A stretch of 64,000 bases of DNA from Candidatus Kaiserbacteria bacterium. Its GTDB lineage: Bacteria > Patescibacteriota > Minisyncoccia > Phycocordibacterales > Phycocordibacteraceae. The notes under the pieces were generated by a model. The model made no database searches and had not been told where the DNA came from. It worked only from the letters and a program-made list of their open reading frames with translations. The first letter of the stretch is position 1. The number at the start of each line of letters is the position of its first letter. Position numbers and translations under genes: made by a program. Below, piece after piece: positions 1 to 64,000 of this stretch. The stretch is from the NCBI GenBank assembly GCA_963699165.1, contig OY969413.1, positions 468,562-532,561 on the forward strand, in the 5' to 3' direction.

Positions 1-380
1 GAGCGTAGTGATGTTTGGAAGCGAAGTAGTAGCAGAAAGGAGGGAGAGGACGCGCGCGTCTGCGCGCGCGTTGGTGAAGTACAAGTTAGTGCCTTCCGCA
101 ACATTGGTAGTCAGAAGTCCAAGCGAAGAGGTGGCAATGCCGGAGAGTACGTTTCCGTTTACTGCGTAGTATGCGACTTGATTTGCAGTGCCCGTAGTGA
201 CACTTGCGGTGCTCGTGGCAATGCCGCAAGTTGGGTCGGTAGGGAGACAGCCGGGGTCTAGGGTGGCGCCGGGGGCGAAAAGCGCCGCTTGCGCAGCAAG
301 CGGCGAGAGAATGAAGAGGCTAATGAGTGCGAGCGGAACTAAACGAGAGAGAGAGAGAGGAGTATCGCATGACGCTTCAT
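1..380 (-). CDS. secreted protein, N-terminal part (gene continues past window start); signal-peptide-like N-terminus MKRHAILLSLSRLVPLALISLFILSPLAAQA
   Basis: Own translation of the minus strand from ATG at 378-380 runs open to position 1; hydrophobic N-terminus followed by low-complexity T/S/A/G-rich sequence. Confidence 0.4.
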
Positions 381-393
381 AAACATTCCCATA

Positions 394-629
394 ATACCTC
401 GCGCATCGAAGCGGTTGCCGCTTCGATGCGCGAGGTATGTGGATAACATTTTTAGACTCTTTGGGAACTTGGGAAGGTCTGACCTTCCCAAGTGAACAAA
501 TTCCAAGGGTTACCCTTGGTAAGTCCGTCAAACTTTCCAAAAACCTTATTTTCCACGACCGTGGAAAATAAGGTTTTAAATTTTTGGGAGTGAGCCCAAG
601 TCCCGCGGCGCGAAGCGCCGCGGGACTTC
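394..629. repeat. tandem array of five perfect hairpin palindromes (394-438, 468-492, 503-519, 540-577, 599-629)
   Basis: Each arm pair verified by reverse-complement comparison; stems 8-21 bp, GC-rich; lies between the trmD 3' end and the start of the secreted-protein gene. Confidence 0.7.
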
Positions 630-637
630 CCTATTAG

Positions 638-1300
638 CTATTTTCGATGCTTTGCCCGCCACTCGTCCATCTTGGCGTGATGACCTGTCCGTAAAATCGC
701 AGGGACTTTGTATCGCTTGTCTTTGTATTCGATTGTCTCCGGCCGCGTGTAGACGGCGCTTGAGGCGATGCGGCGTTCCTCGACCGAAGCGTCTTTGCCG
801 AGCACGCCGGGAAGACGGCGCGTCACGGCATCGACGATGGCGAGCGCGGGCACTTCTCCGCCCGTGTACACTGCTTCGCCAACCGCAAATTCTTTGAGCG
901 TGCCGAGTGTCTTCAAAATCTTTTTCGCGCGTTCGTCGATGCCTTCATAGCGGCCGCAGACAAGCACCACGTCGTCAAACTTTGCGAGCGCATCGGCGTC
1001 TTTGTTTGTAAATTGTTTGCCGCTTGGAGAGAACCAGATGATGGCGCGGCGACGCTCCGCGCCGCCGCGTTTCTTCAACGCCTTCTCGACAGCCCGTACG
1101 ACAGGCAATGCCGTCACTACCATACCCGGACCGCCGCCGTACGGACGTTCGTCCACCTTGCCCCATTTATTGTCGACAAAATCGCGCGGCGTCTGGTAGC
1201 TTACGAAAATCTTTTTCTCCTTTCGGGCGCGCCCGATGATGGACGCCGAAAGATACGCGTCGCAGGCTTCCTCAAAAAGAGTTATGAGATGGAATTTCAT
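638..1300 (-). CDS. trmD: tRNA (guanine37-N1)-methyltransferase TrmD
   Basis: ORF 638..1369; motifs FSPSGKQF, VLVCGRYEGIDER, PYGGGPGMV typical of TrmD SPOUT fold; likely start MKFHL at 1300. Confidence 0.9.
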   Translation of the reverse strand: MKFHLITLFEEACDAYLSASIIGRARKEKKIFVSYQTPRDFVDNKWGKVDERPYGGGPGMVVTALPVVRAVEKALKKRGGAERRRAIIWFSPSGKQFTNKDADALAKFDDVVLVCGRYEGIDERAKKILKTLGTLKEFAVGEAVYTGGEVPALAIVDAVTRRLPGVLGKDASVEERRIASSAVYTRPETIEYKDKRYKVPAILRTGHHAKMDEWRAKHRK

Positions 1301-1453
1301 ACAAGATGGCCGGCAGAAGTGAGGTAAATGTTGCGAGAAATGAGTTGCGCAGGCGATGCGGCATTGCACCCGACGGGGTGCTGACGATTCGAGCAGGGCG
1401 AATTTTTCAGCAGAAAAATATCGCGCTCATTTCGAGCAACATTCCCGAGCGAT

Positions 1454-1771
1454 TTAGAGTTCATCGACCACCTGATCAACCGTCTTTATCTCCTGCTCGC
1501 GCTTTCCACCGACCGGCTCGTTTATCTTCAAGTTCACGCGCGCGTTCCCTTTCATCCCTACGACGCGCAAAAGAATACGGAGCGCTTCCGCGGTCTTTCC
1601 GTTTTTGCCTATGATTTTGCCCATATCGTCCGGATGAACGACAAGCGTCAAAAGGACGCCCATTTGGTCAATGGTGCGCGTTGTCTCAACCGACTCGGGA
1701 TGGTCGACAAGCGCATTAACGGCGTATTCGAGAAATGCTTGGTCAGTTTCCATGGTGGGATATGTTAGCAC
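1454..1771 (-). CDS. KH-domain RNA-binding protein (UPF0109/YlqC-like)
   Basis: IGKNGKTAEALRILL GxxG KH motif; position between rpsP and trmD as in the conserved rpsP operon. Confidence 0.8.
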   Translation of the reverse strand: MLTYPTMETDQAFLEYAVNALVDHPESVETTRTIDQMGVLLTLVVHPDDMGKIIGKNGKTAEALRILLRVVGMKGNARVNLKINEPVGGKREQEIKTVDQVVDEL

Positions 1772-1790
1772 CGCCCCCGTGGGCGATGGG

Positions 1791-2243
1791 TTAAGCTGCG
1801 GGCGTCTCTGCTGTCGGAACCTCTTCTGCCGCCTCTGCTACGGGCGTTTCTGCGGGAATCGCCTCGGCCTCAACTTCTGCCTCGGTCGGAGCCGCCACTT
1901 CTTCTGCGGCTGCCGGAGTTGCTGCTACAGGCGCTGCTGCCAGTGCCTCAACTACTTCCGGTTTCTTCTCAAGCAAGGACTTCGGAAGCACATTCACTTT
2001 CTTTCCCGAAATAACGCCTTTCGTAATGAGAAGGTTTTTAATGGAATCCGTCGGCTGGGCTCCCTTTGCGAGCCAGCTCTTTACGCTTTCCTCGTTCAAC
2101 GTGAGCGCCTTGCTGCGTGGGTTATACGTGCCGAGGAGCTCAACAATATTTCCCGCCTGCGCGGCGCGCTCTTTTTCGAGAACGGCAATGCGAAAAGCCG
2201 AATCATTGGTTCGGCCGATGCGCTGAAATCGAATCATCAACAT
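1791..2243 (-). CDS. rpsP: 30S ribosomal protein S16 with Ala/Glu/Pro-rich C-terminal extension
   Basis: N-terminus MLMIRFQRIGRTNDSAFRIAVLEKERAAQAGNIVELLGTYNP matches the S16 family. Confidence 0.9.
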   Translation of the reverse strand: MLMIRFQRIGRTNDSAFRIAVLEKERAAQAGNIVELLGTYNPRSKALTLNEESVKSWLAKGAQPTDSIKNLLITKGVISGKKVNVLPKSLLEKKPEVVEALAAAPVAATPAAAEEVAAPTEAEVEAEAIPAETPVAEAAEEVPTAETPAA

Positions 2244-2396
2244 GTTGGCGACTATAGCAGAACCTCGCTAATATTGCTAGTACCGTTACAAATTAACGGT
2301 TTTGTCTACTTTCCATATTCCGATATTTGAGAAAAATTACCGCGAAATGTTTAGAGCGCTATTGCTTTAATTTGTAACGGCACTAGAGTACAAGAA

Positions 2397-4343
2397 ATGT
2401 CGATCGAGACGTTCTACGAAGGACCCATCACGATGACCCGAAAAGGTTTCGGCTTTTTCCCTATCTCTGAAGACAAGGAAGACCTGATTATTCCACCCGA
2501 ATGGACCAATCATGCCCTCTCCGGCGACACGGTAAAAGTCGCGGCGGCAGGCTTGTATCGTGACCCGACGGGCCGCATGCCGCCCCGCGAGTCCGGCAAA
2601 GTCGTCGAAATCCTCTCCCGCGCCCGCGACACCTTCGTCGGCACGCTTATTGAGGAAGATGGACTCACAATGCTCGCGCCCGACTACAAAAAGATGTACG
2701 TTCCGATTGTCATCTTGCATCGGGGCGATGCGCCGCTTGGCTACAAAGTTCTCGTGCGCCTCGGTGAGTGGGCTGTCGACAAAGATTACCCGCTCGGCAC
2801 CATCGAAGAAGTCATCGGCAAAGCCGGCGTTCACGAAACCGAGATGCGCGCTCTCGCGCTCGGTCAGGGATTCTCAAGCGACTTCCCGCCCGGCGTCGTT
2901 GCCGATGCAAAATATCTCGAAGAGCACGGACGCAAATTGCTTGAAGACGAAACAAAGAATCCGAAGCGCCGCGATTTTCGAGACGCAAAAACTTGCACCA
3001 TAGACCCCGCCGATGCAAAGGACTTCGATGATGCACTTTCCGTGCGAAAACTCGATAACGGCCTCACCGAGGTCGGCGTCCATATTGCCGATGTTTCTTT
3101 TTTCGTGCGCCCCGGAAGCAACCTAGACAAAGAAGCCGTTGAACGTGCAACGAGCGTCTACCTCGTCGACCGCACGATTCCAATGCTTCCGGAAGTCCTT
3201 TCCACCGACCTTTGCTCGCTGAATCCAAATCAAGACCGACTCGCAGTTTCGGCCGTCTTTACGCTCGACGCGGATGCAAATATCACTTCCGAATGGTTCG
3301 GCGAAACTGTCATCCATTCCGACAAGCGCTTCACCTACGAAGACGCGCAGGCGGTGCTCGACGCGGGCGAAGGGACTTTGCACGAAGAACTTTCCACGCT
3401 TCTCGAACTCTCGAAAAAAATTCGCACGCGCCGTCAGGCAAAAGGCGCCGTCGAGTTTGATACCGCAGAAGTTAAAGTCGAGTTGAACGCCGAAGGCGCG
3501 CCAATCGCCATTCACCTCAAAGAACGCAAAGCGACCAATCTTCTCATCGAGGACTTCATGTTGCTCGCAAACGAAGCGGTGGCAAAACATCTTTCCGAAC
3601 TCACAAAGAAAGCGGGACCGCTTTCGCAATCGCTCTACCGCACGCACGGCGCGCCGGATGCCGACCGCATCGAAAATCTTGCAAATCTTTTGCGCGTCAT
3701 GGGCTACCACCTGAAAACGACCGGCGCGGGCAACGTCACGGGCGCAGAGCTTAATCGCCTGCTCGAATCGGTAAAAGGAAAACCGGAAGAATATCTCGTA
3801 AAGACCGCGACACTCCGCTCGATGAGCAAAGCCGCCTACACGACAAACAACATCGGCCACTTCGGGCTTGCCTTCGATTTTTATACGCATTTTACTTCCC
3901 CGATTCGCCGCTATCCGGACCTCGTCATTCACCGTCTCGTGAAATCGCATGCGGGCGGCGATCCGATTACAGAAAAAGAAATGCAGGCCTTCGACAAGCT
4001 TGCGCTCCACGCCTCTGAACGCGAAGTCGCCGCCGCAGACGCCGAGCGCGATTCGGTGAAGATGAAACAGGTGGAGTTTCTCGCGGGAAGAGTTGGAGAG
4101 GAATTCGATGCCGTCATTTCCGGCGTTACCGAGCGCGGACTCTATGTGGAAGAACAATCAACGCATTCCGACGGCATGATTCGCGTCAAAGATATCGGCG
4201 ACGATTATTTTGAATACGATGAAAAGCATTATCGCCTCGTCGGCCGCCGCACCAAAAAGGAATACCAGCTCGGCAACCCCATCCGCGTCAAACTCATCGC
4301 CGCCCGCATTGCGGAAAAGGAATTGGATTTTGTGCCTGTTTAA
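2397..4343 (+). CDS. rnr: ribonuclease R / exoribonuclease II family (RNB domain)
   Basis: 648 aa; RNB signature HFGLAFDFYTHFTSPIRRYPDLVIHR; C-terminal S1-like region. Confidence 0.9.
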   Translation: MSIETFYEGPITMTRKGFGFFPISEDKEDLIIPPEWTNHALSGDTVKVAAAGLYRDPTGRMPPRESGKVVEILSRARDTFVGTLIEEDGLTMLAPDYKKMYVPIVILHRGDAPLGYKVLVRLGEWAVDKDYPLGTIEEVIGKAGVHETEMRALALGQGFSSDFPPGVVADAKYLEEHGRKLLEDETKNPKRRDFRDAKTCTIDPADAKDFDDALSVRKLDNGLTEVGVHIADVSFFVRPGSNLDKEAVERATSVYLVDRTIPMLPEVLSTDLCSLNPNQDRLAVSAVFTLDADANITSEWFGETVIHSDKRFTYEDAQAVLDAGEGTLHEELSTLLELSKKIRTRRQAKGAVEFDTAEVKVELNAEGAPIAIHLKERKATNLLIEDFMLLANEAVAKHLSELTKKAGPLSQSLYRTHGAPDADRIENLANLLRVMGYHLKTTGAGNVTGAELNRLLESVKGKPEEYLVKTATLRSMSKAAYTTNNIGHFGLAFDFYTHFTSPIRRYPDLVIHRLVKSHAGGDPITEKEMQAFDKLALHASEREVAAADAERDSVKMKQVEFLAGRVGEEFDAVISGVTERGLYVEEQSTHSDGMIRVKDIGDDYFEYDEKHYRLVGRRTKKEYQLGNPIRVKLIAARIAEKELDFVPV

Positions 4344-4344
4344 A

Positions 4345-4382
4345 CAAAACAACGAGCAGTGCAGCCTGCTCGTTGTTTTGCC
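4345..4382 (+). terminator. stem-loop terminator after rnr
   Basis: AAAACAACGAGCAG-TGCAGC-CTGCTCGTTGTTTT perfect 14-bp stem immediately after the TAA stop. Confidence 0.6.
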
Positions 4383-4735
4383 GAATGTTCTACTCGGAAG
4401 TCTTACACTGCGCATTTTTTACGTCCCAGAAACTTTGAATTCTGGCGGACGACGCCAGAGACACGCAGAATCCTAGCTACAGAGGTCGTTTCGGACTCAT
4501 TGTTGTTTACCTCACTCGGTAGGTTAAACCCTCGGTACAACGATGGCGGTAGATGGCTTTTTAACGTCCTTGCATTCTCTTGCTAGACGACAGCAAGACC
4601 ATCTGACTACTCCAAGCGCCGAGGGCAATCAAAACTGCTTTCATGATAAAGAAAGTTAGTTATAAAATACCCTCTTATTGAGGGGCACGCTCACAATACC
4701 CCTCAGATGTAAGGATTCCTGTGGATGTTGCTCGA

Positions 4736-5458
4736 TTAACCCTTGCGTGGATTCCCTAATGCCGCAACAATCTCATTCTGTCTTTTATATTTCTCCTTTG
4801 CGCGATTCACCGCAATTCTCAAACTTTTTTCAATATTTGAGTTGAATGCCTCAACTTCCGCATTGATTTTATCGGTCTCTTTTTGAAGATTGACCAAAAA
4901 ATCGTCGCGTTCCTTTACGATGGACTCAGTATCATTTCCGAAATCGATAATATCAAAAGCTATCTCCCAAATAATTTTTGATTCGGCTTCTTTATAACTA
5001 ACCTTCCCATCGCCAATTGCCTCCGCAAGTTCAGATGAATTATTGCTGAGATGGACAATATGATTCCAGCCACTACTTGTTGGTACTCGCCATCTAATTT
5101 TCACAAGATCAATGTCCCCACTAAATGGGAGATGAAAAGAAACGACATTTCTCATGTGGGACTGGAGACGGTCAATCCGACATTCTGCGGGAAATTTTTT
5201 ACCATCAATCATTGCTTGTTTTTGGGATACGGTTATACCATCAACGTGCCAAACCAGAGGATTGATTGTGTAATCCTTCACATAGCCCTCAAAAAATTTC
5301 TCCTCGTTCTGTTCATAAGCATGGCGGGAATCCTCGCCAAAATCGAGTGACTCCAGTTCGGCAAGTCGATTCTCGAGAAATGGAATTAATTCCTTCTCTT
5401 CTCCGAAATTTCTTTCGCCCTCAGAATCGGATGAATAACCGTAATCGATGAGTAACAT
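4736..5458 (-). CDS. hypothetical protein in a locally AT-richer segment
   Basis: 240-aa ORF with no motif I recognise; base composition shifts relative to flanks. Confidence 0.45.
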   Translation of the reverse strand: MLLIDYGYSSDSEGERNFGEEKELIPFLENRLAELESLDFGEDSRHAYEQNEEKFFEGYVKDYTINPLVWHVDGITVSQKQAMIDGKKFPAECRIDRLQSHMRNVVSFHLPFSGDIDLVKIRWRVPTSSGWNHIVHLSNNSSELAEAIGDGKVSYKEAESKIIWEIAFDIIDFGNDTESIVKERDDFLVNLQKETDKINAEVEAFNSNIEKSLRIAVNRAKEKYKRQNEIVAALGNPRKG

Positions 5459-5483
5459 AGACCGAATATTACAAAATCTCTCT

Positions 5484-7703
5484 TTATTTCGCCACGGCGA
5501 CCGCCTCGTCGAATTTCACCGAAAGGAGTTTTGAAACACCGTCGCTTCCCATCGTCACGCCGTAGAGAATGCTCGTGCGGCTCATCGTCTCGCGGTTGTG
5601 CGTGATGACGATAAGCTGGGACTTCTTCGCGAGATTTTCAATCATGTCGCCGTAGCGGCGGCTATTGGCTTCGTCGAGCGCCGCATCGGTCTCGTCAAGA
5701 ATGAGGAACGGCGGGGGATTCACTTGGCTCATTGCAAAGATAAGCGCAATGGATGTGAGCGCGCGTTCGCCGCCCGAAAGCTGCATGAGGGAGCGCACTT
5801 TTTTCTTCGGGAGATTGACCGCGATTTCGATGCCCGGCCGTTCGCTTTCTTTCGGCGCTGATTCTTCGCCTTCGCTCTCGCCTTCTTCGTCGTCGGATTG
5901 TTCCGGTTCTTCAAGGGCAAGGCGCGCGCCGCCGCCGCCGAACATGAGCGCGAAGTATTCGCCAAATGAAGCGTTCACTTTTGCGAGCCCTTCGGAGAAA
6001 TGCTTGGCGAGTTCGGTATCCAAATCTTTTATGAGCGCATCAAGGCTGGCGGCGGATTTCGCCAAGTCCTCGAGCTCGGTCGCAAGAAATGCTTCGCGCT
6101 CGGAGACCTCTTTGTGCTCTTGTCTGATTTCCTCACCCATGCCGCCCGCTTCTTCGAGGCGGATTTTATTTCGCTCGAGCACGCGCTTCCGGTCCTCCTG
6201 TTCTTTGCGGTCCTCGGCGGGCAATTCGGAGAGCGGTTCGTATGAAAGCGCCGCCGCTCCCGCAAGCGCAAGCACTTCGCCTTTTTCGCGTTCAAGCGTT
6301 TCGGCAAGAAGCGTCAGCTCGTATTCCCGAGCTTCGGCTTTTGCGACAAGCCCTTCTTCGTGCGCTTTGTTTTGCGCGAGGTCGAGAATGCGGCGGCGGA
6401 TTTCGCGGCCCGTTTCTTCAAGCGCGACCATCGCCTCACGCGCGCGGGCGCGGGCCGCTTCGGCTTTCTCGAGGTCTGCTGAAACGGCAGTGAATTTTTC
6501 GGTCAGTTCGGCGCGCTCATTTTCAAGTTTGAGCGCAGCGGCTTCTTCATCGGAGAAATAATCATCGCGCGGCGCACTGTGGCGCGAGAAAAAGAGCTGC
6601 ACTGCGTTGCCGATGGCATCAAGCGCGGAACGCATTGATTCGACCGTCGTTCCGGCATCTTTGACTTGACGCTCGACTTCCGTGCGGAGCGCCTCAAGCT
6701 CTTCGCGCGGGACCTTTGCAATTGATTCGTGCGCAATCGCGGTTGCGCGGCGCTTCACTTCAGCGAGTGCTCCTTCGATGCGGCCCATATCGCGCGAAAG
6801 CGTCGCGCGGGAGCTCGAAAGTTCGCTGACTTCCCGCTCGGCTTTTCGAAGCGCTTCGGTGCGCTCGATAGTTTCCTGATCGGCGAGTCGCGGGTCAGCG
6901 ACGACATCGAGTTCGCCGCTCGCCACGGCGAGCCGCTCGGCCGCATTTCGCTTCTCCTCCGCCGCTTTCACTTTCTCCGCCGCAACATACGCGTCTTCAA
7001 TCGAAAAATATTTCTGCGCAAGGGCAATCAGGTCGCTTCGAAGCGCATCGGCGCGCTCAAGCTTCTTTACTTGGCTCTCAAGAAAACGCAGGTGCGGCGC
7101 AAGCTCTCGGCGGAGCGAATTGATTTGTGCGATATTATCCTCGGTCTTTACGAGTTTCCTTTGCGCCTCCTGTTTTTTAAATTCGTACAATTTGAGACCG
7201 AGCGCATCTTCAAGCATCGCGCGGCGGTCGCGCGGCGACGAAAGCAAAATGCGGTCCGCTTCGCCCTGCGAAATGATGTGATGGCCCGTCTCGCCGATAT
7301 TTGCGCTTGCAAGCAGTTCTTCGATGTCGCGCAGGCGCACACGCGAGCCGTTGATTGAGTATTCGCTCGCGCCGTCTCGAAAGACGACACGCTCGATAGC
7401 GACTTCGTCAAAATCGATGTTAAACGTGCGCTTTCCGCCGATGGTCGGATTGTCGAACACAATCACAACCGATGCGCGGTTTGCGCGCGGCGCCGAATGC
7501 GAACCATTGAAAATCAAATCCTCCGCGCGCTTGCCGCGCATGCTTTTCATCGACTGTTCGCCGAGCGCAAAACGAAACGCCTCGGCAACGTTGCTTTTGC
7601 CGGAACCGTTCGGACCGACAATCGCCGTGGTCGCGTTCGAAAAATCCAAGACGGTTTTCTTGGCGAACGATTTAAAACCGACTATTTCCAGCCGCTTCAA
7701 CAT
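5484..7703 (-). CDS. smc: SMC-family chromosome segregation ATPase (short form, 739 aa)
   Basis: SMC N-terminus LEIVGFKSFAKKTVLDFSNATTAIVGPNGSGKSN (Walker A), long coiled-coil, C-terminal LSGGERALT signature and ILDETDAALD Walker B. Confidence 0.8.
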   Translation of the reverse strand: MLKRLEIVGFKSFAKKTVLDFSNATTAIVGPNGSGKSNVAEAFRFALGEQSMKSMRGKRAEDLIFNGSHSAPRANRASVVIVFDNPTIGGKRTFNIDFDEVAIERVVFRDGASEYSINGSRVRLRDIEELLASANIGETGHHIISQGEADRILLSSPRDRRAMLEDALGLKLYEFKKQEAQRKLVKTEDNIAQINSLRRELAPHLRFLESQVKKLERADALRSDLIALAQKYFSIEDAYVAAEKVKAAEEKRNAAERLAVASGELDVVADPRLADQETIERTEALRKAEREVSELSSSRATLSRDMGRIEGALAEVKRRATAIAHESIAKVPREELEALRTEVERQVKDAGTTVESMRSALDAIGNAVQLFFSRHSAPRDDYFSDEEAAALKLENERAELTEKFTAVSADLEKAEAARARAREAMVALEETGREIRRRILDLAQNKAHEEGLVAKAEAREYELTLLAETLEREKGEVLALAGAAALSYEPLSELPAEDRKEQEDRKRVLERNKIRLEEAGGMGEEIRQEHKEVSEREAFLATELEDLAKSAASLDALIKDLDTELAKHFSEGLAKVNASFGEYFALMFGGGGARLALEEPEQSDDEEGESEGEESAPKESERPGIEIAVNLPKKKVRSLMQLSGGERALTSIALIFAMSQVNPPPFLILDETDAALDEANSRRYGDMIENLAKKSQLIVITHNRETMSRTSILYGVTMGSDGVSKLLSVKFDEAVAVAK

Positions 7704-7757
7704 TATCTGAAAGTATAACGCATAAAAAACGGGTATTCATGGGAAATGCATAAGTTC

Positions 7758-8815
7758 AGATACATTTGGCAGTCCTCATAACCGAGGATATATGCGCATC
7801 AGAAGCAATTTCAGGGGTACGAAGGGCTGGTTGAGCATGTGGGAAAGGACGATACGATTGCGGCATATGCGGAAACCAAAGGAAGTCGACAGACGGGTGA
7901 AGATATTGGGATTCTGGGACATGCACGGGACGGAGGCCGCATACGACGCCTTTGGCACCTCGGAGCGCACCTTGTATCGCTGGAAGGAGGAACTCAAAGC
8001 CCACGAGGGCCGCATTGATGCACTTGACCCGAAGAGCACTGCGCCGAAGGCGCGTCGAAGGAGGACTGTTCTGCCCGAGGTCGAGGATTTCATCATCCGC
8101 GAACGACAGGCGCATCCCCGGCTTGGGAAAGCAAAGCTTGCCGTTCTCCTGCGCGAAGAAGGGTACTCCGTGTCGGAGTCATACGTTGGGCGGGTCATTC
8201 TGGATTTGAAGAACCGCGGTCTGCTCCCGCAGCAGAGCCGGCTCTCGTTCCACGCACGTACGGGCAATCACACGGAAACACCGCAGAAACGCCGTACCAA
8301 GCTTCGCCGCACCGGCAAGCGCGGCATGGAGCTCGATACCGTCGTCCGCTTCATCGACGGCGTGAAGCGGTACGTCCTCACGGCAGTGGACGTGGAGCGG
8401 AAGTTCGCCTTTGCGGGCGCGTATACGAACCACTCGTCGAGAAGCGCGGACGACTTCCTTCGCCGAGTCATCGAGGTTTGCCCCTTCGATATCGACGAGT
8501 TGCAGACCGACAACGGGAGCGAGTTCGCCAAACACTTCGAGGATGCCTGTGCCGAACTCGGGCTCACGCACTTTCACACCCGCCCCCGCACTCCCAAGAT
8601 GAATGCCCACGTCGAACGATTCAATCGCACCGTCTCCGAGGACTTCATCATGCTGAATCGGGGCCTGCTGCGGGACGATATTCATTCCTTCAATCTGAAG
8701 CTTGTCGACTGGCTGATCTGGTACAACACCAAACGCCCGCACCAGTCGCTCGGCATGGTGTCCCCCTTGCGGTATATTGTGTGTACATTAACCGTCGGGG
8801 ACTGCCAAAAGTACT
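7758..8815 (+). mobile_element. IS481-family insertion sequence (approximate ends)
   Basis: Transposase ORF with rve/DDE core; terminal inverted repeats TTTGGCAGTCC (7765-7775) and GGACTGCCAAA (8799-8809). Confidence 0.45.
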
Positions 8816-8835
8816 GGACGCGTACAGGAAAGTGA
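7792..8835 (+). CDS. IS481-family DDE transposase (HTH plus integrase core)
   Basis: rve-core motifs TDNGSEF and WYNTKRPHQSLG; N-terminal HTH region. Confidence 0.85.
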   Translation: MRIRSNFRGTKGWLSMWERTIRLRHMRKPKEVDRRVKILGFWDMHGTEAAYDAFGTSERTLYRWKEELKAHEGRIDALDPKSTAPKARRRRTVLPEVEDFIIRERQAHPRLGKAKLAVLLREEGYSVSESYVGRVILDLKNRGLLPQQSRLSFHARTGNHTETPQKRRTKLRRTGKRGMELDTVVRFIDGVKRYVLTAVDVERKFAFAGAYTNHSSRSADDFLRRVIEVCPFDIDELQTDNGSEFAKHFEDACAELGLTHFHTRPRTPKMNAHVERFNRTVSEDFIMLNRGLLRDDIHSFNLKLVDWLIWYNTKRPHQSLGMVSPLRYIVCTLTVGDCQKYWTRTGK

Positions 8836-8876
8836 CGGTACCAAGGTGTTGGTTTATACTTACCGGACTCACTCGC

Positions 8877-9890
8877 ATGTCGTTCATCTCCTACTCCTTC
8901 CTCGTCTTTTTCCCAGTCGTAACCATTTTATATTTTTGGACGCCCCAGCGCCTGCGCTGGGCTTTGCTTCTTTTTGCGAGCTGTATTTTTTACGTGGCCT
9001 TCATACCCGCCTATATTTTCGTGCTTTTCGGCCTCATTGCGGTCGATTACACCGCAGGCCGCCTGCTTGGAAAAGCAACAGGTGCGTATCGGAAATGCAT
9101 CCTTCTCGCGAGCGTCATATCGACCTGCGCGGTGCTACTCGTATTCAAATATTTCAATTTCGCAAACGAAAACATTGCCGCGCTATCCTCGTTCCTTCAT
9201 TGGAACTATTCGATTGCCGCATTGTCGCTTGCATTGCCGCTCGGACTTTCCTTTCACACGTTCCAGAGCTTGAGTTACGTCATCGAGGTGTATCGGGGCA
9301 AATTCAAGCCCGAACGACACTTCGGCATCTACGCGCTCTATGTCATGTTTTATCCGCAACTCGTCGCGGGACCGATTGAACGTCCGCAACATCTTCTGCC
9401 GCAATTTTATGAAAACCATGTTTTTGACTACGAGCGCGTAAAAACCGGACTCATCCGCATGGCATGGGGATTTTTCAAAAAGATGGCGATAGCCGACAAT
9501 CTCGCGATCATTGTGAATCCGATTTTTGCTAATCCGTCGCAGTACGGCAGCATCTCGCTTATCATCGCGAGCATCTGCTTCACTCTCCAAATATATTTTG
9601 ATTTTTCAGGATATTGCGACATCGCGCTCGGTGCGGCACAGGTGATGGGATTTACGCTGATGGAAAACTTCAATCGGCCGTTCGCGGCAAAATCAATCGC
9701 GGAGTTTTGGCGCCGTTGGCACATTTCGCTCTCATCGTGGTTCCGCGACTATTTTTACTACCCGCTCGTGCTTTCGCAAAAGAAAGTCACTCCTGCGAAA
9801 ATTTACGCGACTACCCTTTTTACGTTTTTAGTAACGGGTTTTTGGCATGGCGCGAACTGGACCTTCGGCATTTTCGGACTTCTGCACGGT
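8877..9890 (+). pseudogene. MBOAT-family membrane O-acyltransferase (AlgI/DltB-like), 3' end replaced by IS3 insertion
   Basis: Multi-TM protein with MBOAT His motif region WRRWHISLSSWFRDYFYYPL and FWHGANW; reading frame runs into the IS left inverted repeat at 9891 and stops after LLHGARYPKRR... Confidence 0.7.
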
Positions 9891-10064
9891 GCAAGGTACC
9901 CCAAACGTCGGACACTCATTCTAAATACCAGCAGCTAATTTAGAATGTACCTATGGCAAAGAAAGCATACCGTATTGCTCCTGAGATTAAGGAGCAGATT
10001 ATCAACCGTATCAAAAACGATGGCATCAGTGTCGCTGAGGCAGCGAAAGAACACGGAGTCAGTA
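9891..10064 (+). mobile_element. solo duplicated left end of the IS3-family element (IRL plus first ~37 codons of orfA)
   Basis: 174 bp identical to 10065-10238, by direct comparison. Confidence 0.8.
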
Positions 10065-10127
10065 TGCAAGGTACCCCAAACGTCGGACACTCATTCTAAA
10101 TACCAGCAGCTAATTTAGAATGTACCT

Positions 10128-10388
10128 ATGGCAAAGAAAGCATACCGTATTGCTCCTGAGATTAAGGAGCAGATTATCAACCGTATCAAAAACGATGGCA
10201 TCAGTGTCGCTGAGGCAGCGAAAGAACACGGAGTCAGTACCGTCACTATCTATGCTTGGCTTGGCACCTCTGCAAAAGGAGTGAGTATCATTGAGCACAA
10301 CAGAGTGAAGAAGGAGAACGGTCTCCTTAAAGCACTCATCGGAGAATTGACGTTTAAACTCTCAAACGGAGAAAAAAGGGGCTCTTGA
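10128..10388 (+). CDS. IS3-family transposase OrfA (HTH)
   Basis: MAKKAYRIAPEIKEQIINRIKNDGISVAEAAKEHGVS helix-turn-helix, leucine-zipper-like C-terminus. Confidence 0.85.
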   Translation: MAKKAYRIAPEIKEQIINRIKNDGISVAEAAKEHGVSTVTIYAWLGTSAKGVSIIEHNRVKKENGLLKALIGELTFKLSNGEKRGS

Positions 10389-11167
10389 TGAGAGAAAACA
10401 AGAGTGCTCTTGCACGCGAGAGCGGTATTGCTCGCAGTACGCTGTACTACGAGCCGAAGCAGGCTCGGAGGGATTGGCACACAAAGCAACTCATCGAAGA
10501 AGCTCTGCGTAGCCATCCCGCCTATGGGCACAAACGGTTGGCACTCTACCTCAAAGTCAACAAAAAGCGCATTCTGCGTGTGATGAAATTGTTCGGTATC
10601 AAACCATATCGGAGGACCGCAAAGAAGCGATTTGTGCTAAAGACAAAAGACAGTATATTCCCGAACTTCTTGCTCCATCAAACTCCCGAGCAGGACGGTG
10701 ACATCTGGGCGAGTGACTTCACCTACCTCAAGTACCACGGGTACTGGGTATACGTCGCTACCATCCTTGACGTCTATTCCCGAGAGATTGTCGGTGTGTC
10801 AGTCCTCACCACCCACAGCACGCAACTCATCATGAATGCACTTCTCTCTGCGCTACATCACAAATCGCCACCTCGTGTCATCCATTCGGATCAAGGCAGC
10901 GAGTATGCCTCAAAGGATTATGCGATGCTCGTGGCAACGATCGGCATACAGCAATCTATGTCTCGTCCTGGATGTCCCTGGGAGAATGGCTACCAAGAGT
11001 CCTTCTACAAAGGGTTCAAGATTGACCTGGGTGATCCGAACCGATTCGACACGTTAGGTGAATTAGTGGCTGAGATCTACCTCACCATCCACTATCACAA
11101 TACCGCTCGCATTCACTCAGCACTGCGTATGGCGCCAAGAGAGTTTGTTGCTCTGAGCAGAGCATAG
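10385..11167 (+). CDS. IS3-family transposase OrfB (DDE integrase core)
   Basis: rve motifs WASDFTY, HSDQGSEY, and the family-typical C-terminus. Confidence 0.85.
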   Translation: MMRENKSALARESGIARSTLYYEPKQARRDWHTKQLIEEALRSHPAYGHKRLALYLKVNKKRILRVMKLFGIKPYRRTAKKRFVLKTKDSIFPNFLLHQTPEQDGDIWASDFTYLKYHGYWVYVATILDVYSREIVGVSVLTTHSTQLIMNALLSALHHKSPPRVIHSDQGSEYASKDYAMLVATIGIQQSMSRPGCPWENGYQESFYKGFKIDLGDPNRFDTLGELVAEIYLTIHYHNTARIHSALRMAPREFVALSRA

Positions 11168-11225
11168 TATCCTATACTTATAGAATGAGTGTACGAAGAA
11201 AGGGGTACCTTCCATCGGAGAGGTT

Positions 11226-11993
11226 GTGAAGGAAATTCTTTTACGTAGAATTGAAAATTTTCCAGAGATAGGCGCGGAGATACGAAATGCACCATTCCAT
11301 AGTGCGTTTCTAGAATGTTTTAATGACCGATTAGGTTCATTGAATATTGAGACTCCCTACCTCGTAGCTATCGCGAGCTGGCTTCATGGCCTCAACACTT
11401 CTCTCGGTACTGGATTTGAGAATATTTCACATATTCTATCTGGTGGATATAAACGGAAATTTACTGATGCTTACCACCTTACAGTAAAAAGAGGTCAAGC
11501 TAATCATGTTGAAGAAATTATTCGAGATTTGAAGGCGGGTGTACATACACCTAATCTAGAACGAGAAAACGGGCTTGTTTTAAATTTCGATGCAAACGAT
11601 GGAGAAATAGATTCTTTACCATTTACTGTGGACACTTATATTGAGAGAGGAAATGAAATCATTGCCATTGAACTGAAATCGGTTAGACCTAACTCGGGCG
11701 AAGGTCGTGGAGAGAAGCAGAAGATACTTTATGGCAAGGCGGCTTTGAAGTTACAGAATCCAGATAAAGATATTCGCTTCTTAGTAGGATTTCCTTTTGA
11801 CCCCACATCTCCAACCCCTATTGGTTATGACAAAGCAAGATTCTTTGATTACTTGATTGAATTCAAAAAATTCTTCGCTGAGGACGAAGTGCTTATTGCC
11901 TCAGAATTTTGGGATTTCTTGAGTGGTAGCGAAAATACTATGGAGGAGATTCTTGATGTTATTGCAGAAACTGTCGCTCAGGTTAGAGGTTAG
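11226..11993 (+). CDS. hypothetical protein, possible PD-(D/E)xK nuclease (restriction-endonuclease-like), AT-rich
   Basis: Candidate catalytic core FTVDTYIERGNEIIAIELKS; GTG start; low GC suggests foreign origin; no methyltransferase adjacent. Confidence 0.4.
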   Translation: MKEILLRRIENFPEIGAEIRNAPFHSAFLECFNDRLGSLNIETPYLVAIASWLHGLNTSLGTGFENISHILSGGYKRKFTDAYHLTVKRGQANHVEEIIRDLKAGVHTPNLERENGLVLNFDANDGEIDSLPFTVDTYIERGNEIIAIELKSVRPNSGEGRGEKQKILYGKAALKLQNPDKDIRFLVGFPFDPTSPTPIGYDKARFFDYLIEFKKFFAEDEVLIASEFWDFLSGSENTMEEILDVIAETVAQVRG

Positions 11994-12124
11994 TGTCGTC
12001 ATTGACAGATTCAGAAAACAATCCCGAACGCAAAAAATGTAACCTTTTCAGGATTGATTGTTGTCATAATTTTATCTTTTATTTATTGCAAATGTACCAT
12101 GTCTAATAATTTTGGGCCAACCCG

Positions 12125-12733
12125 CTAAAAAGATCCGGTTTGAATATCTCCCGCGCGCTCATAGTTAGCGATGATGACCCCTTTGGGTGAGACCTTGCTG
12201 TCTCTAAGTTTAAGGGCAGCCGGAATTGTACCTTCAGCGAAGAGGCGCTTGCCGGTGCCAAGCATGATTGGGAATATCTTAAGCCACAATTCATCAATCA
12301 AGTCATGTTTCAGAAGTGTTTGGATGAAATTACCGCTCCCGTGAACTTGGAGTTCCGGCCCGTCCTCTTCTTTGAGTTTTTTGATCGCTTTTGGGATGTC
12401 GCCGTTCAGTACCACCGTCTTTTCCCATGAGGGACTGAACGGCGCATCAGAAGCAACATACTTTGTCGCTTTATTAATTCCATTTCCAATAACGTTGCCT
12501 GCTTCATTATGGTCCGGCCAGTAGCTAGCGAAGATGTCGTAAGTCTTTTTTCCAAGGAGAAGGTCGAACGGGTGACCCATTTGTTCAAACATGACCTTGC
12601 CCCCAAACTCATCCATATACGGGACGGTCCAGCCGCCGTATTTGAAACCGCCTGACGTGTCTTCTTCCGGGCCCCCGGGCGCCTGCATCACGCCATCGAG
12701 TGTGATAAAAGATAGAACAATGAGTTTTCTCAT
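12125..12733 (-). CDS. dihydrofolate reductase family protein (RibD C-terminal-like)
   Basis: N-terminus MRKLIVLSFITLDGVMQAPGGPEED and overall ~200-aa pattern of the bacterial DHFR-like family. Confidence 0.6.
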   Translation of the reverse strand: MRKLIVLSFITLDGVMQAPGGPEEDTSGGFKYGGWTVPYMDEFGGKVMFEQMGHPFDLLLGKKTYDIFASYWPDHNEAGNVIGNGINKATKYVASDAPFSPSWEKTVVLNGDIPKAIKKLKEEDGPELQVHGSGNFIQTLLKHDLIDELWLKIFPIMLGTGKRLFAEGTIPAALKLRDSKVSPKGVIIANYERAGDIQTGSF

Positions 12734-12756
12734 AGGGTTATTTTACACCACCGAGT

Positions 12757-12930
12757 AAAAATACCCGAAAGTTCGGTGTCCCTTCGCCCTATCTAGCTTT
12801 TCTAAAATCGTGCTGCGTAATAATGGCTACAAACAAGGCTCTCGGGTCTGTCCGATACAAAAGTCTTCGGGCGGTGGCATGGGGATCCGAACTGTCAGCA
12901 TAGTACCGATAAAAAGTACTGAGACATGGC
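12757..12930. repeat. direct-repeat copy 1 (about 90% identical to 23128-23300), ending with att-like core CATAGTACCGATAAAAAGTACT
   Basis: Direct alignment of the two regions; contains AGTAC-N9-GTACT inverted half-sites at 12902-12920. Confidence 0.7.
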
Positions 12931-13082
12931 TTAAAATATAAGTTTCCCTATAATCGAATATTCTAGAACTTTGGTTCGAATCCCCGACAGTTTTTTCCAA
13001 TGGGTAGTTTCATTCTCACAACAGAGTGATATGACAAACTCTCCCATCGTGGGAGAGTTTGTCCGTAGAGCTCAAAGAGAGA

Positions 13083-13856
13083 CTAGTTCGTCGTCGTGCT
13101 TTTCGGGGTGCCGAGGGACTTCAGTCCTTGGAGGATTGTTGTTATGTCAGCGCGAGCAGCCTTGAGATCGGAACTTGCGGTCTGGATATCGGCCTTCGCT
13201 GCAACGAGTGCTGCCTTGTTCGAGGCTGCAGTCGTCGTATTACCCTGGTCAGGAACGAGGCCGGATACGCCGCTCTGAGCTGATGCAGATTGCGTGTTTG
13301 CATCGGCGATCTTCGAATTCATATCGGTAAGGGCCGCAGTAAGCGCAGTCACATTGTCTCCTGCGGTTTGATCCGTAGTTATGCGTGCCTGTATCTTCGT
13401 ACCAAGTGTAGTCATGAGACCGGTAATGGTCGTAACACGATCAGCCGAAGCCAAGATCCATCCCTGCGGGATGACAAGTGCATAGATTCGGAATGTCGTG
13501 AATATTGTCGCCGCGTCGGTGCGAGCCGTGGCTGGTGTCGTGTCTGCATCGATCTTGGACTGCAATGCGGTCAATCCAGTTATATTAGTTTGGACTTGAG
13601 TCGAGATACTCGCCTTTTCCGTCGCCGATTCATTCGTCATTGCCTGGACACGAGTATTCAGCGCATTGAGCGACGTGATCCGCTGCGCGATATCGGAATT
13701 CGCCTTGGTAATGATCGCAGCGAGCCTTGTGGCGGAATTTGCGCCAGAGCCGGACGATGACGTCGCTGTTTGGGCATACGCCGGTGCTACGCTCAATAGC
13801 ATAGCTACGACAGCTGCTGCGCTGACAATCGAAACACCTATCTTTCTACTGTTCAT
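13083..13856 (-). CDS. secreted low-complexity T/S/A-rich protein with signal peptide
   Basis: MNSRKIGVSIVSAAAVVAMLLSVAPAYAQ signal peptide, then low-complexity sequence. Confidence 0.55.
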   Translation of the reverse strand: MNSRKIGVSIVSAAAVVAMLLSVAPAYAQTATSSSGSGANSATRLAAIITKANSDIAQRITSLNALNTRVQAMTNESATEKASISTQVQTNITGLTALQSKIDADTTPATARTDAATIFTTFRIYALVIPQGWILASADRVTTITGLMTTLGTKIQARITTDQTAGDNVTALTAALTDMNSKIADANTQSASAQSGVSGLVPDQGNTTTAASNKAALVAAKADIQTASSDLKAARADITTILQGLKSLGTPKSTTTN

Positions 13857-13952
13857 ATGTATGGTAATGCTAATATGATTCGTGATAATAATTGACCCTC
13901 TACATTCTTTAACGAATGAACTCCGAAAGTGTGACACGAACTACTTTGTTCC

Positions 13953-14339
13953 CTACTGACTGTTTAGACCCGCATTCGTGCTCGCGGAGTCCGAATTAAG
14001 CCCCCCCAATTGCGCATCGATACTTTGTGCATCTTGTTGCAAGGAAGCATCAGATGCTGAAGCAGCTGTCACCGGAGCCGATCCGGAGTTTCCAGTTGGA
14101 CCTGCCGGATTGCTCGGCGCAGCACCTTGCGATGTGGCCGCCGGAGATCCAGTAGTGTCACTCGGACTCAGTGTTCCAGACGGAGTCACACCGGGACTTT
14201 GCTCTGCCGAAGGACCTGAACCGGTCGGTGTGGCATTCGATACAGTCGAAGAACTATTCATGCCCATATACCACCAAATGCCGGCGCCTATAATCACGAT
14301 TAATACCAAAGCGATGATCCACTTTACTGTGCTTGTCAT
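13953..14339 (-). CDS. membrane-anchored low-complexity S/T/P/G-rich protein
   Basis: Single N-terminal TM WIIALVLIVIIGAGIWWYM, then low-complexity sequence. Confidence 0.5.
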   Translation of the reverse strand: MTSTVKWIIALVLIVIIGAGIWWYMGMNSSSTVSNATPTGSGPSAEQSPGVTPSGTLSPSDTTGSPAATSQGAAPSNPAGPTGNSGSAPVTAASASDASLQQDAQSIDAQLGGLNSDSASTNAGLNSQ

Positions 14340-14430
14340 ATGTATTTCACGATACGTTAAGTTTTTAAAAGATTCCCGATTTGCAACCCCATCCTAGAAT
14401 TATACATTGAAACTTTCAGCGAATGGGCGT

Positions 14431-14937
14431 TCATTGCGTTTCTGACGTCGCCTGCTGTACCGCTTGGTCAGCCTGGGTTTCGTCCGAATCAAGGTCTCCG
14501 ATCTGGGTATCGATCATCTGTGCATCCAGGTTCAATGAAGAATCCGATTCATCATTCGCGAGGGCGACGTGCGCATTCGAAACAGCGCCATGCGGTATAA
14601 TCAGGATACCGCCTCCCAAAACCGAGCCGCTTCCGAGAAGTACGAGTGCCAAGATGGCAAGTGACACGCTTATCTTCGAGCGCAAGAAGGATGATCGTCC
14701 CATAGTGCTCGGAATCGGAGTCGATATCGTCGCGAGGGTGGATCGCAGAAGCTCTGGAGAAGGCTGCACCGCCTGAGCGGACTCGAACGATTTGATTGAT
14801 TCGAAAAATTCTCGCAACTCAGTAACATGCGTCGGGTGCAAGTCGATGATTTCCTGTTCAGGGACGCCTGCATCGAGCATGCGTAATGCGACTTCGAAAA
14901 TATCTTCTTTTGTGTTTATGTAGTGTTCTTTTTTCAT
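14431..14937 (-). CDS. putative anti-sigma factor (single TM, cytoplasmic N-domain)
   Basis: Overlaps the ECF sigma stop (ATGA); one central TM segment; acidic extracytoplasmic tail. Confidence 0.55.
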   Translation of the reverse strand: MKKEHYINTKEDIFEVALRMLDAGVPEQEIIDLHPTHVTELREFFESIKSFESAQAVQPSPELLRSTLATISTPIPSTMGRSSFLRSKISVSLAILALVLLGSGSVLGGGILIIPHGAVSNAHVALANDESDSSLNLDAQMIDTQIGDLDSDETQADQAVQQATSETQ

Positions 14938-15503
14938 ATGGTACTTGATACAGACTCCTCTTTCATCATACTCCTGAGTATGCGCAGACCCCGAGATTGC
15001 AACTGCCGAACGGCGACCTCACTCTTCCCCAGTATGGTTGCAATTTCAGAGGACGAAAGCCCATCAATGAACCGCAGCACGAGTGCATCCTGCTGATCCT
15101 GTGGGAGCTTGGCAATCTTCTGCCTGAGCGACCTACCATCATCCTTCATTGCAGCCATGGCCTCGGCGTTCTCAGAATCATCCGGTATACCCTCGAAGAA
15201 TTCATCGTCTGCGCGCACCGTCTTTTTCTTACGATAATGATCGATGATGCAGTTGCGAGCGACCGTATAAAAGAACGCGAGCGGAGATTTCCCTGATGAG
15301 ACATACCTTGGAAATGACTCATACGCCTTGAGGAACGATTCCTGTGTCAGATCCGCAGCATCGGACTCATCGGAGACACGGAAGTATATATAGCGATACG
15401 GCGGCGTGAAATATGCCTCATACAGCACTGTAAAAGCCTCGGATTCACCGAGTCGCGCGCGACGAATCAGGTCCTCGACATTTTCCGGGTCGATTTTCTT
15501 CAT
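14934..15503 (-). CDS. RNA polymerase ECF-type sigma-70 family factor
   Basis: Region 2 (YRYIYFRVSDESDAADLTQESFLKAY) and region 4 (LSSSEIATILGKSEVAVRQLQSRGLRILR) signatures. Confidence 0.85.
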   Translation of the reverse strand: MKKIDPENVEDLIRRARLGESEAFTVLYEAYFTPPYRYIYFRVSDESDAADLTQESFLKAYESFPRYVSSGKSPLAFFYTVARNCIIDHYRKKKTVRADDEFFEGIPDDSENAEAMAAMKDDGRSLRQKIAKLPQDQQDALVLRFIDGLSSSEIATILGKSEVAVRQLQSRGLRILRSMMKEESVSSTI

Positions 15504-15685
15504 GGTCTATGAGTATAACGGAATACCGGGAATTTTGTGACAATCGCGATTAATAGCACATTTGAGAGCACCCTTACGATGTCTGATGTCCATAAAAGCG
15601 CTACAAACTCAAATGGCTCAAATCCCTGAGCGGTCTCTAGATTTTCCCGAGAAGCGTGATATAACCGGTGCTTAAAATATGGCTC

Positions 15686-15709
15686 GGCATAGCACCGATA
15701 AAAACTACT
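15686..15709. other. att-like core site copy 2 (CATAGCACCGATAAAAACTACT), immediately outside inverted repeat IR-A
   Basis: Alignment with 12895-12920 and 23334-23357; flanking TAAAATAT box is shared with the copy at 23312. Confidence 0.5.
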
Positions 15710-15711
15710 AC

Positions 15712-15912
15712 GGGCGGTGTGTATTGAACGAAGTTCGAATGTATTTTGAATTGAATCCTGATGACCAATGATGCGCGCCTCGGACACGCTCGCGGACTCG
15801 CGTGTGCAAAAACCAAAAAATTTCCTTACATTTTTCCCGCGCCTCCTCCCCCCACCCCTCCGCCGCGAAGCGGAAAAAGAAATGGAAAGGAAATTTTTGG
15901 TTTTGCTTCGCC
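15712..15912. repeat. IR-A: 201-bp perfect inverted repeat (partner 17592-17792)
   Basis: Reverse complement of 17592-17792 is identical base for base; contains a polypyrimidine tract CCTCCTCCCCCCACCCCTCC. Confidence 0.9.
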
Positions 15913-16122
15913 GTTTCAGTCTCCGAAAAGAGCAATCTTATTTTAACATTTTTGTTTGCTCTTTTCTCCACCCTCACGGCGACCGAGGCGCTTCCTCTCC
16001 GCGTTTAGTGGTAGCTCTAGGGTTCGTGGCTTCGTTCGCTGGTCGTGGTAACTCATAAAGCGGATTGTGCATGGCACAAACAAATCTGTTTGTGCTTGCC
16101 CCGCCCGCCCTGTGCGCGCACA

Positions 16123-16163
16123 AATCCCCGCCGTTTTTAGGAGATATTATAAAACGGCGGGGA
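16123..16163. terminator. bidirectional stem-loop downstream of the Fic gene
   Basis: ATCCCCGCCGTTTT-N13-AAAACGGCGGGGAT perfect 14-bp stem. Confidence 0.5.
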
Positions 16164-16171
16164 TTGCTCCC

Positions 16172-17275
16172 TTACTTGCGAAAAACACTTTTGATAGCAA
16201 CATCTTCTCCTTCCTTAGTTTTCATTTTGTGATTTTCTGGATTCGCAAAAATATCAATCATGCTTTCAATAAACTTCGTTTTTACTTCTTTGTGAATTTC
16301 AATCAATCGGCGGGCGTCGTCTTCGGTAAGATTAGGCATAAGTTCTTCGGCATCAATCCCAGCAATTTTTTTGCCAACATCTTCGGGCACGACGCCCCGC
16401 CTTTCATCAAGTGGTTGTTTTACCTGATATTGATATTTTTGCAAATCAGTTTTTTCACTAAGAAATTTTGAAAGCACAATACCTCTAAAAGAAAAATTAT
16501 TTACATCGCCTTCGCCGAGGACTTTCTCGGCTAAAGTTGCTTCTTCGGGCGATAATTTTCCTTTTACGGCTTCCGACAAAAAACCAACACCAGAAGCGGA
16601 GGCAACATATATACTTCCATTTTCTTGAAGAAAATTATCGCCTAAAATTTCTTTGGCGACTTCACGATTTATGTAATAGTACGCACTATTAGCGTCCAAG
16701 ACTTTCTCCGCGAAAACATCTCGTCCTTTTCCAGTTCCACCATGACCCTCTTTGTCGTGATCTAAAAGTTCAGAAAGTTTTTCCTCTGTAAGTTCCTTGC
16801 CGTCCTCGGAAATTATTTCGTGAAGTAATCTTCCTGTTCTTCCGTTTCCGTCAGAATATGGATGTATGGCTTGAAGTGCGTAGTAAGTTAAAAGCGCGCG
16901 GTCTTCGTTATCTGGTATTTGTTTGAGTGCATCAAAACTTTCTCTCATCAAGCCGTCTTTCTGCTCGGCCGCTGGTGGGAGATATGAAATATCTCCCATA
17001 ATGCCAAAAGAAACTTCAACACCACTTCCGTCTACCGCACGCTTCTTTATCGGTACTTCGCGCAAGATTCCATTTAAACGAGTGAGATAATTTGTATAGT
17101 CTTCGTAAGAAAGTTTTTGAAGCCACTCATCAAACTGCTCGTCAGATTTTCTAACATCCAAAAATTTTGTGCGGTCCAAAAACTCAAAAACTTTCTTACC
17201 AGTTTCAAGTTTTTCCTCCACGGGTTCTTGTTTTTCTTGACGAGGAGTAGGTTGTGGGAATGATTCCATGCTCAT
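16172..17275 (-). CDS. Fic-family protein (AMPylation-type FIDO domain)
   Basis: Fic motif HPYSDGNGRTGRLL. Confidence 0.85.
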   Translation of the reverse strand: MSMESFPQPTPRQEKQEPVEEKLETGKKVFEFLDRTKFLDVRKSDEQFDEWLQKLSYEDYTNYLTRLNGILREVPIKKRAVDGSGVEVSFGIMGDISYLPPAAEQKDGLMRESFDALKQIPDNEDRALLTYYALQAIHPYSDGNGRTGRLLHEIISEDGKELTEEKLSELLDHDKEGHGGTGKGRDVFAEKVLDANSAYYYINREVAKEILGDNFLQENGSIYVASASGVGFLSEAVKGKLSPEEATLAEKVLGEGDVNNFSFRGIVLSKFLSEKTDLQKYQYQVKQPLDERRGVVPEDVGKKIAGIDAEELMPNLTEDDARRLIEIHKEVKTKFIESMIDIFANPENHKMKTKEGEDVAIKSVFRK

Positions 17276-17300
17276 AAATGTATTTTATCAGTTTTAATAA

Positions 17301-17513
17301 TTATTTCAAAAGTTCATCGCTCGCAACTCCTAACGCTTGAGCGATTTTTTCAATAGTAGAAAGTGTCGGGTTGCCCTTGCCAGCCTCGATATTACTCATT
17401 TGAGCGCGATCAAATCCGAGAGCACGACAAATGTCGCCTTGCGACATTTTCTTCCGCTCCCGTATGCGTTTGATGTTTTTTCCAAGCTTTATTGACGAAG
17501 TTTTCATATTCAC
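17301..17513 (-). CDS. XRE-family HTH transcriptional regulator (Cro/C1 type)
   Basis: 70 aa; LGKNIKRIRERKKMSQGDICRALGFDRAQMSNIEAGKGNPTLSTIEKIAQAL. Confidence 0.8.
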   Translation of the reverse strand: MNMKTSSIKLGKNIKRIRERKKMSQGDICRALGFDRAQMSNIEAGKGNPTLSTIEKIAQALGVASDELLK

Positions 17514-17591
17514 AGCTTGTATTCTAGCAGTTTGTTGTGTCCTATATCAATAATGTGATATATTACAATAGATGATGAATGATTTTATAAC

Positions 17592-17792
17592 GGCGAAGCA
17601 AAACCAAAAATTTCCTTTCCATTTCTTTTTCCGCTTCGCGGCGGAGGGGTGGGGGGAGGAGGCGCGGGAAAAATGTAAGGAAATTTTTTGGTTTTTGCAC
17701 ACGCGAGTCCGCGAGCGTGTCCGAGGCGCGCATCATTGGTCATCAGGATTCAATTCAAAATACATTCGAACTTCGTTCAATACACACCGCCA
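17592..17792. repeat. IR-A': inverted partner of 15712-15912
   Basis: Perfect reverse-complement identity. Confidence 0.9.
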
Positions 17793-17910
17793 AAATTCGG
17801 AATCAGAAGAAACGGACAAAGCGGGGTCGCGCCGAAGGCGCGACACTAATGCATTCCCCCCGCCGAATCCAGAATCCAAAAGGGTTTTCCACGCTCCGCG
17901 TGGCTCGTCG
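17793..17910. repeat. IR-B: 118-bp perfect inverted repeat (partner 19341-19458), directly abutting IR-A'
   Basis: Reverse complement identical to 19341-19458. Confidence 0.9.
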
Positions 17911-17927
17911 TTTGCCAATACAATTCT

Positions 17928-19583
17928 ATGAATAATCAAACCAAAAAGTTTTTCATATATACTCGCAAGTCTACGGACGACAAAGACAGACAAGTCCGCA
18001 GTATTTCTGACCAACTTTCAGAGTTAAAGGAGTTAGCGTTGAAAGAACAACTGGAAGTGGTAGATGTCTTTGTCGAAAAGCAGACCGCCAAAATACCAGG
18101 TCGCCCTGTGTTTAATGAAATGATAGAGCGTATGGAAAAAGGCGAAGCGTCTGGTATTTTGGCGTGGCATCCCGATAGACTTGCGAGAAACTCGGTAGAT
18201 GGAGGAAAAATCATCTACCTCGTTGATACTGGCGTAATCGTAGAGATGAAATTTCCAACTTTTTGGTTTGATCCGACACCGCAAGGGAAATTCATGCTCT
18301 CAATCGCTTTTTCGCAATCCAAGTATTATGTGGATAATTTAAGCGAGAACATTAAGCGCGGACATAGAAACAAAGTGAAGGAAGGAATATGGCCTCAAAT
18401 GTCTCCGATTGGATATGTGAACGAGAAAGGAAAAGGTATCGTGCCACATCCCGAGCTTGCTCCACTTGTCCGTAAGACATTTGAGGCATATTCAACTGGA
18501 AACTTCACTTTGCGGGAAGTCCGCGACAAATTTAATGGTCTTGGATTGAAGCGAAAAAGCGGTAGAGAGCTTGCGGTGTCGAATTATCAAAAACTTCTCA
18601 AAAATCCTATTTACACTGGTCTAATGAGGTATAACGGAGAGATTTTTGAGGGCAAGCACGAACCGATTATTTCAAAGAAACTTTTTGATACAGTACAAGA
18701 AGTGATGAGCCGAAAATCTAAACCGCATAGCAAAGGCTTGAAGCCATATATCTATCGCGGATTTTTCCGTTGTGGAGAGTGTGGTTGTTTCATTACCACC
18801 GAGCAACAAAAAGGTCATAACTATCTCCGCTGTACCAAACGGAAAAATCCTTGCTCACAGAAATATGTTCGCGAGGAGCTCATCACTTCTCAAATTCAAG
18901 AAGAAATCAAAAAAGTTTCTTTGCCTCTCGATTGGACGGAATGGATGATTGCCGAAAATGCAAAAGATCGGCAATCGGAAGTCCAGTCGAGTGAGATTTT
19001 TTCTCAAAAAATTCAAAATGAAATTTCTCTTTTGGATTCAAAAATAGAGAAGCTGATGAGTGCCTACCTCGAAAGTGCGTTGTCACTTGAAGAATATCGC
19101 GAAGCTAAAAACAAGTTGGTTAACCAAAATCAGCTTCTCAAAGAGAAATTAATAGCTTTTGAGAAAAAATCTCATAATCGGTTCGAACTTACCGAAAAGT
19201 TTTTGAAATACAATATGGAATTGGCAAACGACCGAACAAATGAGGAAAATACTCATTTGTTCAAAAAAGTCGGTTCGAACTTTCAAATTAAGGATCGAAC
19301 CGTACTTTTTGAGCCACGCGGAGCGTGGAAAACCCTTTTGGATTCTGGATTCGGCGGGGGGAATGCATTAGTGTCGCGCCTTCGGCGCGACCCCGCTTTG
19401 TCCGTTTCTTCTGATTCCGAATTTTGGCGGAGGCGAAGAGATACGAACCCGACGGGTCGCACCTTCGCCCTATGGCTTACATCCTCAGTATTTTATTTCT
19501 GCTGCTCGGTTCGAATCTCGGCGGGGGTTCCATGTCATGCCTCATGGTTAGGTGATAAGAGCTACTCGGGACGGTGGACGTAA
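17928..19583 (+). CDS. large serine recombinase (resolvase domain, recombinase domain, zinc ribbon)
   Basis: N-terminus YTRKSTDDKDRQVRSISDQ (catalytic Ser region), CGECGCF zinc ribbon, C-terminal coiled-coil; the frame continues into IR-B', so the true stop may be earlier. Confidence 0.85.
   Translation: MNNQTKKFFIYTRKSTDDKDRQVRSISDQLSELKELALKEQLEVVDVFVEKQTAKIPGRPVFNEMIERMEKGEASGILAWHPDRLARNSVDGGKIIYLVDTGVIVEMKFPTFWFDPTPQGKFMLSIAFSQSKYYVDNLSENIKRGHRNKVKEGIWPQMSPIGYVNEKGKGIVPHPELAPLVRKTFEAYSTGNFTLREVRDKFNGLGLKRKSGRELAVSNYQKLLKNPIYTGLMRYNGEIFEGKHEPIISKKLFDTVQEVMSRKSKPHSKGLKPYIYRGFFRCGECGCFITTEQQKGHNYLRCTKRKNPCSQKYVREELITSQIQEEIKKVSLPLDWTEWMIAENAKDRQSEVQSSEIFSQKIQNEISLLDSKIEKLMSAYLESALSLEEYREAKNKLVNQNQLLKEKLIAFEKKSHNRFELTEKFLKYNMELANDRTNEENTHLFKKVGSNFQIKDRTVLFEPRGAWKTLLDSGFGGGNALVSRLRRDPALSVSSDSEFWRRRRDTNPTGRTFALWLTSSVFYFCCSVRISAGVPCHASWLGDKSYSGRWT
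19341..19458. repeat. IR-B': inverted partner of 17793-17910, overlapping the 3' end of the recombinase ORF
   Basis: Perfect reverse-complement identity. Confidence 0.9.
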
Positions 19584-21914
19584 ATCAAATTTTGATTCGA
19601 TAATCTTCATCCCTTCGCCCACCTGCATCCAGAAGAACGCCCAGAGCCAAATAAATGCAGCGAGCGAGAGCGGGATAGCTGTGACGAAGAGGCCAAAGAC
19701 AGCAAACGCGGTTGCTAAGATTTGCGTGAGCGAAGTCGCCCATATGATGCTCTTGGCTGGCAGGAACTTCCACCACCGTTCTTTGGTATGAGCGACATAG
19801 ACGAGCATGTGGCCGGAGACGGTCAGCTTAAGGAAGAATGCGGTCTGAATAATCGCGAGCGGCAGATGGAAAACCTCAGCAAGCAAGAAATACATGAGGA
19901 GACTGTTGGCGACGCCCACGAGGCCGAAGAGTGTTCCGAGCGTGAAGCGTTCGCGGGGCGCGAGATCGGCGGGTCGGTCGGCGCGCTTCACGCGGTCGAA
20001 GGCGAGCGTGATGATAGGAATGTCGTTAAGAAATGCGAGCAGAATAATCTGCACCGGAGTCAGCGGGAATCCTTTGATGATGAGGCCGAGTACAAGCGCA
20101 GTGACGATGAGACGGAAGCTCTCGCTGATGCGATAGACGGAATAGTTATAGAGGCGGAAAAAGATTTTGCGCGCCTCGGTGAGCGCGATCTGCATCACCG
20201 AGATGCCGGAGTCCAAGAGGACGATATCGGCAGTGCCTTTCAAGGCATCGACCGCATTGGCAACCGCAATGCCGACATCAGCCTTGCGTACGGCGGGCAG
20301 GTCGTTCACGCCGTCGCCGGTTGCGGCGACGATGTAGTGCTTTTGCGCGGCCGTCACGAGCGCGAGTTTGTCTTCAGGCGAGACCTCGGCGAAGGCGGCG
20401 GTCGTCGCGAAGATGTTGGCAGGTAGATGTGCGAGATCGAGATCCTTTGTTCGGATGACATTGCCCATGAGCCCAAGCGTTGCGGCGACATGCGTGGCGG
20501 TCTCCTTCGTGTCGCCAGTGACCATAATCGCATCAACGCCTTCGTCTTTAAGGAAACGAAGGGTCTCTTTCGCATCGGCGCGAAGCGGGTCGGCGAGAAC
20601 GAGCATACCGATGAGGCTCATGCCGTGCTCGTCCTCGATGCCCGACGGGTCTTTCTTGATCGCCACCGCTATCGCACGGGAGCCATCCTTGCTGGCGGCG
20701 TCCGTGTCACGATGCACGGTCTCTACGAGGCCGTCGAGCGGTGCACATAAGCCCTCGATGACTGGCGGCGTCCCGATAGATACGACGTAGCGAGTGCCGT
20801 CGTGCTCCAAAAGGGCTGTAGTGCGCTTCCTGGTCGAGTCGGCAGGGATTGAGGCAAGCACGCGATAGTCGGCGACACCGGCCTCGGGCGCGGCGCGGAT
20901 GATTGCTGCATCGATGGCACTCGCCGCCTCGGGGCCCGCTGCTGCGGCTGCATACGCACGCAGCAGCGCTTCAGAGAACTGCGCGTAGGCATGGACGCGC
21001 TCGACGGATATTTTGTTCTCCGTGAGCGTGCCCGTCTTATCGGTGAGCAGGAGCGAGACATTCGCGAAGTCTTCAAGGGAGGAGAGGCGGCGCACCAATG
21101 CTTTCTTGGCCGCCACCGCCAGCGCTCCAATCGAGATAATGAGCGTCATCACGGTCGGCAGAGAGACCGGTATGCCCGCAATGAGGAGCGAGAGATCGAG
21201 GATAAGTATGCTTGCAATCGGCTGACCGTCGAGAATGAAGATGATTGTAAGGATTACGACGGCAATCAAGCTCGCGATGATGAGATAGCGCGAAATGGAG
21301 AGAATGTCGCGCTCCATGCTCGACTTCCGCTTTCCTTCCTTTCCTGCGGAAGCAATCTTACCGAAGAATGCTTGATTGCCGATTGCAGAGACAGTGCCAG
21401 TGAAGTTGCCCGTCACGACGACCGACCCCGAGTATGCGGTATCGCCGACTTTTTTCTCCTTCGGGAGCGACTCGCCGGTGAGCACCGCTTCATTTATTTC
21501 AAGATTGATCGCTTCGTCGATGCACGTGTCGGCCGTCACCAGTGCGCCGACGCCGCATTCGATGACATCCCCCACTACAAGATTGTGCGACGGAACGTTC
21601 TCCCATGCGCCATCGCGCAGCACCTTCGCCTCCACCGAGAGCTGAGAGCGCAGTGCTTCGAGCGCGTTGTCGGCCTTGCGCGTGTGCCAGAGCGTCATGC
21701 CGACGTTCAGCGCCAAGAGCGCGAGGATGAACCACCCGTCAAACTGTTGGCCAATATAGAAGGAGAGCGCTGATGCAACGATAAGCATTAGCGACGCCGG
21801 CGAGGCGAGTGCCTTGAGGAGTTTGACGAATGCGCTTGGCCGCTTCTCAACTATTTCGTTGGGCCCATACTTCGCTAACAAACGGCCCGCTTCTGCGGAT
21901 GAGAGTCCTACCAT
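19548..21914 (-). CDS. cation-transporting P-type ATPase
   Basis: TGES, DKTGTLTEN phosphorylation motif, GDGVNDLPA hinge; 10 TM-like segments. Confidence 0.85.
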   Translation of the reverse strand: MVGLSSAEAGRLLAKYGPNEIVEKRPSAFVKLLKALASPASLMLIVASALSFYIGQQFDGWFILALLALNVGMTLWHTRKADNALEALRSQLSVEAKVLRDGAWENVPSHNLVVGDVIECGVGALVTADTCIDEAINLEINEAVLTGESLPKEKKVGDTAYSGSVVVTGNFTGTVSAIGNQAFFGKIASAGKEGKRKSSMERDILSISRYLIIASLIAVVILTIIFILDGQPIASILILDLSLLIAGIPVSLPTVMTLIISIGALAVAAKKALVRRLSSLEDFANVSLLLTDKTGTLTENKISVERVHAYAQFSEALLRAYAAAAAGPEAASAIDAAIIRAAPEAGVADYRVLASIPADSTRKRTTALLEHDGTRYVVSIGTPPVIEGLCAPLDGLVETVHRDTDAASKDGSRAIAVAIKKDPSGIEDEHGMSLIGMLVLADPLRADAKETLRFLKDEGVDAIMVTGDTKETATHVAATLGLMGNVIRTKDLDLAHLPANIFATTAAFAEVSPEDKLALVTAAQKHYIVAATGDGVNDLPAVRKADVGIAVANAVDALKGTADIVLLDSGISVMQIALTEARKIFFRLYNYSVYRISESFRLIVTALVLGLIIKGFPLTPVQIILLAFLNDIPIITLAFDRVKRADRPADLAPRERFTLGTLFGLVGVANSLLMYFLLAEVFHLPLAIIQTAFFLKLTVSGHMLVYVAHTKERWWKFLPAKSIIWATSLTQILATAFAVFGLFVTAIPLSLAAFIWLWAFFWMQVGEGMKIIESKFDLRPPSRVALIT

Positions 21915-21929
21915 TCTCCCAATTCTAAC

Positions 21930-22346
21930 TTATTTCTTGAATGCGAAATGGAAACTGGAATACGAAAGGTATCCGGGTATGATGACGCCGAGCCACGAGA
22001 GCCAGAGCGGGATGGATACCTCGCCGAGGATAAGATTCCAGCCGAAGGCGATGCGAACTAGGTGAAGCAGGGCGACGATGAGGAAGGCGAGCCCGACCAC
22101 CTTCAACAGGCCGCGCTCAGTCGGCGATTTGATCGGCAGCTTCATGTTCCAGCTGTAGTGGGCAAGGAGCAAGATGAGCACGAGATCGAAAACGATGCCG
22201 GGCCATATCGCGCTCGCGTTCCAGGCGATGCCGAGAATCGTGACCGGCAAGAGCCCCGAGCCCGAGAGCCACAGGGCACAAATAATGTCGGCGATGACGA
22301 GGCCAACGGCGACTTTCGCCAGTTCACGTAAGAAGTGGTGGTGCAT
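21930..22346 (-). CDS. hypothetical integral membrane protein
   Basis: Four hydrophobic segments, no motif recognised. Confidence 0.45.
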   Translation of the reverse strand: MHHHFLRELAKVAVGLVIADIICALWLSGSGLLPVTILGIAWNASAIWPGIVFDLVLILLLAHYSWNMKLPIKSPTERGLLKVVGLAFLIVALLHLVRIAFGWNLILGEVSIPLWLSWLGVIIPGYLSYSSFHFAFKK

Positions 22347-22373
22347 ACCTCTTAAGTATGCCTTGCCCTCCGA

Positions 22374-22556
22374 TTATTTCCACCTATACAAGTGCACAGC
22401 GATGTACATCGCGAGCATCCCAAGGAGGAAGCCCGCGCACACCGTGACAACGTCGTGGAAGGGCACCCAAATGATTCCAAACCATGAGCAGGCGAGAATA
22501 ATCGCCCATACAACGGCGACTCCGATTACGTACACATAGAGCGGGCGCTTGTTCAT
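22374..22556 (-). CDS. small hypothetical membrane protein
   Basis: 60 aa, two TM segments; ATGA overlap with the upstream ORF. Confidence 0.35.
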   Translation of the reverse strand: MNKRPLYVYVIGVAVVWAIILACSWFGIIWVPFHDVVTVCAGFLLGMLAMYIAVHLYRWK

Positions 22557-22804
22557 GAGTGTGTGCTATCACTTTTTTGCGCTCTCCACTTCACAATAAA
22601 AAGAGCTAGAGCACCTGTGACCCAGGCGATTAACAACCCGACTCCTACGCCACGAAAATAGGCATTCCCGGCACTATACCCAATCACAAAGAACACCGCG
22701 CACAGGACAAGCTCAAGTAATACGAGTTTTACGAGGGTCGAGCGCCATGTGTCCATAGTGTCGTAATTGTAGCATAGTTCGATACCGCTTAATTCCAAGC
22801 CCAC
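22553..22804 (-). CDS. small hypothetical membrane protein
   Basis: Two TM segments; start ambiguous (internal Met at 22756). Confidence 0.4.
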   Translation of the reverse strand: MGLELSGIELCYNYDTMDTWRSTLVKLVLLELVLCAVFFVIGYSAGNAYFRGVGVGLLIAWVTGALALFIVKWRAQKSDSTHS

Positions 22805-22820
22805 TTGTTATACTAAATAA

Positions 22821-23123
22821 ATGAAGGTCTCTTCCGGAACGGTACATACTCTGCCCGCAGATCTGAAGAAGGCACTTGCCGCTTCTCCGGGAGCGCTCGC
22901 AGCATGGGAGGACATCTCACCACTTGCGCGCAATGAGTGGATTTGTTGGACCATTTCGGTCAAGCAAGAGGCAACCCGAAAGGACCACGTAAAGAGGGTG
23001 GTCTCGGAACTCCTCGAGGGGATGCGCCGACCGTGTTGTTGGATAGGATGCATTCATAGAACTGACAAATCAATCAGCCCGTCGATACGAGGAATTCTCG
23101 ATAAACGAGCGAAGCGAAAGTAG
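22821..23123 (+). CDS. YdeI/OmpD-associated-like small protein
   Basis: Pattern WEDISPLARNEWICWTISVKQEATRKDHVKRVVSELLEG resembles the YdeI family; not verified. Confidence 0.4.
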   Translation: MKVSSGTVHTLPADLKKALAASPGALAAWEDISPLARNEWICWTISVKQEATRKDHVKRVVSELLEGMRRPCCWIGCIHRTDKSISPSIRGILDKRAKRK

Positions 23124-23127
23124 ACGA

Positions 23128-23362
23128 GCGGAAAAGTTCGGTGTCCCTTCGCCCTATCTAGATTTTCTAAAAACGTACTGTGTAATAACGGCCAAGAATA
23201 AAGCTCTCGGGTCTATCCGATACTAAAGTCTTCGGGCGGGGGCGCAGTCATTCGAACCGTCAACATAGTACTAAGCCCTCACACAGAAGGCGCAGAGATT
23301 CGAACTAAAAATACGTTGTAAAATATAGGTTTCAACATACTACCGATAAAAAGTACTACCTG
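23128..23362. repeat. direct-repeat copy 2 plus tRNA-3'-fragment debris, ending with att-like core copy 3 at 23334-23357, abutting the tRNA-Ser 3' end
   Basis: Alignment with 12757-12930; internal T-arm-like fragments GCGCAGAGATTCGAACT and CAGTCATTCGAACCGTC. Confidence 0.65.
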
Positions 23363-23449
23363 CGGAGGCGGAGAGATTCGAACTCTCGAGAGCCTTTCGA
23401 CCCTGCCGCCTTTCCAAGGCGGTGCACTAGACCACTATGCGACGCCTCC
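23363..23449 (-). tRNA. tRNA-Ser (anticodon GGA)
   Basis: Manual fold: acceptor GGAGGCG/CGCCTCC, anticodon loop TTGGAAA, long variable arm, T-loop TTCGAAT; CCA not encoded. Confidence 0.85.
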
Positions 23450-23479
23450 AAGCGTCTATGTGTTATAGCAGAAAAAAAA

Positions 23480-24394
23480 TTATTTTGCCTGCGTACCAAG
23501 CAAAGCTTGGATTCTGTCAGGTATCGGCGGATGCGTCGAGAAGAACCGTTCAATCCAGCCGCTCGTACCGCCGCCGCCCTCTTCTTTAGAACCGAACGGA
23601 TCGCCGATAAAGAGGTGCGCCGTTGCGAGGTTCGCGCTTTGCATTGGCGCGGCATAATTGCCGATTTTCTGAAGCGCAGACGCAAGACCCTCCGGATAGC
23701 GAGTGAGCAAAACGCCCGACTCGTCGGCTAGGTATTCGCGGCGGCGGGAAATCGCGAGCTCAATGAGCTGCGCCGCAAGCGGCGCAAGAATGATGCCGAC
23801 AATCGCAAGAATCATCAGTATCGCATTTCCGTTTCCGTTATCATCGCGCCGGCCGCCGCCCCAAAATGACATTCGCAGAAAAATGTTTGCGACAAGCGCG
23901 ACGAACCCGGCAAGAACAACGGCAATAGTCATCAAAAGAATGTCCTGATTTTTAATGTGTGAAAGTTCGTGGCCGATAACACCTTCCAGCTCGACTCGCG
24001 TCATCATCGAAAGCAAACCGGTCGTTGCGCAAACAACGGCATGTTTTTCATCGCGGCCGGTTGAAAATGCATTTGGAGACGGGTCGTCAATCACATAGAG
24101 TTTCGGCATGGGCAAGCCCGCCGTGATTGCAAGATTTTCGGTAACGGTGTAGAAATCGAAAAATTCTTCGCGCGTTGCAGGCCGCGCATGATTGAGCGAT
24201 AACACGAGCTTGTCGGACTGCCAGTATGCATAAAAGTTTGTCGCAAAAGCAACGACGATGGCGATGTACAAAATCACCGGATCGCCGTAGTACCAGGAAA
24301 TCGCGTAACCGAGCGCGATGACCACAATCAAAAAGACAAGGACAAGCATCCATGTTCGTCGAATATTTGCGGAACGTTGTTGGTAGAGGTTCAT
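23480..24394 (-). CDS. htpX: protease HtpX (M48 zinc metalloprotease)
   Basis: HELSHIKNQD HExxH motif, N-terminal TM helices, C-terminal FSTHPPIPDRI. Confidence 0.9.
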   Translation of the reverse strand: MNLYQQRSANIRRTWMLVLVFLIVVIALGYAISWYYGDPVILYIAIVVAFATNFYAYWQSDKLVLSLNHARPATREEFFDFYTVTENLAITAGLPMPKLYVIDDPSPNAFSTGRDEKHAVVCATTGLLSMMTRVELEGVIGHELSHIKNQDILLMTIAVVLAGFVALVANIFLRMSFWGGGRRDDNGNGNAILMILAIVGIILAPLAAQLIELAISRRREYLADESGVLLTRYPEGLASALQKIGNYAAPMQSANLATAHLFIGDPFGSKEEGGGGTSGWIERFFSTHPPIPDRIQALLGTQAK

Positions 24395-24894
24395 TTTGAA
24401 TTAAGCCGTTCTTCGACCAGTGCAATTTCGTGGTCAATGCCCGAAATGAGCTCGTACTTCGCGGTCTCGGCGGTGGTTACCCACGCGTACTCCGTGGCAT
24501 CCGCATCAAGCTTTACTTCTCCGCCGGCATAGCGGCAATACATGCTTAGCACAAGGCAGGCTATGCCGTCCGGACGAATGAACGTCAAATCGAGCAAATA
24601 GGATATCTGATCAACATCGACGCCGACTTCCTCATTGATTTCTCTGCGAAGCGTTTTTTCAATGGCGTTGTACCATTGCGGACTTTCGTCGTTTTGATAC
24701 GTCGCTTCGGTCGCCGTATAGTCGGTGGCTTCGAGCCCGCCGCCCGGCACTGTCCACTTCCCCGGCCACGCTTTCTTGTGCGGCGCGCGCTTGGTGATGA
24801 GGTAGCGAAACTGCCCATCACCGTCTTTTTTCCAAATGATTCCCGTAACCGCGATGCGATGAAGCTCGTTGTCTTTCGGAATCGGCACCGGCAT
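24391..24894 (-). CDS. NUDIX hydrolase
   Basis: Nudix box GGGLEATDY...REINEEVGV. Confidence 0.8.
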   Translation of the reverse strand: MPVPIPKDNELHRIAVTGIIWKKDGDGQFRYLITKRAPHKKAWPGKWTVPGGGLEATDYTATEATYQNDESPQWYNAIEKTLRREINEEVGVDVDQISYLLDLTFIRPDGIACLVLSMYCRYAGGEVKLDADATEYAWVTTAETAKYELISGIDHEIALVEERLNSK

Positions 24895-24896
24895 GG

Positions 24897-25466
24897 TTAG
24901 AACTGAACTTTCACCGGTTCGGCCGCGGCGGCATCGGCGCCAGACAACTCGAAGAGATCCATCGGCTTAAAACCGAACGTAGAGGCGATGACGTTGCCCG
25001 GAAATGACTGAAGCGAGGTATTGAGCGACATCACGGTCGTATTGTAGAAGCGGCGCGCCGCCTGAATCTTGTCCTCGGTATCGCCGAGCTCCTGCTGAAG
25101 CTGAAGGAAATTCTGATTGGCTTTCAGTTCCGGATACGCTTCGGAAACGGCGAAAAGCGTTTTGAGCGTTCCGGAGAGCTGATTCTCCGCGGCGGCCTGC
25201 GCGGCCGGTGTCGCATTGCCCGCGCCCATGGCCGCCGCTCGCGCCTTCGTTACATTTTCAAATGCGCTCGACTCGTGCGCGGCATATCCTTTCACCGTCT
25301 CGACGAGATTCGGAATAAGGTCATAGCGGCGCTTGAGCTGAACCGCAATGTCGGCCCACGCTTCTTTGGCCTGATTCGTCAGCGAAACAAAACCGTTAAA
25401 GGCGAAAATGAGCCAGAGCACAATAACCGCAACAATGACAAGCAATACGATAATGGTTGTAGACAT
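24897..25466 (-). CDS. lemA: LemA family protein
   Basis: N-terminal TM plus the LemA pattern NQAKEAWADIAVQLKRRYDLIPNLVETVKGYAAHE. Confidence 0.85.
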   Translation of the reverse strand: MSTTIIVLLVIVAVIVLWLIFAFNGFVSLTNQAKEAWADIAVQLKRRYDLIPNLVETVKGYAAHESSAFENVTKARAAAMGAGNATPAAQAAAENQLSGTLKTLFAVSEAYPELKANQNFLQLQQELGDTEDKIQAARRFYNTTVMSLNTSLQSFPGNVIASTFGFKPMDLFELSGADAAAAEPVKVQF

Positions 25467-25511
25467 ATGCGCGCATTATACCACTTTTGGTAATGGCTAT
25501 ATACTAGCAAA

Positions 25512-27704
25512 ATGAATCCGGGCGATCCTATCGAGAAGCATTTCCCGCGACTGAAGCCCGACCAGCAGCAGGCGCTTCGCAAGCTCGGCATACGGACGAT
25601 TCGCGACCTGCTCTATCATTTTCCTGCGCGCTATGAAAATGCGGGACCGACCGGAACCATCGCGGGCGCGACTAAGGGCGGAACGGTCACATTGTATGGA
25701 ACCGTGCGCAAACCGGACATCCGCAAAACATGGAAAACAAGGCGACCGATTGCGGAAGCGTGGCTCGAGGACGCGTCCGGCAAAATCAAAATGATGTGGT
25801 TTAGCCAGCCGTACATCGCGAAAAGTTTGCACGACGGCATGGTGGTGAAAGTGAGCGGACGCGTCGCGGGCGAAGGCGCGAAGGCGTATCTCGCGAATCC
25901 CGAAATCGATAAAACGCCGATTAACCCGGAAGAAATTCACGATTCGCTTTTTGCGGCCGCAACGGCGCCGGACGATAAACAGCTGTATCCGATTTATCCC
26001 GAAAGCCACGGCGTTTCGTCGCTCTGGTTTTTGCACGCGCTTAAAAAAGTGTTCGAGGCGCATGCGCACGAAAAGCTCGATGACCCGATTCCTGCGGATA
26101 TTTTGGAACGATACAAATTGCCGGCGCTTTCTTCCGCGCTTGTATTCATCCATGCACCTCGGCGGCTCACGGATGCGGAAGCGGCGCGCAAACGATTTGC
26201 ATTTGAGGAAGTGTTTGCTCTTCAAATCGTGATGCAACAGCGCCGCCGCGCGCTTTTGAAAGAAGAGGCATTGCCGGTTGCGGTAAACAGAAAAGCACTC
26301 GCCGACTTTGTGGCGTCGTTCCCCTTCCCCGCGACGGACGCGCAAACACGCGCCATCGAAACAATCGTCGGCGATTTTGAAAAAACGCATCCGATGTTGC
26401 GGCTTCTTGAGGGCGATGTCGGAAGCGGAAAGACCGCGGTCGCGGCGGCAACCGCGTATTTGGTCGCAACCTCGCTCCCGAAAGGCCGCATCGCGGGAAC
26501 GCTTCAAGTCGCATACCTATGCCCGACCGAAATTCTCGCGAAACAGCATTTCTCCACGTTCGTTTCATATTTTAAAGACCACCCGATACCGATTGGGCTC
26601 ATTACCGGAAGCGAATGCCGAAAATTTCCCTCGCGCGTCCGCTACGAAGAATCCGCGAAACTCTCGAAGGCCGTGTTCAAGAAAATGGTCGCGAACGGCG
26701 AGATACCGATTGTCATCGGCACGCATGCGCTCATCGAAAAATCGCTTTCGTTTAAATATTTCGCGTACGCCATCATCGATGAACAGCACCGCTTCGGCAT
26801 CGTGCATCGTTCCGCACTGCTCCGGAAAAGTGCTACTGGTATGATATATCATACCAGTAGCACTCAGCCGCATTTGCTTTCGATGACGGCGACGCCGATT
26901 CCCCGCACACTTGCACTCACCATTTACGGCGACCTCGACCTTTCAGTGCTCGACGAGATGCCGGTTGGCCGCAAACCGGTTATCACGGAAGTTCTCGGAC
27001 CCGAGAAACGCGAGAAAGCGTATGAGCGCGTTCGCGCCGAACTTGCGCTCGGCCATCAGGCATATGTGATTTGCCCGCGCATCGACGAACCCGACCCCGC
27101 AAAAGAAATGGCGCTTCAGGCAAAATCGGTCAAAGCTGAAGCGGCTCGGCTAGCGAAGTTCGTTTTCCCGGATGCAACCATCGGCATTCTGCACAGCAAG
27201 ATGAAGACATCGGAAAAAGAAGAAACGATGACATCATTCGAAAAAGGCGAAATCGACATCCTCGTAGCAACCTCTGTCGTGGAAGTCGGCGTGAATGTGC
27301 CGAATGCAACGGCGATTCTCATTGAAGGCGCCGAACGATTCGGCCTCGCGCAATTGCACCAGCTTCGCGGCCGCGTGATTCGCTCGACGCACCAGTCATA
27401 CTGCTTCGCACTGCCAGAATCGTTCGGCGAAGCAACGCGCGACCGCATGAAAGCTTTTTCAACTGCAAAAAACGGTTTCGAACTCGCCGAATACGACCTC
27501 GCACTTCGTGGCGCCGGCGAACTCACCGGCGGGCGGCAGTGGGGCGTTTCTGACATCGCGATGGAAGCGTTAAAAAACATAAAGCTGGTCGAAGCGGCGC
27601 GCACCGAAGCCGCCCGTCTCGTCGCGCGAGACCCCGAGCTTCGCACCGAACCCGAACTCGCCCACCGCGCGCACGCGGCCGAAAAAGAAATGCATTTGGA
27701 ATAA
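25512..27704 (+). CDS. recG: ATP-dependent DNA helicase RecG
   Basis: 730 aa; Walker A GDVGSGKT; DEQHRFGI box; helicase C motifs; N-terminal wedge region. Confidence 0.85.
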   Translation: MNPGDPIEKHFPRLKPDQQQALRKLGIRTIRDLLYHFPARYENAGPTGTIAGATKGGTVTLYGTVRKPDIRKTWKTRRPIAEAWLEDASGKIKMMWFSQPYIAKSLHDGMVVKVSGRVAGEGAKAYLANPEIDKTPINPEEIHDSLFAAATAPDDKQLYPIYPESHGVSSLWFLHALKKVFEAHAHEKLDDPIPADILERYKLPALSSALVFIHAPRRLTDAEAARKRFAFEEVFALQIVMQQRRRALLKEEALPVAVNRKALADFVASFPFPATDAQTRAIETIVGDFEKTHPMLRLLEGDVGSGKTAVAAATAYLVATSLPKGRIAGTLQVAYLCPTEILAKQHFSTFVSYFKDHPIPIGLITGSECRKFPSRVRYEESAKLSKAVFKKMVANGEIPIVIGTHALIEKSLSFKYFAYAIIDEQHRFGIVHRSALLRKSATGMIYHTSSTQPHLLSMTATPIPRTLALTIYGDLDLSVLDEMPVGRKPVITEVLGPEKREKAYERVRAELALGHQAYVICPRIDEPDPAKEMALQAKSVKAEAARLAKFVFPDATIGILHSKMKTSEKEETMTSFEKGEIDILVATSVVEVGVNVPNATAILIEGAERFGLAQLHQLRGRVIRSTHQSYCFALPESFGEATRDRMKAFSTAKNGFELAEYDLALRGAGELTGGRQWGVSDIAMEALKNIKLVEAARTEAARLVARDPELRTEPELAHRAHAAEKEMHLE
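26829..26864. repeat. 36-bp perfect palindrome embedded in frame in recG
   Basis: AGTGCTACTGGTATGATA|TATCATACCAGTAGCACT; encodes SATGMIYHTSST inserted between the DEQHRFG box and the MTATPIPRTLA motif. Confidence 0.8.
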
Positions 27705-27729
27705 CGATAATGACGGTATACTGCAAAAT

Positions 27730-28914
27730 ATGAATTTTGAGGAATTAGGCGGGAAACCAAAAGAACCAAGGGAAAATAATGTCGGGGAAGAAACCTTTTC
27801 TTATACCCCTTTTGACGCTTATAAAGAGCTCCGAGAACTTAGCCTTTTCTCTTCGGATGAGGATCGGCTCTCATCGCAAGAAAAGCGGGAGCTTAAGCAA
27901 CAGCGACTTAAGGAGTTGAAAGAAAATCTGGCCCAGCAACAGGTCGGGATTGCCGCTATCATTCAATCATTGAGAAATACGATTGAGTCAAATCCTGACA
28001 CGCCTACAGAACTCCTTATGCGCACAGTGAGACAAAGCGCTCCCAAGTTACGACTTAATCAATTTCAGCTTGATAATATTGCTCACGTTCTTCATCAATA
28101 CGAAGCAAGACATCGACAGGTTGAAACATGGCGGGCCCAATATCCCGATGATGCTGATTTGTTTGAGGCATACTTCGGCAAGAAACCGGTTGGACGAATA
28201 CGGATAGTAAAACTGCCCATGACCCTGCATTTTGAGTGCTATTCTCTTGAGGACTATGCCTTTGCGTATCATCGAAAAGGCAACGTGTCTGAACCGTTAA
28301 CGGATGAGGAGATTCAATCTGCCGGACTCTCCGGCGGAGCGGCATTATTTGGTTCAATTGCAACAATCGAGAATGTGTGTGAAGATCTAGAAGAAGAGAT
28401 ACCGGTGGTGTTCAAAACAAAAATTTCAAAAGGAGCGACTCGCTCTCTTCGTTTGCATGAGGAGCTTGAGGACGTCCGAGTATCAGTGGAGGGTCTGGGT
28501 TCTTGGACCCTTGAGATTTTGGAGAGGGATGGTAACTATTTCCCGAAACATATGCGTTTAAAAAACCCTGAAGGCGGCACAGTGTTCGATGTTCGGTCAG
28601 TCAATGCCCCTCAGGGGCCAGGAAAAATATACGTATACCCTCCCAAGATATTTGAGGATGCTAACGAACCGCATGGCAAGCACACAGAGCTGTCCGGCGA
28701 TTTGGTAACCAACGGCAAAGTGTGGGGCAGCTATCACATTGAAAATGATTCTTTGCAGCTGAATGGGTTCTCTGAAGGGTTGGTGTTGGAACATACCATG
28801 TTACAAGAACGTTCACTTGCCAAATTTCCGGAAACGGGATCAATACGCGTTCTGAAACATGAAGAGCAACATGCAATAAACCAATTGCTTGAACCAATCG
28901 AGGGGTTTTTTTAG
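27730..28914 (+). CDS. hypothetical protein (lower GC)
   Basis: 394-aa ORF, no recognised motif. Confidence 0.45.
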   Translation: MNFEELGGKPKEPRENNVGEETFSYTPFDAYKELRELSLFSSDEDRLSSQEKRELKQQRLKELKENLAQQQVGIAAIIQSLRNTIESNPDTPTELLMRTVRQSAPKLRLNQFQLDNIAHVLHQYEARHRQVETWRAQYPDDADLFEAYFGKKPVGRIRIVKLPMTLHFECYSLEDYAFAYHRKGNVSEPLTDEEIQSAGLSGGAALFGSIATIENVCEDLEEEIPVVFKTKISKGATRSLRLHEELEDVRVSVEGLGSWTLEILERDGNYFPKHMRLKNPEGGTVFDVRSVNAPQGPGKIYVYPPKIFEDANEPHGKHTELSGDLVTNGKVWGSYHIENDSLQLNGFSEGLVLEHTMLQERSLAKFPETGSIRVLKHEEQHAINQLLEPIEGFF

Positions 28915-29437
28915 AAAAGAGACGGAAATGATACTCGCGGCCGCAAAAGCAAAGACACCGCAAGAGGCCCGGTCTATCTTGGTTCGAGGAATATTGCGCG
29001 AAGAACGACGAAAGAGTTTCGACACACGGGCACGCGATGAAATTATCGCATATTACAGAGACGGCACCTCTTTAGGCGCAATCGAAGAAACCTTGAAGGA
29101 GAGCCCGTTGTACGACTATTACGGGAATAAATCGCCATTCTTGGAAGGAGCAATCAGGAGAACCGTTGCTTACCTTGAGCATAAAAAGATTGACGTAGGT
29201 GCAAACGAGAAAACGATCCGAGAGTTCATTCGACCCATATTCAAGGAAGAGTTCACAAGAGAGCTTGAACGCTGGATTCGCGCAGTAAAGCGTCTTGAGG
29301 AAGCAGGATGCGAAAGAGATGAAATTGTCGCTTTGCTTTCTCAAGAGCCGGTAAGCAATTGGGATGCGCTTTCCCGCCGCCACCTTGGTCACAGAAAAGT
29401 GGGTGAACATCCCGAACACGGCGGCAGTTCTCATTGA
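28889..29437 (+). CDS. hypothetical protein
   Basis: ORF only; probable start MILAAAK at 28928. Confidence 0.35.
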   Translation: MNQSRGFFRKETEMILAAAKAKTPQEARSILVRGILREERRKSFDTRARDEIIAYYRDGTSLGAIEETLKESPLYDYYGNKSPFLEGAIRRTVAYLEHKKIDVGANEKTIREFIRPIFKEEFTRELERWIRAVKRLEEAGCERDEIVALLSQEPVSNWDALSRRHLGHRKVGEHPEHGGSSH

Positions 29438-29470
29438 AGGCCCCGCAATAGATGCATTTGGAATAATTTG

Positions 29471-29543
29471 TGCGCCCACCACGACTCGAACGTGGAACCG
29501 CAGAGGTATAAGCTCTGTGCTCTAACCATTGAGCTATGGGCGC
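29471..29543 (-). tRNA. tRNA-Ile (anticodon UAU)
   Basis: Manual fold: acceptor GCGCCCA/TGGGCGC, D-arm GCTC-AATGGTTA-GAGC, anticodon stem CAGAG/CTCTG with loop CTTATAC, T-arm CCACG-TTCGAGT-CGTGG, discriminator A. Confidence 0.7.
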
Positions 29544-29670
29544 ATGTCTGTATGGAATCATACAGCGAGGGCTTCGGCAAATTGATACACGCGCGGAAAT
29601 ACAAATACGAGCATGGCCGGACGCGAGGTGGCGAAAATACCGGTTTTATGCGGAATCGACAGTATCCCCG

Positions 29671-30012
29671 TCAAGAAGCGGTTTGCTCGATTTTTGTTCT
29701 GATTGCGGCAATACCGCTCAAAAGCGTTTTTCTCGTAAGTTCCTCCGAACATTGATGGGCGGCTTTGCCGGCACAATTGAGAAGTTCATTGATTTTCTCT
29801 TTGTATGAACGCGAGTGGGCCAATTCCGCAAGTTTAAGAAACGCGGTGACGGCAAGTTCCGGATCCGTGATTTTCCGAGCGAAAGCTTCCGCCTGTGTAA
29901 ACATTTCCAATTGCGTGCCTCCATTTTTTTCTGACGCTATCTTTGTTACGAGATTAACGACTTTCTCGAATTCAGACGGCTCATGCGGTAAACGCTCTAT
30001 CATAAGTGCCAT
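29671..30012 (-). CDS. hypothetical protein
   Basis: 113-aa ORF. Confidence 0.35.
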   Translation of the reverse strand: MALMIERLPHEPSEFEKVVNLVTKIASEKNGGTQLEMFTQAEAFARKITDPELAVTAFLKLAELAHSRSYKEKINELLNCAGKAAHQCSEELTRKTLLSGIAAIRTKIEQTAS

Positions 30013-30073
30013 AGGTTACAAAATAGTATCATCTGTCGACGGGAACAGAAGGATTTTGCTCCATCGCTTCAGA

Positions 30074-32014
30074 TTATTGCACGGCGGGAACGGCGCGCGG
30101 CGAGACCATCGCGTCCTCTTCCCGTTTCTTCGGCGTAATGCCGTTTGCAATGAGAATTTTTTCAAAATCCTCGCGTTCGATGGTCTCCTTTTCGGTCAAT
30201 TCTTTTGCGATGGCATCGAGCGCCTTCCTATGTTCCGAGATGACGGCAATCGCGCGTGCTTTCGCTCCTTCGATAATTCGCGTGACTTCGGCATCGATTT
30301 CGGCCGCCACATGTTCGGAATACGGTTCGTTCCCGAGCTGGCGGTCGCCGAATGCAATCGGTCCGAGTTTTTCGCTCATGCCGTACCGCACGACCATGTC
30401 GCGCGCAATCGCGGTGATGACCATCAAATCGTTGCTCGGCCCCGTCGTAACGTCGTCAAAAAGCATTTCTTCGGCAACATAGCCGCCCAAGGTAGCGGCG
30501 ATGTCATCCAAAAATTGTTTTCGCGATTGCATCTTTTTGTCTTCAAACGGAAGTTTGAGCGTATAGCCCGCCGCGCGGCCGCGGCTGATAATGGAAATTT
30601 TGTGAACCGGATCGGCATTCGGCAAAATAGACGATACGAGCGCATGGCCGGCCTCGTGATATGCCGTCAATTCCTTTTCTTTTTTCGAAAGCAAATGGCT
30701 CTTGCGCTCCGGACCGAGCATCACCTTTTCAATCGAGCGGATGAGGTCGTATTGCGTTACCTCTTTCCGGTTTTCGCGCGCCGCAAGAATCGCGCCTTCG
30801 TTCATGAGCGAATACAGCTCCGCGCCCGAGAAGCCCGGCGTGCGCTCGGCGACGACGGAAAGCACGACGTCCGGACCGAGCGGTTTCTTGCGCGCGTGAA
30901 TCTTCAATATCTCCTCGCGGTCGCGGCGGTCGGGCAAATCGATGGTCACGCGGCGGTCAAAGCGTCCCGGGCGAAGCAGCGCCGGGTCGAGCACATCCGG
31001 ACGATTCGTCGCCGCCATCACCACGACTTTCTCGGTCGGCTCGAAACCGTCCATCTCGACGAGGATTTGATTGAGCGTCTGCTCGCGTTCGTCGTTGCCG
31101 CCGCCCACGCCGGTGCCGCGCACGCGTCCGACCGCATCGATTTCATCCACGAAAATAATCGACGGCGATGCTTTCTTCGCAAGCAGGAACAAATCGCGCA
31201 CGCGCGACGCGCCGACCCCGACAAACATTTCGACAAACTCGGAACCGGAAATCGAGAAGAAAGGCACGCCTGCTTCGCCCGCAACCGCGCGCGCGAGAAG
31301 CGTCTTCCCCGTTCCCGGCGCGCCCATCAAAATGATTCCTTTCGGAATGCGTGCGCCGATGTCGAGGAATTTTTTCGGGCTTTTCAAAAAGTCGACGATT
31401 TCTAGCAGTTCCTCTTTTGCTTCGCGCGCGCCCGCCACGTCGGCAAACGTAACGCGCTGCGTCAGGTCGGCCGGGTCGATGACACGCGCTTTCGATTGCC
31501 CGAAACTAAATGCCTGCATGCCCGCACCACGCACCTGGCGCGACAGAAACCAAAAGAGGAATGCGATGAATAAAAGCGGAATCAGTATCGGCGCAAGATT
31601 CAAAAACCAAAATTGAAATCCCGATTGCCCCTGAACGGTTATGGCGACTTTTGTCAGTTCGGCCGGCGTTACGCCGTAGGTCGCGAGCGTTTCCGGTAAT
31701 CCGGATGCCGGATCTTTGCGCGAGGTTTTCGTCGAGTTATCGGCATACGTGACATCAAGCGAGTCGCCGTTAACGGTGATTGAAGTAATCTTCCCCGCGG
31801 CAACGTCGGCCGCGACGGTCGAAAGCGGCACATCGGTCGACGGCTTCATGAGACCAACCACGAGCGAATACGCGCTCATAAGGAGCAGGAAGATGAGCAC
31901 CGTTGTGATGAGATTGCTCAAAAACGACGGGCCGTTCATGTTCGAAAACCAACCGCGTTTCGGCGGCGGAAGCGGTGTTTTTTTGTTCGGTTTCTTCGGA
32001 GAGACGTTCGGCAT
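30074..32014 (-). CDS. ftsH: ATP-dependent zinc metalloprotease FtsH
   Basis: Two N-terminal TMs, AAA Walker A GPPGTGKT, SRH, HEAGHAL zinc motif. Confidence 0.9.
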
Positions 32015-32040
32015 AACAAAATGTTATTATACTACTTCAT

Positions 32041-32484
32041 ATGACATTAGTCGAATATAAGAAAGCCCTGCTCCGATTTGCGCCGCTTGAGACGTTTGCG
32101 GCGGGTCTTGAGCTGTACGGCACCGAAGTGAAAGCGCTGCGCGGCAAGCTCGGTTCCCTCGACGGTTCCCGCGTCGTGGTGCGCGGCGGCGAGGCCTTTA
32201 TTGTCGGCATGACCATCCCTCCATATCAGCCGGCGAACACCGCAAAGGACTACGACCCGGAGCGTTCGCGGCGCCTTTTGCTCGCGAAAAAGGAGATTGC
32301 AGAGCTCGCGGATGCCGAATCGAAAAAGGGCTTGACAATTGTGCCTCTTGAGGTATATACTAGCAGCAAGCTCATAAAAGCCCGCATCGCCATCGTCCGC
32401 GGCAAGGGCAAAACCGACCGGCGAGAAGATTTGAAAAAACGAGATGCGGAGCGTGAGACAGGTCGAGTTTTGAGAAATCGGTAG
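32041..32484 (+). CDS. smpB: SsrA-binding protein SmpB
   Basis: LYGTEVKALR, the RRLLLAKKE pattern, ~150 aa. Confidence 0.9.
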   Translation: MTLVEYKKALLRFAPLETFAAGLELYGTEVKALRGKLGSLDGSRVVVRGGEAFIVGMTIPPYQPANTAKDYDPERSRRLLLAKKEIAELADAESKKGLTIVPLEVYTSSKLIKARIAIVRGKGKTDRREDLKKRDAERETGRVLRNR

Positions 32485-32502
32485 TTCCCCTAAAGCATGG
32501 CT

Positions 32503-32757
32503 TATACGGTTTACATCCTTTACAATCGCGGGGATAGAGGGATGTACGTCGGTTGCACAAGCAATATCGAAAAGCGTTTGTAGCGGCACGGAAATGGGTA
32601 TGTTCCGGCAACAGCAGACAGAAGACCGCTCGACATTGTTCATTCCGAACAATTTGAATCGAAAGCGGATGCCTTCAATCGCGAGAGGTTCCTCAAGAGT
32701 CTTTGGGGAGCGCGCGAAAAAAGGAAGATATTGCTAAGATGGATTCAGGACGAGGCA
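32503..32757 (+). pseudogene. GIY-YIG nuclease (UPF0213/YhbQ-like) with an in-frame TAG
   Basis: Own translation MAYTVYILYNRGDRGMYVGCTSNIEKRL*RHGNGYVPATADRRPLDIVHSEQFESKADAFNRERFLKSLWGAREKRKILL; the stop falls at the usual (E/Q)H position. Confidence 0.6.
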
Positions 32758-32862
32758 GAAAAAGTAAAAGATGCCTAGTCCGGTTCACGGTGTGTTTCTG
32801 GCTAAAACATTTTTGCAGCAAAAATGTTCGCCCGAACACATCTTGCAGCAAGATGTGTTTTA

Positions 32863-33267
32863 GGGGGGTGACCGGCTTTGACGGTCTGTACTTTGAAAGA
32901 CGTGCGACGCAGTGCACTCCAATCAACACTAAAAACTGTTGGAAAACAAACTTGCCAAGAACACTCTTGCAAGCGTGAAGTCGCCGTACTTCGGTATGCG
33001 TGATTTCGCGTTCGCGTACGCGGCAGCCTAACGGCTCCTCGCCTGCGCGACGTCTGCCCTCCCGGGTTTCTACAGCCGGAGGAGCGGGCGGAATTATCTG
33101 AAGAATCGATGTCCGGTCTCCCGTCCGGCGCATTTAAATAAGGGATCGGGCAGGAATGGTTTCGTCTGCGTTCCTCGCATCCTGCCTAAGACACTAACGC
33201 TGACTATGCGTCGTAGAAGCGCTTTCATAGCCGGATTCGGACGGGGGTTCGATTCTCCCCACCTCCA
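32863..33267 (+). ncRNA. ssrA: tmRNA (ssrA)
   Basis: 5' GGGGGUGACCGGCUUUGACGG; 3' tRNA-like GGACGGGGGTTCGATTCTCCCCACCTCCA; acceptor pairing GGGGGUG/CACCUCC with a G3:U70 Ala identity pair; internal tag ORF ending FAYAAA*. Confidence 0.8.
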
Positions 33268-33277
33268 CTCGATAAAC

Positions 33278-33307
33278 AAACGCCACCTTCAGAAGGTGGC
33301 GTTTGCG
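33278..33307 (+). terminator. rho-independent-type hairpin after ssrA
   Basis: AAACGCCACCTTCAGAAGGTGGCGTTTG. Confidence 0.7.
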
Positions 33308-33319
33308 TTTAACAGAGTG

Positions 33320-33790
33320 GAGATGGAACGAGACGCCTGCGCGTCTCGTGTGGAGAATCGAAAGGCGCAGCGATGTTTTGTCAGCAGACAAAACCGCGAG
33401 CCGGGGTCGAGCAAATTCGCGAGTGACGACGAGCGAATTATGCGTGACCGACTCTCCCCGCTTAGCGATTCGTGACTTCGACTCCCGTTTTTCATATAAA
33501 CCGCGAGCCGGGGTCGCGAAAATTTCGAGCGGCGGCGAGAAATTATTCGTGACCAATTCTCCCCGCCCCAATTTGTCCGGAGCATTTTACTTAGCGATTC
33601 GTGACTTCGACTCCCTGTCTGCACGCCTCACGTGGAGAATCGAATGGCGGAGCGATGTTTTGTCAGCAGACAAAACCGCGAGCCGGGGTCGAGCAAATTC
33701 GCGAGTGGCGACGAGCGAATTATGCGTGACCTGTTATAAGAAAAGTAGCAGGTTCCAACGAATGTTTAGGCATAAATCCGGCCGCTAACT
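33320..33790. repeat. hairpin-rich repeat family A (two ~105-nt units at 33349-33452 and 33641-33744, plus GTGAC...CTCCCC subrepeats)
   Basis: Units are ~98% identical; internal hairpins GTTTTGTC-AGCA-GACAAAAC and AATTCGC/GCGAATT; begins with the reverse complement of a tmRNA-3'-like TTCGATTCTCCAC. Confidence 0.6.
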
Positions 33791-33897
33791 CACATCTCAA
33801 ATATTGGATCAGGGCAACAGAGGGTGGATGTTATTGAACTCAAACGGTTTGCGAGGATATATAATAAAGAGGTTTCTTACTTCATCAAATAATTACT

Positions 33898-34533
33898 ATG
33901 AAAAAAATCACAACAATTCTTGCCGCTCTATTTTTTGTGGTTCCATCTGTATCATTTGCGGCGGCTCTCACTCCACAGCAATCAAACAGTCTCATCGCGG
34001 TCGTACAAGCATCCCCAGGTACACCTGCAAACGCTTTCGTTTCCCTCATAACCGCTTTCTCAAATATATCAGTCACCCAAGCTACCAGTCTCATCACAGT
34101 TATTCAAGCAGCCCCTGGCGTACCTGCAAGTGCCTTTGTTAGCCTTTTAACTTCTTTTACCGCAGACACGACCGCAACACAAACAGTTACGCCAGTAACA
34201 AACCCCATCTCGACTACTCAACCGGTGACATCAACAGCGACTTGGCATCAGGCCTTCACATTTTCTGGTAGCGGCACATCGCTTACAAATTCTCCCCAAT
34301 TCACGTTGCATGGGAAAGAACAACGTATTGACTGGAGTTGTTCCGTAGTCGATGCATCACTCGACATTAGTAATTTTGGTGCCAATATTCAGGCGACACA
34401 AGATTATTCTGGTGACAGTATCGCGAGTGATGAAACCTGTCCGACCTCTAAAACAACGTACGAGTACGACTTGTCTCCTGGACAGTACTATCTTCAGCTT
34501 GGTCCAACCAATGCTAGTTCTAATAGACATTAA
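33898..34533 (+). CDS. secreted protein with internal tandem repeats
   Basis: Signal peptide MKKITTILAALFFVVPSVSFA; duplicated segment QASPGTPANAFVSLITAFS / QAAPGVPASAFVSLLTSFT. Confidence 0.55.
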   Translation: MKKITTILAALFFVVPSVSFAAALTPQQSNSLIAVVQASPGTPANAFVSLITAFSNISVTQATSLITVIQAAPGVPASAFVSLLTSFTADTTATQTVTPVTNPISTTQPVTSTATWHQAFTFSGSGTSLTNSPQFTLHGKEQRIDWSCSVVDASLDISNFGANIQATQDYSGDSIASDETCPTSKTTYEYDLSPGQYYLQLGPTNASSNRH

Positions 34534-34589
34534 CGATTTCCAAAAAATAATGCGGGCCGCCCTTTGGGGCGGCTTTCGCATTATTTTGT

Positions 34590-34960
34590 GGAGGTGAGCA
34601 AGACACCTGCGTGTCTTGCGTGGGAGAATCGAATGCCGGAGCCATGTGCGAAGCACAGCGAGGCGGGGTCGAGAGCACTTAGCACTTTTGCGAATACTTG
34701 GAGCAAAATGCTTAGTGACTCGTGACCAACTCCCCACCTATATACAAACCGCAGTCCTTTAGGAGTCGCGCAAATTCGCGAGCGAACCCAGTAGGTCATT
34801 CTGCTGAATGAGACGAGCGAATTATGCGTGACCGACTCTCACCGCTTAGCGATTCGTGACTTCGACTCCCCTACTGAAATGTATTGGAGCAAAATGCTTA
34901 GTGACTCGTGACCAATTCTCCCCGCTTCAGCTCTTGGAGCAATCCGATTAGCGATTCTCT
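34590..34960. repeat. hairpin-rich repeat family A, second cluster
   Basis: Shares GAGAATCGAATGCCGGAGC, GACGAGCGAATTATGCGTGACCGACTCTC[A/C]CCGCTTAGCGATTCGTGACTTCGACTCCC and GCTTAGTGACTCGTGACCAA(T/C)TC motifs with 33320-33790. Confidence 0.55.
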
Positions 34961-34962
34961 GC

Positions 34963-35367
34963 TTGGACCCCCATTTCCAACGTCGCATTGCCATCTTCCC
35001 CAAAAAATGGTTCCATTCATTCGGTAGCAACTTTCACAAAGGAGTATCCGTGGCAACCCTGCAATCCGGACCCATTCCATGCACAGAAATCATCGAGCGC
35101 GGCGAAGACGAGATTGTTCTAGAACCGGGTCATATTCGTATCAAAATCCTCAGTTGGACACTGGCGGCCGTTCAGGTCGAAATTCATTGTTCGAGTGGGA
35201 GGATAGGGCGCACAATCCTCGCCGGAAAACGTCTTGTCGTAGCCCCAAACAGGCCGTGCCTCGTGGTAAATTGCCTCGGCACGTTATCCGGACCGCGCCT
35301 TGTGCTGACACCTGAGCGGTCAGAATCTCAAGTGGGTCGATTGGTCGTTGAACGGTATAGCGAATAA
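34963..35367 (+). CDS. hypothetical protein
   Basis: ORF only. Confidence 0.3.
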   Translation: MDPHFQRRIAIFPKKWFHSFGSNFHKGVSVATLQSGPIPCTEIIERGEDEIVLEPGHIRIKILSWTLAAVQVEIHCSSGRIGRTILAGKRLVVAPNRPCLVVNCLGTLSGPRLVLTPERSESQVGRLVVERYSE

Positions 35368-35384
35368 ACGACCAGCCCCGGACA

Positions 35385-35425
35385 TCAAACCCACCGAGCA
35401 CCGCGCTCCGTGGGTTTGATTTTTT
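35385..35425 (+). terminator. rho-independent terminator
   Basis: CAAACCCACCGAGCACCGCGCTCCGTGGGTTTGATTTTTTG. Confidence 0.65.
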
Positions 35426-35557
35426 GCGCCCGGGAAAGTTTGCATCCCTCTTCGCTTTTTAGAGATTTTGACTTCCTCCTCTTTTTCTCATACGCTAATC
35501 ACGCAACCAGCCGAAAAGGATGTGGTTGTAAGTTCGTTATGAAATGAAGGGGAAATT

Positions 35558-36295
35558 ATGGGAGTCGTCATACCCCGCCATGGGGAATCTCCTCTCGAAG
35601 TGCTCGCGCGGTGCGGCGCATACTATTCCTGTCCGAAGGACGCGCAAGGCAAACGACGGGGTCCTCTCGTGGGAGTCGTCGGGCGAGACCGACACAATCG
35701 CCAGTATGTTGCAGAGAAGTACGTATACTTCCCGGCAGTGGAAACGAGCCCGCCGGCTGTGCGGCACTTCTCCGAACTGCTCGATAGAGAAATACACGCT
35801 CGGGGCTTCCAAGACGATATTACTTTTTGCGCCGTTCCTGCCGGTGGCATCGTTCTGGCCGCGACGTTGGCCGATATCCATGGATGTGCGTATTTATCGG
35901 CCGAGAAGCGAGCAGTCGCGGTTGCGACTGCATCCTCGCGAGAAATTACGACGATTGTCTTTGGACGGCATCGACCTCGGCTCGGCGAAAAAATCATACT
36001 CATCGATGATGTCTGCAACAACTTCAGCACCACCGGTGCCATGATAGAACTCGTCGAACGCTATGGCGCAACCGTTGTCGGCATTGCGTGTGCGTTCAAC
36101 CGCTCCGTTGATGTTGAGTCGCATTTTGTGACGGTTTACGGGCTCGACTTGCCCATCATGACGGTCATCCGGCAACCGATTCGACAATACTCGCAAGATG
36201 ACCCGTTTGTGGCCGGCGATGTCCAAAAGGGAAACGTCGTATGGAATCCGAAAGCGGAATGGCCTTTACTGGCTGCGGCAATGGCCGCGGCATAA
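35558..36295 (+). CDS. phosphoribosyltransferase (type I PRTase fold) family protein
   Basis: PRPP-binding motif ILIDDVCNNFSTTGAMIE. Confidence 0.6.
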   Translation: MGVVIPRHGESPLEVLARCGAYYSCPKDAQGKRRGPLVGVVGRDRHNRQYVAEKYVYFPAVETSPPAVRHFSELLDREIHARGFQDDITFCAVPAGGIVLAATLADIHGCAYLSAEKRAVAVATASSREITTIVFGRHRPRLGEKIILIDDVCNNFSTTGAMIELVERYGATVVGIACAFNRSVDVESHFVTVYGLDLPIMTVIRQPIRQYSQDDPFVAGDVQKGNVVWNPKAEWPLLAAAMAAA

Positions 36296-36435
36296 CGACA
36301 ACCTCCCGAATAGGAAGGGCCGCGACCGAAAGGGAGCGGCTTTTCGTTTGAATATCCGGCCATTATATGCATAATGGTTTGCGGAGCGACTTCGCGTCGC
36401 AAACTACTGTTCGTCATTGGGACCAAGGTGTGAAC

Positions 36436-36999
36436 ATGGAACTACCGCATAAATCATGGGTCGTGGGAGAACGGCTCCTTCAGCTCGGAATCGTCAGTAC
36501 GAGTACTAACGATATCCTCAAGCCGCCGACTGGCAAAGAGTTGTATCAGCTGGCATTGGCCATGTTGGACCGCTTTGGACTGCTCTACAAAGTCGAGCGG
36601 TTGCCTTCCCCTCGCCCGCGGGCAATTGTAAGCGTCTCCGAGTCGGATGATGAACTGGCCGGACAGCTTGCGCGAATACTCAAAATGAGAATTGTTCGAG
36701 CGAACGACGCAATTTATCACGACGCGGAACGGATTTTGCTCGTGAACTTCTTTCTGACCTCCGGCGCTTCGGTTTTGCATAGAATCGAGAAAAAACCGCC
36801 GGAAGTCGAAATCACTGCGATGTGGGTGGCAGTCGACCACGAAAAGGGCGACACCGAATTCCCATTTCCGGTTCAAGCGGCGCTGACCTTCTCTATGTTG
36901 CGCGAAATCGATGCGTGGCGAAAAGAGGAGGAGGAAAGACGGAAAAGAGAGATAGAGGAGATTCGGAAACGGGAAGCAGCGCAAATTCAAACCCGGTAG
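36436..36999 (+). CDS. hypothetical protein, degenerate PRTase-like, Glu/Arg/Lys-rich C-terminal tail
   Basis: ILLVNFFLTSGASV resembles a PRPP motif; start ambiguous (ORF from 36367). Confidence 0.4.
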   Translation: MELPHKSWVVGERLLQLGIVSTSTNDILKPPTGKELYQLALAMLDRFGLLYKVERLPSPRPRAIVSVSESDDELAGQLARILKMRIVRANDAIYHDAERILLVNFFLTSGASVLHRIEKKPPEVEITAMWVAVDHEKGDTEFPFPVQAALTFSMLREIDAWRKEEEERRKREIEEIRKREAAQIQTR

Positions 37000-37011
37000 C
37001 GGGAGAGAACG

Positions 37012-37050
37012 AAAACCCGCCGCGTGCTGCACGCGGCGGGTATTTCTTTT
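37012..37050. terminator. bidirectional hairpin between convergent genes
   Basis: CCCGCCGCGTGCTGCACGCGGCGGG with T-runs on both sides. Confidence 0.55.
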
Positions 37051-37056
37051 TTCGTT

Positions 37057-38841
37057 TTAGCGCCGCGATTTTGAACGGTCGTTTTCGGTGAGGTATTGCT
37101 TGCGCAGGCGCACGCTCTTCGGCGTGATTTCCAGATATTCGTCGTCGGCCATGATTTCAAGACCGCGCTCGATGGTGAGGTCGAAAATCGGAACGAGCAC
37201 AATGGCTTCGTCGGTGCCGGAGGAGCGGACGTTCGACTGGTTCTTCCCTTTTGTCGGATTCGCCACCATCTCTTCGCCCTTCGCGGTGTTGCCGATAACC
37301 ATGCCTTCATACACTTCCATCGCGGGCTTGATGTAGAGTTGTCCGCGGTCCTGCAAATTCCAAAGCGAGTAGCCGAGCGCTTTGCCGGTCGCCATCGAAA
37401 TCATGGAGCCCACAACGCGCTTCTTGATTTCGCCCGCATACGGCTGGAAGCCGATAAAGTGCGAGGAGAGAATGCCCTCGCCGCGCGTGTCGATGATGAA
37501 CATATTTTTGTAACCGAGCAGGCCGCGCGTCGGTCCGACAAAGGTGAGGCGCACGATGTCGCCGTGCTGAACGAGGTTTTGCATGACAAAGCCGCGGGGA
37601 CCGAGCTTCTCGATAATCGCGCCCTGAAATTCCGACGGCGTATCAATGACGACTTCTTCAAACGGTTCTTTTTTTACGCCGTCTTCTTCGCGAATGATGA
37701 CGTGCGGCTGGGAGACCTGAAGTTCGTATCCTTCGCGGCGCATATTTTCAAGAAGCACGGCAATGTGGAGCTCGCCGCGGCCGCTCACATGGAATGAATC
37801 GGCGCTATCGAAATCGATTTTGAGACCGACGTTCACTTCAAGTTCTTTCAAAAGACGGTCGCGAATCTGGCGGCTCGTCACAAACTTCCCTTCCCGTCCG
37901 GCAAACGGAGAATTGTTGACGAGAAAATTGAGCGCGATGGTCGGCTCGTCGACCGCAATAGCCGGAAGCGTCTGCGCCGACTCATCGGTCGTCACCGTCT
38001 CGCCAATGTAAATATCGGGAAGACCGGCAATGAGCGCGATGTCGCCTGCCGACGCCTCCTCCGTCTCGACGCGCTCGAGTCCTTTAAAGGTAAACACTTT
38101 GGTCGTGCGTCCGGTGCGCGTCTCGCCGTCCGGCTTTTTTATGAAAACGTTTTGGTTTGGGCGAACGGTGCCTTGGTAGATGCGACCGACCGCGAGACGG
38201 CCCATGAAGTTGTCGTATGCCAAGTTGAATGGCTGGAGCATGAGAGGCGCATTCGCATCGGCGTTTGCATTTGCGGCCGGTACTTTTTCAAGAATGAGGT
38301 CGAGAAGCGGCGCGAGGTCTTTGCGCTCGTCATCGAGATTTTTGATGGCGATGCCTTCGCGGCCGATTGAGTAGATAACCGGAAAATCGGATTGCTCGTC
38401 GGATGCGCCGAGTTCCAGGAAAAGCTCAAGGACTTGCTCTTCCGAGCGCGCCGGATTTGCGGCCGGCTTGTCTATCTTATTGAGCACGACAATCGGCTTC
38501 AACCCGAGTTCAAGCGACTTCTTCAAAACGAACCGCGTCTGCGGCATCGGTCCTTCCTGCGCATCGACGACGAGAAGCACCGAGTCGATGGAGCGCAGTA
38601 CGCGCTCGACTTCGCTGCCGAAGTCCGCATGTCCCGGCGTATCGACGATGTTGATTTTCGTGCCTTTGTATTCGACGGCGGCATTTTTTGCGTAAATGGT
38701 AATGCCCCGCTCGTGTTCAAGCGGATTGGTGTCCATCGTCGTGCCTTCGGGAGAGGCATGCGTTTGTTTTAGGATAGCGTCAGTGAGCGCGGTTTTCCCG
38801 TGGTCCACGTGCGCAATGATTGCGATATTCCGGATTTCCAT
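37057..38841 (-). CDS. typA: translational GTPase TypA/BipA
   Basis: MEIRNIAIIAHVDHGKT G1; DTPGHADF; 594 aa; EF-G-like domain order. Confidence 0.9.
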   Translation of the reverse strand: MEIRNIAIIAHVDHGKTALTDAILKQTHASPEGTTMDTNPLEHERGITIYAKNAAVEYKGTKINIVDTPGHADFGSEVERVLRSIDSVLLVVDAQEGPMPQTRFVLKKSLELGLKPIVVLNKIDKPAANPARSEEQVLELFLELGASDEQSDFPVIYSIGREGIAIKNLDDERKDLAPLLDLILEKVPAANANADANAPLMLQPFNLAYDNFMGRLAVGRIYQGTVRPNQNVFIKKPDGETRTGRTTKVFTFKGLERVETEEASAGDIALIAGLPDIYIGETVTTDESAQTLPAIAVDEPTIALNFLVNNSPFAGREGKFVTSRQIRDRLLKELEVNVGLKIDFDSADSFHVSGRGELHIAVLLENMRREGYELQVSQPHVIIREEDGVKKEPFEEVVIDTPSEFQGAIIEKLGPRGFVMQNLVQHGDIVRLTFVGPTRGLLGYKNMFIIDTRGEGILSSHFIGFQPYAGEIKKRVVGSMISMATGKALGYSLWNLQDRGQLYIKPAMEVYEGMVIGNTAKGEEMVANPTKGKNQSNVRSSGTDEAIVLVPIFDLTIERGLEIMADDEYLEITPKSVRLRKQYLTENDRSKSRR

Positions 38842-38964
38842 ACAAATAAAAATGGCCGTACTGGCCGATGTAGAAAATATACAACATTAATGTATTTAAA
38901 ACAAGGTATCTGCTTCGTTGTAAAACAGAAACGCCCGCAAGAGCAGGCGCTCTGCGGGCGGTAT

Positions 38965-39246
38965 TTATCCGCCGATACCGTCAACTACCTCCGCGGCCTT
39001 CTCACGCCAAAAATCCACATCAGCGACGTCAGGACCGTACGCGGCTTCATACGAAAGTCCGACTTCTTCTCTATCGATGACCCTGTCGTTGTCCTTGTGG
39101 TCGAATACCACGAAAAGGCCCTGGTAATCGCTAAGTCTGCGGACCTCAACGAGATATCGACCATCCAACCTCGACCACCAGACGACTCCGGCCGGAACAT
39201 CTTCAGATTCAAAACGAACAATTGGAACAAGAGCTTCAACGGACAT
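38965..39246 (-). CDS. hypothetical protein
   Basis: 93-aa ORF followed by a hairpin. Confidence 0.35.
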   Translation of the reverse strand: MSVEALVPIVRFESEDVPAGVVWWSRLDGRYLVEVRRLSDYQGLFVVFDHKDNDRVIDREEVGLSYEAAYGPDVADVDFWREKAAEVVDGIGG

Positions 39247-39324
39247 TAGCAGCCTCCTTTCTCTTAGGAAAGTATCTTAGGTAATTAGGATTTGCAAGTT
39301 TTTCCCGCGGTCGAATGCAATTGA

Positions 39325-40599
39325 TTAAAACAAGGTCGAAATGGCGGCTACGCCCGAAACGGCCATAAATACAATCGTTATCCAACCCAGCCAGGAAATA
39401 GTACGATTGTTCGCATACTGCCCCATGATTTTTTTATTGCCCGAAATTCGCACAACGAAAAAGAGGACGAACGGCGCAATGACGCCGTTCGCAACTGCCG
39501 CATAAATGAGCGTCTTAATCGGGTCGAGGTGCGCGAAGTTCGCAAGGATGCCGAGCAGCATCGAAAGAATGATGACGCCGTAAAAAGCCCACGCTTGTTT
39601 CAGCTTGCGATACAAACCGTATTTCCATCCGAAAATTTCTGCGAGCGCATACGCGGTCGAGCCCGCGAGCACCGGTATGGCAAGCAGTCCGGTCCCGATG
39701 ATGCCGAGCGCAAAGATGAAATACGCAAATTCTCCAAACGGTTTGAGGGCGAGCGCGGCTTGGTCTGCCGTCGCAATGTTGGTGAGGCCGTGCGCGTACA
39801 GCGTTCCGGCGCACGCGGCGAAGATAAAAAAAGTTGTTAGGTTTGAAAACAGCATGCCGCTCCAGATATCGGTACGCATATTTTTAATGGAGTGCGGAGT
39901 AACGTCGGCTCGGCGTTTTTTTACACTCGTCTCACCGTGCAAAATATCTTCCTCGATTTCCTGCGACGTCTGCCAAAAGAACAGGTACGGCGAGATGGTC
40001 GTGCCGAGCACGGCGCAAATCAGAAACAGCTGGTCTTTCGAAAATGTAATCGATGGAACGACGGTGTGATACAGAATATTCGCCCAGTCGAGATGCACCG
40101 AAAACGCAACGACCGCGTACGAGAGCAATGCGAACGTGAGGTATTTTAGATATTTCGAGTACTGCGCGTAGCTTACGAAAATTTGCAGCACCAAACTGAC
40201 GCATGCGAAGAAAATCACAAACAGTTCGATGGCAATGCCGGGGAAAATTAGCCGGGACGCCGCGGCCATTGCGGCAAGATCCGCCGCGATATTGAGCGTA
40301 TTCGCAAAAAACAGGAGCGCGGTCACCGTATAGAGCGCGCCCGGCGAGTAGTGCCGGCGGATATTTGCCGCAAGGCCGCGGCCCGAGACGAGCCCGATGC
40401 GCGCGCACATCTCCTGCACGACGGCCATGAACGGATACGTAAACAGCGCCATCCAAATGAGTTGCGGACCGTATTGCGCGCCCGCCTGCGAATACGTCGC
40501 AATGCCGGACGGGTCGTCGTCCGCGGCGCCGGTGGTGAGGCCCGGACCGAGTATTTCCCAATATTCCTCGAGTTCTTCGGGGAGCGTTTGTTTTTCCAT
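39325..40599 (-). CDS. mntH: NRAMP-family divalent metal (Mn2+/Fe2+) transporter
   Basis: GPGLTTGAADDDPSGIATYSQAGAQYG NRAMP signature; ~11 TMs. Confidence 0.85.
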   Translation of the reverse strand: MEKQTLPEELEEYWEILGPGLTTGAADDDPSGIATYSQAGAQYGPQLIWMALFTYPFMAVVQEMCARIGLVSGRGLAANIRRHYSPGALYTVTALLFFANTLNIAADLAAMAAASRLIFPGIAIELFVIFFACVSLVLQIFVSYAQYSKYLKYLTFALLSYAVVAFSVHLDWANILYHTVVPSITFSKDQLFLICAVLGTTISPYLFFWQTSQEIEEDILHGETSVKKRRADVTPHSIKNMRTDIWSGMLFSNLTTFFIFAACAGTLYAHGLTNIATADQAALALKPFGEFAYFIFALGIIGTGLLAIPVLAGSTAYALAEIFGWKYGLYRKLKQAWAFYGVIILSMLLGILANFAHLDPIKTLIYAAVANGVIAPFVLFFVVRISGNKKIMGQYANNRTISWLGWITIVFMAVSGVAAISTLF

Positions 40600-40963
40600 A
40601 CCGATGGAATCAGTATATCAAAGTCAGACCCGCGCCTTTCGGCGCGGGTGAATGGAATAGAATCTACTTCGAGGGCTTCGGGAAGCGATTCAGGGATTCG
40701 AGAGACCCGCGTGCGGCATGAATCATTGCGAACAAGGCCGCGACGCCTATCATTCCCATTGCGACTATGTGCTGAACCGGATTTCCGCGCGCGCGTGGCT
40801 TGTTCGGATTTCCGGCAATTCCCCCAGCGTGGGAATACGGGGATTTTTTATTGAACTCGTAACACATGATATTGAGTGACCTCTCTTTCTTCCTAGTAGG
40901 ACAATACCACCTTCTCCAAAAAAGTACACCGCTCACGAAAGAGACCCGTCCTCACGACGGGCC

Positions 40964-41245
40964 TCAAGAACGAATCCTGAATCGTAATCGTAGAACAAGC
41001 GGTTCTATCGTTATGCTGAAGAGCAGGCGCCCAACGAATACGAACAGCGCCACAACAAGCCAACGCAAAGTACTCGGATCGACGGGAACGAACGCTCGAA
41101 ACAGAGCGTTTACAAACCGGAAGATTGCGAACAGCAGGCAGGTCCCGGCAAACCACACCAGCACATCAATGTTGTCGAGGATCTGCCACAACTCCATCGA
41201 AAGCTCCTTTCCGGCCATCCGGAATGACCATAGTAATAGTACCAA
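40964..41245 (-). CDS. hypothetical membrane protein
   Basis: Two TM segments. Confidence 0.35.
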   Translation of the reverse strand: MVLLLWSFRMAGKELSMELWQILDNIDVLVWFAGTCLLFAIFRFVNALFRAFVPVDPSTLRWLVVALFVFVGRLLFSITIEPLVLRLRFRIRS

Positions 41246-41248
41246 ATC

Positions 41249-42715
41249 CTAGAGTTTATTTTCCAGGTCCAGAATATCGTCGATGCGTATCTGCGCCACA
41301 AATTCGGGCACGTGCGAGACGAGTATCATCGCACCGGCATACGCATCGAGCGCTTTGGCGATAATCGGCAGGTGGCGAAAGTTGATGTGGTTCGTCGGCT
41401 CATCGAGAATAAGGAGTCCGGGACGCTCAAGCACGAGCGACGCGAACGCAACAAGTCCTTTCTGGCCTTCGGAAAGGTTGCCGATTTTCGTATGAATCAC
41501 ATCGCCCATGAGTAAAAAACCGGCCGCGACCGTGCGCAGATGCTGTTCGCCCGCCTTCCCCATCGCATGCGCAAGCGCTTCGTACACGGTCTGATTGAAA
41601 TCAAGCGTTGAAAAATCCTGCCGATAGTAGCCGACTTTTACGCCCGCAGAAATTGTCGCGCCTGCCGCATCGCCGCGCGCGATGGCTTCAAGCAGGGTGC
41701 TTTTGCCGATACCGTTCGGACCTTTGAGAAGAAGATGATTATTTTTCCGCAAAGCGATGTTTGCCGTTTTCTTCACCGGCTTTTTTCCTTTTTGCACGCT
41801 GTACGACGCGAGCGAAAGCACCACGCCGCTTAATTCCTGCTGCGCCGGAATCGTAAACGGCCGAATCGTTTTGTCTTCTTTGCGCACATCCACTTTGGCT
41901 TCCTCCATTTCTTCAACCTCCATGCGCATCTTCTTTGCGACGAGGCGCATCTTGCCACCTTTCTGCGCGAAGAAGTTCGCCTTGTCTTTATTGTCCTGAA
42001 TCTTTTTCTCGAGCTGGGCATTCTTCCGATTTTCTTTTTCGATGCGAAGCAAGATGTCGCGCTGGACGTCGCGATAGTTTCCGGGATACTGCTCGATTTT
42101 GCGCGTAAAAACGTCGAGGTAGAGCACGCCGGTGGTAAACGCATTTAAAAAGTCCGCATCGTGAGAGATGACGATGCAGGTTTTCGGATAGTCGACGAGA
42201 AAATCGGTGAGGTGTTTGATGCCCGCCGTATCAAGATTGTTTGTCGGCTCGTCAAGCAAGAGCAATTCCGGATTCTGAATGAGCGCTGAAGCGAGCAGTA
42301 ATCGCGCCTGCTGTCCGCCGGAAAATGTTTTAAGTACGCGGTCGTGAAGTTTCTCGTGGTGCTTGAGATTTACGACTTCAAGCACATCGTCGATTCTTGG
42401 GTCGATGTCGTACATCGGCTTGCTAAAACATTTTTGGAAAAATTCACGGACAGTCAGATTGAGCGCGTCTCGCGGAATCACCTGCGGCGCGGTTGCAATC
42501 GTCACGCCGTGCGCCGTATGAATTTCGCCCGACTCCGGCTTGAGCGTTCCGGCGATAAGCCCGAAGAGTGTCGACTTCCCCGCGCCGTTCTGTCCCATCA
42601 CCGCCATCTTCATCCCGCGTCGAATCGGAAAATCAACCTCGTCGAGGATTGGTTTGTTGTGTCCGTATTCAAATGAGACCTTTTCGAAGCGAATGACGCT
42701 TTCTTCGCGAGCCAT
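41249..42715 (-). CDS. ABC-F family ATPase (two tandem ABC domains, no TMD)
   Basis: Two Walker A motifs (GQNGAGKST, GPNGIGKST) and two LSGG/LSEG signatures. Confidence 0.8.
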   Translation of the reverse strand: MAREESVIRFEKVSFEYGHNKPILDEVDFPIRRGMKMAVMGQNGAGKSTLFGLIAGTLKPESGEIHTAHGVTIATAPQVIPRDALNLTVREFFQKCFSKPMYDIDPRIDDVLEVVNLKHHEKLHDRVLKTFSGGQQARLLLASALIQNPELLLLDEPTNNLDTAGIKHLTDFLVDYPKTCIVISHDADFLNAFTTGVLYLDVFTRKIEQYPGNYRDVQRDILLRIEKENRKNAQLEKKIQDNKDKANFFAQKGGKMRLVAKKMRMEVEEMEEAKVDVRKEDKTIRPFTIPAQQELSGVVLSLASYSVQKGKKPVKKTANIALRKNNHLLLKGPNGIGKSTLLEAIARGDAAGATISAGVKVGYYRQDFSTLDFNQTVYEALAHAMGKAGEQHLRTVAAGFLLMGDVIHTKIGNLSEGQKGLVAFASLVLERPGLLILDEPTNHINFRHLPIIAKALDAYAGAMILVSHVPEFVAQIRIDDILDLENKL

Positions 42716-42797
42716 CTCTCCACCCTAGCGCAATTCGGGGAAAAATGGAAAAAGGCGCCGCACGTGCGACGCCTTTGCTGCGGCGCTCTTTAGGCCG

Positions 42798-43292
42798 CTA
42801 CATCGGCCACTCTGCCAAATCTTCGATGGCGGCAGTGAGCGTTTTGTACCACTCCGTCGGACTGCATCCGAAAAGCAGCAAATCGGCAGCCGACCTATAG
42901 TGGCGCACCACTCCGTCGCCGGCGAGAACTTGAAAACCGATTCCATTATGGTAGTCGGCCCAAATTCTTTTGCCCAGAAGACGCAGCGTGTCGAGCGGAA
43001 AAGCGGGCGGCTTTGTCCTGATTGGGGGTTGTCCTACGACGACGGCGACGCACCTTTGCATCGGCAAGGAGAACGTTCCATTCCCCTCATCCATAACAAC
43101 CTTGCCGCCCGTGAGGAGACCCATGTGGTACATGACACTGAGGTGACGGCCCCGGTCTTCCTTTTTGCCGTCGGCGGACCGAGCAAGGAGCGAGTTCTGC
43201 ATTTCCCGCCGGATTATGAGCACCAATTCTCTCGTATGTCCTCCTAACATATTTTCGAGATGTACCAAGGACTCTTGCAATACAGTCGGCAT
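42798..43292 (-). CDS. hypothetical protein
   Basis: ORF only. Confidence 0.35.
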   Translation of the reverse strand: MPTVLQESLVHLENMLGGHTRELVLIIRREMQNSLLARSADGKKEDRGRHLSVMYHMGLLTGGKVVMDEGNGTFSLPMQRCVAVVVGQPPIRTKPPAFPLDTLRLLGKRIWADYHNGIGFQVLAGDGVVRHYRSAADLLLFGCSPTEWYKTLTAAIEDLAEWPM

Positions 43293-43375
43293 GTCGTTCC
43301 TTTCCGATTTGCCGCAAATGCGCATGCATCATGCGCTCAAAGCATCTGCGGTGATACTGCGCGTTTCCGCAACCA

Positions 43376-44143
43376 TTGTCAAGAAAAATAAGGTATAGTG
43401 CGCTTATGGCAAAACCTACCAAACCGGCCGCGGAGGAATACCCTATGCGCATCAACAAATACCTCGCAAAGCAGGGCGTTTCAACGCGCCGCGGCGCAGA
43501 CGAGCTTATCGCCCGCGGCAAAGTGCTTTTGAACGACCGCGTGGCCGTGCTTGGCGACAAAGTGCAAGAAGGCGACCGCGTCGAGCTTCGCGGCAAAGAT
43601 AAACCTAAAAAGTATGTATATTTCGCATACAATAAACCGGTCGGCATCATTACTCACTCGCCGCAAAACGGTGAAAAAGACATCAAGCAGGCGGTAGAAA
43701 AAGCGAAGGAGCTTCGCAATGTCTTTCCGGTCGGCCGCCTCGATAAGGACTCGAGCGGATTGCTGATTCTGACCGACGACGGCCGCGTCACCGACCGGCT
43801 CTTGAGTCCCGAGTACGAACACGAAAAAGAATACCGCGTGCGCACGCAAGAACCGCTCCGCGAAAGCTTCAAACAGAAAATGGAGTCGGGTGTGATGATT
43901 GACGACTATCTCACGAAGCCGTGCAAGATTAAAAAGACCGGCGCAAATACGTTTACGATTACGCTTACCGAGGGCAAAAAGCATCAGATACGCCGCATGG
44001 TCTCGGCGCTGTACAACACCGTCGTCGAACTGGAACGCACGCGCGTGCTCAACATTCGTCTCGAAAACTTGCCAAAAGGCGCGTGGCGGCCGATAGAAGG
44101 AAAAGAACTTGAAACGTTCCTAACGCACATCGGACTGAAATAA
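43376..44143 (+). CDS. pseudouridine synthase, RsuA/RluB family (S4 domain plus catalytic domain)
   Basis: S4: INKYLAKQGVSTRRGADELI; catalytic GRLDKDSSGLLILTDDG. Confidence 0.8.
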   Translation: MSRKIRYSALMAKPTKPAAEEYPMRINKYLAKQGVSTRRGADELIARGKVLLNDRVAVLGDKVQEGDRVELRGKDKPKKYVYFAYNKPVGIITHSPQNGEKDIKQAVEKAKELRNVFPVGRLDKDSSGLLILTDDGRVTDRLLSPEYEHEKEYRVRTQEPLRESFKQKMESGVMIDDYLTKPCKIKKTGANTFTITLTEGKKHQIRRMVSALYNTVVELERTRVLNIRLENLPKGAWRPIEGKELETFLTHIGLK

Positions 44144-44161
44144 ATCGGGTATACTGATTGA

Positions 44162-44635
44162 ATGAAAAACGGAAAGAAAACCGTTGTTGTCTCCGGAGGT
44201 TTCGACCCGATTCATATCGGACACATCCGCATGATGCAGGAAGCGCGTGCGCTCGGCGACCGGCTCGTCGTGATTTTGAATAACGACAACTGGCTGACAA
44301 CTAAGAAAGGGTTTGTTTTTATGCCGGAAGCAGAACGCGCGGAAATCATCGGCGCGTTTGATTTCGTCGATGAGGTTGTGCTGTCGACGCATGGAGAAGA
44401 TGACATCGATCGTTCGGTTTGCCGCGAACTCGATGCAATTCGACCGGATATTTTTGCAAACGGCGGCGACCGGCGGAATGAGGATGAAATCCCCGAATCC
44501 GCCGTATGCAAGAAGCACGGTATCGAGATGCTATTCAATATCGGCTTCGGGGGCAAAGTGCAGTCGAGCTCGTGGCTCACGGGAAAACTGAAAACGCATA
44601 GCGAAAAACTCGCTGAAAAATCAGCCGCCGCGTGA
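44162..44635 (+). CDS. cytidylyltransferase-like nucleotidyltransferase
   Basis: VVVSGGFDPIHIGHIRMM H-x-G-H motif. Confidence 0.6.
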   Translation: MKNGKKTVVVSGGFDPIHIGHIRMMQEARALGDRLVVILNNDNWLTTKKGFVFMPEAERAEIIGAFDFVDEVVLSTHGEDDIDRSVCRELDAIRPDIFANGGDRRNEDEIPESAVCKKHGIEMLFNIGFGGKVQSSSWLTGKLKTHSEKLAEKSAAA

Positions 44636-44651
44636 GCGAAATCCGCGCCGT

Positions 44652-45053
44652 TTAGGTATTTAGATACGTCACCGTCAGTTGCAAAACGGTAGCGAAAGAT
44701 ACCCAGAGTAAATACGGAATGTTCGCATACGCGACCCACGGAACGAGCGGAAAGACGGCGACAATCGCCCAGATGAGCGTCGCGAGAACGAGCAGAACAT
44801 CGACCGCCGCGAGCCGCATATTTTTAATGCCGAATTCAAGCCATGTGAAGGAAAAATTGAATACGAGATTGAGCGCAAACGGCAGCGCGACGAGCCACGA
44901 CAGATTTCCCGCAAACGTTTGGTAGAAAACCGCGCCGAAGGAAATCGCAATGAGAATGTAGAGCACCGTCCACACGGGACCGAACAGCCATGCGGGCGGC
45001 GCCCACGATGGCTTGCGAAATTCCCGATACGACCGATACGTACCCGATGCCAT
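44652..45053 (-). CDS. tspO: TspO/MBR family tryptophan-rich membrane protein
   Basis: PSWAPPAWLFGPVWTVLYILIAISFG and W-rich TMs. Confidence 0.7.
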   Translation of the reverse strand: MASGTYRSYREFRKPSWAPPAWLFGPVWTVLYILIAISFGAVFYQTFAGNLSWLVALPFALNLVFNFSFTWLEFGIKNMRLAAVDVLLVLATLIWAIVAVFPLVPWVAYANIPYLLWVSFATVLQLTVTYLNT

Positions 45054-45054
45054 A

Positions 45055-46038
45055 CTACTGCGCGACCGTGAGCGTATGGCGAATCCCGTCAAACTCCGTA
45101 AGCAGCGCTTGTTTGTCGAATTCTTTCACCGCGCCGGCGGGATAATTTTCGATGACGCCGTAGTGAATGAAGTAACGCACGGCGATGCAAGGACTCGTGC
45201 CCGGATACGCATACACCGTCTCCTCGTAGCGGTTGCCTGCGCCTGCGCCGGTTGACGTTGCGAGCGAATACTGCATGTCTCCCTCGTTCACGATTGTTGC
45301 CGTGATTCCCTTTTCAAGAAAAAGCGCGGCGGTGCAAATCGGCGCTTTCGGAATCTGTTCGACGCCCACATAGCTGTCGGACCCGAGATTGGTGCCTGCG
45401 TGTGTGCTAGACGCTATAGTGAACTTTATTCCGGAAATGCTTTTCCCCGGACCGAGTTCCTGGTACTTATACGGCGTACCGGTCGCATAGCCGTAGGGCA
45501 AACGAATCGAGAAACCGAATATGGAATTCGAATATATTTCCGGAAGCGCGATTCCCGTCGGCTCCGGCGCAACTACGATGCAACCGGTAAAGGATGACGG
45601 TTTATTATTTTCGAGAACGAGCGCAGTGTTGCCCTTATCCCAAAATACGAACGATTCGTCGGCATTCGCGTAGCGGCCGCCGTCGGCTGAAATGGTTTGG
45701 TTAAGCGTCATCGCGCGGCCGTCGGAAAGAGTGAGCGCGACGATGCCGTTCGGCACGGGCGGCTGATCTGGGCTTGTGGATGTTGCCGCCGTGGATGAAG
45801 CGTTTTCCGAAAACGCGGCCGTAATACTCTTGCCGCCGTCGCACGAGTACAACGCGGTCGTAACTTGCGGCTGCACTACCGGCGTCGAAGTGGCAACCGT
45901 AACCGGCAACACAGGCACAGGCGCGGGCGGAAACAAATGCGACACTTCAAAATAGATGGCGACGCCGGCGACCGCGACAATCACAATAGCAAGAATTATT
46001 TTCGTGGTTGTATTCATACCGCAAGTATACTCCTTCAA
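45055..46038 (-). CDS. membrane-anchored protein with an MliC-like domain
   Basis: N-terminal TM; CDGGKSITAAF...LTLSDGRAMTLNQTISADGGRYANADESFVFWDKG resembles the MliC fold. Confidence 0.45.
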   Translation of the reverse strand: MKEYTCGMNTTTKIILAIVIVAVAGVAIYFEVSHLFPPAPVPVLPVTVATSTPVVQPQVTTALYSCDGGKSITAAFSENASSTAATSTSPDQPPVPNGIVALTLSDGRAMTLNQTISADGGRYANADESFVFWDKGNTALVLENNKPSSFTGCIVVAPEPTGIALPEIYSNSIFGFSIRLPYGYATGTPYKYQELGPGKSISGIKFTIASSTHAGTNLGSDSYVGVEQIPKAPICTAALFLEKGITATIVNEGDMQYSLATSTGAGAGNRYEETVYAYPGTSPCIAVRYFIHYGVIENYPAGAVKEFDKQALLTEFDGIRHTLTVAQ

Positions 46039-46283
46039 AAGCCCGCAACGCCCTTCCCTTTTAGATATTCCGCAACCTGCTCTTTGTCCGAATCGGCGAG
46101 AATGTAACCATCGATGTCGAGCGTCGGCGTCTTTGTCTGAAAGGATTTCACGAGAAGCTCGTCGAAATACGCCGTGTTGCCGAGCACTTCGCGCTCCTCA
46201 AACGCAACTCGTTTTTCACGCAGCAAATCCAAAACGCCTTTGCACCAAGGACAGCCGTTTTTTGTGTACAAAATTATATTCAT
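46035..46283 (-). CDS. glutaredoxin-like protein
   Basis: CPWC active site; 82 aa. Confidence 0.7.
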   Translation of the reverse strand: MNIILYTKNGCPWCKGVLDLLREKRVAFEEREVLGNTAYFDELLVKSFQTKTPTLDIDGYILADSDKEQVAEYLKGKGVAGF

Positions 46284-46318
46284 AGTTCAATACTACACGA
46301 AATTCGCGCCGGACAGAA

Positions 46319-47212
46319 TTATGGATGCACGACTTTCCATTGGTTTGCGACGCCCTGACCTTTCATATCGCCGGACTTCGTATCCGATTTGTAATAGTAT
46401 AGCGGCGCGCCGTTGTACGTCATCTGTTTCGTGCCGTCGCCGCGCGTCAACGTGCCGACCGTTCCCGAGACGCCCGATTGCACGTTCGCAAGGACGCTCG
46501 TCGTGCCGACAAGATACGGCGGCCACGCCGCCGCGCACGCGCCGGTGCAATTTGACGTGCTTGAAGCGTCTTTGTCGTACGCATAGAGCGTCATGCCGTT
46601 CGAGCCGATGAGATATGTTCCGAGCTTTGCGCTTGCGTCCGTGCCGAGAAGAAGATTCCCGGCGGCGTATTCGTTTGCGGGAATTTCAGCGAGCATACCG
46701 TTTGCGATCTGCAGATATTTCGATACGCCGATTGACGGCTCCGCGGACATCGGCTCGCTTGGACTGCGGTCGGCGTAATTCACGACAACCTGTCCGTCTT
46801 CGATTTGCGTCGTTTGCGGAGCAATGCGGTCGCCAAGCAGAATGCCGTTCGTGCCTTGATAGCCGTCCGGCGTTTTAATCGCCGCGACAATGTAATAAAA
46901 GGTGCCGCTGCCGCCGCTGTTTTGCGTAAGAATAAACGCAACGTCCGGAACGCCGTCGCCGTTCAAATCGCCGGTCGCCTCATTCCCGAAATACTGCGTC
47001 ACGATGTTCGAAGCCGAACCGGGCGCGGCCGGAACCGTCGAACTTCCGTTTACGAGCGTTACCGATTGCCCTTCGATAGTGTATGCCGCGTTTTTGTAAT
47101 CTGCGGTTTGCGTTTGCGGGGCCTGCGTTTGCGCCACGTGAGACTTGCTTGCCCAATACCAAATACCGAGTATTGCGACGATAATGACGGCAGATATGAT
47201 GAAGCGCATATT
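46319..47212 (-). CDS. secreted protein with a C-terminal Yx(FWY)xxD-motif lipoprotein-like domain (COG4315-like)
   Basis: N-terminal TM/signal; repeats TLYAYDKDAS...CTGACAAAWPPY and PLYYYKSDTKSGD...WKVV. Confidence 0.55.
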   Translation of the reverse strand, partial: NMRFIISAVIIVAILGIWYWASKSHVAQTQAPQTQTADYKNAAYTIEGQSVTLVNGSSTVPAAPGSASNIVTQYFGNEATGDLNGDGVPDVAFILTQNSGGSGTFYYIVAAIKTPDGYQGTNGILLGDRIAPQTTQIEDGQVVVNYADRSPSEPMSAEPSIGVSKYLQIANGMLAEIPANEYAAGNLLLGTDASAKLGTYLIGSNGMTLYAYDKDASSTSNCTGACAAAWPPYLVGTTSVLANVQSGVSGTVGTLTRGDGTKQMTYNGAPLYYYKSDTKSGDMKGQGVANQWKVVHP

Positions 47213-47292
47213 CATAGAGGCATAGTTTTTAGACGGCATAAGAACTATAGTATGACAGACATTCGAATATAAACACCGCCCCGCCCGCGCCC

Positions 47293-48345
47293 GTGAGAAA
47301 ATGCGCGGGAATAGCGTATACTACCCTCGTCCCCATGACGTTTCCGAGAGAAACCAGAATGCATTGGCTGCCGGTTCTCGCGCTTTGCGCCGGAGTGCTC
47401 GCCGGCCTACTCATCGGCCGTCAAATGGGAGCGCAATCCGCACCGGCTCCTGCGGCGACCGACCAGGAAGTCGATATCCGCGCAAACGCGGACGAACATG
47501 ATTTCATCAGCCCGCTCATCGAATGCGCCAATACCGACCCTGCCGCTCTGCAAAATAGCGACGCGAACAAGCTGAAGAGCGGCCTGCAATCGCTTATTTC
47601 CGCCTGGACCGCGCAAGGCAAGGTCACGGAGGTCTCCGTATATTTCAGGCAAATGAACGACGGCGCGTGGTTCGGCATCGACGGATCCGCTGTCTTTACT
47701 CCGGGAAGCCTTCTCAAGGTCCCGGTCGTCATGAGCGTATTGCACCACGCCGAAAGCGACCCCGGGTTCATCGATAAAAAAATCACGTTCGACACTCCGC
47801 CCATCGACGACGAACAGCACTACCCTCCAGCGCAGAAGATTGCGCCCGGAAAATCGTACACGGTTAAAGAGCTCATCGAATCGACGCTGAAATACTCCGA
47901 CAACAACGCCGCCTATTTGCTTGCGAACTCCATCGACTGGAAAGAACTCACCGACTCGTTTTCCGATCTCGGCATTCAAAATCCGCCGCAGGATGTGGAC
48001 GCCACGACCACCGTGCAGAATTACGCGTCTTTCTTCCGCACCCTGTACAACGCAACGTATCTCAACCGGGACGATTCGGAATTTGTGCTCGACGCTCTGT
48101 CTCAATCGACATTCACGCAAGGACTCGTCGCGGGCGTGCCGAACGGCGTTCCCGTATCGCACAAGTTCGGAGAACGCGAGCTGGATACCGTCAACCAACT
48201 CCACGACTGCGGCATCGTGTATGCCCCGACCAGCCCGTATCTGCTCTGTGTGATGACGCGCGGAGACAATTACGACGATTTGGCATCGGCCATCGCGAGC
48301 ATTTCGCGGACCGTGTACAACTCCGTCAACGCGCCGAAGCAGTAG
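47293..48345 (+). CDS. class A beta-lactamase-like serine hydrolase
   Basis: SxxK (SLLK), SDN (YSDNNAA), KxG-like HKFGE; signal peptide. Confidence 0.6.
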   Translation: MRKCAGIAYTTLVPMTFPRETRMHWLPVLALCAGVLAGLLIGRQMGAQSAPAPAATDQEVDIRANADEHDFISPLIECANTDPAALQNSDANKLKSGLQSLISAWTAQGKVTEVSVYFRQMNDGAWFGIDGSAVFTPGSLLKVPVVMSVLHHAESDPGFIDKKITFDTPPIDDEQHYPPAQKIAPGKSYTVKELIESTLKYSDNNAAYLLANSIDWKELTDSFSDLGIQNPPQDVDATTTVQNYASFFRTLYNATYLNRDDSEFVLDALSQSTFTQGLVAGVPNGVPVSHKFGERELDTVNQLHDCGIVYAPTSPYLLCVMTRGDNYDDLASAIASISRTVYNSVNAPKQ

Positions 48346-48358
48346 CAGGCGGCCGCAG

Positions 48359-49765
48359 TCAAATCTTCAGGACGAACAGCATGTTCGTCGAGCCGCGCAC
48401 GCCGAAGTCGAGTCCGGCCGCAATCACAACCGAGTCGCCCTCCTGCGCAAGCTTCTCGTTTTGGATGAATTCTTTTACCAATGCGACATTTGCGTCGAAA
48501 TTGCCTGCGCTTTTGAATTCGTACGAGTACACGCCGCGCGAGAGCGCCAAGCTATGGAGCGTTTTCTGGTTCGGCGTGAGCGCAATAATCGGACACGCCG
48601 GGCGAAAGCGCGAGACGAGCCGAGCGGTCGTGCCGGATTCGGTCAAGGTCACGATGATTCTCGCGTGTATCATGCGCGCCGTGTGCCACACCGATTTGCT
48701 TATTGAATCCTGAATGCTGATTTCTTTGACCTCTTTCACCGCCGCCTGATGTTTCTCGATGGTCTCGGCGATGCGCGACATCATCGAGACCGCTTCGACG
48801 GGATACTCGCCGAGCGCGCTTTCTTCGGAAAGCATCACGGCGTCCGTGCCGTCGTTGATAGCGTTTGCGATGTCGGAGACCTCCGCGCGCGTCGGCACGG
48901 GAGAATGAATCATCGATTCGAGCATTTGCGTTGCGGTGATGACCGGCTTGCCGAGCAAATTGCATTTGCCGATGATTTCTTTTTGATAGAGCGGCACCAT
49001 TTCGGTCGGAACTTCGACGGCGAGGTCGCCGCGCGCAACCATTGCGCCGTCCGCCTCGGCAAGAATCGCGTCCAGATTATCAATCGCTTCCTGCGTCTCG
49101 ATTTTTACGATAATAGGAACGATGTTGCCCGCCTTTTCCATGAGTGCGCGAAGTTCGCGCACGTCCTCGGCGCGGCGTACAAACGAGAGTGTGACGATAT
49201 CAACGCCGAGTTGCAAACCGAACGCGAGGTCCTCGCGGTCTTTTTCGGTAATCGTCGCGATGGAAAGATGAGCGCCCGGAACATTCACGCCGCGGCGCGA
49301 TTTAAGTTCGCCGCCCATTACGATGCGGCAGCGGATTTCGGTACCATCCACGGACATAACCTCGAGAATTTTCTTTCCGTCGTCAACAAGGATGTTCGTA
49401 CCTGTTTCCACTTCCTGCGGAAGTTTCGGGTAGTTGACGGAGATGCGCGAAGCGTCGCCGACGATTTCTTCGGTTGTGATAATGATTTCCCTCCCCGTCT
49501 CAATGGTGATGCGTTCGGTCACGTAGTCGCCGGTGCGGATTTTCGGACCCGAGAGGTCAAGAAGAACCGGCAGCGGCACGTCGAGTTTTTCCGCGACGGT
49601 GCGAATGTTTTTTATCTGCGCGGCATGGCTCTCATGATTGCCGTGGCTCATGTTGCAGCGCGCAACGTTTAACCCCGCGTTCACGAGCTTTTCAAGCATC
49701 TCGACCGATTCGCTTGCGGGACCGATAGTGGCGACGATTTGCGTCTTTTTCTTTTGATAGTGCAT
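48359..49765 (-). CDS. pyk: pyruvate kinase
   Basis: 468 aa; TKIVATIGP-like N-terminus (TQIVATIGPASE), MVARGDLAVE motif. Confidence 0.9.
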   Translation of the reverse strand: MHYQKKKTQIVATIGPASESVEMLEKLVNAGLNVARCNMSHGNHESHAAQIKNIRTVAEKLDVPLPVLLDLSGPKIRTGDYVTERITIETGREIIITTEEIVGDASRISVNYPKLPQEVETGTNILVDDGKKILEVMSVDGTEIRCRIVMGGELKSRRGVNVPGAHLSIATITEKDREDLAFGLQLGVDIVTLSFVRRAEDVRELRALMEKAGNIVPIIVKIETQEAIDNLDAILAEADGAMVARGDLAVEVPTEMVPLYQKEIIGKCNLLGKPVITATQMLESMIHSPVPTRAEVSDIANAINDGTDAVMLSEESALGEYPVEAVSMMSRIAETIEKHQAAVKEVKEISIQDSISKSVWHTARMIHARIIVTLTESGTTARLVSRFRPACPIIALTPNQKTLHSLALSRGVYSYEFKSAGNFDANVALVKEFIQNEKLAQEGDSVVIAAGLDFGVRGSTNMLFVLKI

Positions 49766-49859
49766 ATTCCCACTATGTCAGATGGCGCTATTTCGCACCA
49801 CTGGGGACAACGATGCGCGGCGCCAAGGGCGCCGCGCATCGTGTGCTACGCTATTCCCT

Positions 49860-50567
49860 ATGAAAATCCACACACTGCCGGGCGACAAGGTAATCGAAGG
49901 GGCCGCACAAGCGCTGAACGAAGCTTTTGCGAAGCAAGCGGGCAAAGAATTCCTCTTTCTCTCCTGCGGCGGTTCGTCGCTTGCGATTCTCGACCACCTC
50001 GACTCGAATAATTTCGGCCCGCGAAGCACGGTGAGCGTGCTCGACGAGCGATACACCACCGATCCGGCAAACAATACGTTTGCGCTCATTACGCAAACCG
50101 ATTTTTATAAAAAGATTTCGGCAAATGGCGCGCATTTTATCGATACGCGTGTAGAGGATGGCGAAAGCATCGAAGGACTCGCAAAGCGTTTTGAAGACGG
50201 ACTCCGCGACTGGCGCGGACGCACGCATGGCGCCGTTATTGCAATGGTCGGCATCGGGCCGGACGGCCACACGGGCGGCATGATGCCCCACCCCGACGAG
50301 GTCGAGTTTTTCAACACGACGTTTAACGACGACGCACATTGGGTCGCGTCCTACGATGCAAAAGACAGAAATCCATTTCGCCTGCGCGTGACGACGACGC
50401 TCCCTTTCATGCGAACCATCGACACGGCGATTATTTATATGGTCGGCGAAAACAAACGCCGGTCACTCGAAAGACTGCTCGCAGACGAGGGCGGACTTGC
50501 GGAGACGCCGTGCCGCGTATGGAAAGATGTCGCGGGCGCGGAGCTTTTTACCGACCTTACGCCTTAA
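49860..50567 (+). CDS. pgl: 6-phosphogluconolactonase
   Basis: LSCGGSS and GIGPDGHTGG motifs of the 6PGL/NagB family; ORF reported from 49782. Confidence 0.7.
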   Translation: MKIHTLPGDKVIEGAAQALNEAFAKQAGKEFLFLSCGGSSLAILDHLDSNNFGPRSTVSVLDERYTTDPANNTFALITQTDFYKKISANGAHFIDTRVEDGESIEGLAKRFEDGLRDWRGRTHGAVIAMVGIGPDGHTGGMMPHPDEVEFFNTTFNDDAHWVASYDAKDRNPFRLRVTTTLPFMRTIDTAIIYMVGENKRRSLERLLADEGGLAETPCRVWKDVAGAELFTDLTP

Positions 50568-52036
50568 ACGCTGTAGGTGCTGCTGCTCGTCGAACCGCCG
50601 CGGCCCGTCCAGTTCGTGTGGAAGAATTCGCCGCGCGGTTTGTCGACGCGTTCGTAGGTGTGCGCGCCAAAGTAGTCGCGCTGGGCTTGGAGCAGGTTCG
50701 CGGGAAGTGATGCGCTTCGATACTGGTCGAAGAAAGAGAGCGCCGTGCTGAAGGCCGGCACGGGAATTCCCCGCTTCGCGGCTGTCGCGACGATGTTTCG
50801 CCATCCTTTTTGCGCGGCGCGTATTTCGCCGCGAAAATAATCGTCGAGAAGCAGATTCGCGAGCTTCGGATTCTTTTCGTACGCCTCTTTTATCTTTCCG
50901 AGAAAACGCGAGCGAATGATACAGCCGCCGCGCCACATGAGCGCGATGTTGCCGTAGTTGAGGTCAAAGCCGTACTCTTTCGCGGCGGCGCGCATGAGCA
51001 TGTAGCCCTGCGCATAGCTCACGATTTTTGATGCATACAGCGCATCGTGCAAATCGGCGATAAACTTTTTTTTCTTTTCCGCATCACCCGCAATGCTTCC
51101 GAGCAATGCTTTCGGCCCCTTCAGTTTCTTCGACGCCTTCACGCGTTCGTCTTTCAGCGCGGAAACACAGCGCGAGTAGACCGCCTCGGCGATGAGCGTA
51201 ATCGGGATGCCGACGTGAAGCGAGTTAATCACCGTCCATTTGCCCGTTCCCTTTTGACCGGCGGCATCCAAAATCTTGTCGACGAGCGGCGAGCCGTCTT
51301 CGTCTTTTTTCGCGAGAATGTCGGCGGTGATTTCTATCAAATACGAATCGAGCGTGCCCTTGTTCCACTCGGCAAAGACGCTCTGCATTTCATCCGCGCT
51401 CATGCCGAGGCCGTTTTTCATAATGCTGTACGCCTCGCCGATGAGCTGCATGTCGCCGTACTCGATGCCGTTGTGCACCATTTTGACGTAGTGCCCCGCG
51501 CCGCGCTCGCCCACCCAGTCACAGCAGGGCGTGCCATCTTCGACTTTTGCCGAAATGCTCTGAAAAATTTCCTTCACAAAAGGCCACCCGGCGGCGGAGC
51601 CGCCGGGCATGATGCTCGGCCCGCGCCGCGCACCCTCCTCGCCGCCCGAAACGCCCGTGCCGATGTAGAGCAGGCCTTTGCTCTCCACATATGCCGTGCG
51701 CCGATTCGTATCTTCAAAAAGCGAATTTCCGCCGTCGATGATGATGTCGCCTTTCTCCAGGTGCGAAAGCAACTGCTCGATAAACTCATCCACCGGCGCG
51801 CCTGCTTTGACGAGCATCATCACGCGCCGCGGGCGCTTTAACTTCGACACCATCTCCTCGATTGAATGTGCGCCGATAATCTTCGTCCCTTTCGCTTCAT
51901 TCGCCAAAAACTCGTCCACTTTCGACGTCGTCCGGTTATACACGACGACGGTATACCCGTGGTCGTCCATGTTCAGCACCAAGTTCTGCCCCATCACCGC
52001 GAGCCCTATAAGCGCAATGTCTGCTTTCGGTTCCAT
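50564..52036 (-). CDS. gnd: 6-phosphogluconate dehydrogenase (decarboxylating)
   Basis: IGLAVMGQNLVLN NAD-binding site, full-length 490 aa. Confidence 0.9.
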   Translation of the reverse strand: MEPKADIALIGLAVMGQNLVLNMDDHGYTVVVYNRTTSKVDEFLANEAKGTKIIGAHSIEEMVSKLKRPRRVMMLVKAGAPVDEFIEQLLSHLEKGDIIIDGGNSLFEDTNRRTAYVESKGLLYIGTGVSGGEEGARRGPSIMPGGSAAGWPFVKEIFQSISAKVEDGTPCCDWVGERGAGHYVKMVHNGIEYGDMQLIGEAYSIMKNGLGMSADEMQSVFAEWNKGTLDSYLIEITADILAKKDEDGSPLVDKILDAAGQKGTGKWTVINSLHVGIPITLIAEAVYSRCVSALKDERVKASKKLKGPKALLGSIAGDAEKKKKFIADLHDALYASKIVSYAQGYMLMRAAAKEYGFDLNYGNIALMWRGGCIIRSRFLGKIKEAYEKNPKLANLLLDDYFRGEIRAAQKGWRNIVATAAKRGIPVPAFSTALSFFDQYRSASLPANLLQAQRDYFGAHTYERVDKPRGEFFHTNWTGRGGSTSSSTYSV

Positions 52037-52113
52037 AATGGCCTCATACTAGCATTTCCGATTGTGAAGGTCGGGCGAACATCCTCCCGCATTTCAAGAA
52101 AAGCCCAGACGGC

Positions 52114-52575
52114 TCAATAACCTTCAGGGGGCCGCATCTTCTCGCCCAAAAGGTTAAATGTTTGCGCCCGTATCTGTGCGTCAATCTTTTTGACCTCATC
52201 GTCTATTTTTTCCCGCTCGTGCGGTGATTTGTCGGCCAGTATGTGTTCGAGTGTTTTCTCAAAATCATTTTTAAACTTCTGGTTTATGTCCTTCCAGCGA
52301 ATGCCTTTCATCTCTTCAGCGATTGCGGCTGTGTACGATAGTTTTCCAATCGCCATCAAGAATGCTATCGCAGGATATCCGAGATAGCCCTTATAAAAAG
52401 ACCCGTTATCGTTAGTCATGATGGAGTTTGAAGCGGGGTCGTACATAACGTCATAGAACTTATTGCCACTGGATGAGTAGACCTTGGCAGTATCCTTAGA
52501 AACCATTATGCGTTTGTCGGTTAAAGCCCCCAACGCTTCATAGATTTTGATTATAGGGGGATGTTTCCACTGCAT
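52114..52575 (-). CDS. hypothetical protein (AT-rich)
   Basis: ORF only. Confidence 0.35.
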   Translation of the reverse strand: MQWKHPPIIKIYEALGALTDKRIMVSKDTAKVYSSSGNKFYDVMYDPASNSIMTNDNGSFYKGYLGYPAIAFLMAIGKLSYTAAIAEEMKGIRWKDINQKFKNDFEKTLEHILADKSPHEREKIDDEVKKIDAQIRAQTFNLLGEKMRPPEGY

Positions 52576-52639
52576 GGCTTTATCTTATAGGTTTCGCGCT
52601 CAAATTAAAAACCTCGGTACAACGTACCGAGGTTTTTGG

Positions 52640-53425
52640 CTATTTGTAGTACTTGGACAGAAAATCTGCCAAGTCGGCAGAGAGTTTCTGCCCTTGTTGC
52701 TGTGATTCACGCTTCCGAAATGCCGAGTAAATCTCGATTTGAATAGCGTTGATGCCGTAGTGTTTTGCATACCAGCGCGTGGTATGACCGGCACTAAACG
52801 GATCGCCTTCGGGAACAGCAGGCGTCTCGGCGGGCAGGAAGACTTTGTATCCGCGCGCTTCCAAAAAGCGTGCAAGCAGCCGGTCGACTTCTCCGAAATG
52901 GATAGTCGTCCGATTTCCCGTTCCAAGGATGAGGTCATAACCCTCTGTCGGAGCTATTTTGGGTTGTTTGCCGAACCCGTGCATGTCCAAGAAGATGATG
53001 TTTTCTTTTCCAAACATGCGCATCGACTGCTCTACCAAGCGGCACAACTCCGAGTGGTAGTGCTCATAGACGCCTTTTAATCGGGTATCATCAAGTGCCG
53101 TTTGCCCTTGCGTGTCCGGGTCAAGATTGGCGCCTGATGGCAATTCTCGATTGGCATCGACATACGCCCGCGCCATCAAGAAGCGCACAACATCTATCTT
53201 TGCGCCACGCATCAAAGCGCCGTACACGATGTCGTTTACAATCGGATACACATGGGCATCGCGCCCTTTGACGCCCGATCTTCGCACTTGAAACATTCCC
53301 GCAAAATCGTTTGCTATGAACCCGTCATGCGGTACTGCGAGGATGACTCTTGAAGCGGTTGGATGCGAAAGAACAATCGAGAAGTTGGAGTTAACGAGTG
53401 TTACACCAGGTGCAAGTTGAATCAC
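52640..53425 (-). CDS. N-formylglutamate amidohydrolase family protein
   Basis: AVPHDG, VDANRE, LDMHGFG motifs. Confidence 0.65.
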   Translation of the reverse strand: MIQLAPGVTLVNSNFSIVLSHPTASRVILAVPHDGFIANDFAGMFQVRRSGVKGRDAHVYPIVNDIVYGALMRGAKIDVVRFLMARAYVDANRELPSGANLDPDTQGQTALDDTRLKGVYEHYHSELCRLVEQSMRMFGKENIIFLDMHGFGKQPKIAPTEGYDLILGTGNRTTIHFGEVDRLLARFLEARGYKVFLPAETPAVPEGDPFSAGHTTRWYAKHYGINAIQIEIYSAFRKRESQQQGQKLSADLADFLSKYYK

Positions 53426-53561
53426 GATTTACTCCTTTGATTTCTGAGTTTGCAGTTCTGCCATATCCGGCTCATTTCTGAAAAACAAAAACTGCCCCGA
53501 GAGGGCAGGTTCAGTTGTGAACAGAATTTGGCAGCCGTCTCAGTCAATATGAATAGCCACC

Positions 53562-53696
53562 GTGGGGCGGATAGCTCGACCAAGTAGAGACGTGCTGGTT
53601 GATAAGCATGTGCCCGACTATAACGCTGTAGAAGCCCGTAGTAAAGATTGCCCCCGAATACTGAAAGAGCCGAAATCGAGCTATCCCCAACCTCAT
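53562..53696. other. candidate structured ncRNA or cis-element closed by a 13-15 bp helix
   Basis: GGGGCGGATAGCTCGA ... TCGAGCTATCCCC enclosing ~100 nt; intergenic. Confidence 0.3.
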
Positions 53697-53784
53697 TGAA
53701 ATTAAATCTTGAGGATGTATAATACGCTCAATCACCACGGAAAAGACCCTTGCAGAGTTCGTCTCTGCCGGGGGTTTTTCCTTT

Positions 53785-54303
53785 TTATATTCGCCTTTTT
53801 GTCCGTGCCTCAAGAAGATGCTTTTGGTCGTCAATATACGCAATCGGGGCGTCCGTCCTCTTCAACAAGATTGAGCATTTGCTTGCAGGAGCGGGAGATA
53901 AGATTGTCTCCAGTTTTCCTTTGTCACTCAATATTTTTATCAGCGGAGCATAATCACCATCGCTCGCGACGATTACCGCTTTCTGTAAGTCGCCCTCGTA
54001 CATATCTGTCATGGCTTGCGTCACAAGATCTGTATCGCAATTCCCTTTCACCTTACCCATGTCATAGAGAACATCTTTGAAAACCAGTTCAAAACCGCAA
54101 CCTTGCAGATAATTATAAAGATTCTTGTACCGCGGAATCAGACCGATGAAAATATATGCACGCTCGACTTTGTATTTATCGCTAAGCCATTTGCGGAATC
54201 TTCCGTAATCGAGCTCCCAGAGAAGCGTCAACCGAAGCGCCTTATCGAGATTGGCGGCATCGATATACGCTATGTTGACTAACTTCCGTCCGTCGGCATC
54301 CAT
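53785..54303 (-). CDS. NYN-domain (LabA-like) protein
   Basis: IAYIDAANL and the overall NYN pattern. Confidence 0.65.
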   Translation of the reverse strand: MDADGRKLVNIAYIDAANLDKALRLTLLWELDYGRFRKWLSDKYKVERAYIFIGLIPRYKNLYNYLQGCGFELVFKDVLYDMGKVKGNCDTDLVTQAMTDMYEGDLQKAVIVASDGDYAPLIKILSDKGKLETILSPAPASKCSILLKRTDAPIAYIDDQKHLLEARTKRRI

Positions 54304-54330
54304 TTTCGAATTTTACCACCTCCACTCGCC

Positions 54331-54909
54331 TCAAGAAAAACCCAGGCGGCTTTTCTTGAGTTCTTTTCGCAAAGCACGGTAGTCCGGCACGGTTTTGGCG
54401 ACCAAATCCCAAAATTTCTTCGAATGATTGAATTCGCCTAAGTGGCAGAGCTCATGCACGACGATGTAGTCCGCAAGATGCGGCGGCAAAAGCGCGATTT
54501 TGTAGTTAAAATTCAAATTGCCCTTGCGCGAGCAACTGCCCCACCGCGTCTTTTGATTTCTGATTTGTATCTTGTTCACGCGAAAATGATACGAGGAATT
54601 GAAATGTTCAATGCGTTTTTCAGCAAGCGCTAGCGCGCTTGCTTTGTGCTCGGCAAAATGCTTTTTACTGCTTTTTACAAAAACCTGTCCGGTAAACTTT
54701 TTAAAATAGTCGAGCTTGTCCGAAATCCAAACCGATTTTTTTGCGACAAATTCCTCGGCCAGCCGCTTATTCATTTGCCGCGGCACCGTCACTACGCACG
54801 CGCCGTCACAGCGTACGGTTAGCCGCATCCTCCGCGCGCGCTTACTCACCTTGAGCGTGTATGAGATGTTTCTCTTTGGCAATTGACTTCGCATTTGCAA
54901 TTTTGACAT
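54331..54909 (-). CDS. YgjP-like (DUF45/WLM) metallopeptidase
   Basis: HELCHL HExxH near the C-terminus; basic N-terminal region. Confidence 0.7.
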   Translation of the reverse strand: MSKLQMRSQLPKRNISYTLKVSKRARRMRLTVRCDGACVVTVPRQMNKRLAEEFVAKKSVWISDKLDYFKKFTGQVFVKSSKKHFAEHKASALALAEKRIEHFNSSYHFRVNKIQIRNQKTRWGSCSRKGNLNFNYKIALLPPHLADYIVVHELCHLGEFNHSKKFWDLVAKTVPDYRALRKELKKSRLGFS

Positions 54910-54952
54910 CAGTTTTGATTAAAACTCGGTCATGTCTATCTGCGACTACCAA

Positions 54953-55771
54953 CTAATTTCCAACTAGTGGTGCTGCTTTCTTTTCAACGCCAATTTGATG
55001 CTCGCCGAATTTAACTTTATACGCTGTGAAAAGTTCTTGCGCCAGATCTAAGATGGTTTTTGTATATCCCTCCATAGTGGATTCAGTTCTAGTTTTTCGA
55101 GTACGATATCTAACTGTCCTCGAAGCTGCGCCAAGCAGATTAATATCCATATTATGGCTAATTTCATTTCTCACCGTAAAGGCGTCTCTTAATAAATTAA
55201 GTTTTGCAGTAGTAAAAATCTGCTTGGTATTTAATCCAGATGCGTCGGAAGCTTTGCAAAGTTGGCCTGTCGACTGGAGACTTTCTTTTGTCATGCTTTC
55301 AATATAGTCCCTCAGAAAAACGTCTCGCGGTTGTCTATCAATCAATGCAAGGGCAACTGTATTTAGCGTATCTTTCTCGTTTCGGTTAATTCCACTCCTG
55401 ACGTATTCTTTAAATTTGTTCTGTGCAGTCTCATCGACATCAACCAACATCGAGAGTTTGGAACTCAAAAGTTGTTTGACAAGCATATCCAGTCCGGCAC
55501 ACGCAAAAATTAACATGGCTCGATATAAATCTTGTTGTGCGTGCGTAGACGGTCCACCTCTCGCCCCACTACGCCCCGTTCTGTATAATGTATTGAAATT
55601 ATTGACCGCCTCGACCGTTTTTAAAATGACACTGTGTTCAAATTCGAATAGGCTCCCGGGACTTTCTGCTTCGAGGGTAGTTCTGTAAAAAATGTGAGAT
55701 TGGTTTGGTATTGCTCTTCCAGGGTGCGGTCTCCGAACTGTAATTTTTTTTGATACTTTTTTTGCTGCCAT
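54953..55771 (-). CDS. hypothetical protein (AT-rich accessory)
   Basis: ORF only. Confidence 0.4.
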   Translation of the reverse strand: MAAKKVSKKITVRRPHPGRAIPNQSHIFYRTTLEAESPGSLFEFEHSVILKTVEAVNNFNTLYRTGRSGARGGPSTHAQQDLYRAMLIFACAGLDMLVKQLLSSKLSMLVDVDETAQNKFKEYVRSGINRNEKDTLNTVALALIDRQPRDVFLRDYIESMTKESLQSTGQLCKASDASGLNTKQIFTTAKLNLLRDAFTVRNEISHNMDINLLGAASRTVRYRTRKTRTESTMEGYTKTILDLAQELFTAYKVKFGEHQIGVEKKAAPLVGN

Positions 55772-55777
55772 AAAATT

Positions 55778-56176
55778 TTATGAAATGCGATCTTCTGTTG
55801 TTGGAAGTGCAGTTGCAACACCTTCCGAAAATAAAGTATCACAATGCTGCAACATACTTTCTATAAAACGCCCATGATAAACGGCATATACCAGCGAGCT
55901 GATGTTGACGGGTTCTGGTTTAATAATTGTTAGAACAAGTTCACCAGTCCTGACGTGTGGGCGAAGCCAAGCCTTATTCCTCCACTGATCTGGCGTATGC
56001 GTAAAATCACCATCCGTATCACATGACCAAGTTACAATTAGCTTTTCGTCAATCGCTTTTTTGAAAGCATTTAGTAAAGCCTGTGGGGTGTTTGTTTTGA
56101 AATGTATTGCCATATTTGTACAAGTGTCACGCCTTAAATTATGGCAGTGGCCTTTTCGTATAACATCGGTAGACAA
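55778..56176 (-). CDS. hypothetical protein
   Basis: ORF only; overlaps the REase 3' end by ~40 nt. Confidence 0.35.
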   Translation of the reverse strand: MSTDVIRKGHCHNLRRDTCTNMAIHFKTNTPQALLNAFKKAIDEKLIVTWSCDTDGDFTHTPDQWRNKAWLRPHVRTGELVLTIIKPEPVNISSLVYAVYHGRFIESMLQHCDTLFSEGVATALPTTEDRIS

Positions 56177-56928
56177 TCCTGCCTCATCCTAAATTTCGTA
56201 CCATGATTGTGTCCCGTGCGCGCGTCGAAATCGACAAGAACTTTCCCTTCTTCCAAAGCTTTTAGAAAGCCTTCAAAGCTGAATTTCTGCAACATAGTCA
56301 CTTTCGTATAGTGGTAAAACTCTTTCTTCTTTTCTTTCTTGACTTCGGCCTGTACATAAAACGCATTAAGCAATTTTGTCCCTGCCTTGTGCTCCAAATC
56401 GTCGAATCCCCAATAGGGTTGCGGATTGAGATCCTTAAGGCCCACCTTCTTGCCCACACCAGCGAGCCACTTCTTGTGCCGAACATCAACACTTTGTGCA
56501 TCAAACGAAATCAAGACTTTGCGTTCCTTTCGGTCTATGACAACTTTAAAGCCTCTATCGCTCGGCGACTGTCCATGTATTGTTTGTCGAAAACTCATTT
56601 CGCATTTCGGGTACGTCGTGCCACTTTCCTGGTGAGCCCACCCGTATTTCGGCAGGAGAATTTGCGGAACGAATCGAATGGCTCGCGGCGAAGGCTCAAT
56701 ATGGAAAAGTGTCGTGAGAGAAGTTGTGTCGATTCTTTGCGTCTTCAATTCCCATTCCGCAGCATTTGGTATCGGCAAATTATTTTCTTTTATACCGAGC
56801 AAATCTTCCAGCGTGTTTCCAATTCCACCCGCATTACCGTGTCGAGCATTTGGAATCCATCCAGCAGCTGAAATCTTTTGCAGTTTTGCAATGAGTGCTG
56901 GCTTCGTATAAATGACAGGTTTGGGCAT
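56134..56928 (-). CDS. candidate type II restriction endonuclease
   Basis: Starts 4 nt after the stop of the SPPY methyltransferase; family not recognised (MvaI/BcnI-like is a guess). Confidence 0.45.
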   Translation of the reverse strand: MPKPVIYTKPALIAKLQKISAAGWIPNARHGNAGGIGNTLEDLLGIKENNLPIPNAAEWELKTQRIDTTSLTTLFHIEPSPRAIRFVPQILLPKYGWAHQESGTTYPKCEMSFRQTIHGQSPSDRGFKVVIDRKERKVLISFDAQSVDVRHKKWLAGVGKKVGLKDLNPQPYWGFDDLEHKAGTKLLNAFYVQAEVKKEKKKEFYHYTKVTMLQKFSFEGFLKALEEGKVLVDFDARTGHNHGTKFRMRQDCLPMLYEKATAII

Positions 56929-56932
56929 GGAA

Positions 56933-57814
56933 TTATAAAAGTCTTATTTGTGCTAAATGGTCTTTGATTCTTTTCTCTGCCATTTCGCAGTACTCCGGCG
57001 AAATCTCGATACCGACATATTGTCGCCCATGATTAAGAGCTGAAATAGCAGTAGTACCTGAACCCATGAAAGGATCTAGGATTGTTTTAGCAGTAGTTGA
57101 AGATATGATTCTGTCTATCAAATCTACTGGAAAAGCCGCCGGGTGTTCGTTATTCATTTCTTGCGTAAATTCCCACACGTCTCCATGCCCATTTGCTTTC
57201 GGAGCAAGTCTAAAATCTTTTTTCGCGATGAGATAAATAACTTCGTATGTCGGCACAAAATAACCCGGATTAAAATTGAAACCACCTTTCCGGCGCCAGA
57301 TAATTATTTGGCGAACGGGAAAACTGTTCACAATGTCCTGTCGGTCCTGTAATAGTCCGTTTTGCACGCGCCATTTGTGATTATAAAAAATTGCGCCGTC
57401 GTCAGGGATAATCCGCATCATTTCAATAAGGCATCGTCTCTGCCAGTCCACATACTCCTCATGCGGCATGCAGTCATTGTGATGAGAATATCCTTTTTGG
57501 AGTGCAGCGTTCGCCCATTTGCCTCCACGTCCGTCTTTCATTCCGTTGCCAGTAGAATTCTTCAGATTGTACGGAGGCGAAGTTACGACGATGTCGATTG
57601 AACCGTCAGGAATTCTTTTCATTACGTCAACGACATCTCCGCATATGATTTTATTCAAAAAAGTATCGGCAAAAGATGGCTCCTGCCTTTTTTGTGAGAC
57701 AGCGCGTTTTGGTTCCTTTTTAAGAGTAAGCGTAGGCATATTGCTTTGGAAATAATACGCGAAAATCCTCGCAAATCCTAGTGGTGTTTGAAAAGCAATA
57801 TGCATTTTTTGCAT
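56933..57814 (-). CDS. DNA methyltransferase, beta-class amino-MTase (SPPY motif IV; N4-cytosine or N6-adenine)
   Basis: DIVVTSPPY and FDPFMGSGTT (motif I after motif IV = beta permutation); alternative start MPTLT at 57739; ORF reported from a TTG at 57880. Confidence 0.8.
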   Translation of the reverse strand: MQKMHIAFQTPLGFARIFAYYFQSNMPTLTLKKEPKRAVSQKRQEPSFADTFLNKIICGDVVDVMKRIPDGSIDIVVTSPPYNLKNSTGNGMKDGRGGKWANAALQKGYSHHNDCMPHEEYVDWQRRCLIEMMRIIPDDGAIFYNHKWRVQNGLLQDRQDIVNSFPVRQIIIWRRKGGFNFNPGYFVPTYEVIYLIAKKDFRLAPKANGHGDVWEFTQEMNNEHPAAFPVDLIDRIISSTTAKTILDPFMGSGTTAISALNHGRQYVGIEISPEYCEMAEKRIKDHLAQIRLL

Positions 57815-57823
57815 ATTGCTTTT
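57791..57823. promoter_or_regulatory. 14-bp perfect inverted repeat with 5-T spacer overlapping the methyltransferase start region (candidate operator)
   Basis: AAAAGCAATATGCA-TTTTT-TGCATATTGCTTTT. Confidence 0.5.
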
Positions 57824-57877
57824 CAATAGATGGCTTACTTTATAGATATTCGAACTGTTGCAAGTTTTGCAACAGCT

Positions 57878-57927
57878 CAACTCTCCCGCTTGCCGTGGAG
57901 GAGGAGGTCGAGGGCGTATTGCATCGA
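57878..57927. repeat. ABC-3'-end repeat copy 1 (minus strand encodes FSMQYALDLLLHGKRES*)
   Basis: Alignment with 61433-61496. Confidence 0.85.
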
Positions 57928-57932
57928 AAACA

Positions 57933-58622
57933 TTATTTCTTCTGAAGAACTTCCCATTCCAACTTCAATGCTGACATTCGGTCAAGCAAAATGGGATGAG
58001 AAATATATGGAAGCGCATAAGTATAAAATTCTTCAAACAACGGAATATGTTGTTCCTTTTCATACTCCAATGCCTTTTCAACCGCTTGATATTTATCGAG
58101 CTGTCTTCCGAAAGATGCGGCGGCATCGCCTGAAGATTCAAAGCGAAGCCAAAGTTTCATAATCTCCTCTCCGGCATCCCCCATTCCACTGCAAATTTGC
58201 GTCAATGCTTTCTTTTCATTTTCGAACTTGATTGCTTTCAGCATTTTTCTTTCAGCCTCGTCGATTGTTGTGATGACTTCATCTCCGTGAATTGCCTCCG
58301 GCCAATCGTGCACTTCAAGCATGTCGAACAATCCATCTTTCTCCTCATCGGTGAGATTCCCGAACGAATTCGCCAAAACCCTTAACGCAACTATGTGATC
58401 TTGAACGGTTTCTGGATTTTCAACACCTCTACGTACCCATACGGTCCTAGGCAATTCTCCCAAGGCCTTCCAGACTTCAGGTGCGAGTTGTGCAAATTTA
58501 AGATTAGGCGCTTTCTCACTTTCGCCCGCCGTCTTGGGGTTAGGAAATGATTCATTCATTTTACTATTGTAGCTTAGCGGAGAATGAGATTCGACCGGGT
58601 GCTCAACTCTCCCTCTTGCCAT
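57933..58622 (-). CDS. HD-domain phosphohydrolase (YfbR-like)
   Basis: H...HD pattern: VQDHIVAL ... EVHDWPEAIHGD; alternative start MNESF at 58560. Confidence 0.65.
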   Translation of the reverse strand: MARGRVEHPVESHSPLSYNSKMNESFPNPKTAGESEKAPNLKFAQLAPEVWKALGELPRTVWVRRGVENPETVQDHIVALRVLANSFGNLTDEEKDGLFDMLEVHDWPEAIHGDEVITTIDEAERKMLKAIKFENEKKALTQICSGMGDAGEEIMKLWLRFESSGDAAASFGRQLDKYQAVEKALEYEKEQHIPLFEEFYTYALPYISHPILLDRMSALKLEWEVLQKK

Positions 58623-58660
58623 GAAGGAGGAGGTCGAGGGCGTGCTGCATCGAGCCCGCG
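58605..58660. repeat. ABC-3'-end repeat copy 2 (FAGSMQHALDLLLHGKRES*)
   Basis: Alignment. Confidence 0.85.
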
Positions 58661-58673
58661 AAACACGGCAGAG

Positions 58674-59132
58674 TTATTTCTCTACGATTCCCAATCGTGA
58701 TATGCCATACTCTTCAAATTCGTCCTCCCACTTAATAATGCAATCTTGCAGTTTCATAAACCGCTCTTCCTGCGTCATTTTTTTCCATTCTTCTTCGCTA
58801 TATCTATTGAAGAAATCCCTATCGCCAAGACGATCTTCAAGTTCATCCCAAAAAGCTTCATCGTCATATTCCTTAATAAGCCGGCTGATTTCAGTATCTT
58901 GTCCTGAAGGGTCGTATTCCAATTGGTGTTCAAATTGCTTGGGAAGGCCAAACAGCGGCGCAAGCGAAAAAACGTAATCCGCAATTTCATTGTATTTATC
59001 CAGATGCGGGTCGTCTTCCCTTCCTGTCCTATGACAATTTGCCATCCAATTCCCGAGGTAAACCAGTTGCGCGAGCGCAATATATTGATCTTTCGTAAAT
59101 TCCAGCGGCACTTTGGGCGTATTTGTCTCCAT
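58674..59132 (-). CDS. hypothetical acidic protein immediately downstream of the Doc/RhuM gene
   Basis: 152 aa, D/E-rich; 4-nt gap to the upstream gene. Confidence 0.4.
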   Translation of the reverse strand: METNTPKVPLEFTKDQYIALAQLVYLGNWMANCHRTGREDDPHLDKYNEIADYVFSLAPLFGLPKQFEHQLEYDPSGQDTEISRLIKEYDDEAFWDELEDRLGDRDFFNRYSEEEWKKMTQEERFMKLQDCIIKWEDEFEEYGISRLGIVEK

Positions 59133-59135
59133 AAT

Positions 59136-60083
59136 TTATTTCAGGAGTTGGGTAATGAGCGCGACCATTTGCTCTTTGTTTTTCGGGTCGCTCTCGGCCG
59201 TCAAAAGAGTAAGCGCAGTGAGCGCGCTCGGATTGATATTTCGGGCCGTTTTTACTTTCGCCTTTCGCAAGAACCAGATAAACGCAAAAGCACCCGAGCG
59301 CTTGTTGCCGTCGGTAAACGGATGGTTCTTGACCATGAAATACAGAAGATGTGCGGCCTTTTCTTCGATGCTCGCGTACACCGGCTTCCCGCCAAACGTC
59401 TGCATGACGTTACCGACAATTCCTTCCACATTCCCGGCGGCTCGTTCTTGCGCAAAAATTTCCGTCGCTTCTCCTTTCTTTAAAAGTTCCGAGCGAAGAT
59501 TGGCGATTGCCTCGGTAAGTTCGACGCCGGTGAGCTTAATTGCTTTCTTGGTAATTCCGACCGGCGTGAGCGTACCGCGGTCGTAGGCATCGAGCGAAAT
59601 CCATGTTCCCGAAAACTCTTTTACCAATTCGAGTATCGCTTTCGGATCGAGAACGACGTGTTCGGGCAAAAGCGCCTGAATGTCGCCGACCGACTTCATA
59701 AAGGCATCGTAGTTTTTGCCGATTTGCTTGCGATTGATGGTGTACCCCTTCGTGATGTGCTCGCGAAGCGTCTTGGTCGCCCATTGGCGGAATTCGATGG
59801 CAACTTTCGAATTTGTCCTGTATCCGACGCTTAAAACAACATCCAATGAATACATGGCCGTCGGCTTGAAGGAAGTAATGTGCATTTTTTGCACATTACT
59901 CTTTTCATCAATTTCCTTGTCTGTGAAGATCTTTCTGATGTGTTTTGTGACCACCGAACGTTCAATTCCAAAAACGTCTGCAATCTGGGCTTGTGTCGCC
60001 CAAATGCTCTCGTGTTCGAAATCGCCACGCAGTTCGATTGCGCCATTCTTCGCCTGATATATCACCACCTTATTTTTCGCCAT
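59136..60083 (-). CDS. Fic/Doc-family protein with an RhuM-like N-terminal domain
   Basis: N-terminus AKNKVVIYQAKNGAIELRGDFEHESIWATQAQIADVFGIERSVVTKHI (RhuM-like); Doc motif HPFTDGNKRSGAFA. Confidence 0.75.
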   Translation of the reverse strand: MAKNKVVIYQAKNGAIELRGDFEHESIWATQAQIADVFGIERSVVTKHIRKIFTDKEIDEKSNVQKMHITSFKPTAMYSLDVVLSVGYRTNSKVAIEFRQWATKTLREHITKGYTINRKQIGKNYDAFMKSVGDIQALLPEHVVLDPKAILELVKEFSGTWISLDAYDRGTLTPVGITKKAIKLTGVELTEAIANLRSELLKKGEATEIFAQERAAGNVEGIVGNVMQTFGGKPVYASIEEKAAHLLYFMVKNHPFTDGNKRSGAFAFIWFLRKAKVKTARNINPSALTALTLLTAESDPKNKEQMVALITQLLK

Positions 60084-60109
60084 ATACCGGCTATTGTATC
60101 ACTGCGGTT

Positions 60110-60162
60110 CTAACTCTCCCTTTTGCCGTGGAGGAGGAGGTCGAGGGCGTGCTGCACGAGCA
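60110..60162. repeat. ABC-3'-end repeat copy 3 (...ECSVQHALDLLLHGKRES*)
   Basis: Alignment. Confidence 0.85.
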
Positions 60163-60209
60163 CTCGGATGTGACATTGTCTTTTTTATCGTAATTAGTCC
60201 CACTTAGCT

Positions 60210-60746
60210 CTACTTTAAATTCCAAGCATCTTTTCCCGTTTCTAGAATCTTCCGTTCTTTTTCTAACAGCGGGTCATGAACTCGCTCTCTGTCACTTTTC
60301 TCGATAACAGTCCACATCTTGCCCGGCTTTTTTTCTCCACCATCAAGTTTTGGCTTCCTGTAACCTCTATTTAGGTTAATCTGTGCAGCTTTCTCAGCTG
60401 TTTTAATTGGAAGAATATAGCACTGATATTTTGATGGCGATTGAACTGCGACAAAAGCGACATACTGTGCTGTGTAAAATGAATCCTTTCTGTTGAAAAC
60501 GGGCTCTCGTCCACTGATAGTTTCCGAATCGGAATGCCCATACTGAATCCACCATCTGGCACCTATTTTATTGGTCGCGCCTTTCACTTGTATTTGCCAA
60601 GTTTTTCCATTCTTTGCGGCGAGTATATCTGAATTCGCACTCATACCGTCTTTGTTAAGATCCGTTGTGCGGTACCCGCGCGACTCGAGTTCGTTCATGA
60701 CTATTCTCTCGGCAATCTTCCCTATGCTTATTTTATTGAGAGACAT
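60210..60746 (-). CDS. PD-(D/E)xK nuclease, Hjc/Mrr-cat-like fold (restriction-endonuclease-like)
   Basis: IAERIVMNELESRGYRTTD...DILAAKNGKTWQIQVKG pattern. Confidence 0.5.
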   Translation of the reverse strand: MSLNKISIGKIAERIVMNELESRGYRTTDLNKDGMSANSDILAAKNGKTWQIQVKGATNKIGARWWIQYGHSDSETISGREPVFNRKDSFYTAQYVAFVAVQSPSKYQCYILPIKTAEKAAQINLNRGYRKPKLDGGEKKPGKMWTVIEKSDRERVHDPLLEKERKILETGKDAWNLK

Positions 60747-60802
60747 AGCGACTAGATTAACACTGATTGGAATTTAGGTGGAGAGGGTTTTACCACACTT
60801 TG

Positions 60803-60868
60803 TTAACTCTCCCTCTTGCCGTGGAGGAGGAGGTCGAGGGCGTGCTGCATCGAGCCCGCGGAGGTGAT
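60803..60868. repeat. ABC-3'-end repeat copy 4 (in frame after the kinase stop: ENISRLNHGITSAGSMQHALDLLLHGKRES*)
   Basis: Alignment; frame check. Confidence 0.85.
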
Positions 60869-60895
60869 TCCGTGATTCAAGCGAGAAATGTTCTC

Positions 60896-61405
60896 TTAGG
60901 ACAAACGTTCAAGATAGGCATCAATTTCTTTATGTGAGCGCAAAATGAGTACTTTATTTTTGTGTTCATTAATAAATCGACGGAGTTTCGACGCCTTGGT
61001 AAAGGTTCGCTTAATAATTTCCCCGAAGAATAGTACGTCGTCCCAAAAACTCGTTTCTTTATGGCGTTCTCGCGGATGCAACATTCTTTTCCCGTGGCTT
61101 ACTAGCCGTCTCCAAAGTGGGATATCGAGAAAAATAATCTGATCTGCCTGTGCGGCTATAAGATCTTGTATATGCAGATATGTCCCGTCTGAAACCCAAG
61201 ACTCTGCTTTAAGCGCCTCTGTCGCTTTATCTCTCACTCTCGCCCGCACTTGTTGGATAGTCGGCGCCGAACCACCGCTGATGTGTCCGCCACTCTCAAA
61301 CCAAAAACGGTCGAGATGGATGTGCGGTATAGAAAGTTTTTTTGATATCGCTTCAGCAAGCGTCGACTTCCCCGCCGCCGGTAGTCCGACTATATCTATG
61401 CGCAT
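60896..61405 (-). CDS. P-loop NTPase (adenylate-kinase-like / AAA_18 topology-modulation-like kinase)
   Basis: Walker A GLPAAGKST near the N-terminus; 169 aa. Confidence 0.55.
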   Translation of the reverse strand: MRIDIVGLPAAGKSTLAEAISKKLSIPHIHLDRFWFESGGHISGGSAPTIQQVRARVRDKATEALKAESWVSDGTYLHIQDLIAAQADQIIFLDIPLWRRLVSHGKRMLHPRERHKETSFWDDVLFFGEIIKRTFTKASKLRRFINEHKNKVLILRSHKEIDAYLERLS

Positions 61406-61429
61406 GGAAATAAGTATACCGCTTCTACC

Positions 61430-63187
61430 CTAACTCTCCCGCTTGCCATGAAGGAGGAGGTCGAGGGCGTGTTGCATCGAGCCCGCGGAGGTGATTTCGC
61501 CCGAGTTTACGAAGTAGATTTCGTCCGCGTCGCTGATGGTGTTTAGGCGGTGCGCGATAACTACTTTCGTCGTGGTGGCCGGAAGCTTATTTAAAATGTC
61601 TTCAAGCAATTTCTCCGTGACGGTATCGATGTTGGCGGTGGCTTCGTCCAAAATGAGAAGCTCGGGACTTCGAAGCACGGCGCGGATAAATGCGATGAGC
61701 TGTTTTTGCCCCAAGCTTATGGTCTCGCCACCCGACGTGATTTCGGTGTCGAGCCCGCCTTCAAAGCGCTCCAAAAGATTTGCGAGGCCTTCGTCTTTCA
61801 AAATCGCGGCCAACTCTTCGCTTGTGCGATTGAGGTATGCGGCATTGCCGTACACAATGTTGTCGCGCACGGTTCCGGTAAAGAGGAACGGCTCTTGGAG
61901 GAGATAGCCGATTTTTTGCGCGCGCTCGGCCGACTCGTATGCGCGGATGTCTTTACCTTGAAAGAAGACACTGCCTTTGGTCGGGTCGTAAAGCCGCGCC
62001 ATGAGCGAAGCAGTTGTAGTCTTGCCGCCGCCGGTCGGACCAACAAGCGCATAGGTCTTCCCTTTTTCAAGTTTCAAATTGATGTTTTTCAAGATGTCGG
62101 TGCCGTCCGGATAATGGAAAGAAACATCTTTGAATTCGAGCACGAGCGGTGAGTCGGTTTGCTTTGAAGGCACGATGGGCATGTCGGACTCGAGATTCAG
62201 GATATCGGTGATGCGCTGAAGCCCGGCGAGTGCGAGCTGAACGCTCGACCATACGGAAGCAAATTGGCGGAGCGGGTTGTAGAAATTGCTCGTGTAGATA
62301 AGGAAGCTAATGAGAAGTCCGACCGTAAAAATGCCGCTCGAAATGAGATAGATACCGTAAGCAAGCACGATGAGCTGTCCTAAATCGTAGGAGAGATCAA
62401 ACATCGGGCCGAACAGATTGTTCGCGACGCCCGCGCCGATGGAAGCGCGATAGTTTGCCGTATTGCTCTCGTTGAATTTTTCGCGGAAGTAGTCGAGGCG
62501 ATTGAAAGCAATCATCGCTTTGAAGTTTTTGAGGGATTCTTGGATTTCCGCGCTCATGCCGCCCAAGGACTGGAGGCTTTTGAGGTTGCGCGCCTGCACC
62601 CACGGGGAGATGACGCGCACGATGAGGGTGACCATGAGCGCGGGAAGAAGTGCGGCAATCCCGAGCCGCCAGTTGAGCACGATGAGGAAGATGCCGGTGC
62701 CGGTCAGTGTAAAGAGACCGCCGATAAAGCGCGTGAGGGATTCCGCAAACAGCTGGTTGAGCTTCTGCGTGTCGTTGTTGATGCGCGAAATCAGGTCGCC
62801 CGATTTATTTTGATTGAAGAAAACAATCGGCAGCTCCTGCAGTTTATTGAAAATCGAATTGCGCAGTTTGAAAAGAATGCGGATACCGATGCCGCCCATC
62901 GTAAGCGTCTGCACATAGCTTCCGATTCCGCCCACGATGTACACGGCAAGAAGCACACATGATGCAACAAGCACGCCGTGGAAATCTTTTGTTGCTATGA
63001 AATGGTCGATGGTGTAGCCGATGATGAACGGCGCCGCAAGCGAGCTCGCGGACGAAACCAAAATCGCGGCGAGCGACACGAATAGATTGCGTCCTTCGCC
63101 CGCGGTGAGCGCCCAAAGCTTTCGAAGCCCTTGCCCCAAGGACCCCTTCTCACTCTCCGTTTCGGACATATTAAGCTTGTAGTTCAT
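61430..63187 (-). CDS. ABC exporter, fused permease-ATPase (half-transporter)
   Basis: 6 TM, then NBD with GPTGGGKTT, LSGGQKQ, ILDEATA; the C-terminal ~20 codons form repeat copy 5; ORF reported from an upstream in-frame start. Confidence 0.85.
   Translation of the reverse strand: MNYKLNMSETESEKGSLGQGLRKLWALTAGEGRNLFVSLAAILVSSASSLAAPFIIGYTIDHFIATKDFHGVLVASCVLLAVYIVGGIGSYVQTLTMGGIGIRILFKLRNSIFNKLQELPIVFFNQNKSGDLISRINNDTQKLNQLFAESLTRFIGGLFTLTGTGIFLIVLNWRLGIAALLPALMVTLIVRVISPWVQARNLKSLQSLGGMSAEIQESLKNFKAMIAFNRLDYFREKFNESNTANYRASIGAGVANNLFGPMFDLSYDLGQLIVLAYGIYLISSGIFTVGLLISFLIYTSNFYNPLRQFASVWSSVQLALAGLQRITDILNLESDMPIVPSKQTDSPLVLEFKDVSFHYPDGTDILKNINLKLEKGKTYALVGPTGGGKTTTASLMARLYDPTKGSVFFQGKDIRAYESAERAQKIGYLLQEPFLFTGTVRDNIVYGNAAYLNRTSEELAAILKDEGLANLLERFEGGLDTEITSGGETISLGQKQLIAFIRAVLRSPELLILDEATANIDTVTEKLLEDILNKLPATTTKVVIAHRLNTISDADEIYFVNSGEITSAGSMQHALDLLLHGKRES
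61433..61496. repeat. ABC-3'-end repeat copy 5 (master copy; native 3' end of the ABC gene: ...SGEITSAGSMQHALDLLLHGKRES*)
   Basis: Alignment. Confidence 0.85.
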
Positions 63188-64000
63188 AGGCATTGGTGCT
63201 TTTTTGCGATTCGAAAATCTGCGCGTATTCGGGCGACGTTTCGAGCAAATGCTCGTGCGTCCCGCTTGCGAGCACTTCCCCTTCCATAAGCAGAACGATT
63301 TGGTCGTACTTTTCAATCGGCGCAATTTTCTGCGTGACGGAAATGAGCGTGAGCTCCGGATAATTTTTCCGGAGATTTTCCACAATCGTGCGCTCGGTGC
63401 GCACGTCGACGCGCGCAGTGAAGTCGTCGAGAAGCAATACGCGCGGATTGAGCGCGAGCGCGCGGGCAAGCATGAGACGCTGTTTTTGCCCGCCCGAAAT
63501 CGAGGTTCCTCGCTCCGACAAAACGGTATCAAGCCCGTCCGGCAGATTTTGAATAAAGTCCGAGAGCTCCGCCGTCTCAATCGCTTTTTGAATGTCCTCG
63601 TCTTTGACCGTGTTGCTGAAAGCGATATTTTCGCGAAGCGTCAGATTGAAAATGACGCTGTCCTGAAAGACAAAGCCGATTTGATTGTGCAGGGATTTTT
63701 TATCGTATTCGTCTATCGGTTTGCCGTCGTATTTGATGACGCCCTCCTTTGGCTTCAAAAGGCCGATGAGCAGATTCAAAAGCTGTGTCTTCCCTGCGGC
63801 AGTGGGGCCGATAATCGCCGTGCGCGTGCCGGCGGGAACCGAAAGCGAGACATCGCGCAAAATGTCTTTATCGCCGAGAACGAGCGAGACCTGCTCGACA
63901 TCGACATCGCCCTTCAAATCGGCGACAAGCGTGCCGCCCTGCGGTTTGTCGGGGGCAAACAGAACCTGCGCGATGCGCTTATACGAAGCGTCCGCCTGCG
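63171..64000 (-). CDS. ABC exporter, fused permease-ATPase, partner subunit (NBD visible; gene continues beyond window end)
   Basis: GPTAAGKTQLLNL Walker A, LSGGQKQRL, LLLDDFTARVD; the frame stays open to position 64000 (the reported start at 63917 is a TTG, not the true start). Confidence 0.8.
   Translation of the reverse strand, partial: QADASYKRIAQVLFAPDKPQGGTLVADLKGDVDVEQVSLVLGDKDILRDVSLSVPAGTRTAIIGPTAAGKTQLLNLLIGLLKPKEGVIKYDGKPIDEYDKKSLHNQIGFVFQDSVIFNLTLRENIAFSNTVKDEDIQKAIETAELSDFIQNLPDGLDTVLSERGTSISGGQKQRLMLARALALNPRVLLLDDFTARVDVRTERTIVENLRKNYPELTLISVTQKIAPIEKYDQIVLLMEGEVLASGTHEHLLETSPEYAQIFESQKSTNAYELQA

Follow-up and report, generated by a model that had tools for sequence, protein, structure and literature searches.

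A perfect 36-bp palindrome inside recG of a Kaiserbacteria-like bacterium belongs to a dispersed family of short palindromic DNA elements

The perfect palindrome present inside the recG gene of the window, which is the whole 64-kb stretch of DNA that was analysed, is one copy of a dispersed palindromic family, here called F1, which has the core CTGGTATGATATATCATACCAG and occurs in Kaiserbacteria-like Patescibacteria. The recG copy entered as an in-frame insertion, the core of the family is conserved at the nucleotide level, its arms covary symmetrically, and its carriers do not form clades. We also found that F1 is linked to a gene of the TrpR family and to gene starts, and that further palindrome families show the same behaviour. 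In our best explanation, to which we give a probability of about 0.5, F1 would be a protein-binding DNA palindrome of the TrpR-operator type that has been copied among sites, including the loops of coding sequences. The features of the recG locus are collected in Table 1.

Table 1. Features of the recG locus and of its F1 copy, in window coordinates
Feature	Position	Strand	Remarks
recG, ATP-dependent DNA helicase RecG, 730 aa	25512..27704	+	ORF; host gene of the element
57-nt allele-specific segment SALLRK-SATGMIYHTSST-Q	26811..26867	+	takes the place of 30 nt (QKLATK-GxIA) of the common allele
36-bp perfect palindrome	26829..26864	.	arms of 18 nt without a spacer; spans 12 codons; centred on a codon boundary
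20-bp core TGGTATGATATATCATACCA, unit common to the dispersed family F1	26837..26856	.	exact match in the window
16-bp segment GTATGATATATCATAC, essentially invariant	26839..26854	.	half-sites GTATGA / TCATAC, 10 bp centre to centre

The palindrome AGTGCTACTGGTATGATATATCATACCAGTAGCACT has arms that are 100% complementary, with 0 nt between them, and encodes exactly residues 440-451 of RecG (SATGMIYHTSST); it starts at codon position 1 and ends at codon position 3, with its centre at 26846|26847. It is flanked by DEQHRFG on one side and by MTATPIPR on the other, that is, by helicase motifs II and III. The initial annotation, which had described a perfect palindrome of this length in frame inside recG, is confirmed. 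No second copy of the 36-bp palindrome exists in the window, even allowing up to 3-4 mismatches, and none appeared in 100 shuffled sequences; palindromes with arms of at least 11 nt number 14 in the window vs. 0-1 in triplet shuffles. In the two related recG carriers L001 and L002, the perfect palindrome measures 22 bp and 24 bp, with arms of 11-12 nt vs. 18 nt in the window, and symmetry over the 8 outermost nt of the arms is confined to the window's lineage. There, the right arm has changed a serine codon from TCC/CCC to AGC, which makes it the exact mirror of the left arm. The GTAG within the window's arm is lineage-specific.

On either strand, the essentially invariant segment reads TATGAT, a hexamer that resembles a -10 box and has TGn before it, which the consensus scanner took as a -10 at some intergenic copies only and not at the recG copy. 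In that copy, the consensus promoter scan found neither a -35 partner nor a promoter, and no terminator-like site with a GC-rich stem and a T-run lies in 26500-27200. Some 1.3 kb of the gene precede the copy and 0.84 kb follow it, which puts it at codons 440-451 of 730 and not in the promoter region of a regulated gene; given its depth in recG and the lack of a -35 partner and of terminator features, no role as operator or promoter is apparent for it.

The identity of the host gene is clear, given that its product is 100% identical to a protein from a Minisyncoccia bacterium named RecG by NCBI, aligns full-length with the RecG of T. maritima (1gm5, E=2.8e-118), matches that of E. coli (4.9e-98), and contains the RecG_wedge, DEAD, Helicase_C, and RecG_dom3_C Pfam domains expected of a RecG. 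The allele boundaries were taken from a codon alignment of the three carriers with their three nearest non-carriers. The linker between motifs II and III has 19 aa in 114 of the 120 closest RecG proteins and 28 aa in three, which come from independent assemblies, and the inserted segment falls in a gap of the aligned solved RecG of T. maritima and E. coli. The in-frame insertion between both motifs proposed in the initial annotation is thus borne out by the orthologues, with a correction in its size: the palindrome does span 12 codons, but the net gain is of 9 codons (from 30 to 57 nt) rather than of about 12 residues, and the flanking codons differ too. The notion that RecG proteins are normally contiguous at this point has to be dropped, since RecG fragments have linkers of 18 to 45 aa and close homologues have linkers of up to 63 aa. 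The window's allele is also present in two other independent assemblies, L001 and L002, and because three independent assemblies share the 28-aa linker, with the frame kept and the peptide conserved, we conclude that it is a true insertion and not the assembly artefact considered earlier.

No further carrier of the allele appeared among the matches to a 70-aa fragment around the loop, which were short fragments only. All four indels in RecG (4/4) are palindromic. Between filled and empty recG alleles there is no target-site duplication, 30 nt having been replaced, and neither arm resembles the empty allele; neither the window nor the recG loci contain empty-site orthologues of the other host genes. 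The predicted structure of the window RecG, made with 40 close homologues, has a mean pLDDT of 56, and of <50 in the loop region, values too low for the model to be used. The suggestion of a miniature palindromic insertion tolerated in a loop comes close to the evidence, with an insertion that is missing from most orthologues; the cruciform-forming regulatory site given as another option is hypothetical. Each of the recG carriers groups with a non-carrier by 29-31 informative sites vs. 1-4. A long recent recombination tract around the recG loop was considered and not seen; synonymous identity is slightly raised there, a rise explained by the core codons.

F1 was defined by the core TRGTATGATATATCATACYA together with flanks that are unrelated between copies, a definition that the window copy satisfies. 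Matches to this pattern number 39, spread over 37 genome loci. Patescibacteria MAGs account for 29 of the sites, which have the 20-bp core TGGTATGATATATCATACCA and unrelated flanks and reach a maximum of 10 in a single genome (JBAYHD01, with PFBL01 and MFLS01 having 4 each); by our own estimate, chance alone would give roughly 2 matches to the 20-mer in 596 Gb. Flanks are similar between orthologous copies only, and no flanks are shared between non-orthologous copies as a donor-recipient signal. About half of the copies are non-coding and about half lie inside ORFs, in frame in recG, uvrB, uvrC, two DNA glycosylases, tatD, and five other genes, and 8 of the 9 intragenic copies are read in the GMIYHT frame. 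Many copies sit between co-directional genes. One lies between pheS and the TrpR-family regulator gene, and others lie just upstream (4-40 nt) of argS, pheT, gatA, rpsL, and infC, in the case of argS in 3 genomes. Compared with solved homologues, the insertions amount to 19 aa in UvrB, ~11 aa in Dus, and 10 aa in Mpg, while in the uvrC gene of 4 genomes the element swaps native codons one for one without any change in length. Insert sizes vary (27, 57, and ~30 nt, and 0 in uvrC), the element has no constant ends, and it does not conform to a MITE, which would have terminal inverted repeats around an internal sequence, a constant length, and a target-site duplication. An extension, GCTACTGG, is common to the copies in uvrC, in uvrB (L022), and in the window recG. 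No base outside layer 12 is conserved among the copies, nor is there a conserved unpaired GTAG/CGTC tag, and a scan of viral contigs found nothing. The membership of a family and the similar inserts in the DNA-repair genes of this lineage go beyond the initial annotation and are not visible without tools.

Across 35 copies, layers 1-8 of F1 are 94-100% identical. Synonymous sites among carriers are saturated, with an identical-codon fraction of ~0.5, and despite this, ATG ATA TAT CAT AC is identical in all three recG carriers and is also found in two further UvrB carriers that were retrieved by protein search and not by the DNA pattern, while orthologue pairs with only 54% and 68% amino acid identity retain the core at the same site. 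A metagenome scan with the pattern made degenerate at synonymous positions gave no alternative encoding, only the known contig. Layer 9 is either G:C or A:T and is paired in 80% of cases vs. 55% expected (p=0.001, with the p-values inflated by shared descent), and layers 11-12 are paired in 54-57% vs. ~35% expected, a significance likewise inflated by the descent that relates the copies. Over layers 8-12 the sense strand has no excess of G.U over A.C (14 vs. 10, p=0.54), and therefore the arm symmetry is strand-neutral; the F1 sequence is itself strand-symmetric, so that the orientation of a copy carries no information.

The gene located between two F1 copies encodes a protein of 135-145 aa that matches the Pfam Trp_repressor family with 30.4 bits (cutoff 27), the L021 protein reaching 26.5 bits. 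It has the element on both sides in five genomes, namely L008, L015, L021, L017, and the distant L013 with 43% GC, and in these same related genomes and in L004 a site lies at -1 to 27 nt from the regulator start codon. The flanked gene belongs to a conserved synteny, glyA-gene-argS. The regulator gene is absent from the 64-kb window. Operators of the TrpR family are palindromes of 20 bp, and in about half of the cases a hisR gene has a site of its own (PMC9413887). The conserved core of F1 has the length of such an operator (~20 bp), and in the related genomes it is found directly upstream of the regulator's own gene, as in autoregulation.

F1 is not alone. Strong palindromes number 84 in 385 kb vs. 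~1 expected, an excess of ~80-fold, and what F1 does in frame is repeated by other palindrome families in these genes and loops, with one UvrB loop being a hot spot. The families of UvrB inserts have a scattered distribution on the tree, and DNA-repair genes of this lineage often contain palindromic inserts. One of these, the PKGPLRG insert, was considered as an inverted duplication made in situ and then rejected, given that the same 22-bp palindrome occurs in another frame of the same gene and at other loci. An SOS box of the Bacteroidetes type was also discarded, since the non-canonical LexA motifs of that group, GGA-N5-TCC and CTAA-N5-TTAG, are unrelated to F1. Resemblances to the Fur box, to the NikR half-sites GTATGA-N16-TCATAC, and to CIRCE presumably do not apply, as their spacing or conserved parts differ.

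Putting these results together, the core would act on double-stranded DNA as a site for a dimeric helix-turn-helix protein, and the best candidate binder would be the TrpR-family protein whose gene is flanked by F1, with an operator-type site like those of TrpR and HisR. We propose that F1 spread by short-patch copying or conversion and not by classical transposition, as suggested at the sequence level by the length-neutral replacement in uvrC and by the common extension GCTACTGG, and that it could land in intergenic spacers just upstream of genes and in protein loops wherever length and frame allow. In the recG linker that separates motifs II and III, the step from 30 to 57 nt would have added a tolerated loop containing GMIYHT, and the core was then probably kept constant by selection for binding, by conversion among copies, or by both. 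In the window's lineage, the arms would finally have been symmetrised outwards to the perfect 36-mer, most simply by template switching or arm-arm conversion. A regulatory effect of the copy inside recG would be a further, conditional part of this explanation. We suggest keeping in mind two points that weigh against an operator: covariation at the non-conserved outer positions is not expected of a simple dimer site, and neither the frame bias of the intragenic copies nor the enrichment in DNA-repair genes is explained by it. Besides, unrelated families with the same in-frame behaviour in the same genes point to a general, sequence-independent process that needs no specific regulator. Following that line, an active, so far undescribed process in Kaiserbacteria-like CPR might write perfect palindromes, short and of several families, in frame into new sites, coding loops among them, by templated short-patch copying, with repair genes being favoured or tolerant targets, with arms and copies evolving in concert, and with F1 being in addition a TrpR-family site; this we put forward tentatively, as an unlikely but conceivable extension. 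The repair targets named for it are recG, uvrA, uvrB, uvrC, glycosylases, and tatD.

The main rival of the operator-type explanation is that F1 is a purely selfish miniature palindromic element without host function, like Rickettsia palindromic elements or REPs, that spreads in a hairpin-dependent manner and survives in short spacers and in tolerant loops of proteins that the cell can do without, for instance DNA-repair enzymes, its association with a TrpR-like gene mirroring the REP-RAYT units. We take it as a serious possibility, although the odds are against it. It would account well for the many copies with unrelated flanks, for the in-frame insertions in several genes, for a distribution that conflicts with the gene tree in recG and in the scattered UvrB inserts, and for the several, strongly over-represented palindrome families in the same loops, while the arm covariation suits a hairpin intermediate and the enrichment in non-essential repair genes suits the survival of the least harmful insertions. 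Nevertheless, old orthologous copies have a perfect core amid saturated synonymous sites, where a parasite would decay without conversion, and no transposase is linked to F1, the flanked gene encoding a helix-turn-helix protein in conserved synteny and not a mobile unit. Target-site duplications and constant ends are also missing, as seen in the variable insert sizes, and the placement shortly upstream of the same genes across genomes looks functional.

The remaining alternatives are all improbable, to increasing degrees. If F1 acted as an RNA hairpin in the transcript, either as a processing or stability signal between cistrons or by pausing translation in repair-gene mRNAs, one would understand that the window copy folds at -33.4 kcal/mol (z=-6.9, with z=-2.2 in L001 and z=-3.1 in L002), that the arms covary, and that many copies lie between co-directional genes; this is improbable given the absence of a G.U excess, the invariance of the 16 central bases including the would-be loop, which is unusual for a structure-only signal, and the lack at the recG copy of both a T-run terminator and any Rfam family above threshold, the search against Rfam 15 having given only two miRNA-precursor models with 23 and 19 bits vs. 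gathering scores of 55-56. A purely local product, made in situ in an unconstrained loop by inverted duplication or quasi-palindrome correction, is very improbable: for the core it is refuted by the identity with at least 29 copies elsewhere that have unrelated flanks, and neither arm is like the empty allele, so that the lineage-specific outer 8 nt, which do look like one arm copied onto the other in a loop that is an indel hot spot, leave it to explain the extension from ~22 to 36 bp only. Hardly credible, finally, is selection on the peptide, in which G/S-M-I-Y-H-T would be a motif with a function of its own and codon choice would yield the palindrome as a side effect, as could be thought from the shared reading frame and from the peptide conserved among recG carriers; about half of the copies are non-coding, every coding copy uses the same codons, ATA included, even those ascertained by protein, the degenerate metagenome scan found no other encoding, and the host proteins are unrelated, with sites that are loops.

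If the operator-type explanation is true, the tiny and dense genomes of CPR/Patescibacteria carry very short palindromic elements that have been overlooked, since they hide in ORFs as in-frame loops and have thus gone unnoticed. Gene annotation, the alignment-based phylogeny of marker proteins, and the reading of CPR-specific protein insertions would all be affected, with indel "signatures" in marker proteins not being inherited as clades. An operator-type site inserted into a coding sequence would mean that regulatory DNA and protein have shared the same bases over a long time, and templated copying would turn protein-coding loops into carriers of cis-regulatory DNA sites. It would also give a first way into the transcriptional regulation of a lineage that is uncultivated, through a TrpR-family protein, aminoacyl-tRNA synthetase genes, and repair genes. 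The concentration of hairpin-forming inserts, against the gene trees, in enzymes of branched or damaged DNA could mean that these genes are copying targets or the most tolerant hosts.

Among known systems, the Rickettsia palindromic elements (RPE), reportedly described by Ogata et al. in Science in 2000, are imperfect palindromes of ~100-150 bp, specific to Rickettsia and grouped in several families. Like them, F1 is dispersed between genes and in frame within conserved genes, adding an extra peptide as a tolerated loop (in recG, uvrB, dus, and mpg), and it occurs along with several families and patchily among related genomes. In contrast, F1 is perfect, has 20-36 bp and roughly 10 copies per genome, is found in Patescibacteria, and does not have the length or belong to the sequence families of RPE; its core is invariant over lineages with saturated synonymous sites, it replaces a segment of the same length in uvrC, it is associated with gene starts and with a regulator gene, and it is enriched in DNA-repair genes. 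The RPE are treated in reviews (e.g., PMC2229807). The REP and REP-RAYT units (REPtrons), with GTAG/CGTC-tagged palindromic repeats, are also multi-copy palindromes of 20-40 bp, two of which flank a small gene (PMC3733652). REPs are extragenic, have tens to hundreds of copies and a conserved unpaired GTAG/CGTC tag, and the flanked gene of REP-RAYT is a Y1 (IS200-like) transposase, unlike the F1-flanked gene, which matches Trp_repressor and not a transposase. The arm covariation of F1 suggests a similar hairpin-based logic; unlike REPs, about half of the F1 copies are coding, no tag is conserved, and there are at most 10 exact copies per MAG.

Quasi-palindrome mutagenesis by template switching, said to turn imperfect inverted repeats into perfect ones by arm copying and associated with Ripley and with the Lovett laboratory, would explain changes of several nucleotides at once, for example the serine switch from TCC to AGC, as well as symmetric covariation without selection, covering the symmetrisation and extension only and not the common core or its spread. 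DNA uptake sequences, which in Neisseria and Pasteurellaceae are reportedly biased to genes of genome maintenance (Davidsen et al., NAR 2004), resemble F1 as short repeated DNA signals, often in inverted pairs, over-represented in repair and recombination genes; they are 10-12-mers with about 1000-2000 copies per genome that arise by substitution, whereas the palindromes described here form several families with roughly 10 copies each and are mostly insertions. The MJRE of Methanocaldococcus jannaschii, palindromic repeats for which a coding potential was reported (Suyama et al., FEBS Lett 2005), likewise include a few copies within ORFs without breaking them, but are longer and mostly extragenic, with three coding copies only and without a link to a regulator or to repair genes. 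The operators of TrpR and HisR (YerC) are again 20-bp palindromes, TGTAcTnGTnnACnAgTACA or TGTAnTArnnnnyTnTTACA vs. TGGTATGATATATCATACCA here, with one site directly 5' of the regulator gene and others 5' of amino-acid-related genes (PMC9413887). F1 differs from them in sequence and in having sites on both sides of the gene, the CPR protein has 135-145 aa vs. <110 and is barely at the Pfam cutoff, and copies made by insertion into coding sequences, which F1 has, are no known feature of TrpR-type regulons.

The initial annotation had reported a perfect palindrome within recG; it occupies window 26829-26864 (AGTGCTACTGGTATGATATATCATACCAGTAGCACT; two arms of 18 nt and a spacer of 0) and makes up exactly 12 codons of the gene, from the first position of one codon to the third position of the last (residues 440-451, SATGMIYHTSST), with its centre on a codon boundary. 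The host frame is identical to an NCBI-named RecG of a Minisyncoccia bacterium (Patescibacteria/CPR) on a 993,452-bp contig, and it aligns over its full length with the RecG of T. maritima (1gm5; E=2.8e-118) and likewise with that of E. coli, with the palindrome-encoded residues opposite gaps in both, between motif II (DEQHRFG) and motif III (TATPIPR). When as many as 3 mismatches were allowed, the window yielded no further copy and 100 shuffles gave none either; a scan of the window for other deep in-frame palindromes returned none besides the recG copy.

Of the 120 nearest RecG proteins (identity 80-85%), 114 have a linker of 19 aa between the two motifs (e.g., TMHRQKLATKGAIAPHLLS) and only three have one of 28 aa, namely the window protein and the homologues P0017 and P0083, which are the only carriers known. 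The remaining three (P0041, P0100, and P0057) have linkers of 23, 25, and 63 aa at the same loop, the 63-aa one being an arginine/glycine-rich segment, and the linker of RecG fragments in a wider sample spans 18-45 aa; this loop is a general indel hot spot. In DNA, the common allele QKLATK-GxIA (30 nt) gives way to SALLRK-(S/D)A(T/A)(G/S)MIYHTS(S/P)T-Q (57 nt, window 26811-26867). An in-frame insertion is thus upheld by the 114 short linkers, with a net gain of 9 codons instead of the approximately 12 first claimed, and it is not a clean one: flanking codons were replaced too. An assembly artefact, also proposed at first, is ruled out by the occurrence of the carrier allele in three independent assemblies.

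There is no doubt that the palindrome in recG is one copy of a dispersed palindromic element, which we call F1. Scanning one genome per species (596 Gb) with the pattern TRGTATGATATATCATACYA gave 39 sites in 37 loci, against a roughly estimated chance expectation of ~2 sites; Patescibacteria MAGs account for 27 loci and 29 sites, with the most per MAG in JBAYHD01 (the genome of P0083; 10), PFBL01 (4), and MFLS01 (4). The flanks of F1 copies are alike only between orthologous copies and otherwise unrelated, so the shared unit is only ~20-24 bp. Each of six Flavobacteriaceae genomes (loci L003, L010, L028, L029, L032, and L035) has one copy of the 20-mer, located in a conserved intergenic stretch that is rich in AT; this setting bears no relation to the CPR one.

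About half of the F1 copies lie within ORFs of eleven gene families: recG (3 lineages), uvrB (3), uvrC (4), methylpurine glycosylase (2), ZIP transporter (2), HhH-GPD glycosylase, tatD, MurD-like ligase, glycosyltransferase, dus, and class-I Trp/Tyr tRNA synthetase. DNA-damage functions make up 6 of the 11, far above their genome share. Against solved homologues, the insertions measure 19 aa in UvrB, ~11 aa in Dus, and 10 aa in Mpg; in the uvrC of four genomes, codons were replaced one for one (RADRIIYEVT to K/N-ATGMIYHTT). The frame G/S-M-I-Y-H-T, which reads alike on both strands, is used by 8 of 9 copies in long open frames, and of the two remaining frames one has a TGA. The codons GCT ACT GGT ATG ATA TAT CAT ACC are common to the uvrC copies, the window recG, and the uvrB of locus L022, and two further UvrB carriers, found by protein search and hence not picked out by codon usage, have identical codons; a metagenome scan with every synonymous position left degenerate turned up no alternative encoding. 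The L022 UvrB has a second, 13-aa insertion relative to solved UvrB (residues ~330-342, NIGTYDVPNMVPD), a peptide resembling the reverse reading (HVGTYDVPTS) of another palindrome in locus L043.

Some force certainly holds the core of the recG palindrome constant at the DNA level. The recG carriers are deeply diverged and saturated at synonymous sites (identical-codon fraction ~0.5 at identical residues for every pair), and no long tract of raised similarity was seen around the loop between them; despite this saturation, ATG ATA TAT CAT AC is common to all three. Outside it, the arms change in pairs and symmetry is kept: GGT...ACC in the window and L001 corresponds to AGT...ACT in L002 (the loci of the two other carriers), and ACT...AGT in the window to GCT...AGC in L002, with GCT...AGT of L001 as an intermediate carrying a G-T mismatch. 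The perfect span measures 22 bp in L001 and 24 bp in L002 and reaches 36 bp in the window only, where the right arm reads AGC vs. TCC or CCC in relatives, a serine switch of 2-3 bases that exactly mirrors the left arm, and which we read as arm-to-arm copying, one arm having probably been copied from the other.

Masking the linker leaves every carrier with nearest relatives that have no insertion; by similarity to the window RecG, the two other carriers come 111th and 119th among 119 proteins. This conflict with the gene tree is robust by quartet counts, with 29-31 informative sites joining each carrier to its non-carrier neighbour vs. 1-4 for either alternative. Since allele-specific flanking residues are common to the carriers, their alleles are homologous, and homology together with the tree conflict implies that the loop must have moved between lineages or undergone repeated replacement.

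F1 is one of many such families. In ~385 kb of related DNA, we counted 84 perfect palindromes with arms of at least 11 nt vs. 0-1 in triplet shuffles; 47 of them fall within open frames that are 200 codons or longer (open stretches of unconfirmed gene status), and 22 of 38 non-F1 palindromes in open frames are in phase with codons (p=0.0016 vs. 1/3). All four indel blocks of a six-gene RecG alignment are palindromic inserts. One recG contains the 22-bp palindrome CCCCGAAGGGGCCCCTTCGGGG at two places, in different frames; a third copy lies just 5' of this gene, and a non-sister recG has the palindrome as well. The units CGAGGTGACACCTCG and CAAGGTCGAACCTTG are found repeatedly in recG, uvrA, uvrC, and tatD, and in the double hairpins of sister lineages both units show compensatory changes that are coordinated. 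The UvrB loop after RPTGLIDPELxVRP holds an insert in 67 of the 120 close homologues (P0241-P0360); the inserts represent at least seven sequence families, whose distribution over the UvrB tree is scattered, and the loop is empty in the window's genome. One insert, confirmed in DNA, is another perfect palindrome, unlike F1 and with arms of 15 nt, and the flank reads VRPVSEG in insert-bearing alleles vs. VRGVVETG in empty ones.

Several other hairpins were noted in the window. Five different consecutive ones, perfect or near-perfect and unrelated in sequence to the recG palindrome, lie within ~240 bp of apparently non-coding DNA (394-628) behind a (GA)n run. The adjacent hairpins AACATTTTTGCaGCAAAAATGTT and AACACATCTTGCaGCAAGATGTGTT, have close counterparts in locus L041 just 3' of smpB and GIY-YIG genes; a small RNA or a conserved pair of terminators is possible. 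Palindromes centred on ATGCAtttttTGCAT near the 5' ends of two 315-aa ORFs, possibly paralogous, could be operators or in-frame inserts.

Coordinates of the palindromes and associated features in the window and in related loci (L numbers)
Feature	Location	Strand	Remark
recG	window 25512-27704	+	ORF, 730 aa, host of palindrome
(GA)n run	window ~347-361
Hairpin	window 394-438		21-nt arms
Hairpin	window 460-500
Hairpin	window 503-520
Hairpin	window 540-577		18-nt arms
Hairpin	window 598-628
AACATTTTTGCaGCAAAAATGTT and AACACATCTTGCaGCAAGATGTGTT hairpins	window 32806-32859
Counterparts of this pair	L041 17854-17908
315-aa ORF	window 56933-57880	-
315-aa ORF	window 59136-60083	-
ATGCAtttttTGCAT palindrome	window 57788-57826
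ATGCAtttttTGCAT palindrome	window 59874-59900
In-frame inserts of other families, recG of P0083	L001 3370-3390, 3463-3501, 4004-4025
In-frame inserts of other families, related recG	L043 4669-4701; L041 10969-10988
UvrB loop insert sites	L046 11309-11341; L045 about 11300
Palindrome read in reverse	L043 9509-9535
F1 copies containing the upstream stop codon	L008 5023-5042; L021 4531-4550; L033 855-874		TGA or TAG

The other half of the F1 copies is intergenic (by ORF-based gene calls, as throughout these related loci, with a Pfam check only for named genes), typically directly 3' of the preceding stop codon and 4-40 nt 5' of the next start, that of argS (three genomes), pheT, gatA, rpsL, or infC. 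Three copies contain the upstream gene's stop codon and leave 19-38 nt to the next start, filling most of the spacer. In L008 and L015, two copies ~460 bp apart stand one on each side of a gene of 141-143 aa, whose product matches Pfam Trp_repressor (30.4 bits, cutoff 27); with 2-3 mismatches allowed, the same bracketing is found in L021, L017, and L013, the last a distant Giovannonibacteria locus (43% GC) in which the bracketed gene adjoins a divergent pheS. The invariant half-sites GTATGA/TCATAC lie 10 bp apart, centre to centre, a spacing that would suit a dimeric helix-turn-helix protein.

A very stable hairpin is predicted for either strand (z ~ -7 for the window copy), and covariation extends beyond the invariant 16 bp: the ninth symmetric position pair is paired in 80% vs. 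55% expected, and the eleventh and twelfth in 57% and 54% vs. ~35% (p<=0.006), values inflated by copies related by descent. Nothing favours a role at the mRNA level, given that mismatches show no sense-strand G.U preference (14 vs. 10 in an unbiased count) and that the recG copy has no terminator T-run, promoter partner, or Rfam match. The symmetry seems to belong to the DNA itself, as the product of a dimeric binder, arm-to-arm correction, or both. We favour, at a probability of about one half, the reading in which the core is an operator-type protein-binding site, the bracketed TrpR-family protein being the candidate binder, which short-patch copying would carry into coding loops, while the 36-bp perfection would be a symmetrisation specific to the window's lineage. 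The main rival, judged less likely, is an element that is selfish and nothing more, of the kind of the Rickettsia palindromic elements: the many unrelated palindrome families that behave alike speak for it, and the long-term invariance of old copies and the conserved placement at the same genes speak against it. The two readings are partly compatible and not fully exclusive. For the operator-type site, the closest known systems are the TrpR-family regulators (TrpR and HisR/YerC), whose binding sites are 20-bp palindromes and, in about half of the hisR genes, include one upstream of the regulator gene itself (PMC9413887).

Follow-up and report, generated by a model that had tools for sequence, protein, structure and literature searches.

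Directly behind the tmRNA gene ssrA lies an array of repeats that is probably a decayed tandem pile-up of a small non-coding element targeting the 3′ ends of tRNA and tmRNA genes in Patescibacteria. Comparison of loci suggests that this element is mobile and non-autonomous. It is absent from every catalogue and paper searched: Rfam 15 yields tmRNA alone in region 31500-36500 of the window (the whole stretch of 64,000 nucleotides analyzed here), with all other matches far below threshold, it gives no family above 20 bits for the canonical unit of locus L012 scanned alone, and full-text literature searches turned up no account of the element.

The array behind ssrA

The array comprises three units and seven fragments that keep the unit 3′ end, placed on either side of the open reading frame (ORF) at 33898-34533. 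Below, T_L denotes the 3′ end of the target gene, X the palindrome that follows it, T′ the inverted copy of that end and T_R its direct copy.

32864-33268, + strand: ssrA (tmRNA), the target gene, called by ARAGORN and by Rfam (RF00023, 88.5 bits)
33248-33268, + strand: T_L, the ssrA 3′ end from the T-loop, TTCGATTCTCCCCACCTCCAC, source of the element-flank copies
33269-33314, + strand: terminator-like palindrome X after ssrA, with perfect 14-nt arms (33277-33290 and 33292-33305)
33315-33326, + strand: acceptor part of T′, GAGTGGAGATGG, in sequence the reverse complement of the tmRNA end CCA(C/T)CTCCACTC
33330-33347, + strand: leader hairpin GAGACGC-CTGC-GCGTCTC, exactly at the acceptor/T-stem junction of T′
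33350-33461, + strand: unit c1 (covariance model R1, 88.2 bits; fold -52.1 kcal/mol), with the T-arm part of T′, GTGGAGAATCGAA, at 33350-33362 and a three-way-junction core at 33363-33448
33449-33461, + strand: T_R of c1, a decayed direct copy of the target end, CGACTCTCCCCGC
33462-33615, + strand: three 5′-truncated copies between c1 and c2, placed by repeat families and 3′ motif positions: fA 33462-33486, fB 33496-33566, fC 33577-33615
33616-33731, + strand: unit c2 (R1, 60.3 bits), beginning inside the leader hairpin loop
33898-34533, + strand: gene for a 211-aa protein with a signal-peptide-like N-terminus, between c2 and c3
34534-34596, + strand: terminator palindrome after the ORF, with arms 34539-34554 and 34577-34592 (inverted repeats)
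34588-34596, + strand: acceptor part of T′, GTGGAGGTG, the reverse complement of CACCTCCAC
34598-34739, + strand: leader hairpin of c3 (34598-34619) and unit c3 (R1, 92.8 bits; fold -48.6 kcal/mol), with the T-part of T′ at 34622-34633, the core at 34634-34726 and a truncated T_R, CAACTCCCCACCT, at 34727-34739
34748-34972, + strand: four further 5′-truncated copies, placed by repeat families, with an R1 partial match at 34762-34833: fD 34748-34845, fE 34846-34870, fF 34884-34925, fG 34934-34972

Palindrome X is the apex of a longer palindrome, 33256-33333, a 78-nt hairpin joining the tmRNA 3′ end to its inverted copy, and the layout seen after ssrA recurs in L003, L012, L015, L017, and L040. 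The arms 33248-33262 and 33348-33362 are 93% complementary over 15 nt, and the first-pass annotation, made from the sequence alone, was right that the units start with a reverse complement of tmRNA 3′-type sequence, which proves to be that of the T-loop and T-stem; the internal hairpins that it named are present in the units as well. Against shuffled sequences the predicted fold reaches a z of -4.7 for c1 and -4.4 for c3, and the + strand, which is the sense of the tRNA or tmRNA, folds better than its opposite.

Two repeats of about 105 nt do exist as annotated at first pass, but the partner copy starts at 33631 rather than 33641, and the identity put at 98% amounts to 93% over the 104-nt span, 94% over 113 nt (33337-33449 against 33619-33731) and 97% over the core columns of c1 and c2. 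The third unit is a divergent copy, with a core 43-45% identical to those of c1 and c2 and with compensatory changes in its hairpins. Subrepeats had also been placed on both sides of the ORF, and these lie far above chance, the subrepeat CGTGACYNAMTCYCCCC occurring 5 times against 0.14 expected, always on the + strand and within 33443-34923. What had been missed is that most of the subrepeats are 5′-truncated copies of the unit: the array holds nine matches to the 3′ motif, four to the middle motif and three to the 5′ motif (a fifth middle-motif match, at 52430, is unrelated to it). Fragments fA, fB, and fC keep the 3′ end ..CGTGAC with a T-like tail, and R1 matches 33462-33563 at 37 bits; c2 is cut right after CGTGACC and so carries no T_R. 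The 3′ end of fD together with fE repeats the 3′ end of c1 together with fA at 98% over 59 nt, and fG is the most decayed of the four fragments after c3.

A collapsed or misassembled repeat, the danger named beforehand, is contradicted by independent assemblies, in which the unique junctions are reproduced at 100%. The window is identical to contig JBAPNL010000114.1 of GCA_049279115.1, the independent Logan contig L051 reproduces the junction from ssrA to c1, and independent Logan contigs run from c2 through the ORF to c3 (33702-34727) at 100% identity. Short-read contigs break inside units, L051 ending in c1 and L139 starting in c2 and ending in c3. As judged from these sequence comparisons, the array region is not an assembly artefact.

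We agree with the first reading in dismissing the ORF calls within the repeats as spurious and in accepting 33898-34533 as a real gene, its product having 157 homologues. No Pfam domain was found in this 211-aa protein. Three homologue contigs were looked up; none of these homologues lies next to units or tRNAs, for which reason we reject the ORF as a cassette cargo of the element, and two have large serine recombinase genes in their vicinity. We regard the ORF as probably either cargo unrelated to the repeats or the remnant of another mobile element.

Distribution, architecture and fold of the family

An exact three-anchor pattern search matched 47 loci, 40 of which contain the unit; the genomes concerned are mostly labelled Patescibacteria, Paceibacterota or Saccharibacteria. 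Covariance model R1 added further copies. All 58 copies found outside the window have a co-oriented tRNA or tmRNA gene 4-261 nt upstream, a placement for which only 4.9% of the strand positions in the copy-bearing loci qualify. The target genes belong to at least 13 kinds of tRNA/tmRNA; a single 8-kb locus can hold up to three units at different tRNA genes (e.g., L010), and the genome WY5.bin43 has four units across two loci. What the first-pass annotation missed is that the family spans the Patescibacteria and is bound to tRNA gene 3′ ends generally rather than to ssrA. Nor is the “tmRNA-like” start a fixed feature, being templated from whichever tRNA precedes the copy.

A full copy is ordered as target 3′ end, X, T′, core and T_R, after which the native trailer follows, and it adds about 190-250 bp directly behind the gene. 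T′ is an inverted copy of roughly the last 20 nt of the gene, from the T-loop to just past the discriminator, and is often split at the acceptor/T-stem junction by a hairpin of about 9 bp. This leader hairpin has about 30 homologues at the same fixed place, with a 4-nt loop (mostly CUGC) and many compensatory stem variants. The units are irregular and 110-160 nt long, have a three-way-junction core of about 90-110 nt, and have ends that read GGAGAATCGAA ... CGTGAC-CGATTC. T′ varies with its target (CGAGGATTCGAA vs. TTCGAATCCTCG for Trp; GGAGAGTTGAA vs. TTCAACTCTCC for a tmRNA variant), and in 37 of 44 cases it matches the gene copy more closely than it matches T_R, following the gene copy down to its trailer bases; the mature CCA end is not matched. 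T_R is an exact 18-27 nt repeat of the upstream gene 3′ end in 12 of 41 pattern-matched copies, the others having a shorter exact repeat or none. Over all, duplications are between 5 and 27 nt long, a range that fits neither a classical transposase nor a classical integrase. At L045 the insert lies between the copies of an 11-nt target duplication yet retains a Gly-type T′, giving a hybrid 3′ junction at a new target.

Units usually lie between two terminators and have no evident promoter, and no terminator separates tRNA from unit in L002, L010, L029, and L128. A simple promoter/terminator scan found no promoter, with counts at chance level and both obvious terminators missed. Clustering of the ORFs at about 40 loci revealed no conserved neighbor gene, the syntenic housekeeping neighbors varying in distance and strand; the inserts contain no ORF, and no recurrent recombinase, integrase or reverse transcriptase stands beside these loci, nor any recombinase or reverse transcriptase beside the window array.

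Covariance analysis across relatives, the check suggested at the outset, found that the core covaries. Both sides change in 23 of 27 core pairs, 90.4% of cells are paired as compared to 74.2% in shuffles, and covariation scores 0.450, where shuffles reach 0.143 and slid controls no more than 0.103. A single G.U pair recurs in 56 of 57 copies; setting this invariant pair aside, counts of G.U against A.C (19 vs. 11) give a mild signal for the strand. Conservation extends to the G.A-rich internal loops and to the hairpin tips, which resemble protein-binding sites. The covariation shows selection on a single-strand fold and is compatible with RNA and single-stranded DNA alike. By folding, T′ paired with T_R in one strand is predicted to form an acceptor/T-stem-like helix with a side arm, in which the core replaces the T-loop, and the folded copy may be viewed as a mimic of a tRNA minihelix. 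Deep covariation and a fixed tRNA-like geometry would equally suit a host-useful RNA.

Insertion, proposed mechanism and rival explanations

Close relatives offer clean empty sites, and the copies are therefore read as insertions of about 190-220 bp. L070 is 189 nt longer than L054 and shows a duplicated junction of 16 bp, beyond which the native trailer continues at 96% identity; L088 exceeds L114 by 219 nt. Among relatives whose SmpB is 75-85% identical, a unit follows ssrA in 3 of about 26 assessable loci. Cores from the Gly, Leu, and Trp genes of WY5.bin43 share 71-85% identity, as against a median of 43% and a 95th percentile of 65% between genomes, which we take as a sign of recent spread from one tRNA kind to another, and each of these copies has a flank set matching its own tRNA. 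All copies in the window array are decayed, truncated or tandem, and truncated copies also occur in L019, L007, and L042; the other loci taken together have 50 3′ motifs and 50 middle motifs, that is, no excess of 5′ truncation. Clean empty sites could in principle also reflect precise deletions between direct repeats. Mobility is read from comparative evidence only, with no transposase, integrase or reverse transcriptase linked to the copies. No free, circular or virus-borne form was found, and a phage attP was rejected as origin, a scan of viral contigs having given two matches in high-GC coding DNA with no tRNA nearby that were judged to be chance.

In the mechanism that we propose, homology to the tRNA 3′ end would anchor the spread, which would probably pass through a single-stranded intermediate, either an RNA co-transcribed with the tRNA and released by 3′ processing or a folded single-stranded DNA, on which an enzyme encoded elsewhere would act. 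T_R would be the displaced or duplicated target end, and T′ would stay in agreement with the gene through the T_L-X-T′ palindrome. In the window, repeated insertions together with duplications and 5′ truncations would have left the three units and seven fragments, with the secreted-protein gene as a passenger. A bolder version, which we advance tentatively and hold to be rather unlikely in full, is a protein-less mobile element riding tRNA biogenesis as a tRNA-trailer transcript that is excised by tRNA 3′ processing and copied back into tRNA/tmRNA 3′ ends. The T′:T_R helix, side hairpin and core would mimic the acceptor/T-arm and so be cut out, return would take place either through reverse transcription or in the form of a single folded strand, and pairing with the target from T-loop to 3′ end would serve as both address and primer, yielding the flanks of the new tRNA. 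Two other models were discarded. A hairpin-cap or snap-back model predicts a reverse complement of the native trailer left of T′, which L040 and L070 do not fit; a single crossover of a circle with the old T would create chimeric tRNAs and does not fit L045 (11-nt duplication, Gly-type T′).

The units could instead be host-useful genes for a tRNA-like non-coding RNA, a minihelix mimic freed by RNase P/Z-type release, whose protein-binding core might make it a decoy, a regulator or an adaptor for the neighboring tRNA and which would have spread by duplication and selection rather than by selfish mobility. We take this reading seriously yet doubt it. Covariation that persists over deep divergence speaks for it, as do the leader hairpin at the acceptor/T-stem junction in units of several tRNA kinds and of tmRNA, the invariant G.U pair, the better fold of the tRNA-sense strand, the resemblance of the conserved G.A-rich loops and hairpin tips to protein-binding sites, and the loci named above where a unit follows its tRNA without an intervening terminator. 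However, the units are patchy among close relatives (about 3 of 26 after ssrA), many copies are decayed, truncated or tandem, including all in the window, and the closer match of T′ to the gene copy than to T_R argues for templating at the DNA level rather than for selection on a T′:T_R helix. Moreover, the complement of the tmRNA end swaps G3.U70 for A-U, by which alanine identity is lost, and the simple scan, which missed both obvious terminators, found no promoter. The first-pass annotation had offered structured RNAs, a MITE-like element or attachment-site scars, and each was partly right: there is a conserved fold with strong covariation, there is inserted DNA at many tRNA/tmRNA genes, and the tmRNA 3′ end survives as decayed copies in the short CTCCCC-type tails.

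Classical integrase scars nevertheless find no support, given inserts of only about 200 bp with a conserved core and without a linked integrase, and we consider it very improbable that the copies are ordinary attachment sites of islands or prophages later deleted. A regenerated target with a displaced direct 3′ fragment is the textbook signature of tRNA/tmRNA integration (Islander, PMC4383910). Arrays of 3′ fragments do arise after repeated integration, and a large serine recombinase and an rve transposase are encoded elsewhere in the window. But the DNA in between is no set of random remnants, being instead a unit of about 110 nt that is conserved and covaries; inserts measure 189-219 nt with no integrase beside any of about 40 loci, at least 13 kinds of target each have matching inverted and direct flanks around cores that are 71-85% identical within a genome, and a model of attP identity needs chimeric tRNAs. 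Scarcely credible, finally, is an assembly artefact or a known RNA or array family (CRISPR, TIGR, riboswitch, ribozyme, pseudo-tRNA): repeats are prone to misassembly and contigs do break inside units, but the unique junctions agree between assemblies, and dozens of unrelated genomes share this architecture. Rfam yields no family at or above its gathering threshold, ARAGORN leaves the units without a tRNA call (in the window it calls tRNA-Ser, tRNA-Ile, and ssrA alone), and the TIGR layout was not seen. TIGR units are 36 nt long with spacers of about 9 nt and lie beside Tas genes (PMC12045711), so that TIGR arrays were rejected on unit size and architecture; no Nop, Tas or Cas neighbor was found at the loci. 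Ribozymes and riboswitches were rejected for want of an Rfam match and because, by eye, neither hammerhead nor group II domain V fits the covarying pairs. A tRNA or tRNA half on the minus strand was also dismissed: the D-loop-like GTCGGTCA and TTCGATTCTCC are suggestive, but the bases before TTCGATT are unpaired with the T-stem 3′ strand, so T-stem pairing is missing, and ARAGORN makes no call.

If the preferred reading of a mobile element is true, a widespread element of the ultra-small CPR/Patescibacteria colonizes tRNA/tmRNA 3′ ends without breaking the genes and adopts the sequence of each target in its two flanks, non-autonomous DNA would have a new way to a safe and universal landing site, and this may be a natural case of targeting by tRNA mimicry or by pairing with tRNA ends. 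Such an element would also account for broken contigs and for spurious ORFs called after tRNA genes in CPR genome bins, and the covariance model is available for annotating such elements. The three-way-junction core with its G.A-rich loops and invariant G.U is a candidate binding site for the enzyme. Were it a host RNA instead, a minihelix mimic paired with many tRNA genes would constitute a new RNA class.

Comparison with known systems

Like MITEs (e.g., Correia), the element is small, non-coding, multi-copy and patchy, has hairpin termini and no transposase of its own, and shows insertion polymorphism; fixed termini, a duplication of fixed length and a parent IS were not found. It differs from MITEs in that its termini are copies of the local target, in its strict placement at tRNA/tmRNA 3′ ends in one orientation, and in a fold kept across classes with no parent IS known. 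Rickettsia palindromic elements, another example of bacterial MITEs, also occur in an ssrA gene.

With Islander-type islands and prophages, which tyrosine integrases insert into tRNA/tmRNA genes, the element shares a target in the 3′ part of tRNA/tmRNA, a gene left intact, a displaced 3′ end copy marking the far boundary (a direct fragment in 12 of 41 copies) and tandem arrays at one gene. Unlike such islands, its insert of about 200 bp contains no integrase or other gene, it has an extra inverted copy and a folded core, and it uses at least 13 target kinds with matching flanks and duplications of 5-27 nt.

Dependence on a tRNA 3′ end is also known from retroelements, namely in LTR primer-binding sites, the Mauriceville retroplasmid and target-primed insertion of SINEs/LINEs. 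A 19-21-nt stretch of the element is complementary to the tRNA 3′ end and reaches the T-loop in the manner of a primer-binding site; a tRNA-like 3′ end and one hybrid 3′ junction at a new target (L045) are shared as well, and the 5′-truncated copies with intact 3′ ends and the variable duplications (the window, L019, L042) may be. In contrast to retroelements, no reverse transcriptase is linked, T′ matches gene plus trailer rather than the mature CCA end, and outside the window 5′ truncation shows no overall excess.

Compared to the tRNA-like domain of tmRNA and to tRNA acceptor/T-arm minihelices, the predicted fold has the same coaxial acceptor-like and T-stem-like helices made from an authentic tRNA 3′ strand, with an arm at the junction. 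It differs in that a two-hairpin core takes the place of the T-loop, the D-loop/T-loop elbow is missing and the helix passes the discriminator, and tmRNA-linked copies lose aminoacylation identity.

The remaining comparison is with integron attC sites and the attP(+) of CTX phage. The element lacks the RYYYAAC/GTTRRRY boxes of attC, an intI and a dif-like site; on inspection the unit ends have no R/L boxes, and no integrase neighbors the loci. Its core is conserved in sequence, whereas that of attC/attP(+) is variable, and its arms copy a tRNA 3′ end. The systems agree in arrays by one fixed site and in compensatory change, and they would agree in relying on a single strand of about 60-150 nt whose inverted arms rebuild a target-like duplex and in an enzyme supplied in trans. 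The predicted integrated layout of attC/attP(+), namely target end, short cargo, arm, loop, arm, and native flank, matches that of the element.

A folded element behind tRNA and tmRNA genes

The diverged repeat copies of the window have three anchors in common (GGAGAATCGAA, GGGGTCG and CGTGAC), and a scan of one genome per species for this anchor pattern, a wider search of the kind that the first-pass annotation had named as a check, matched 47 loci, 40 of which carry the unit. These 40 loci are mostly found in genomes labelled Yonath-, Kaiser-, Lloyd-, Taylorbacteria, Paceibacterota, Saccharibacteria or Patescibacteria group, and the remaining seven are chance-like matches in unrelated phyla. 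Viral contigs scanned in this way yielded just two matches, both in coding DNA and attributable to chance. A covariance model built on 40 units recovered additional copies without exact anchors. Apart from the tmRNA itself, neither window positions 31500-36500 nor a canonical unit scanned singly matches any family of Rfam 15, and a full-text literature search found no relevant description of the element; the family is phylum-wide and apparently undescribed, and the window copies are degenerate members of it.

Each of the 58 copies found beyond the window has a co-oriented tRNA or tmRNA gene 4-261 nt (mostly 45-85 nt) upstream, a placement for which only 4.9% of strand positions in those loci would qualify by chance; the linkage is absolute within this sample. 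The genes concerned are those for tRNA-Gly (32 copies), Arg, Leu, His, Pro, Lys, Cys, Glu, Trp, Val, Ile and Tyr, and tmRNA (5 copies). Units stand behind several neighbouring tRNA genes in three loci (L010, L041, L042) and in tandem in three (L040, L042, L001). The 5′ segment seen as GGAGAATCGAA is variable, being the complement of the local T-loop and T-stem: it reads CGAGGATTCGAA 3′ of a tRNA-Trp bearing TTCGAATCCTCG, AGAGAGAATCGAA 3′ of tRNA-His, and GGAGAGTTGAA 3′ of tmRNAs bearing TTCAACTCTCC. The anatomy of a complete copy was derived from loci L003, L012, L015, L017, L040, L070, L088 and others.

Parts of a complete copy, in order
1. T_L: 3′ end of the tRNA or tmRNA gene
2. X: terminator palindrome (A-rich / GC-hairpin / T-rich)
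3. T′: T_L reverse-complemented, starting at position 54 (T-loop) and ending a few bases past the discriminator
4. Leader hairpin, in most copies: ~9 bp with a 4-nt loop (mostly CUGC), exactly between the acceptor and T-stem parts of T′
5. Core: consensus GAA-aGnCGgAg-[hairpin]-cGAGncGGGGUCGnG-[long hairpin]-cGUGAC
6. T_R: direct copy of the gene 3′ end, usually starting at C56
7. Original trailer and terminator of the gene

In L012, the T_L-X-T′ palindrome has arms that match without error for 29 nt and continue for another 9 nt. In 12 of the 41 pattern-hit copies T_R repeats 18-27 nt exactly, the others having a shorter exact repeat or none, and T′ is closer to the gene copy and trailer than to T_R in 37 of 44 cases. 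In seven loci (L008, L025, L030, L032, L038, L088, L103) the closing helix carries a further small hairpin, such as GGCG-UAA-CCGCC or GUG-UAAU-CAC, set into its 3′ strand after CGAAA and before GGTTCTCC; this hairpin is another optional module of the family. Variant units, mostly 3′ of tRNA-Arg, occur at L128 6300-6441 (behind a tRNA gene), L029 4150-4244, L027 7307-7420 and L026 2598-2738; their flanks are very short (e.g., TTGTGCC...CACAA, the last ~5 nt of the tRNA plus trailer), or they directly follow the tRNA without T′, so that the extent of target copying is variable.

The window array and its neighbours

Two repeat fields, 33315-33731 and 34588-34972, lie immediately 3′ of ssrA on either side of an ORF for a secreted-type protein, as had been proposed. 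The repeat search gave 13 direct-repeat families, including a 113-nt pair 94% identical and a 59-nt pair 98% identical, and a short tail motif has five occurrences against 0.14 expected. The earlier claim that units start with the reverse complement of a tmRNA-3′-like sequence also holds, each full unit opening with the T-loop and T-stem of the tmRNA in reverse complement (inverted repeat I4). The second unit, put at 33641, starts 10 nt earlier: the actual counterpart of 33349-33452 begins at 33631, and the 98% identity given for the two becomes 93% over the 33349-33452 span and 97% in the core columns.

Features of the array and of a mobile-element stretch in the window
10385-11164, IS3-like rve transposase
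11226-11990, TdeIII-type restriction enzyme
16175-17275, Fic protein
17928-19580, large serine recombinase
32499-32777 (+), GIY-YIG-like ORF between smpB and ssrA
32864-33268, ssrA (tmRNA; ARAGORN, and Rfam at 88.5 bits)
33350-33461 (+), unit c1: T′ (acceptor part upstream, 33315-33326), leader hairpin (33330-33347) and core, with a decayed T_R of only 13 nt
from 33616 (+), unit c2: begins in the leader-hairpin loop and ends directly after CGTGACC
33898-34533 (+), ORF for the secreted-type protein
from 34598 (+), unit c3: divergent, T_R of 13 nt

All three units are degenerate. Another seven pieces each retain the 3′ end (..CGTGAC and a T-like tail) and differ in their internal start points, and motif counts in the array are 9 for the 3′, 4 for the middle and 3 for the 5′ part, all on the + strand. 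Segmental duplication has also taken place here: c2 is nearly identical to c1, and the stretch made of the 3′ end of c1 and fragment fA equals the one made of the 3′ end of fD and fE.

No protein conserved alongside the units was found; the genes near the array, with ftsH and smpB upstream of ssrA, encode only SmpB, FtsH, a phosphoribosyltransferase and hypothetical proteins. The rve transposase and serine recombinase lie 14-23 kb away and show no link to the array; the mobile-element and defence genes of 10385-19580 stand in and around a low-GC stretch (0.41-0.42), in which no units or tRNA-end repeats were detected. ORF 33898-34533 is a genuine gene belonging to a family of secreted hypothetical proteins that spans the CPR; it has no Pfam domain and contains an internal 99-nt tandem duplication (80 nt aligned, 71%). 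Among three inspected homologue contigs, none has the gene beside a unit or tRNA, two have it beside large serine recombinase and HTH_XRE genes, and the third near phage P4 cII-like and peptidase M78 (ImmA-like) genes, which suggests a family borne by mobile elements. We read the ORF as unrelated cargo or a remnant landed in the array.

The GIY-YIG-like ORF (MAYTVYILYNRGDRGMYVGCTSNIEKRL*RHGNGY..., with an in-frame TAG) is absent from the relative L015. In the relatives L096, L126, L127 and L114, ORFs starting MHFVY/MYFVY, GIY-YIG-like by eye, lie just 3′ of ssrA, and in the first three, long inverted repeats (TCGACTCGC...GCGAGTCGA) enclose the tmRNA trailer upstream of the ORF. The tag peptide that ARAGORN predicts for the window tmRNA, VGKQTCQEHSCKREVAVLRYA*, looks atypical. 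ARAGORN made no tmRNA call in over 50 of 80 SmpB-linked loci (L053-L132), some too short to include ssrA, and missed the L015 tmRNA that Rfam found; existing models may fit CPR tmRNAs poorly. At 26829-26864, in or beside a recG-like gene region, a BLAST of the contig against itself gave a reverse-strand hit that is a perfect inverted self-match of 36 nt.

Insertion and conserved fold

Among 80 metagenomic loci whose SmpB is 75-85% identical to that of the window, the covariance model placed a unit 3′ of ssrA in just three, L070, L088 and L103, and about 23 others with sufficient downstream sequence are empty. L070 and the empty L054 align across the tmRNA; L070 then carries 189 additional nt, after which the native trailer of L054 resumes at 96% identity, and the 16 bp that overlap at the junction are the duplicated tmRNA end. 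Relative to L114, L088 is longer by 219 nt. The copies are inserted DNA. Downstream of T_R in L103 lies sequence that matches the X found 3′ of the tmRNA in L088, which suggests that new copies enter beside the gene and push older ones outward. In genome WY5.bin43, cores at tRNA-Gly, tRNA-Leu and tRNA-Trp are 71-85% identical (between-genome median 43%, 95th percentile 65%) and all three have flanks matching their own tRNA, so the core has moved recently between tRNA kinds and takes its flanks from the target. L045, at a tmRNA, shows an intermediate state: an 11-nt duplication of the tmRNA end lies on both sides of the insert, T_R is hybrid, and T′ is still of a decayed tRNA-Gly type. In several "empty" ssrA loci of relatives (L092, L128, L116, L085, L102) the terminator-palindrome arms extend 3-6 nt into the tmRNA 3′ end (CCAC...GTGG), and in L085 and L102 a second module, CTCCAC + terminator + GTGGAG, is present without a core; these palindromes may be precursors or remnants of T_L-X-T′.

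RNAalifold on 40 units gave two helices with compensatory changes at 12 of 19 pairs. In the covariance analysis, another check named beforehand, 23 of 27 pairs change on both sides among 57 model-aligned copies, paired cells reach 90.4% (74.2% in shuffles), and the covariation score is 0.450 against 0.143 shuffled and at most 0.103 with partners slid, on an alignment that is fitted to the model and favours structure. The structure agrees with the MAFFT-based RNAalifold result and with obvious swaps (GGC/GCC, GCC/GGC, GAC/GUC, AGC/GCU), and the fold is under selection. One G.U pair, joining the G of GGGGUCG to the U of CGUGAC, occurs in 56 of 57 copies, 17 of them chosen independently of the anchors; together with the fold energies of the window units, which lie far below those of shuffles and are somewhat lower on the + strand, it indicates that the folded strand (RNA or ssDNA) is the one with tRNA sense. 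The CGGAG/CGAG internal loop of helix P2 is conserved and hairpin tips are frequently GAGC-N3-GCGA(A/G); loop and tips are G.A-rich and could be candidate protein-binding sites.

Mechanism and alternatives

The element is shown to be targeted to tRNA and tmRNA genes, protein-less and structurally constrained, with target-derived flanks, and our confidence is high in this description and low to moderate in the mechanism. The address would be pairing or homology with the segment from T-loop to 3′ end, the sole sequence block common in form to all tRNAs and tmRNA. The T-loop core TCGA/TTCGAA, palindromic and located exactly at the T′ end and T_R start, could on both counts be a natural strand-switch point. 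T_R would be the target end, duplicated or displaced, and T′ would be carried or re-templated, its complementarity to the gene then being maintained through the palindrome T_L-X-T′.

We lean towards a 3′-anchored copying process, given the truncation polarity and the varying length of the duplication. That the unit is a tRNA-like RNA useful to its host is the serious alternative, and one compatible with mobility. Specific tests contradict classical integrase scars and known RNA or array families, and likewise an assembly artefact: the window sequence equals contig JBAPNL010000114.1 of GCA_049279115.1, and the collapsed or misassembled repeat that had been raised as a possible refutation is countered by independent Logan contigs, which reproduce the unique array junctions at 100% identity and break inside repeats. 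The finding is real, and of more interest than the first-pass annotation proposed. In the mobile-element reading, the folded strand would display an acceptor/T-stem-like helix with a side arm, which would suit tRNA-processing enzymes if the intermediate is the 3′ trailer RNA of a tRNA, and would equally suit a recombinase, for which the folded strand can be likened to attC or CTX attP, both of which fold as ssDNA.

Follow-up and report, generated by a model that had tools for sequence, protein, structure and literature searches.

The CPR/Patescibacteria have genomes of roughly 1 Mb, and the ways in which they gain accessory and defence genes are poorly known. SCC elements insert at the 3′ end of rlmH/orfX and form tandem arrays, including ccr-less elements that use CcrAB in trans. 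Integron-type arrays also occur as CALINs without IntI, and the criterion of IntI, attI, and Pc applies only to complete integrons. In Dehalococcoides, the ssrA-GIs are tandem units with 20-bp copies of the ssrA 3′ end, and their integrase is a CcrB-like serine integrase of ~540 amino acids (aa) (McMurdie et al. 2011, PMC3146451). Sixteen of these islands, which are many kilobases long, have a six-gene integration module, and a further 15, without any integration module, were read as cis-mobilizable units built by accretion; SCC composite islands are summarised in the same paper (PMC3146451). The tycheposons of Prochlorococcus target tRNA genes, typically measure several kilobases up to 10 to 20 kb, and, when active, encode a tyrosine recombinase (in rare cases a large serine one) along with replication genes; as new elements integrate in succession at a given site, the older ones are pushed inward (Hackl et al., bioRxiv 10.1101/2020.12.28.424599). 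In streptococci, the att-flanked CIMEs encode neither integration nor transfer and undergo tandem accretion at the 3′ ends of conserved protein genes (PMC5704250).

Copies of an ABC exporter gene end

The window, that is, the whole stretch of 64,000 nucleotides (nt) analysed here, contains an ABC transporter gene pair, the second gene of which (61430 to 63187, minus strand) is the apparent insertion target. This gene was called as a 585-aa ABC half-transporter with the Pfam domains ABC_membrane and ABC_tran; its reading frame is intact, and its orthologs in Acidobacteriota and CPR have near-identical tails. Its 3′ end was observed five times as a direct repeat, always on the minus (gene) strand, as one live gene end and four remnants. 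As the original prediction had stated, the repeats are copies of the gene end: they align in register, and the 26-nt core GCCCTCGACCTCCTCCTYCAYGGCAA gave five matches at ≤3 mismatches, compared with 0.00 expected from 100 shuffles. The live end, R0 (61430 to 61499), comprises the last ~70 nt of the gene (…EITSAGSMQHALDLLLHGKRES, stop TAG). The remnants, all likewise on the minus strand, are R1 (60803 to 60872; 22 codons and TAA), R2 (60110 to 60174; ~21 codons and TAG, with a 1-nt deletion), R3 (58603 to 58660; 18 codons and TGA), and R4 (57877 to 57927; 16 codons and TGA, with one H>Y change), and the stop codons thus run TAG, TAA, TAG, TGA, and TGA from R0 to R4. In-frame translation of all copies gives ...QHALDLLLHGKRES, with QYALDLLLHGKRES in R4.

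The 3′ edge is sharp and the same in every copy (…GGGAGAGTT and then the stop codon), and a GTT is conserved there. The 5′ edges are ragged and specific to each cassette, giving copy lengths of 51 to 70 nt. A sharp edge at the stop codon combined with cassette-specific 5′ edges is the geometry expected of a circle that brings its own copy of the tail.

Eight columns vary among the copies, and seven of these are silent, including three different stop codons, although 79% of the possible changes would alter the protein (P = 6.5e-5 under a uniform model and 3.8e-4 under a transition-biased one). The silent columns and the kept stops imply that each copy evolved as a working gene end; such a pattern would be expected if each had once served, or had been selected to serve, as the real end of the gene. 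In-place duplication of the gene end, either by replication slippage or as very long target-site duplications made by a transposase, followed by decay, would also leave direct repeats of a single local sequence. However, decay predicts mostly protein-changing substitutions, and since a silent, stop-keeping pattern is not its product, this route is most improbable. Furthermore, the 5′ edges are unequal between copies, the GC content of the cargo is foreign, and no transposase is known to produce duplications of 50 to 70 nt.

A sensitive search between R4 and the backbone detected no sixth copy (best local score, 9 to 10; null maxima, 9 to 15), and therefore only four units are bounded by repeats. 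The five iterations originally proposed thus hold for these four units but not for the block of restriction-modification (R-M) genes beyond them, which has no distal repeat.

Cassettes, cargo, and their distribution

The four cassettes, each ending in a remnant, lie in series on the minus strand and carry one or two genes each: cassette 1 (60803 to 61429, 627 nt, ending in R1), cassette 2 (60110 to 60802, 693 nt, ending in R2), cassette 3 (58603 to 60109, 1,507 nt, ending in R3), and cassette 4 (57877 to 58602, 726 nt, ending in R4). Annotation with Pfam, NCBIfam, and PADLOC bore out the gene order previously given, namely, a kinase, a PD-(D/E)xK protein, a RhuM+Fic protein with an acidic partner, an HD protein, and then an R-M pair with two hypotheticals. 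Cassette 1 encodes a P-loop kinase-like protein of 169 aa and pI 9.9 (60896 to 61405, minus strand), with weak AAA_18/AAA_33 matches and a match, under the model cut-off, to the NCBIfam “DNA topology modulation protein” (E = 5e-18); the gene starts 24 nt past the ABC stop, and a TATACT ends 7 nt upstream of the start. The PD-(D/E)xK-like protein of cassette 2 (60210 to 60746, minus strand; 178 aa) has no Pfam match of its own and was identified through homologs, some of which have PF11645 or a UniRef PD(D/E)XK name. Cassette 3 encodes a 315-aa protein with RhuM and Fic/Doc domains in Pfam (59136 to 60083, minus strand) and its acidic partner of 152 aa and pI 4.4 (58674 to 59132, minus strand), and cassette 4 encodes a 208-aa hydrolase with the Pfam domain HD_3 (57933 to 58559, minus strand). 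The description of the cargo as defence genes fits the RhuM/Fic protein, which matched the PADLOC candidate defence system PDC-S23 over its full length (E = 9e-103), but not the three other bounded cassettes, whose kinase-like, PD-(D/E)xK-like, and HD proteins matched no PADLOC defence model.

All cargo genes have the same orientation as the ABC gene, and no terminator-like sites were found between units on the cargo strand. A TAnnnT hexamer, noticed post hoc, ends 6 to 9 nt before every cargo start codon. The GC content is 0.44 to 0.48 in the inserted segment, compared with 0.53 to 0.55 in the ABC gene and backbone. The insertion pattern originally recognised, in which an element brings a replacement 3′ end, is supported by this low GC content, by the kept stops, and by the almost exclusively silent differences. 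A polymorphic-toxin orphan array (Rhs/CDI) was considered and rejected because all copies end in a stop and encode the same peptide and because the cargo genes begin at start codons of their own, 24 to 56 nt past the tail copies.

Distal to R4 lies a further low-GC block (52114 to 57876, minus strand; GC, 0.449) with genes for an N6_N4 MTase, an MvaI/BcnI REase, two hypotheticals, and YgjP-like, NYN, FGase, and UCP014422 proteins. As no tail copy bounds this block, it is not assignable to the cassette system, and it may represent either the DNA that first lay downstream of the gene or an island with a different origin.

All data on the array come from one genome in metagenome assemblies. An NCBI metagenome-assembled genome contig of 54.5 kb contains the array at 100% identity and agrees completely with the window over 13.8 kb; the window reaches beyond that contig and is thus from another assembly. 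The protein collection lists these proteins on a 993-kb contig. An independent Logan assembly covered the ABC gene and the kinase cassette with matching sequence and broke inside R1. An assembly artefact, in which cassettes present one per strain were threaded in series through the shared repeat, would be in keeping with this break, since it means that the repeat branches the k=31 assembly graph, and with the metagenomic nature of every dataset, but such an artefact is very unlikely. The longest uninterrupted identities between copies are ~20 to 36 nt, or at most about 36 to 40, in repeats that are themselves shorter than a normal read, so that reads span the repeat; the combination of variants and the 5′ edge are particular to each copy; and two assemblies are identical over the 13.8 kb. 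Moreover, an artefact would place the same distal flank at all remnants, whereas a different cassette was observed at each.

Comparison with other genomes did not confirm the locus as the accretion hotspot originally proposed: none of 13 orthologous ABC loci had an extra tail copy, and the nearest ABC relatives, which are only 76% and 66% identical, both have single tails. No second array was found in viral contigs (two scans), phages, or plasmids. Homologs of the PD-(D/E)xK cassette occur elsewhere at 70 to 76% nt identity with no gene-tail copy flanking them, and the M-R pair lies behind tyrS in other CPR genomes without flanking repeats. Since they lack a flanking gene-tail copy, these homologs do not demonstrate mobility of the cassettes via this site.

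Probable serial insertion and the search for a recombinase

The sequences point strongly to serial insertion of small cassettes with tail replacement, whichever enzyme was involved. The full statement of this reading, in which circular cassettes lacking a recombinase were inserted one after another by a site-specific recombinase acting in trans, is somewhat probable. On this view, the final ~50 nt of the ABC gene would have received small circular cassettes one after another, at least four times. Each cassette would combine its one or two genes with a short spacer ahead of them and with an attachment sequence resembling the ABC tail up to and including the stop. Exchange within the shared 48-nt block would join the incoming tail copy to the gene and leave the transporter intact; the part of R0 that is 3′ of the crossover would have been supplied by the kinase cassette, and the older tail would be displaced downstream as a remnant. 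Repeats of this process at the live end would build up the stack, with the kinase-like cassette, which adjoins the gene, being the newest. The catalyst would be a site-specific recombinase encoded elsewhere and acting on simple sites alike on both partners; we infer both which enzyme acted and in what order the cassettes arrived. Alignment of the five copies, which had been recommended for finding the crossover, succeeded in register, but the silent-site haplotypes are mosaic and the exact crossover point cannot be placed.

Only 3 to 56 nt of noncoding DNA flank the repeat site on either side in the cassettes, too little to accommodate arm sites of the lambda type, and the reaction should therefore be reversible. 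A reversible reaction implies that the cassettes can probably be excised and reshuffled, as in an integron array but on double-stranded copies of a gene tail.

The double-stranded nature of the sites is suggested by the finding that none of the five copies, on either strand, folded better than shuffled sequences (z, 0.0 to +2.0). No significant dyad symmetry or fold marking a core site was detected in the repeat, and, by eye, this GC-rich repeat lacks the AT-rich palindromic arms of a 28-bp dif-like site (two 11-bp arms and a 6-bp spacer), which would be the repeat of Xer/dif-dependent integrating elements such as IMEX or pdif modules. These results bear on a degenerate integron or CALIN, whose repeats would be attC sites served by an IntI-type integrase, an explanation that is scarcely credible here. 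Sizes of 0.6 to 1.5 kb, single promoter-proximal open reading frames, uniform orientation, and a GTT at the 3′ edge would all be alike in such an array, but the fold test indicates no R″-L″/L′-R′ hairpin, the repeats are in-frame coding sequence from the end of a gene, and no tyrosine recombinase was found near the array. An attC-hairpin identity of the repeats is contradicted by the same test in five copies and on both strands.

The search for an enzyme extended the earlier observation that the array contains no integrase: neither the array nor the roughly 10 kb to each side of it was found to encode a recombinase or integrase, a scope that comprised 10 kb upstream of the ABC pair and the DNA as far as 6PGD. 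A large serine recombinase (17928 to 19583, plus strand; Resolvase, Recombinase, and Zn_ribbon_recom domains), 42 kb from the array, is the one site-specific recombinase detected in the window. Perfect inverted repeats of 120 nt (17787 to 17906 and 19311 to 19430) enclose the segment in which it sits, and both orientations of this segment were seen across two assemblies. The best NCBIfam match of the recombinase is XisF (98 bits; cut-off, 375), and the score against CcrB NF047343 is 95 bits (E = 4e-27; cut-off, 900). The DNA around it showed no similarity to the tail repeat and no link to the site, and it is a weak candidate for the trans-acting enzyme. The novel mechanism raised in the original prediction is unneeded, since units without a recombinase are already known to accrete in tandem at the 3′ end of a gene (PMC3146451).

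The chief competitor of insertion by a dedicated recombinase is RecA-driven insertion of the Campbell type, which is a serious possibility but an unlikely one. Circles with 48 to 70 nt of tail homology, arising by loop-out between neighbouring tail copies, would enter by a single crossover anywhere in the homology. The same geometry is predicted (hybrid tail copies flanking the insert, 5′ edges particular to each cassette, and an undamaged gene), and this route also accounts for the missing recombinase in and near the array and for the variation in homology length from cassette to cassette, and it is consistent with a repeat devoid of a significant dyad or fold. However, silent differences break up the present copies, and the longest stretches of identity that remain, ~20 to 36 nt, are close to or under the length that RecA normally needs for efficient exchange. 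In addition, four separate insertions into so short a target would be unusually many for this route, and the way in which the cargo first gained a precise tail copy ending at the stop is left unexplained.

Comparison with known accretion systems

Like other cases of accretion at a gene 3′ end, the locus has repeat-bounded units, four in number, and a target restored by element-borne sequence; a cognate recombinase, in contrast, was found neither in the array nor in the ~10 kb around it, and the serine recombinase of the window has no link to the site. The likeness to the ssrA-GIs lies in tandem units past a single-copy conserved gene that stays intact, in the repeats of its 3′ end, in units that lack an integration module, and in a large serine recombinase, which is the integrase of the ssrA-GIs and, here, the weak candidate enzyme of the window. 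The ssrA-GIs differ in that their target is a tmRNA gene and their repeat 20 bp, compared with an in-frame protein-coding tail and 51 to 70 nt here, where the units are of 0.6 to 1.5 kb with one or two genes and none has a recombinase. SCC shares the targeting of a protein-gene 3′ end, direct repeats of the site, and tandem arrays, but SCC elements are 3 to 60 kb long with repeats of about 15 to 27 bp, and CcrAB is normally encoded in the array; the recombinase of the window scores far below the CcrB cut-off (95 versus 900 bits) and is remote from the array. The locus was not classed as SCC because no enzyme of the CcrA, CcrB, or CcrC family was identified and the target is an ABC half-transporter gene, not rlmH.

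Tycheposon islands resemble the array in their scattered partial target copies, their defence and niche cargo, and a streamlined host genome with few classical transfer routes. Membership was rejected because the flanks are copies of a protein-coding tail and no tRNA gene was found in the 52- to 64-kb part of the window. CIMEs are similar in that units without integration genes are stacked at the 3′ end of a conserved gene; they are decayed ICEs or IMEs of several kilobases beside an integrase-bearing element, however, whereas the units here are minimal and have no such partner. Integrons and CALINs share promoter-less or short-leader single-gene cassettes of 0.5 to 1.5 kb in one orientation, with a recombination site between them, no recombinase in the cassettes, and the newest cassette expected beside the anchor, but the array has no attC hairpins, and in place of attI a housekeeping-type gene provides the anchor with its coding tail. 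A complete integron was rejected, as there is no adjacent IntI and no recombinase gene in the ~10 kb upstream of the ABC pair or from there as far as the 6PGD gene.

The locus illustrates a compact form of gene gain, in which units of 0.6 to 1.5 kb stand behind a conserved gene and a spare gene end protects the target. If the units are mobile, they would amount to integron-like capture without attC hairpins or an adjacent integrase, and they would extend accretion at a gene end, as in SCC, ssrA islands, and tycheposons, to a single-gene scale and a protein-coding target. The silent-site signature, that is, remnants with only synonymous changes that keep a stop, is a simple and generally applicable means of detecting such sites elsewhere. 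We regard as doubtful the more ambitious proposal of a new working cassette platform, equivalent to an integron, whose double-stranded sites mimic a coding tail and are used by a non-IntI recombinase encoded elsewhere. Such a platform would enable ultra-small CPR genomes to capture defence or toxin modules of single genes, to stack and express them, and to reshuffle them, with the target gene left unharmed. On the best reading, insertion of recombinase-less circles in series by an enzyme acting in trans, the locus is a variant of the accretion at a gene end known from SCC, the Dehalococcoides ssrA islands, and tycheposons, at an integron-like scale.

Copies of the ABC exporter gene end and the units they bound

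The ABC half-transporter gene at 61430-63187 (minus strand; ABC_membrane and ABC_tran domains), the second of a pair, has the C-terminal end …EITSAGSMQHALDLLLHGKRES-TAG on the minus strand. A repeat search of the window found five direct copies of this 3' end, all on the minus strand: the live gene end, R0 (61430-61499), and the remnants R1 (60803-60872), R2 (60110-60174), R3 (58603-58660), and R4 (57877-57927). The 26-nt core GCCCTCGACCTCCTCCTYCAYGGCAA had five matches at up to three mismatches and none elsewhere in the 64 kb, compared with an expectation of 0.00 from 100 dinucleotide-preserving shuffles. In the alignment, the 3' edge was identical across R0 to R4 (…GGGAGAGTT, followed directly by the stop codon), and the 5' edge was copy specific, with ~22, 21 (including a 1-nt deletion), 18, and 16 codons retained in R1, R2, R3, and R4, respectively. 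The array is a real and statistically solid structure, known from one genome.

Four units, of 627, 693, 1507, and 726 nt, are bounded by these copies. A sixth tail copy was absent from the 6 kb between R4 and the 6-phosphogluconate dehydrogenase backbone gene (local score of at most 9-10 versus shuffled maxima of 9-15), and neither the 3-mismatch core search nor a peptide-pattern search detected a decayed copy bounding the restriction-modification (R-M) block beyond R4. The R-M genes and what lies beyond them are therefore not a bounded unit, and of the five iterations originally predicted, the iterated bounded insertion held, with the count of bounded units reduced to four.

The window was 100% identical over 13.8 kb to a 54.5-kb contig of NCBI MAG GCA_049279115.1, annotated as Minisyncoccia, i.e., CPR/Patescibacteria; since the window reaches past that contig, it comes from another assembly. 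A 993-kb contig with the same proteins was recorded in the protein collection. A third, independent assembly, Logan SRR27973122, was identical up to R1 and broke inside R1, as expected where a k=31 graph meets a repeat that shares ~36 nt with R3. A chimeric concatenation of strains carrying single cassettes is very improbable because a sequencing read is longer than the entire 51-70-nt repeat, all copies differ from one another, and every remnant is joined to a different neighbor.

The block shared by R0 to R4 spans 45 nt, of which eight columns varied; seven of these were silent in the ABC frame (CAA/CAG, CTT/CTC, CAT/CAC, AAG/AAA, CGG/AGG, and two columns interconverting TAG, TAA, and TGA). 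The sole non-silent column replaced His with Tyr in R4, the most distal copy. Among the possible single substitutions in the common block, 79% would alter the peptide or abolish the stop, and the probability of at most one such change in eight random substitutions was 6.5e-5 (3.8e-4 under strong transition bias). The pattern thus disfavors duplicates that arose in place and were left to decay, and it indicates that each copy must have diverged while being read as the ABC gene end or have been selected as readable in that role. The silent sites are the strongest single evidence for the model in which an incoming element brings a replacement 3' end. Together with the kept stops and the in-register copies, they supported the original prediction of iterated insertion with such an end; at least four insertions, each with a readable replacement tail, are stacked behind an intact gene. 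The silent-site haplotypes were mosaic, with all four combinations of outer and inner sites present, so that the crossover is not readable from this single array and no position was favored. Target-site duplication was rejected as contradicted by the silent-site pattern, the differing 5' edges, and the foreign GC content of the units.

Cargo of the units and of the flanking block

Unit 1 encodes a kinase-like, 169-aa P-loop protein with weak Pfam matches to AAA_18/AAA_33 and a full-length, sub-threshold match (E 5e-18) to the NCBIfam "DNA topology modulation protein." The unit 2 product (178 aa) had no Pfam match; some of its homologs carried PF11645, and one was named PD(D/E)XK endonuclease. 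In unit 3, the product of the RhuM+Fic/Doc gene had a full-length match (E 9e-103) to PDC-S23, a candidate system in PADLOC, and an acidic partner of 152 aa (pI 4.4) is also encoded; unit 4 encodes an HD_3 protein. Beyond R4 lie genes for an N6_N4 methyltransferase (MTase), an MvaI/BcnI endonuclease, and two hypothetical proteins (one with a weak HEPN match), followed by a YgjP-like protein, an NYN protein, FGase, and UCP014422. Direct support for describing this cargo as defence genes was limited to a single bounded cassette (unit 3) and the R-M pair, which is unbounded; in the other three bounded cassettes, a defence role is plausible rather than proven.

GC content was lower in the units (0.44-0.48) than in the ABC gene (0.53) or the backbone (0.55). 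All cargo genes have the same orientation as the ABC gene, and no terminator-like site occurs between units on that strand. A TAnnnT hexamer (TATACT, TAATCT, TACAAT, and TACAAT), spotted post hoc, ends 6-9 nt before the start codon in every unit; scans of the array for sigma-70 consensus promoters and intrinsic terminators gave matches at chance level.

The 254-nt leader that precedes the MTase gene contains a 31-nt palindrome, AAGCAATATGCATTTTTTGCATATTGCTTTT (57793-57823), with an 84% copy at 59873-59903 within the RhuM/Fic coding region, and a perfect 9-bp hairpin, CTGTTGCAA-AAC-TTGCAACAG, directly follows R4. The palindrome and the hairpin may serve the R-M unit as operators or terminators. 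Between the NYN and FGase genes lies a 359-nt interval (53426-53784) without a gene call or an Rfam match; its GC content is mixed, and it contains several short hairpin-like stretches.

Candidate mechanisms, recombinases, and other repeat-bounded regions

Spacing in the array was short, 24-56 nt from a tail copy to the next start codon and 3-40 nt from a cargo stop to the next tail copy, which leaves no room for lambda-type arm sites. The lack of such room and the near-identical partner sites point to a simple, reversible recombinase, and we infer, with confidence at or slightly above an even chance, that an enzyme of this kind (Cre/Xer-like or serine) acted in trans. A circle composed of tail-right plus stop, spacer, cargo, and tail-left would recombine with the live tail inside the common 48 nt, and each internal repeat would be a hybrid whose left part came from the cassette on the ABC side and whose right part came from the older cassette beyond. 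If insertion took place at the live end, the kinase unit would be the newest. The main rival, RecA-mediated Campbell insertion via 48-70 nt of homology, would produce the same geometry and account both for the lack of a recombinase and for homology that varies in length; however, the identity is very short and interrupted, and the first acquisition of a precise tail copy by the cargo would be left unexplained. This route is judged less probable than a recombinase acting in trans.

Recombinase genes were absent from the array, from the 10 kb upstream of the ABC pair, and from the stretch leading to the backbone, according to precomputed Pfam calls that covered the window from ~10 kb to its end and 7 kb beyond. 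The window does contain the complete gene for a large serine recombinase (17928-19583; Resolvase, Recombinase, and Zn_ribbon_recom domains), 42 kb away from the array within a distinct low-GC island adjoining tRNA-Ser, and its best NCBIfam matches, XisF and CcrB, were both far below the cutoff. Outside the array, including around this gene, no DNA resembled the tail repeat, the best matches being 11-12 nt and at chance level. Its product is a weak candidate for the enzyme acting in trans. Perfect 120-nt inverted repeats (17787-17906 and 19311-19430) bound the recombinase segment, which has the opposite orientation in the NCBI contig L020; the simplest reading is that the recombinase inverts its own segment. 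Beside it, a Fic-domain gene (minus strand, 16172-17275) is enclosed by a second pair of perfect inverted repeats, each 203 nt long (15713-15915 and 17589-17791). Together with the opposite orientation in L020, the two repeat pairs suggest neighboring invertible segments in 15713-19430 or assembly ambiguity at the repeats. A related-strain contig (L019) was 99.8% identical over 19427-23257 and diverged exactly at the outer repeat; the recombinase/Fic module thus varies between strains.

An rve-family transposase gene (10385-11167) is not expected to be the source of the array pattern. Directly upstream of it, in a low-GC region, is a perfect 175-nt tandem duplication (9890-10064 and 10065-10239), and the next gene encodes a TdeIII-type restriction endonuclease (11226-11993).

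Two further regions of the window contain repeats next to RNA genes. Next to tRNA-Ser (minus strand, 23362-23449), a 139-nt direct repeat (12768-12906 and 23133-23271; 85% identical) bounds the ~10.4-kb low-GC island (12768-23449 region), whose genes include those for an ECF sigma factor and a P-type ATPase as well as the Fic and serine recombinase genes described above. A 44-nt repeat family with three copies (12885, 15674, and 23322) begins at the tRNA-Ser 3' end, and the island is a possible second accretion site of this genome. The tmRNA gene (32864-33270), beside smpB, is followed by nested direct-repeat blocks (33337-33731 and 34600-34970), between which lies a single 211-aa gene (33898-34533) with a signal-peptide-like N terminus and no Pfam match. 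Some of these repeat units resemble the tmRNA 3' end (ATTCTCCCCACCTCCA versus ATTCTCCCCGCCCCAA). Rfam identified no partial tmRNA or tRNA in the region, and the terminal 16-mer of tmRNA had only one 3-mismatch look-alike, a marginal count; 4 of 100 shuffles reached two matches. The tmRNA gene as a second accretion site is an unverified lead.

Comparison with other genomes and with known systems

Good integration targets are usually strongly constrained sequences. The tail …ALDLLLHGKRES is conserved in Acidobacteriota ABC orthologs of only 65-68% DNA identity, and the C-terminal ends of the wider ABC family are close variants of it; the target sequence is thus strongly constrained. A codon-degenerate tail pattern had three matches in genome_contigs and seven in metagenome_contigs, all of them single, genuine Acidobacteriota ABC gene ends. 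None of 13 distinct orthologous loci (ten from Acidobacteriota plus the CPR loci L014, L015/L016, and L028) had a second tail copy, the nearest CPR orthologs (76%, 66%, and 64% identity) having single tails. Neither the narrow nor the family-level pattern matched a tail mimic in the viral/MGE contig collection, and the sole match in phage and plasmid similarity searches was a conserved rhuM patch of 62-80 nt.

The proteins of all four bounded cassettes were singletons at 90% identity, confined to this genome. Homologs of the unit 2 protein (66-79% amino acid identity) occurred on three other contigs (L025-L027) in unrelated contexts, with no ABC-tail sequence and no duplicated tail of the upstream gene nearby. 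One of these, 75% identical, lies inside a mobile element (L026, 3550-9228; Logan SRR22387951) that contains an HTH/ImmA (Peptidase_M78) pair, a Prim-Pol/PriCT_1/AAA_25 primase-helicase, and a large serine recombinase only 24-34% identical to that of the window; this type of cargo gene thus travels elsewhere on a recombinase-bearing element. The MTase belongs to a 21-member cluster at 90%, and the methyltransferase-endonuclease pair was found downstream of the tyrosyl-tRNA synthetase gene (tyrS) in at least two other CPR lineages (L021-L024), with MTases at least 90% identical in protein and 76-78% identical in DNA to that of the window. Similarity across genomes was confined to the two coding regions, and no repeats flanked the pair behind tyrS. 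The R-M pair moves between loci. The array is so far unique among the genomes compared, and movement of cassettes through the site is putative.

In integrons, it is the folded single-stranded form of attC that recombines. When R0 to R4 were folded on both strands, no copy outperformed its shuffled versions (z 0.0 to +2.0); the repeat is, moreover, the coding end of a gene, and an attC identity was rejected. A purine/pyrimidine-rich imperfect dyad visible in the repeat (CTCCTCCTC-8 nt-GAGGGAGAG) lacked statistical support. An array of polymorphic-toxin orphans was also rejected, as a single peptide is encoded by all copies, each of them closed by a stop codon, and translation of every cargo gene has a start codon of its own. 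Membership among integrons, SCC elements, tycheposons, or polymorphic toxins fails in each case on a defining feature; the array has both structural features of the accretion class and lacks its recombinase feature.

Tandem accretion at gene 3' ends, with units bounded by copies of the target gene end and some without a recombinase of their own, is an established principle, and the original suggestion of a novel mechanism needs tempering accordingly. The SCC composite islands at rlmH have this kind of structure, as do CIME/ICE accretions (PMC5704250) and tycheposon islands (bioRxiv 10.1101/2020.12.28.424599). In the ssrA islands of Dehalococcoides, the repeat is 20 bp long and the integrase is a CcrB-like serine enzyme of ~540 aa; 15 islands without an integration module were interpreted as cis-mobilizable elements (PMC3146451). 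The present array is unusual, with so far one genome, no second example found, and no enzyme tied to the site. It differs from the known accretion systems in having no recombinase-bearing member at all, in its CPR host, in its single-gene units, which at 0.6-1.5 kb are as large as integron cassettes, and in its target, a protein-coding tail that is held in frame in copies of 51-70 nt.
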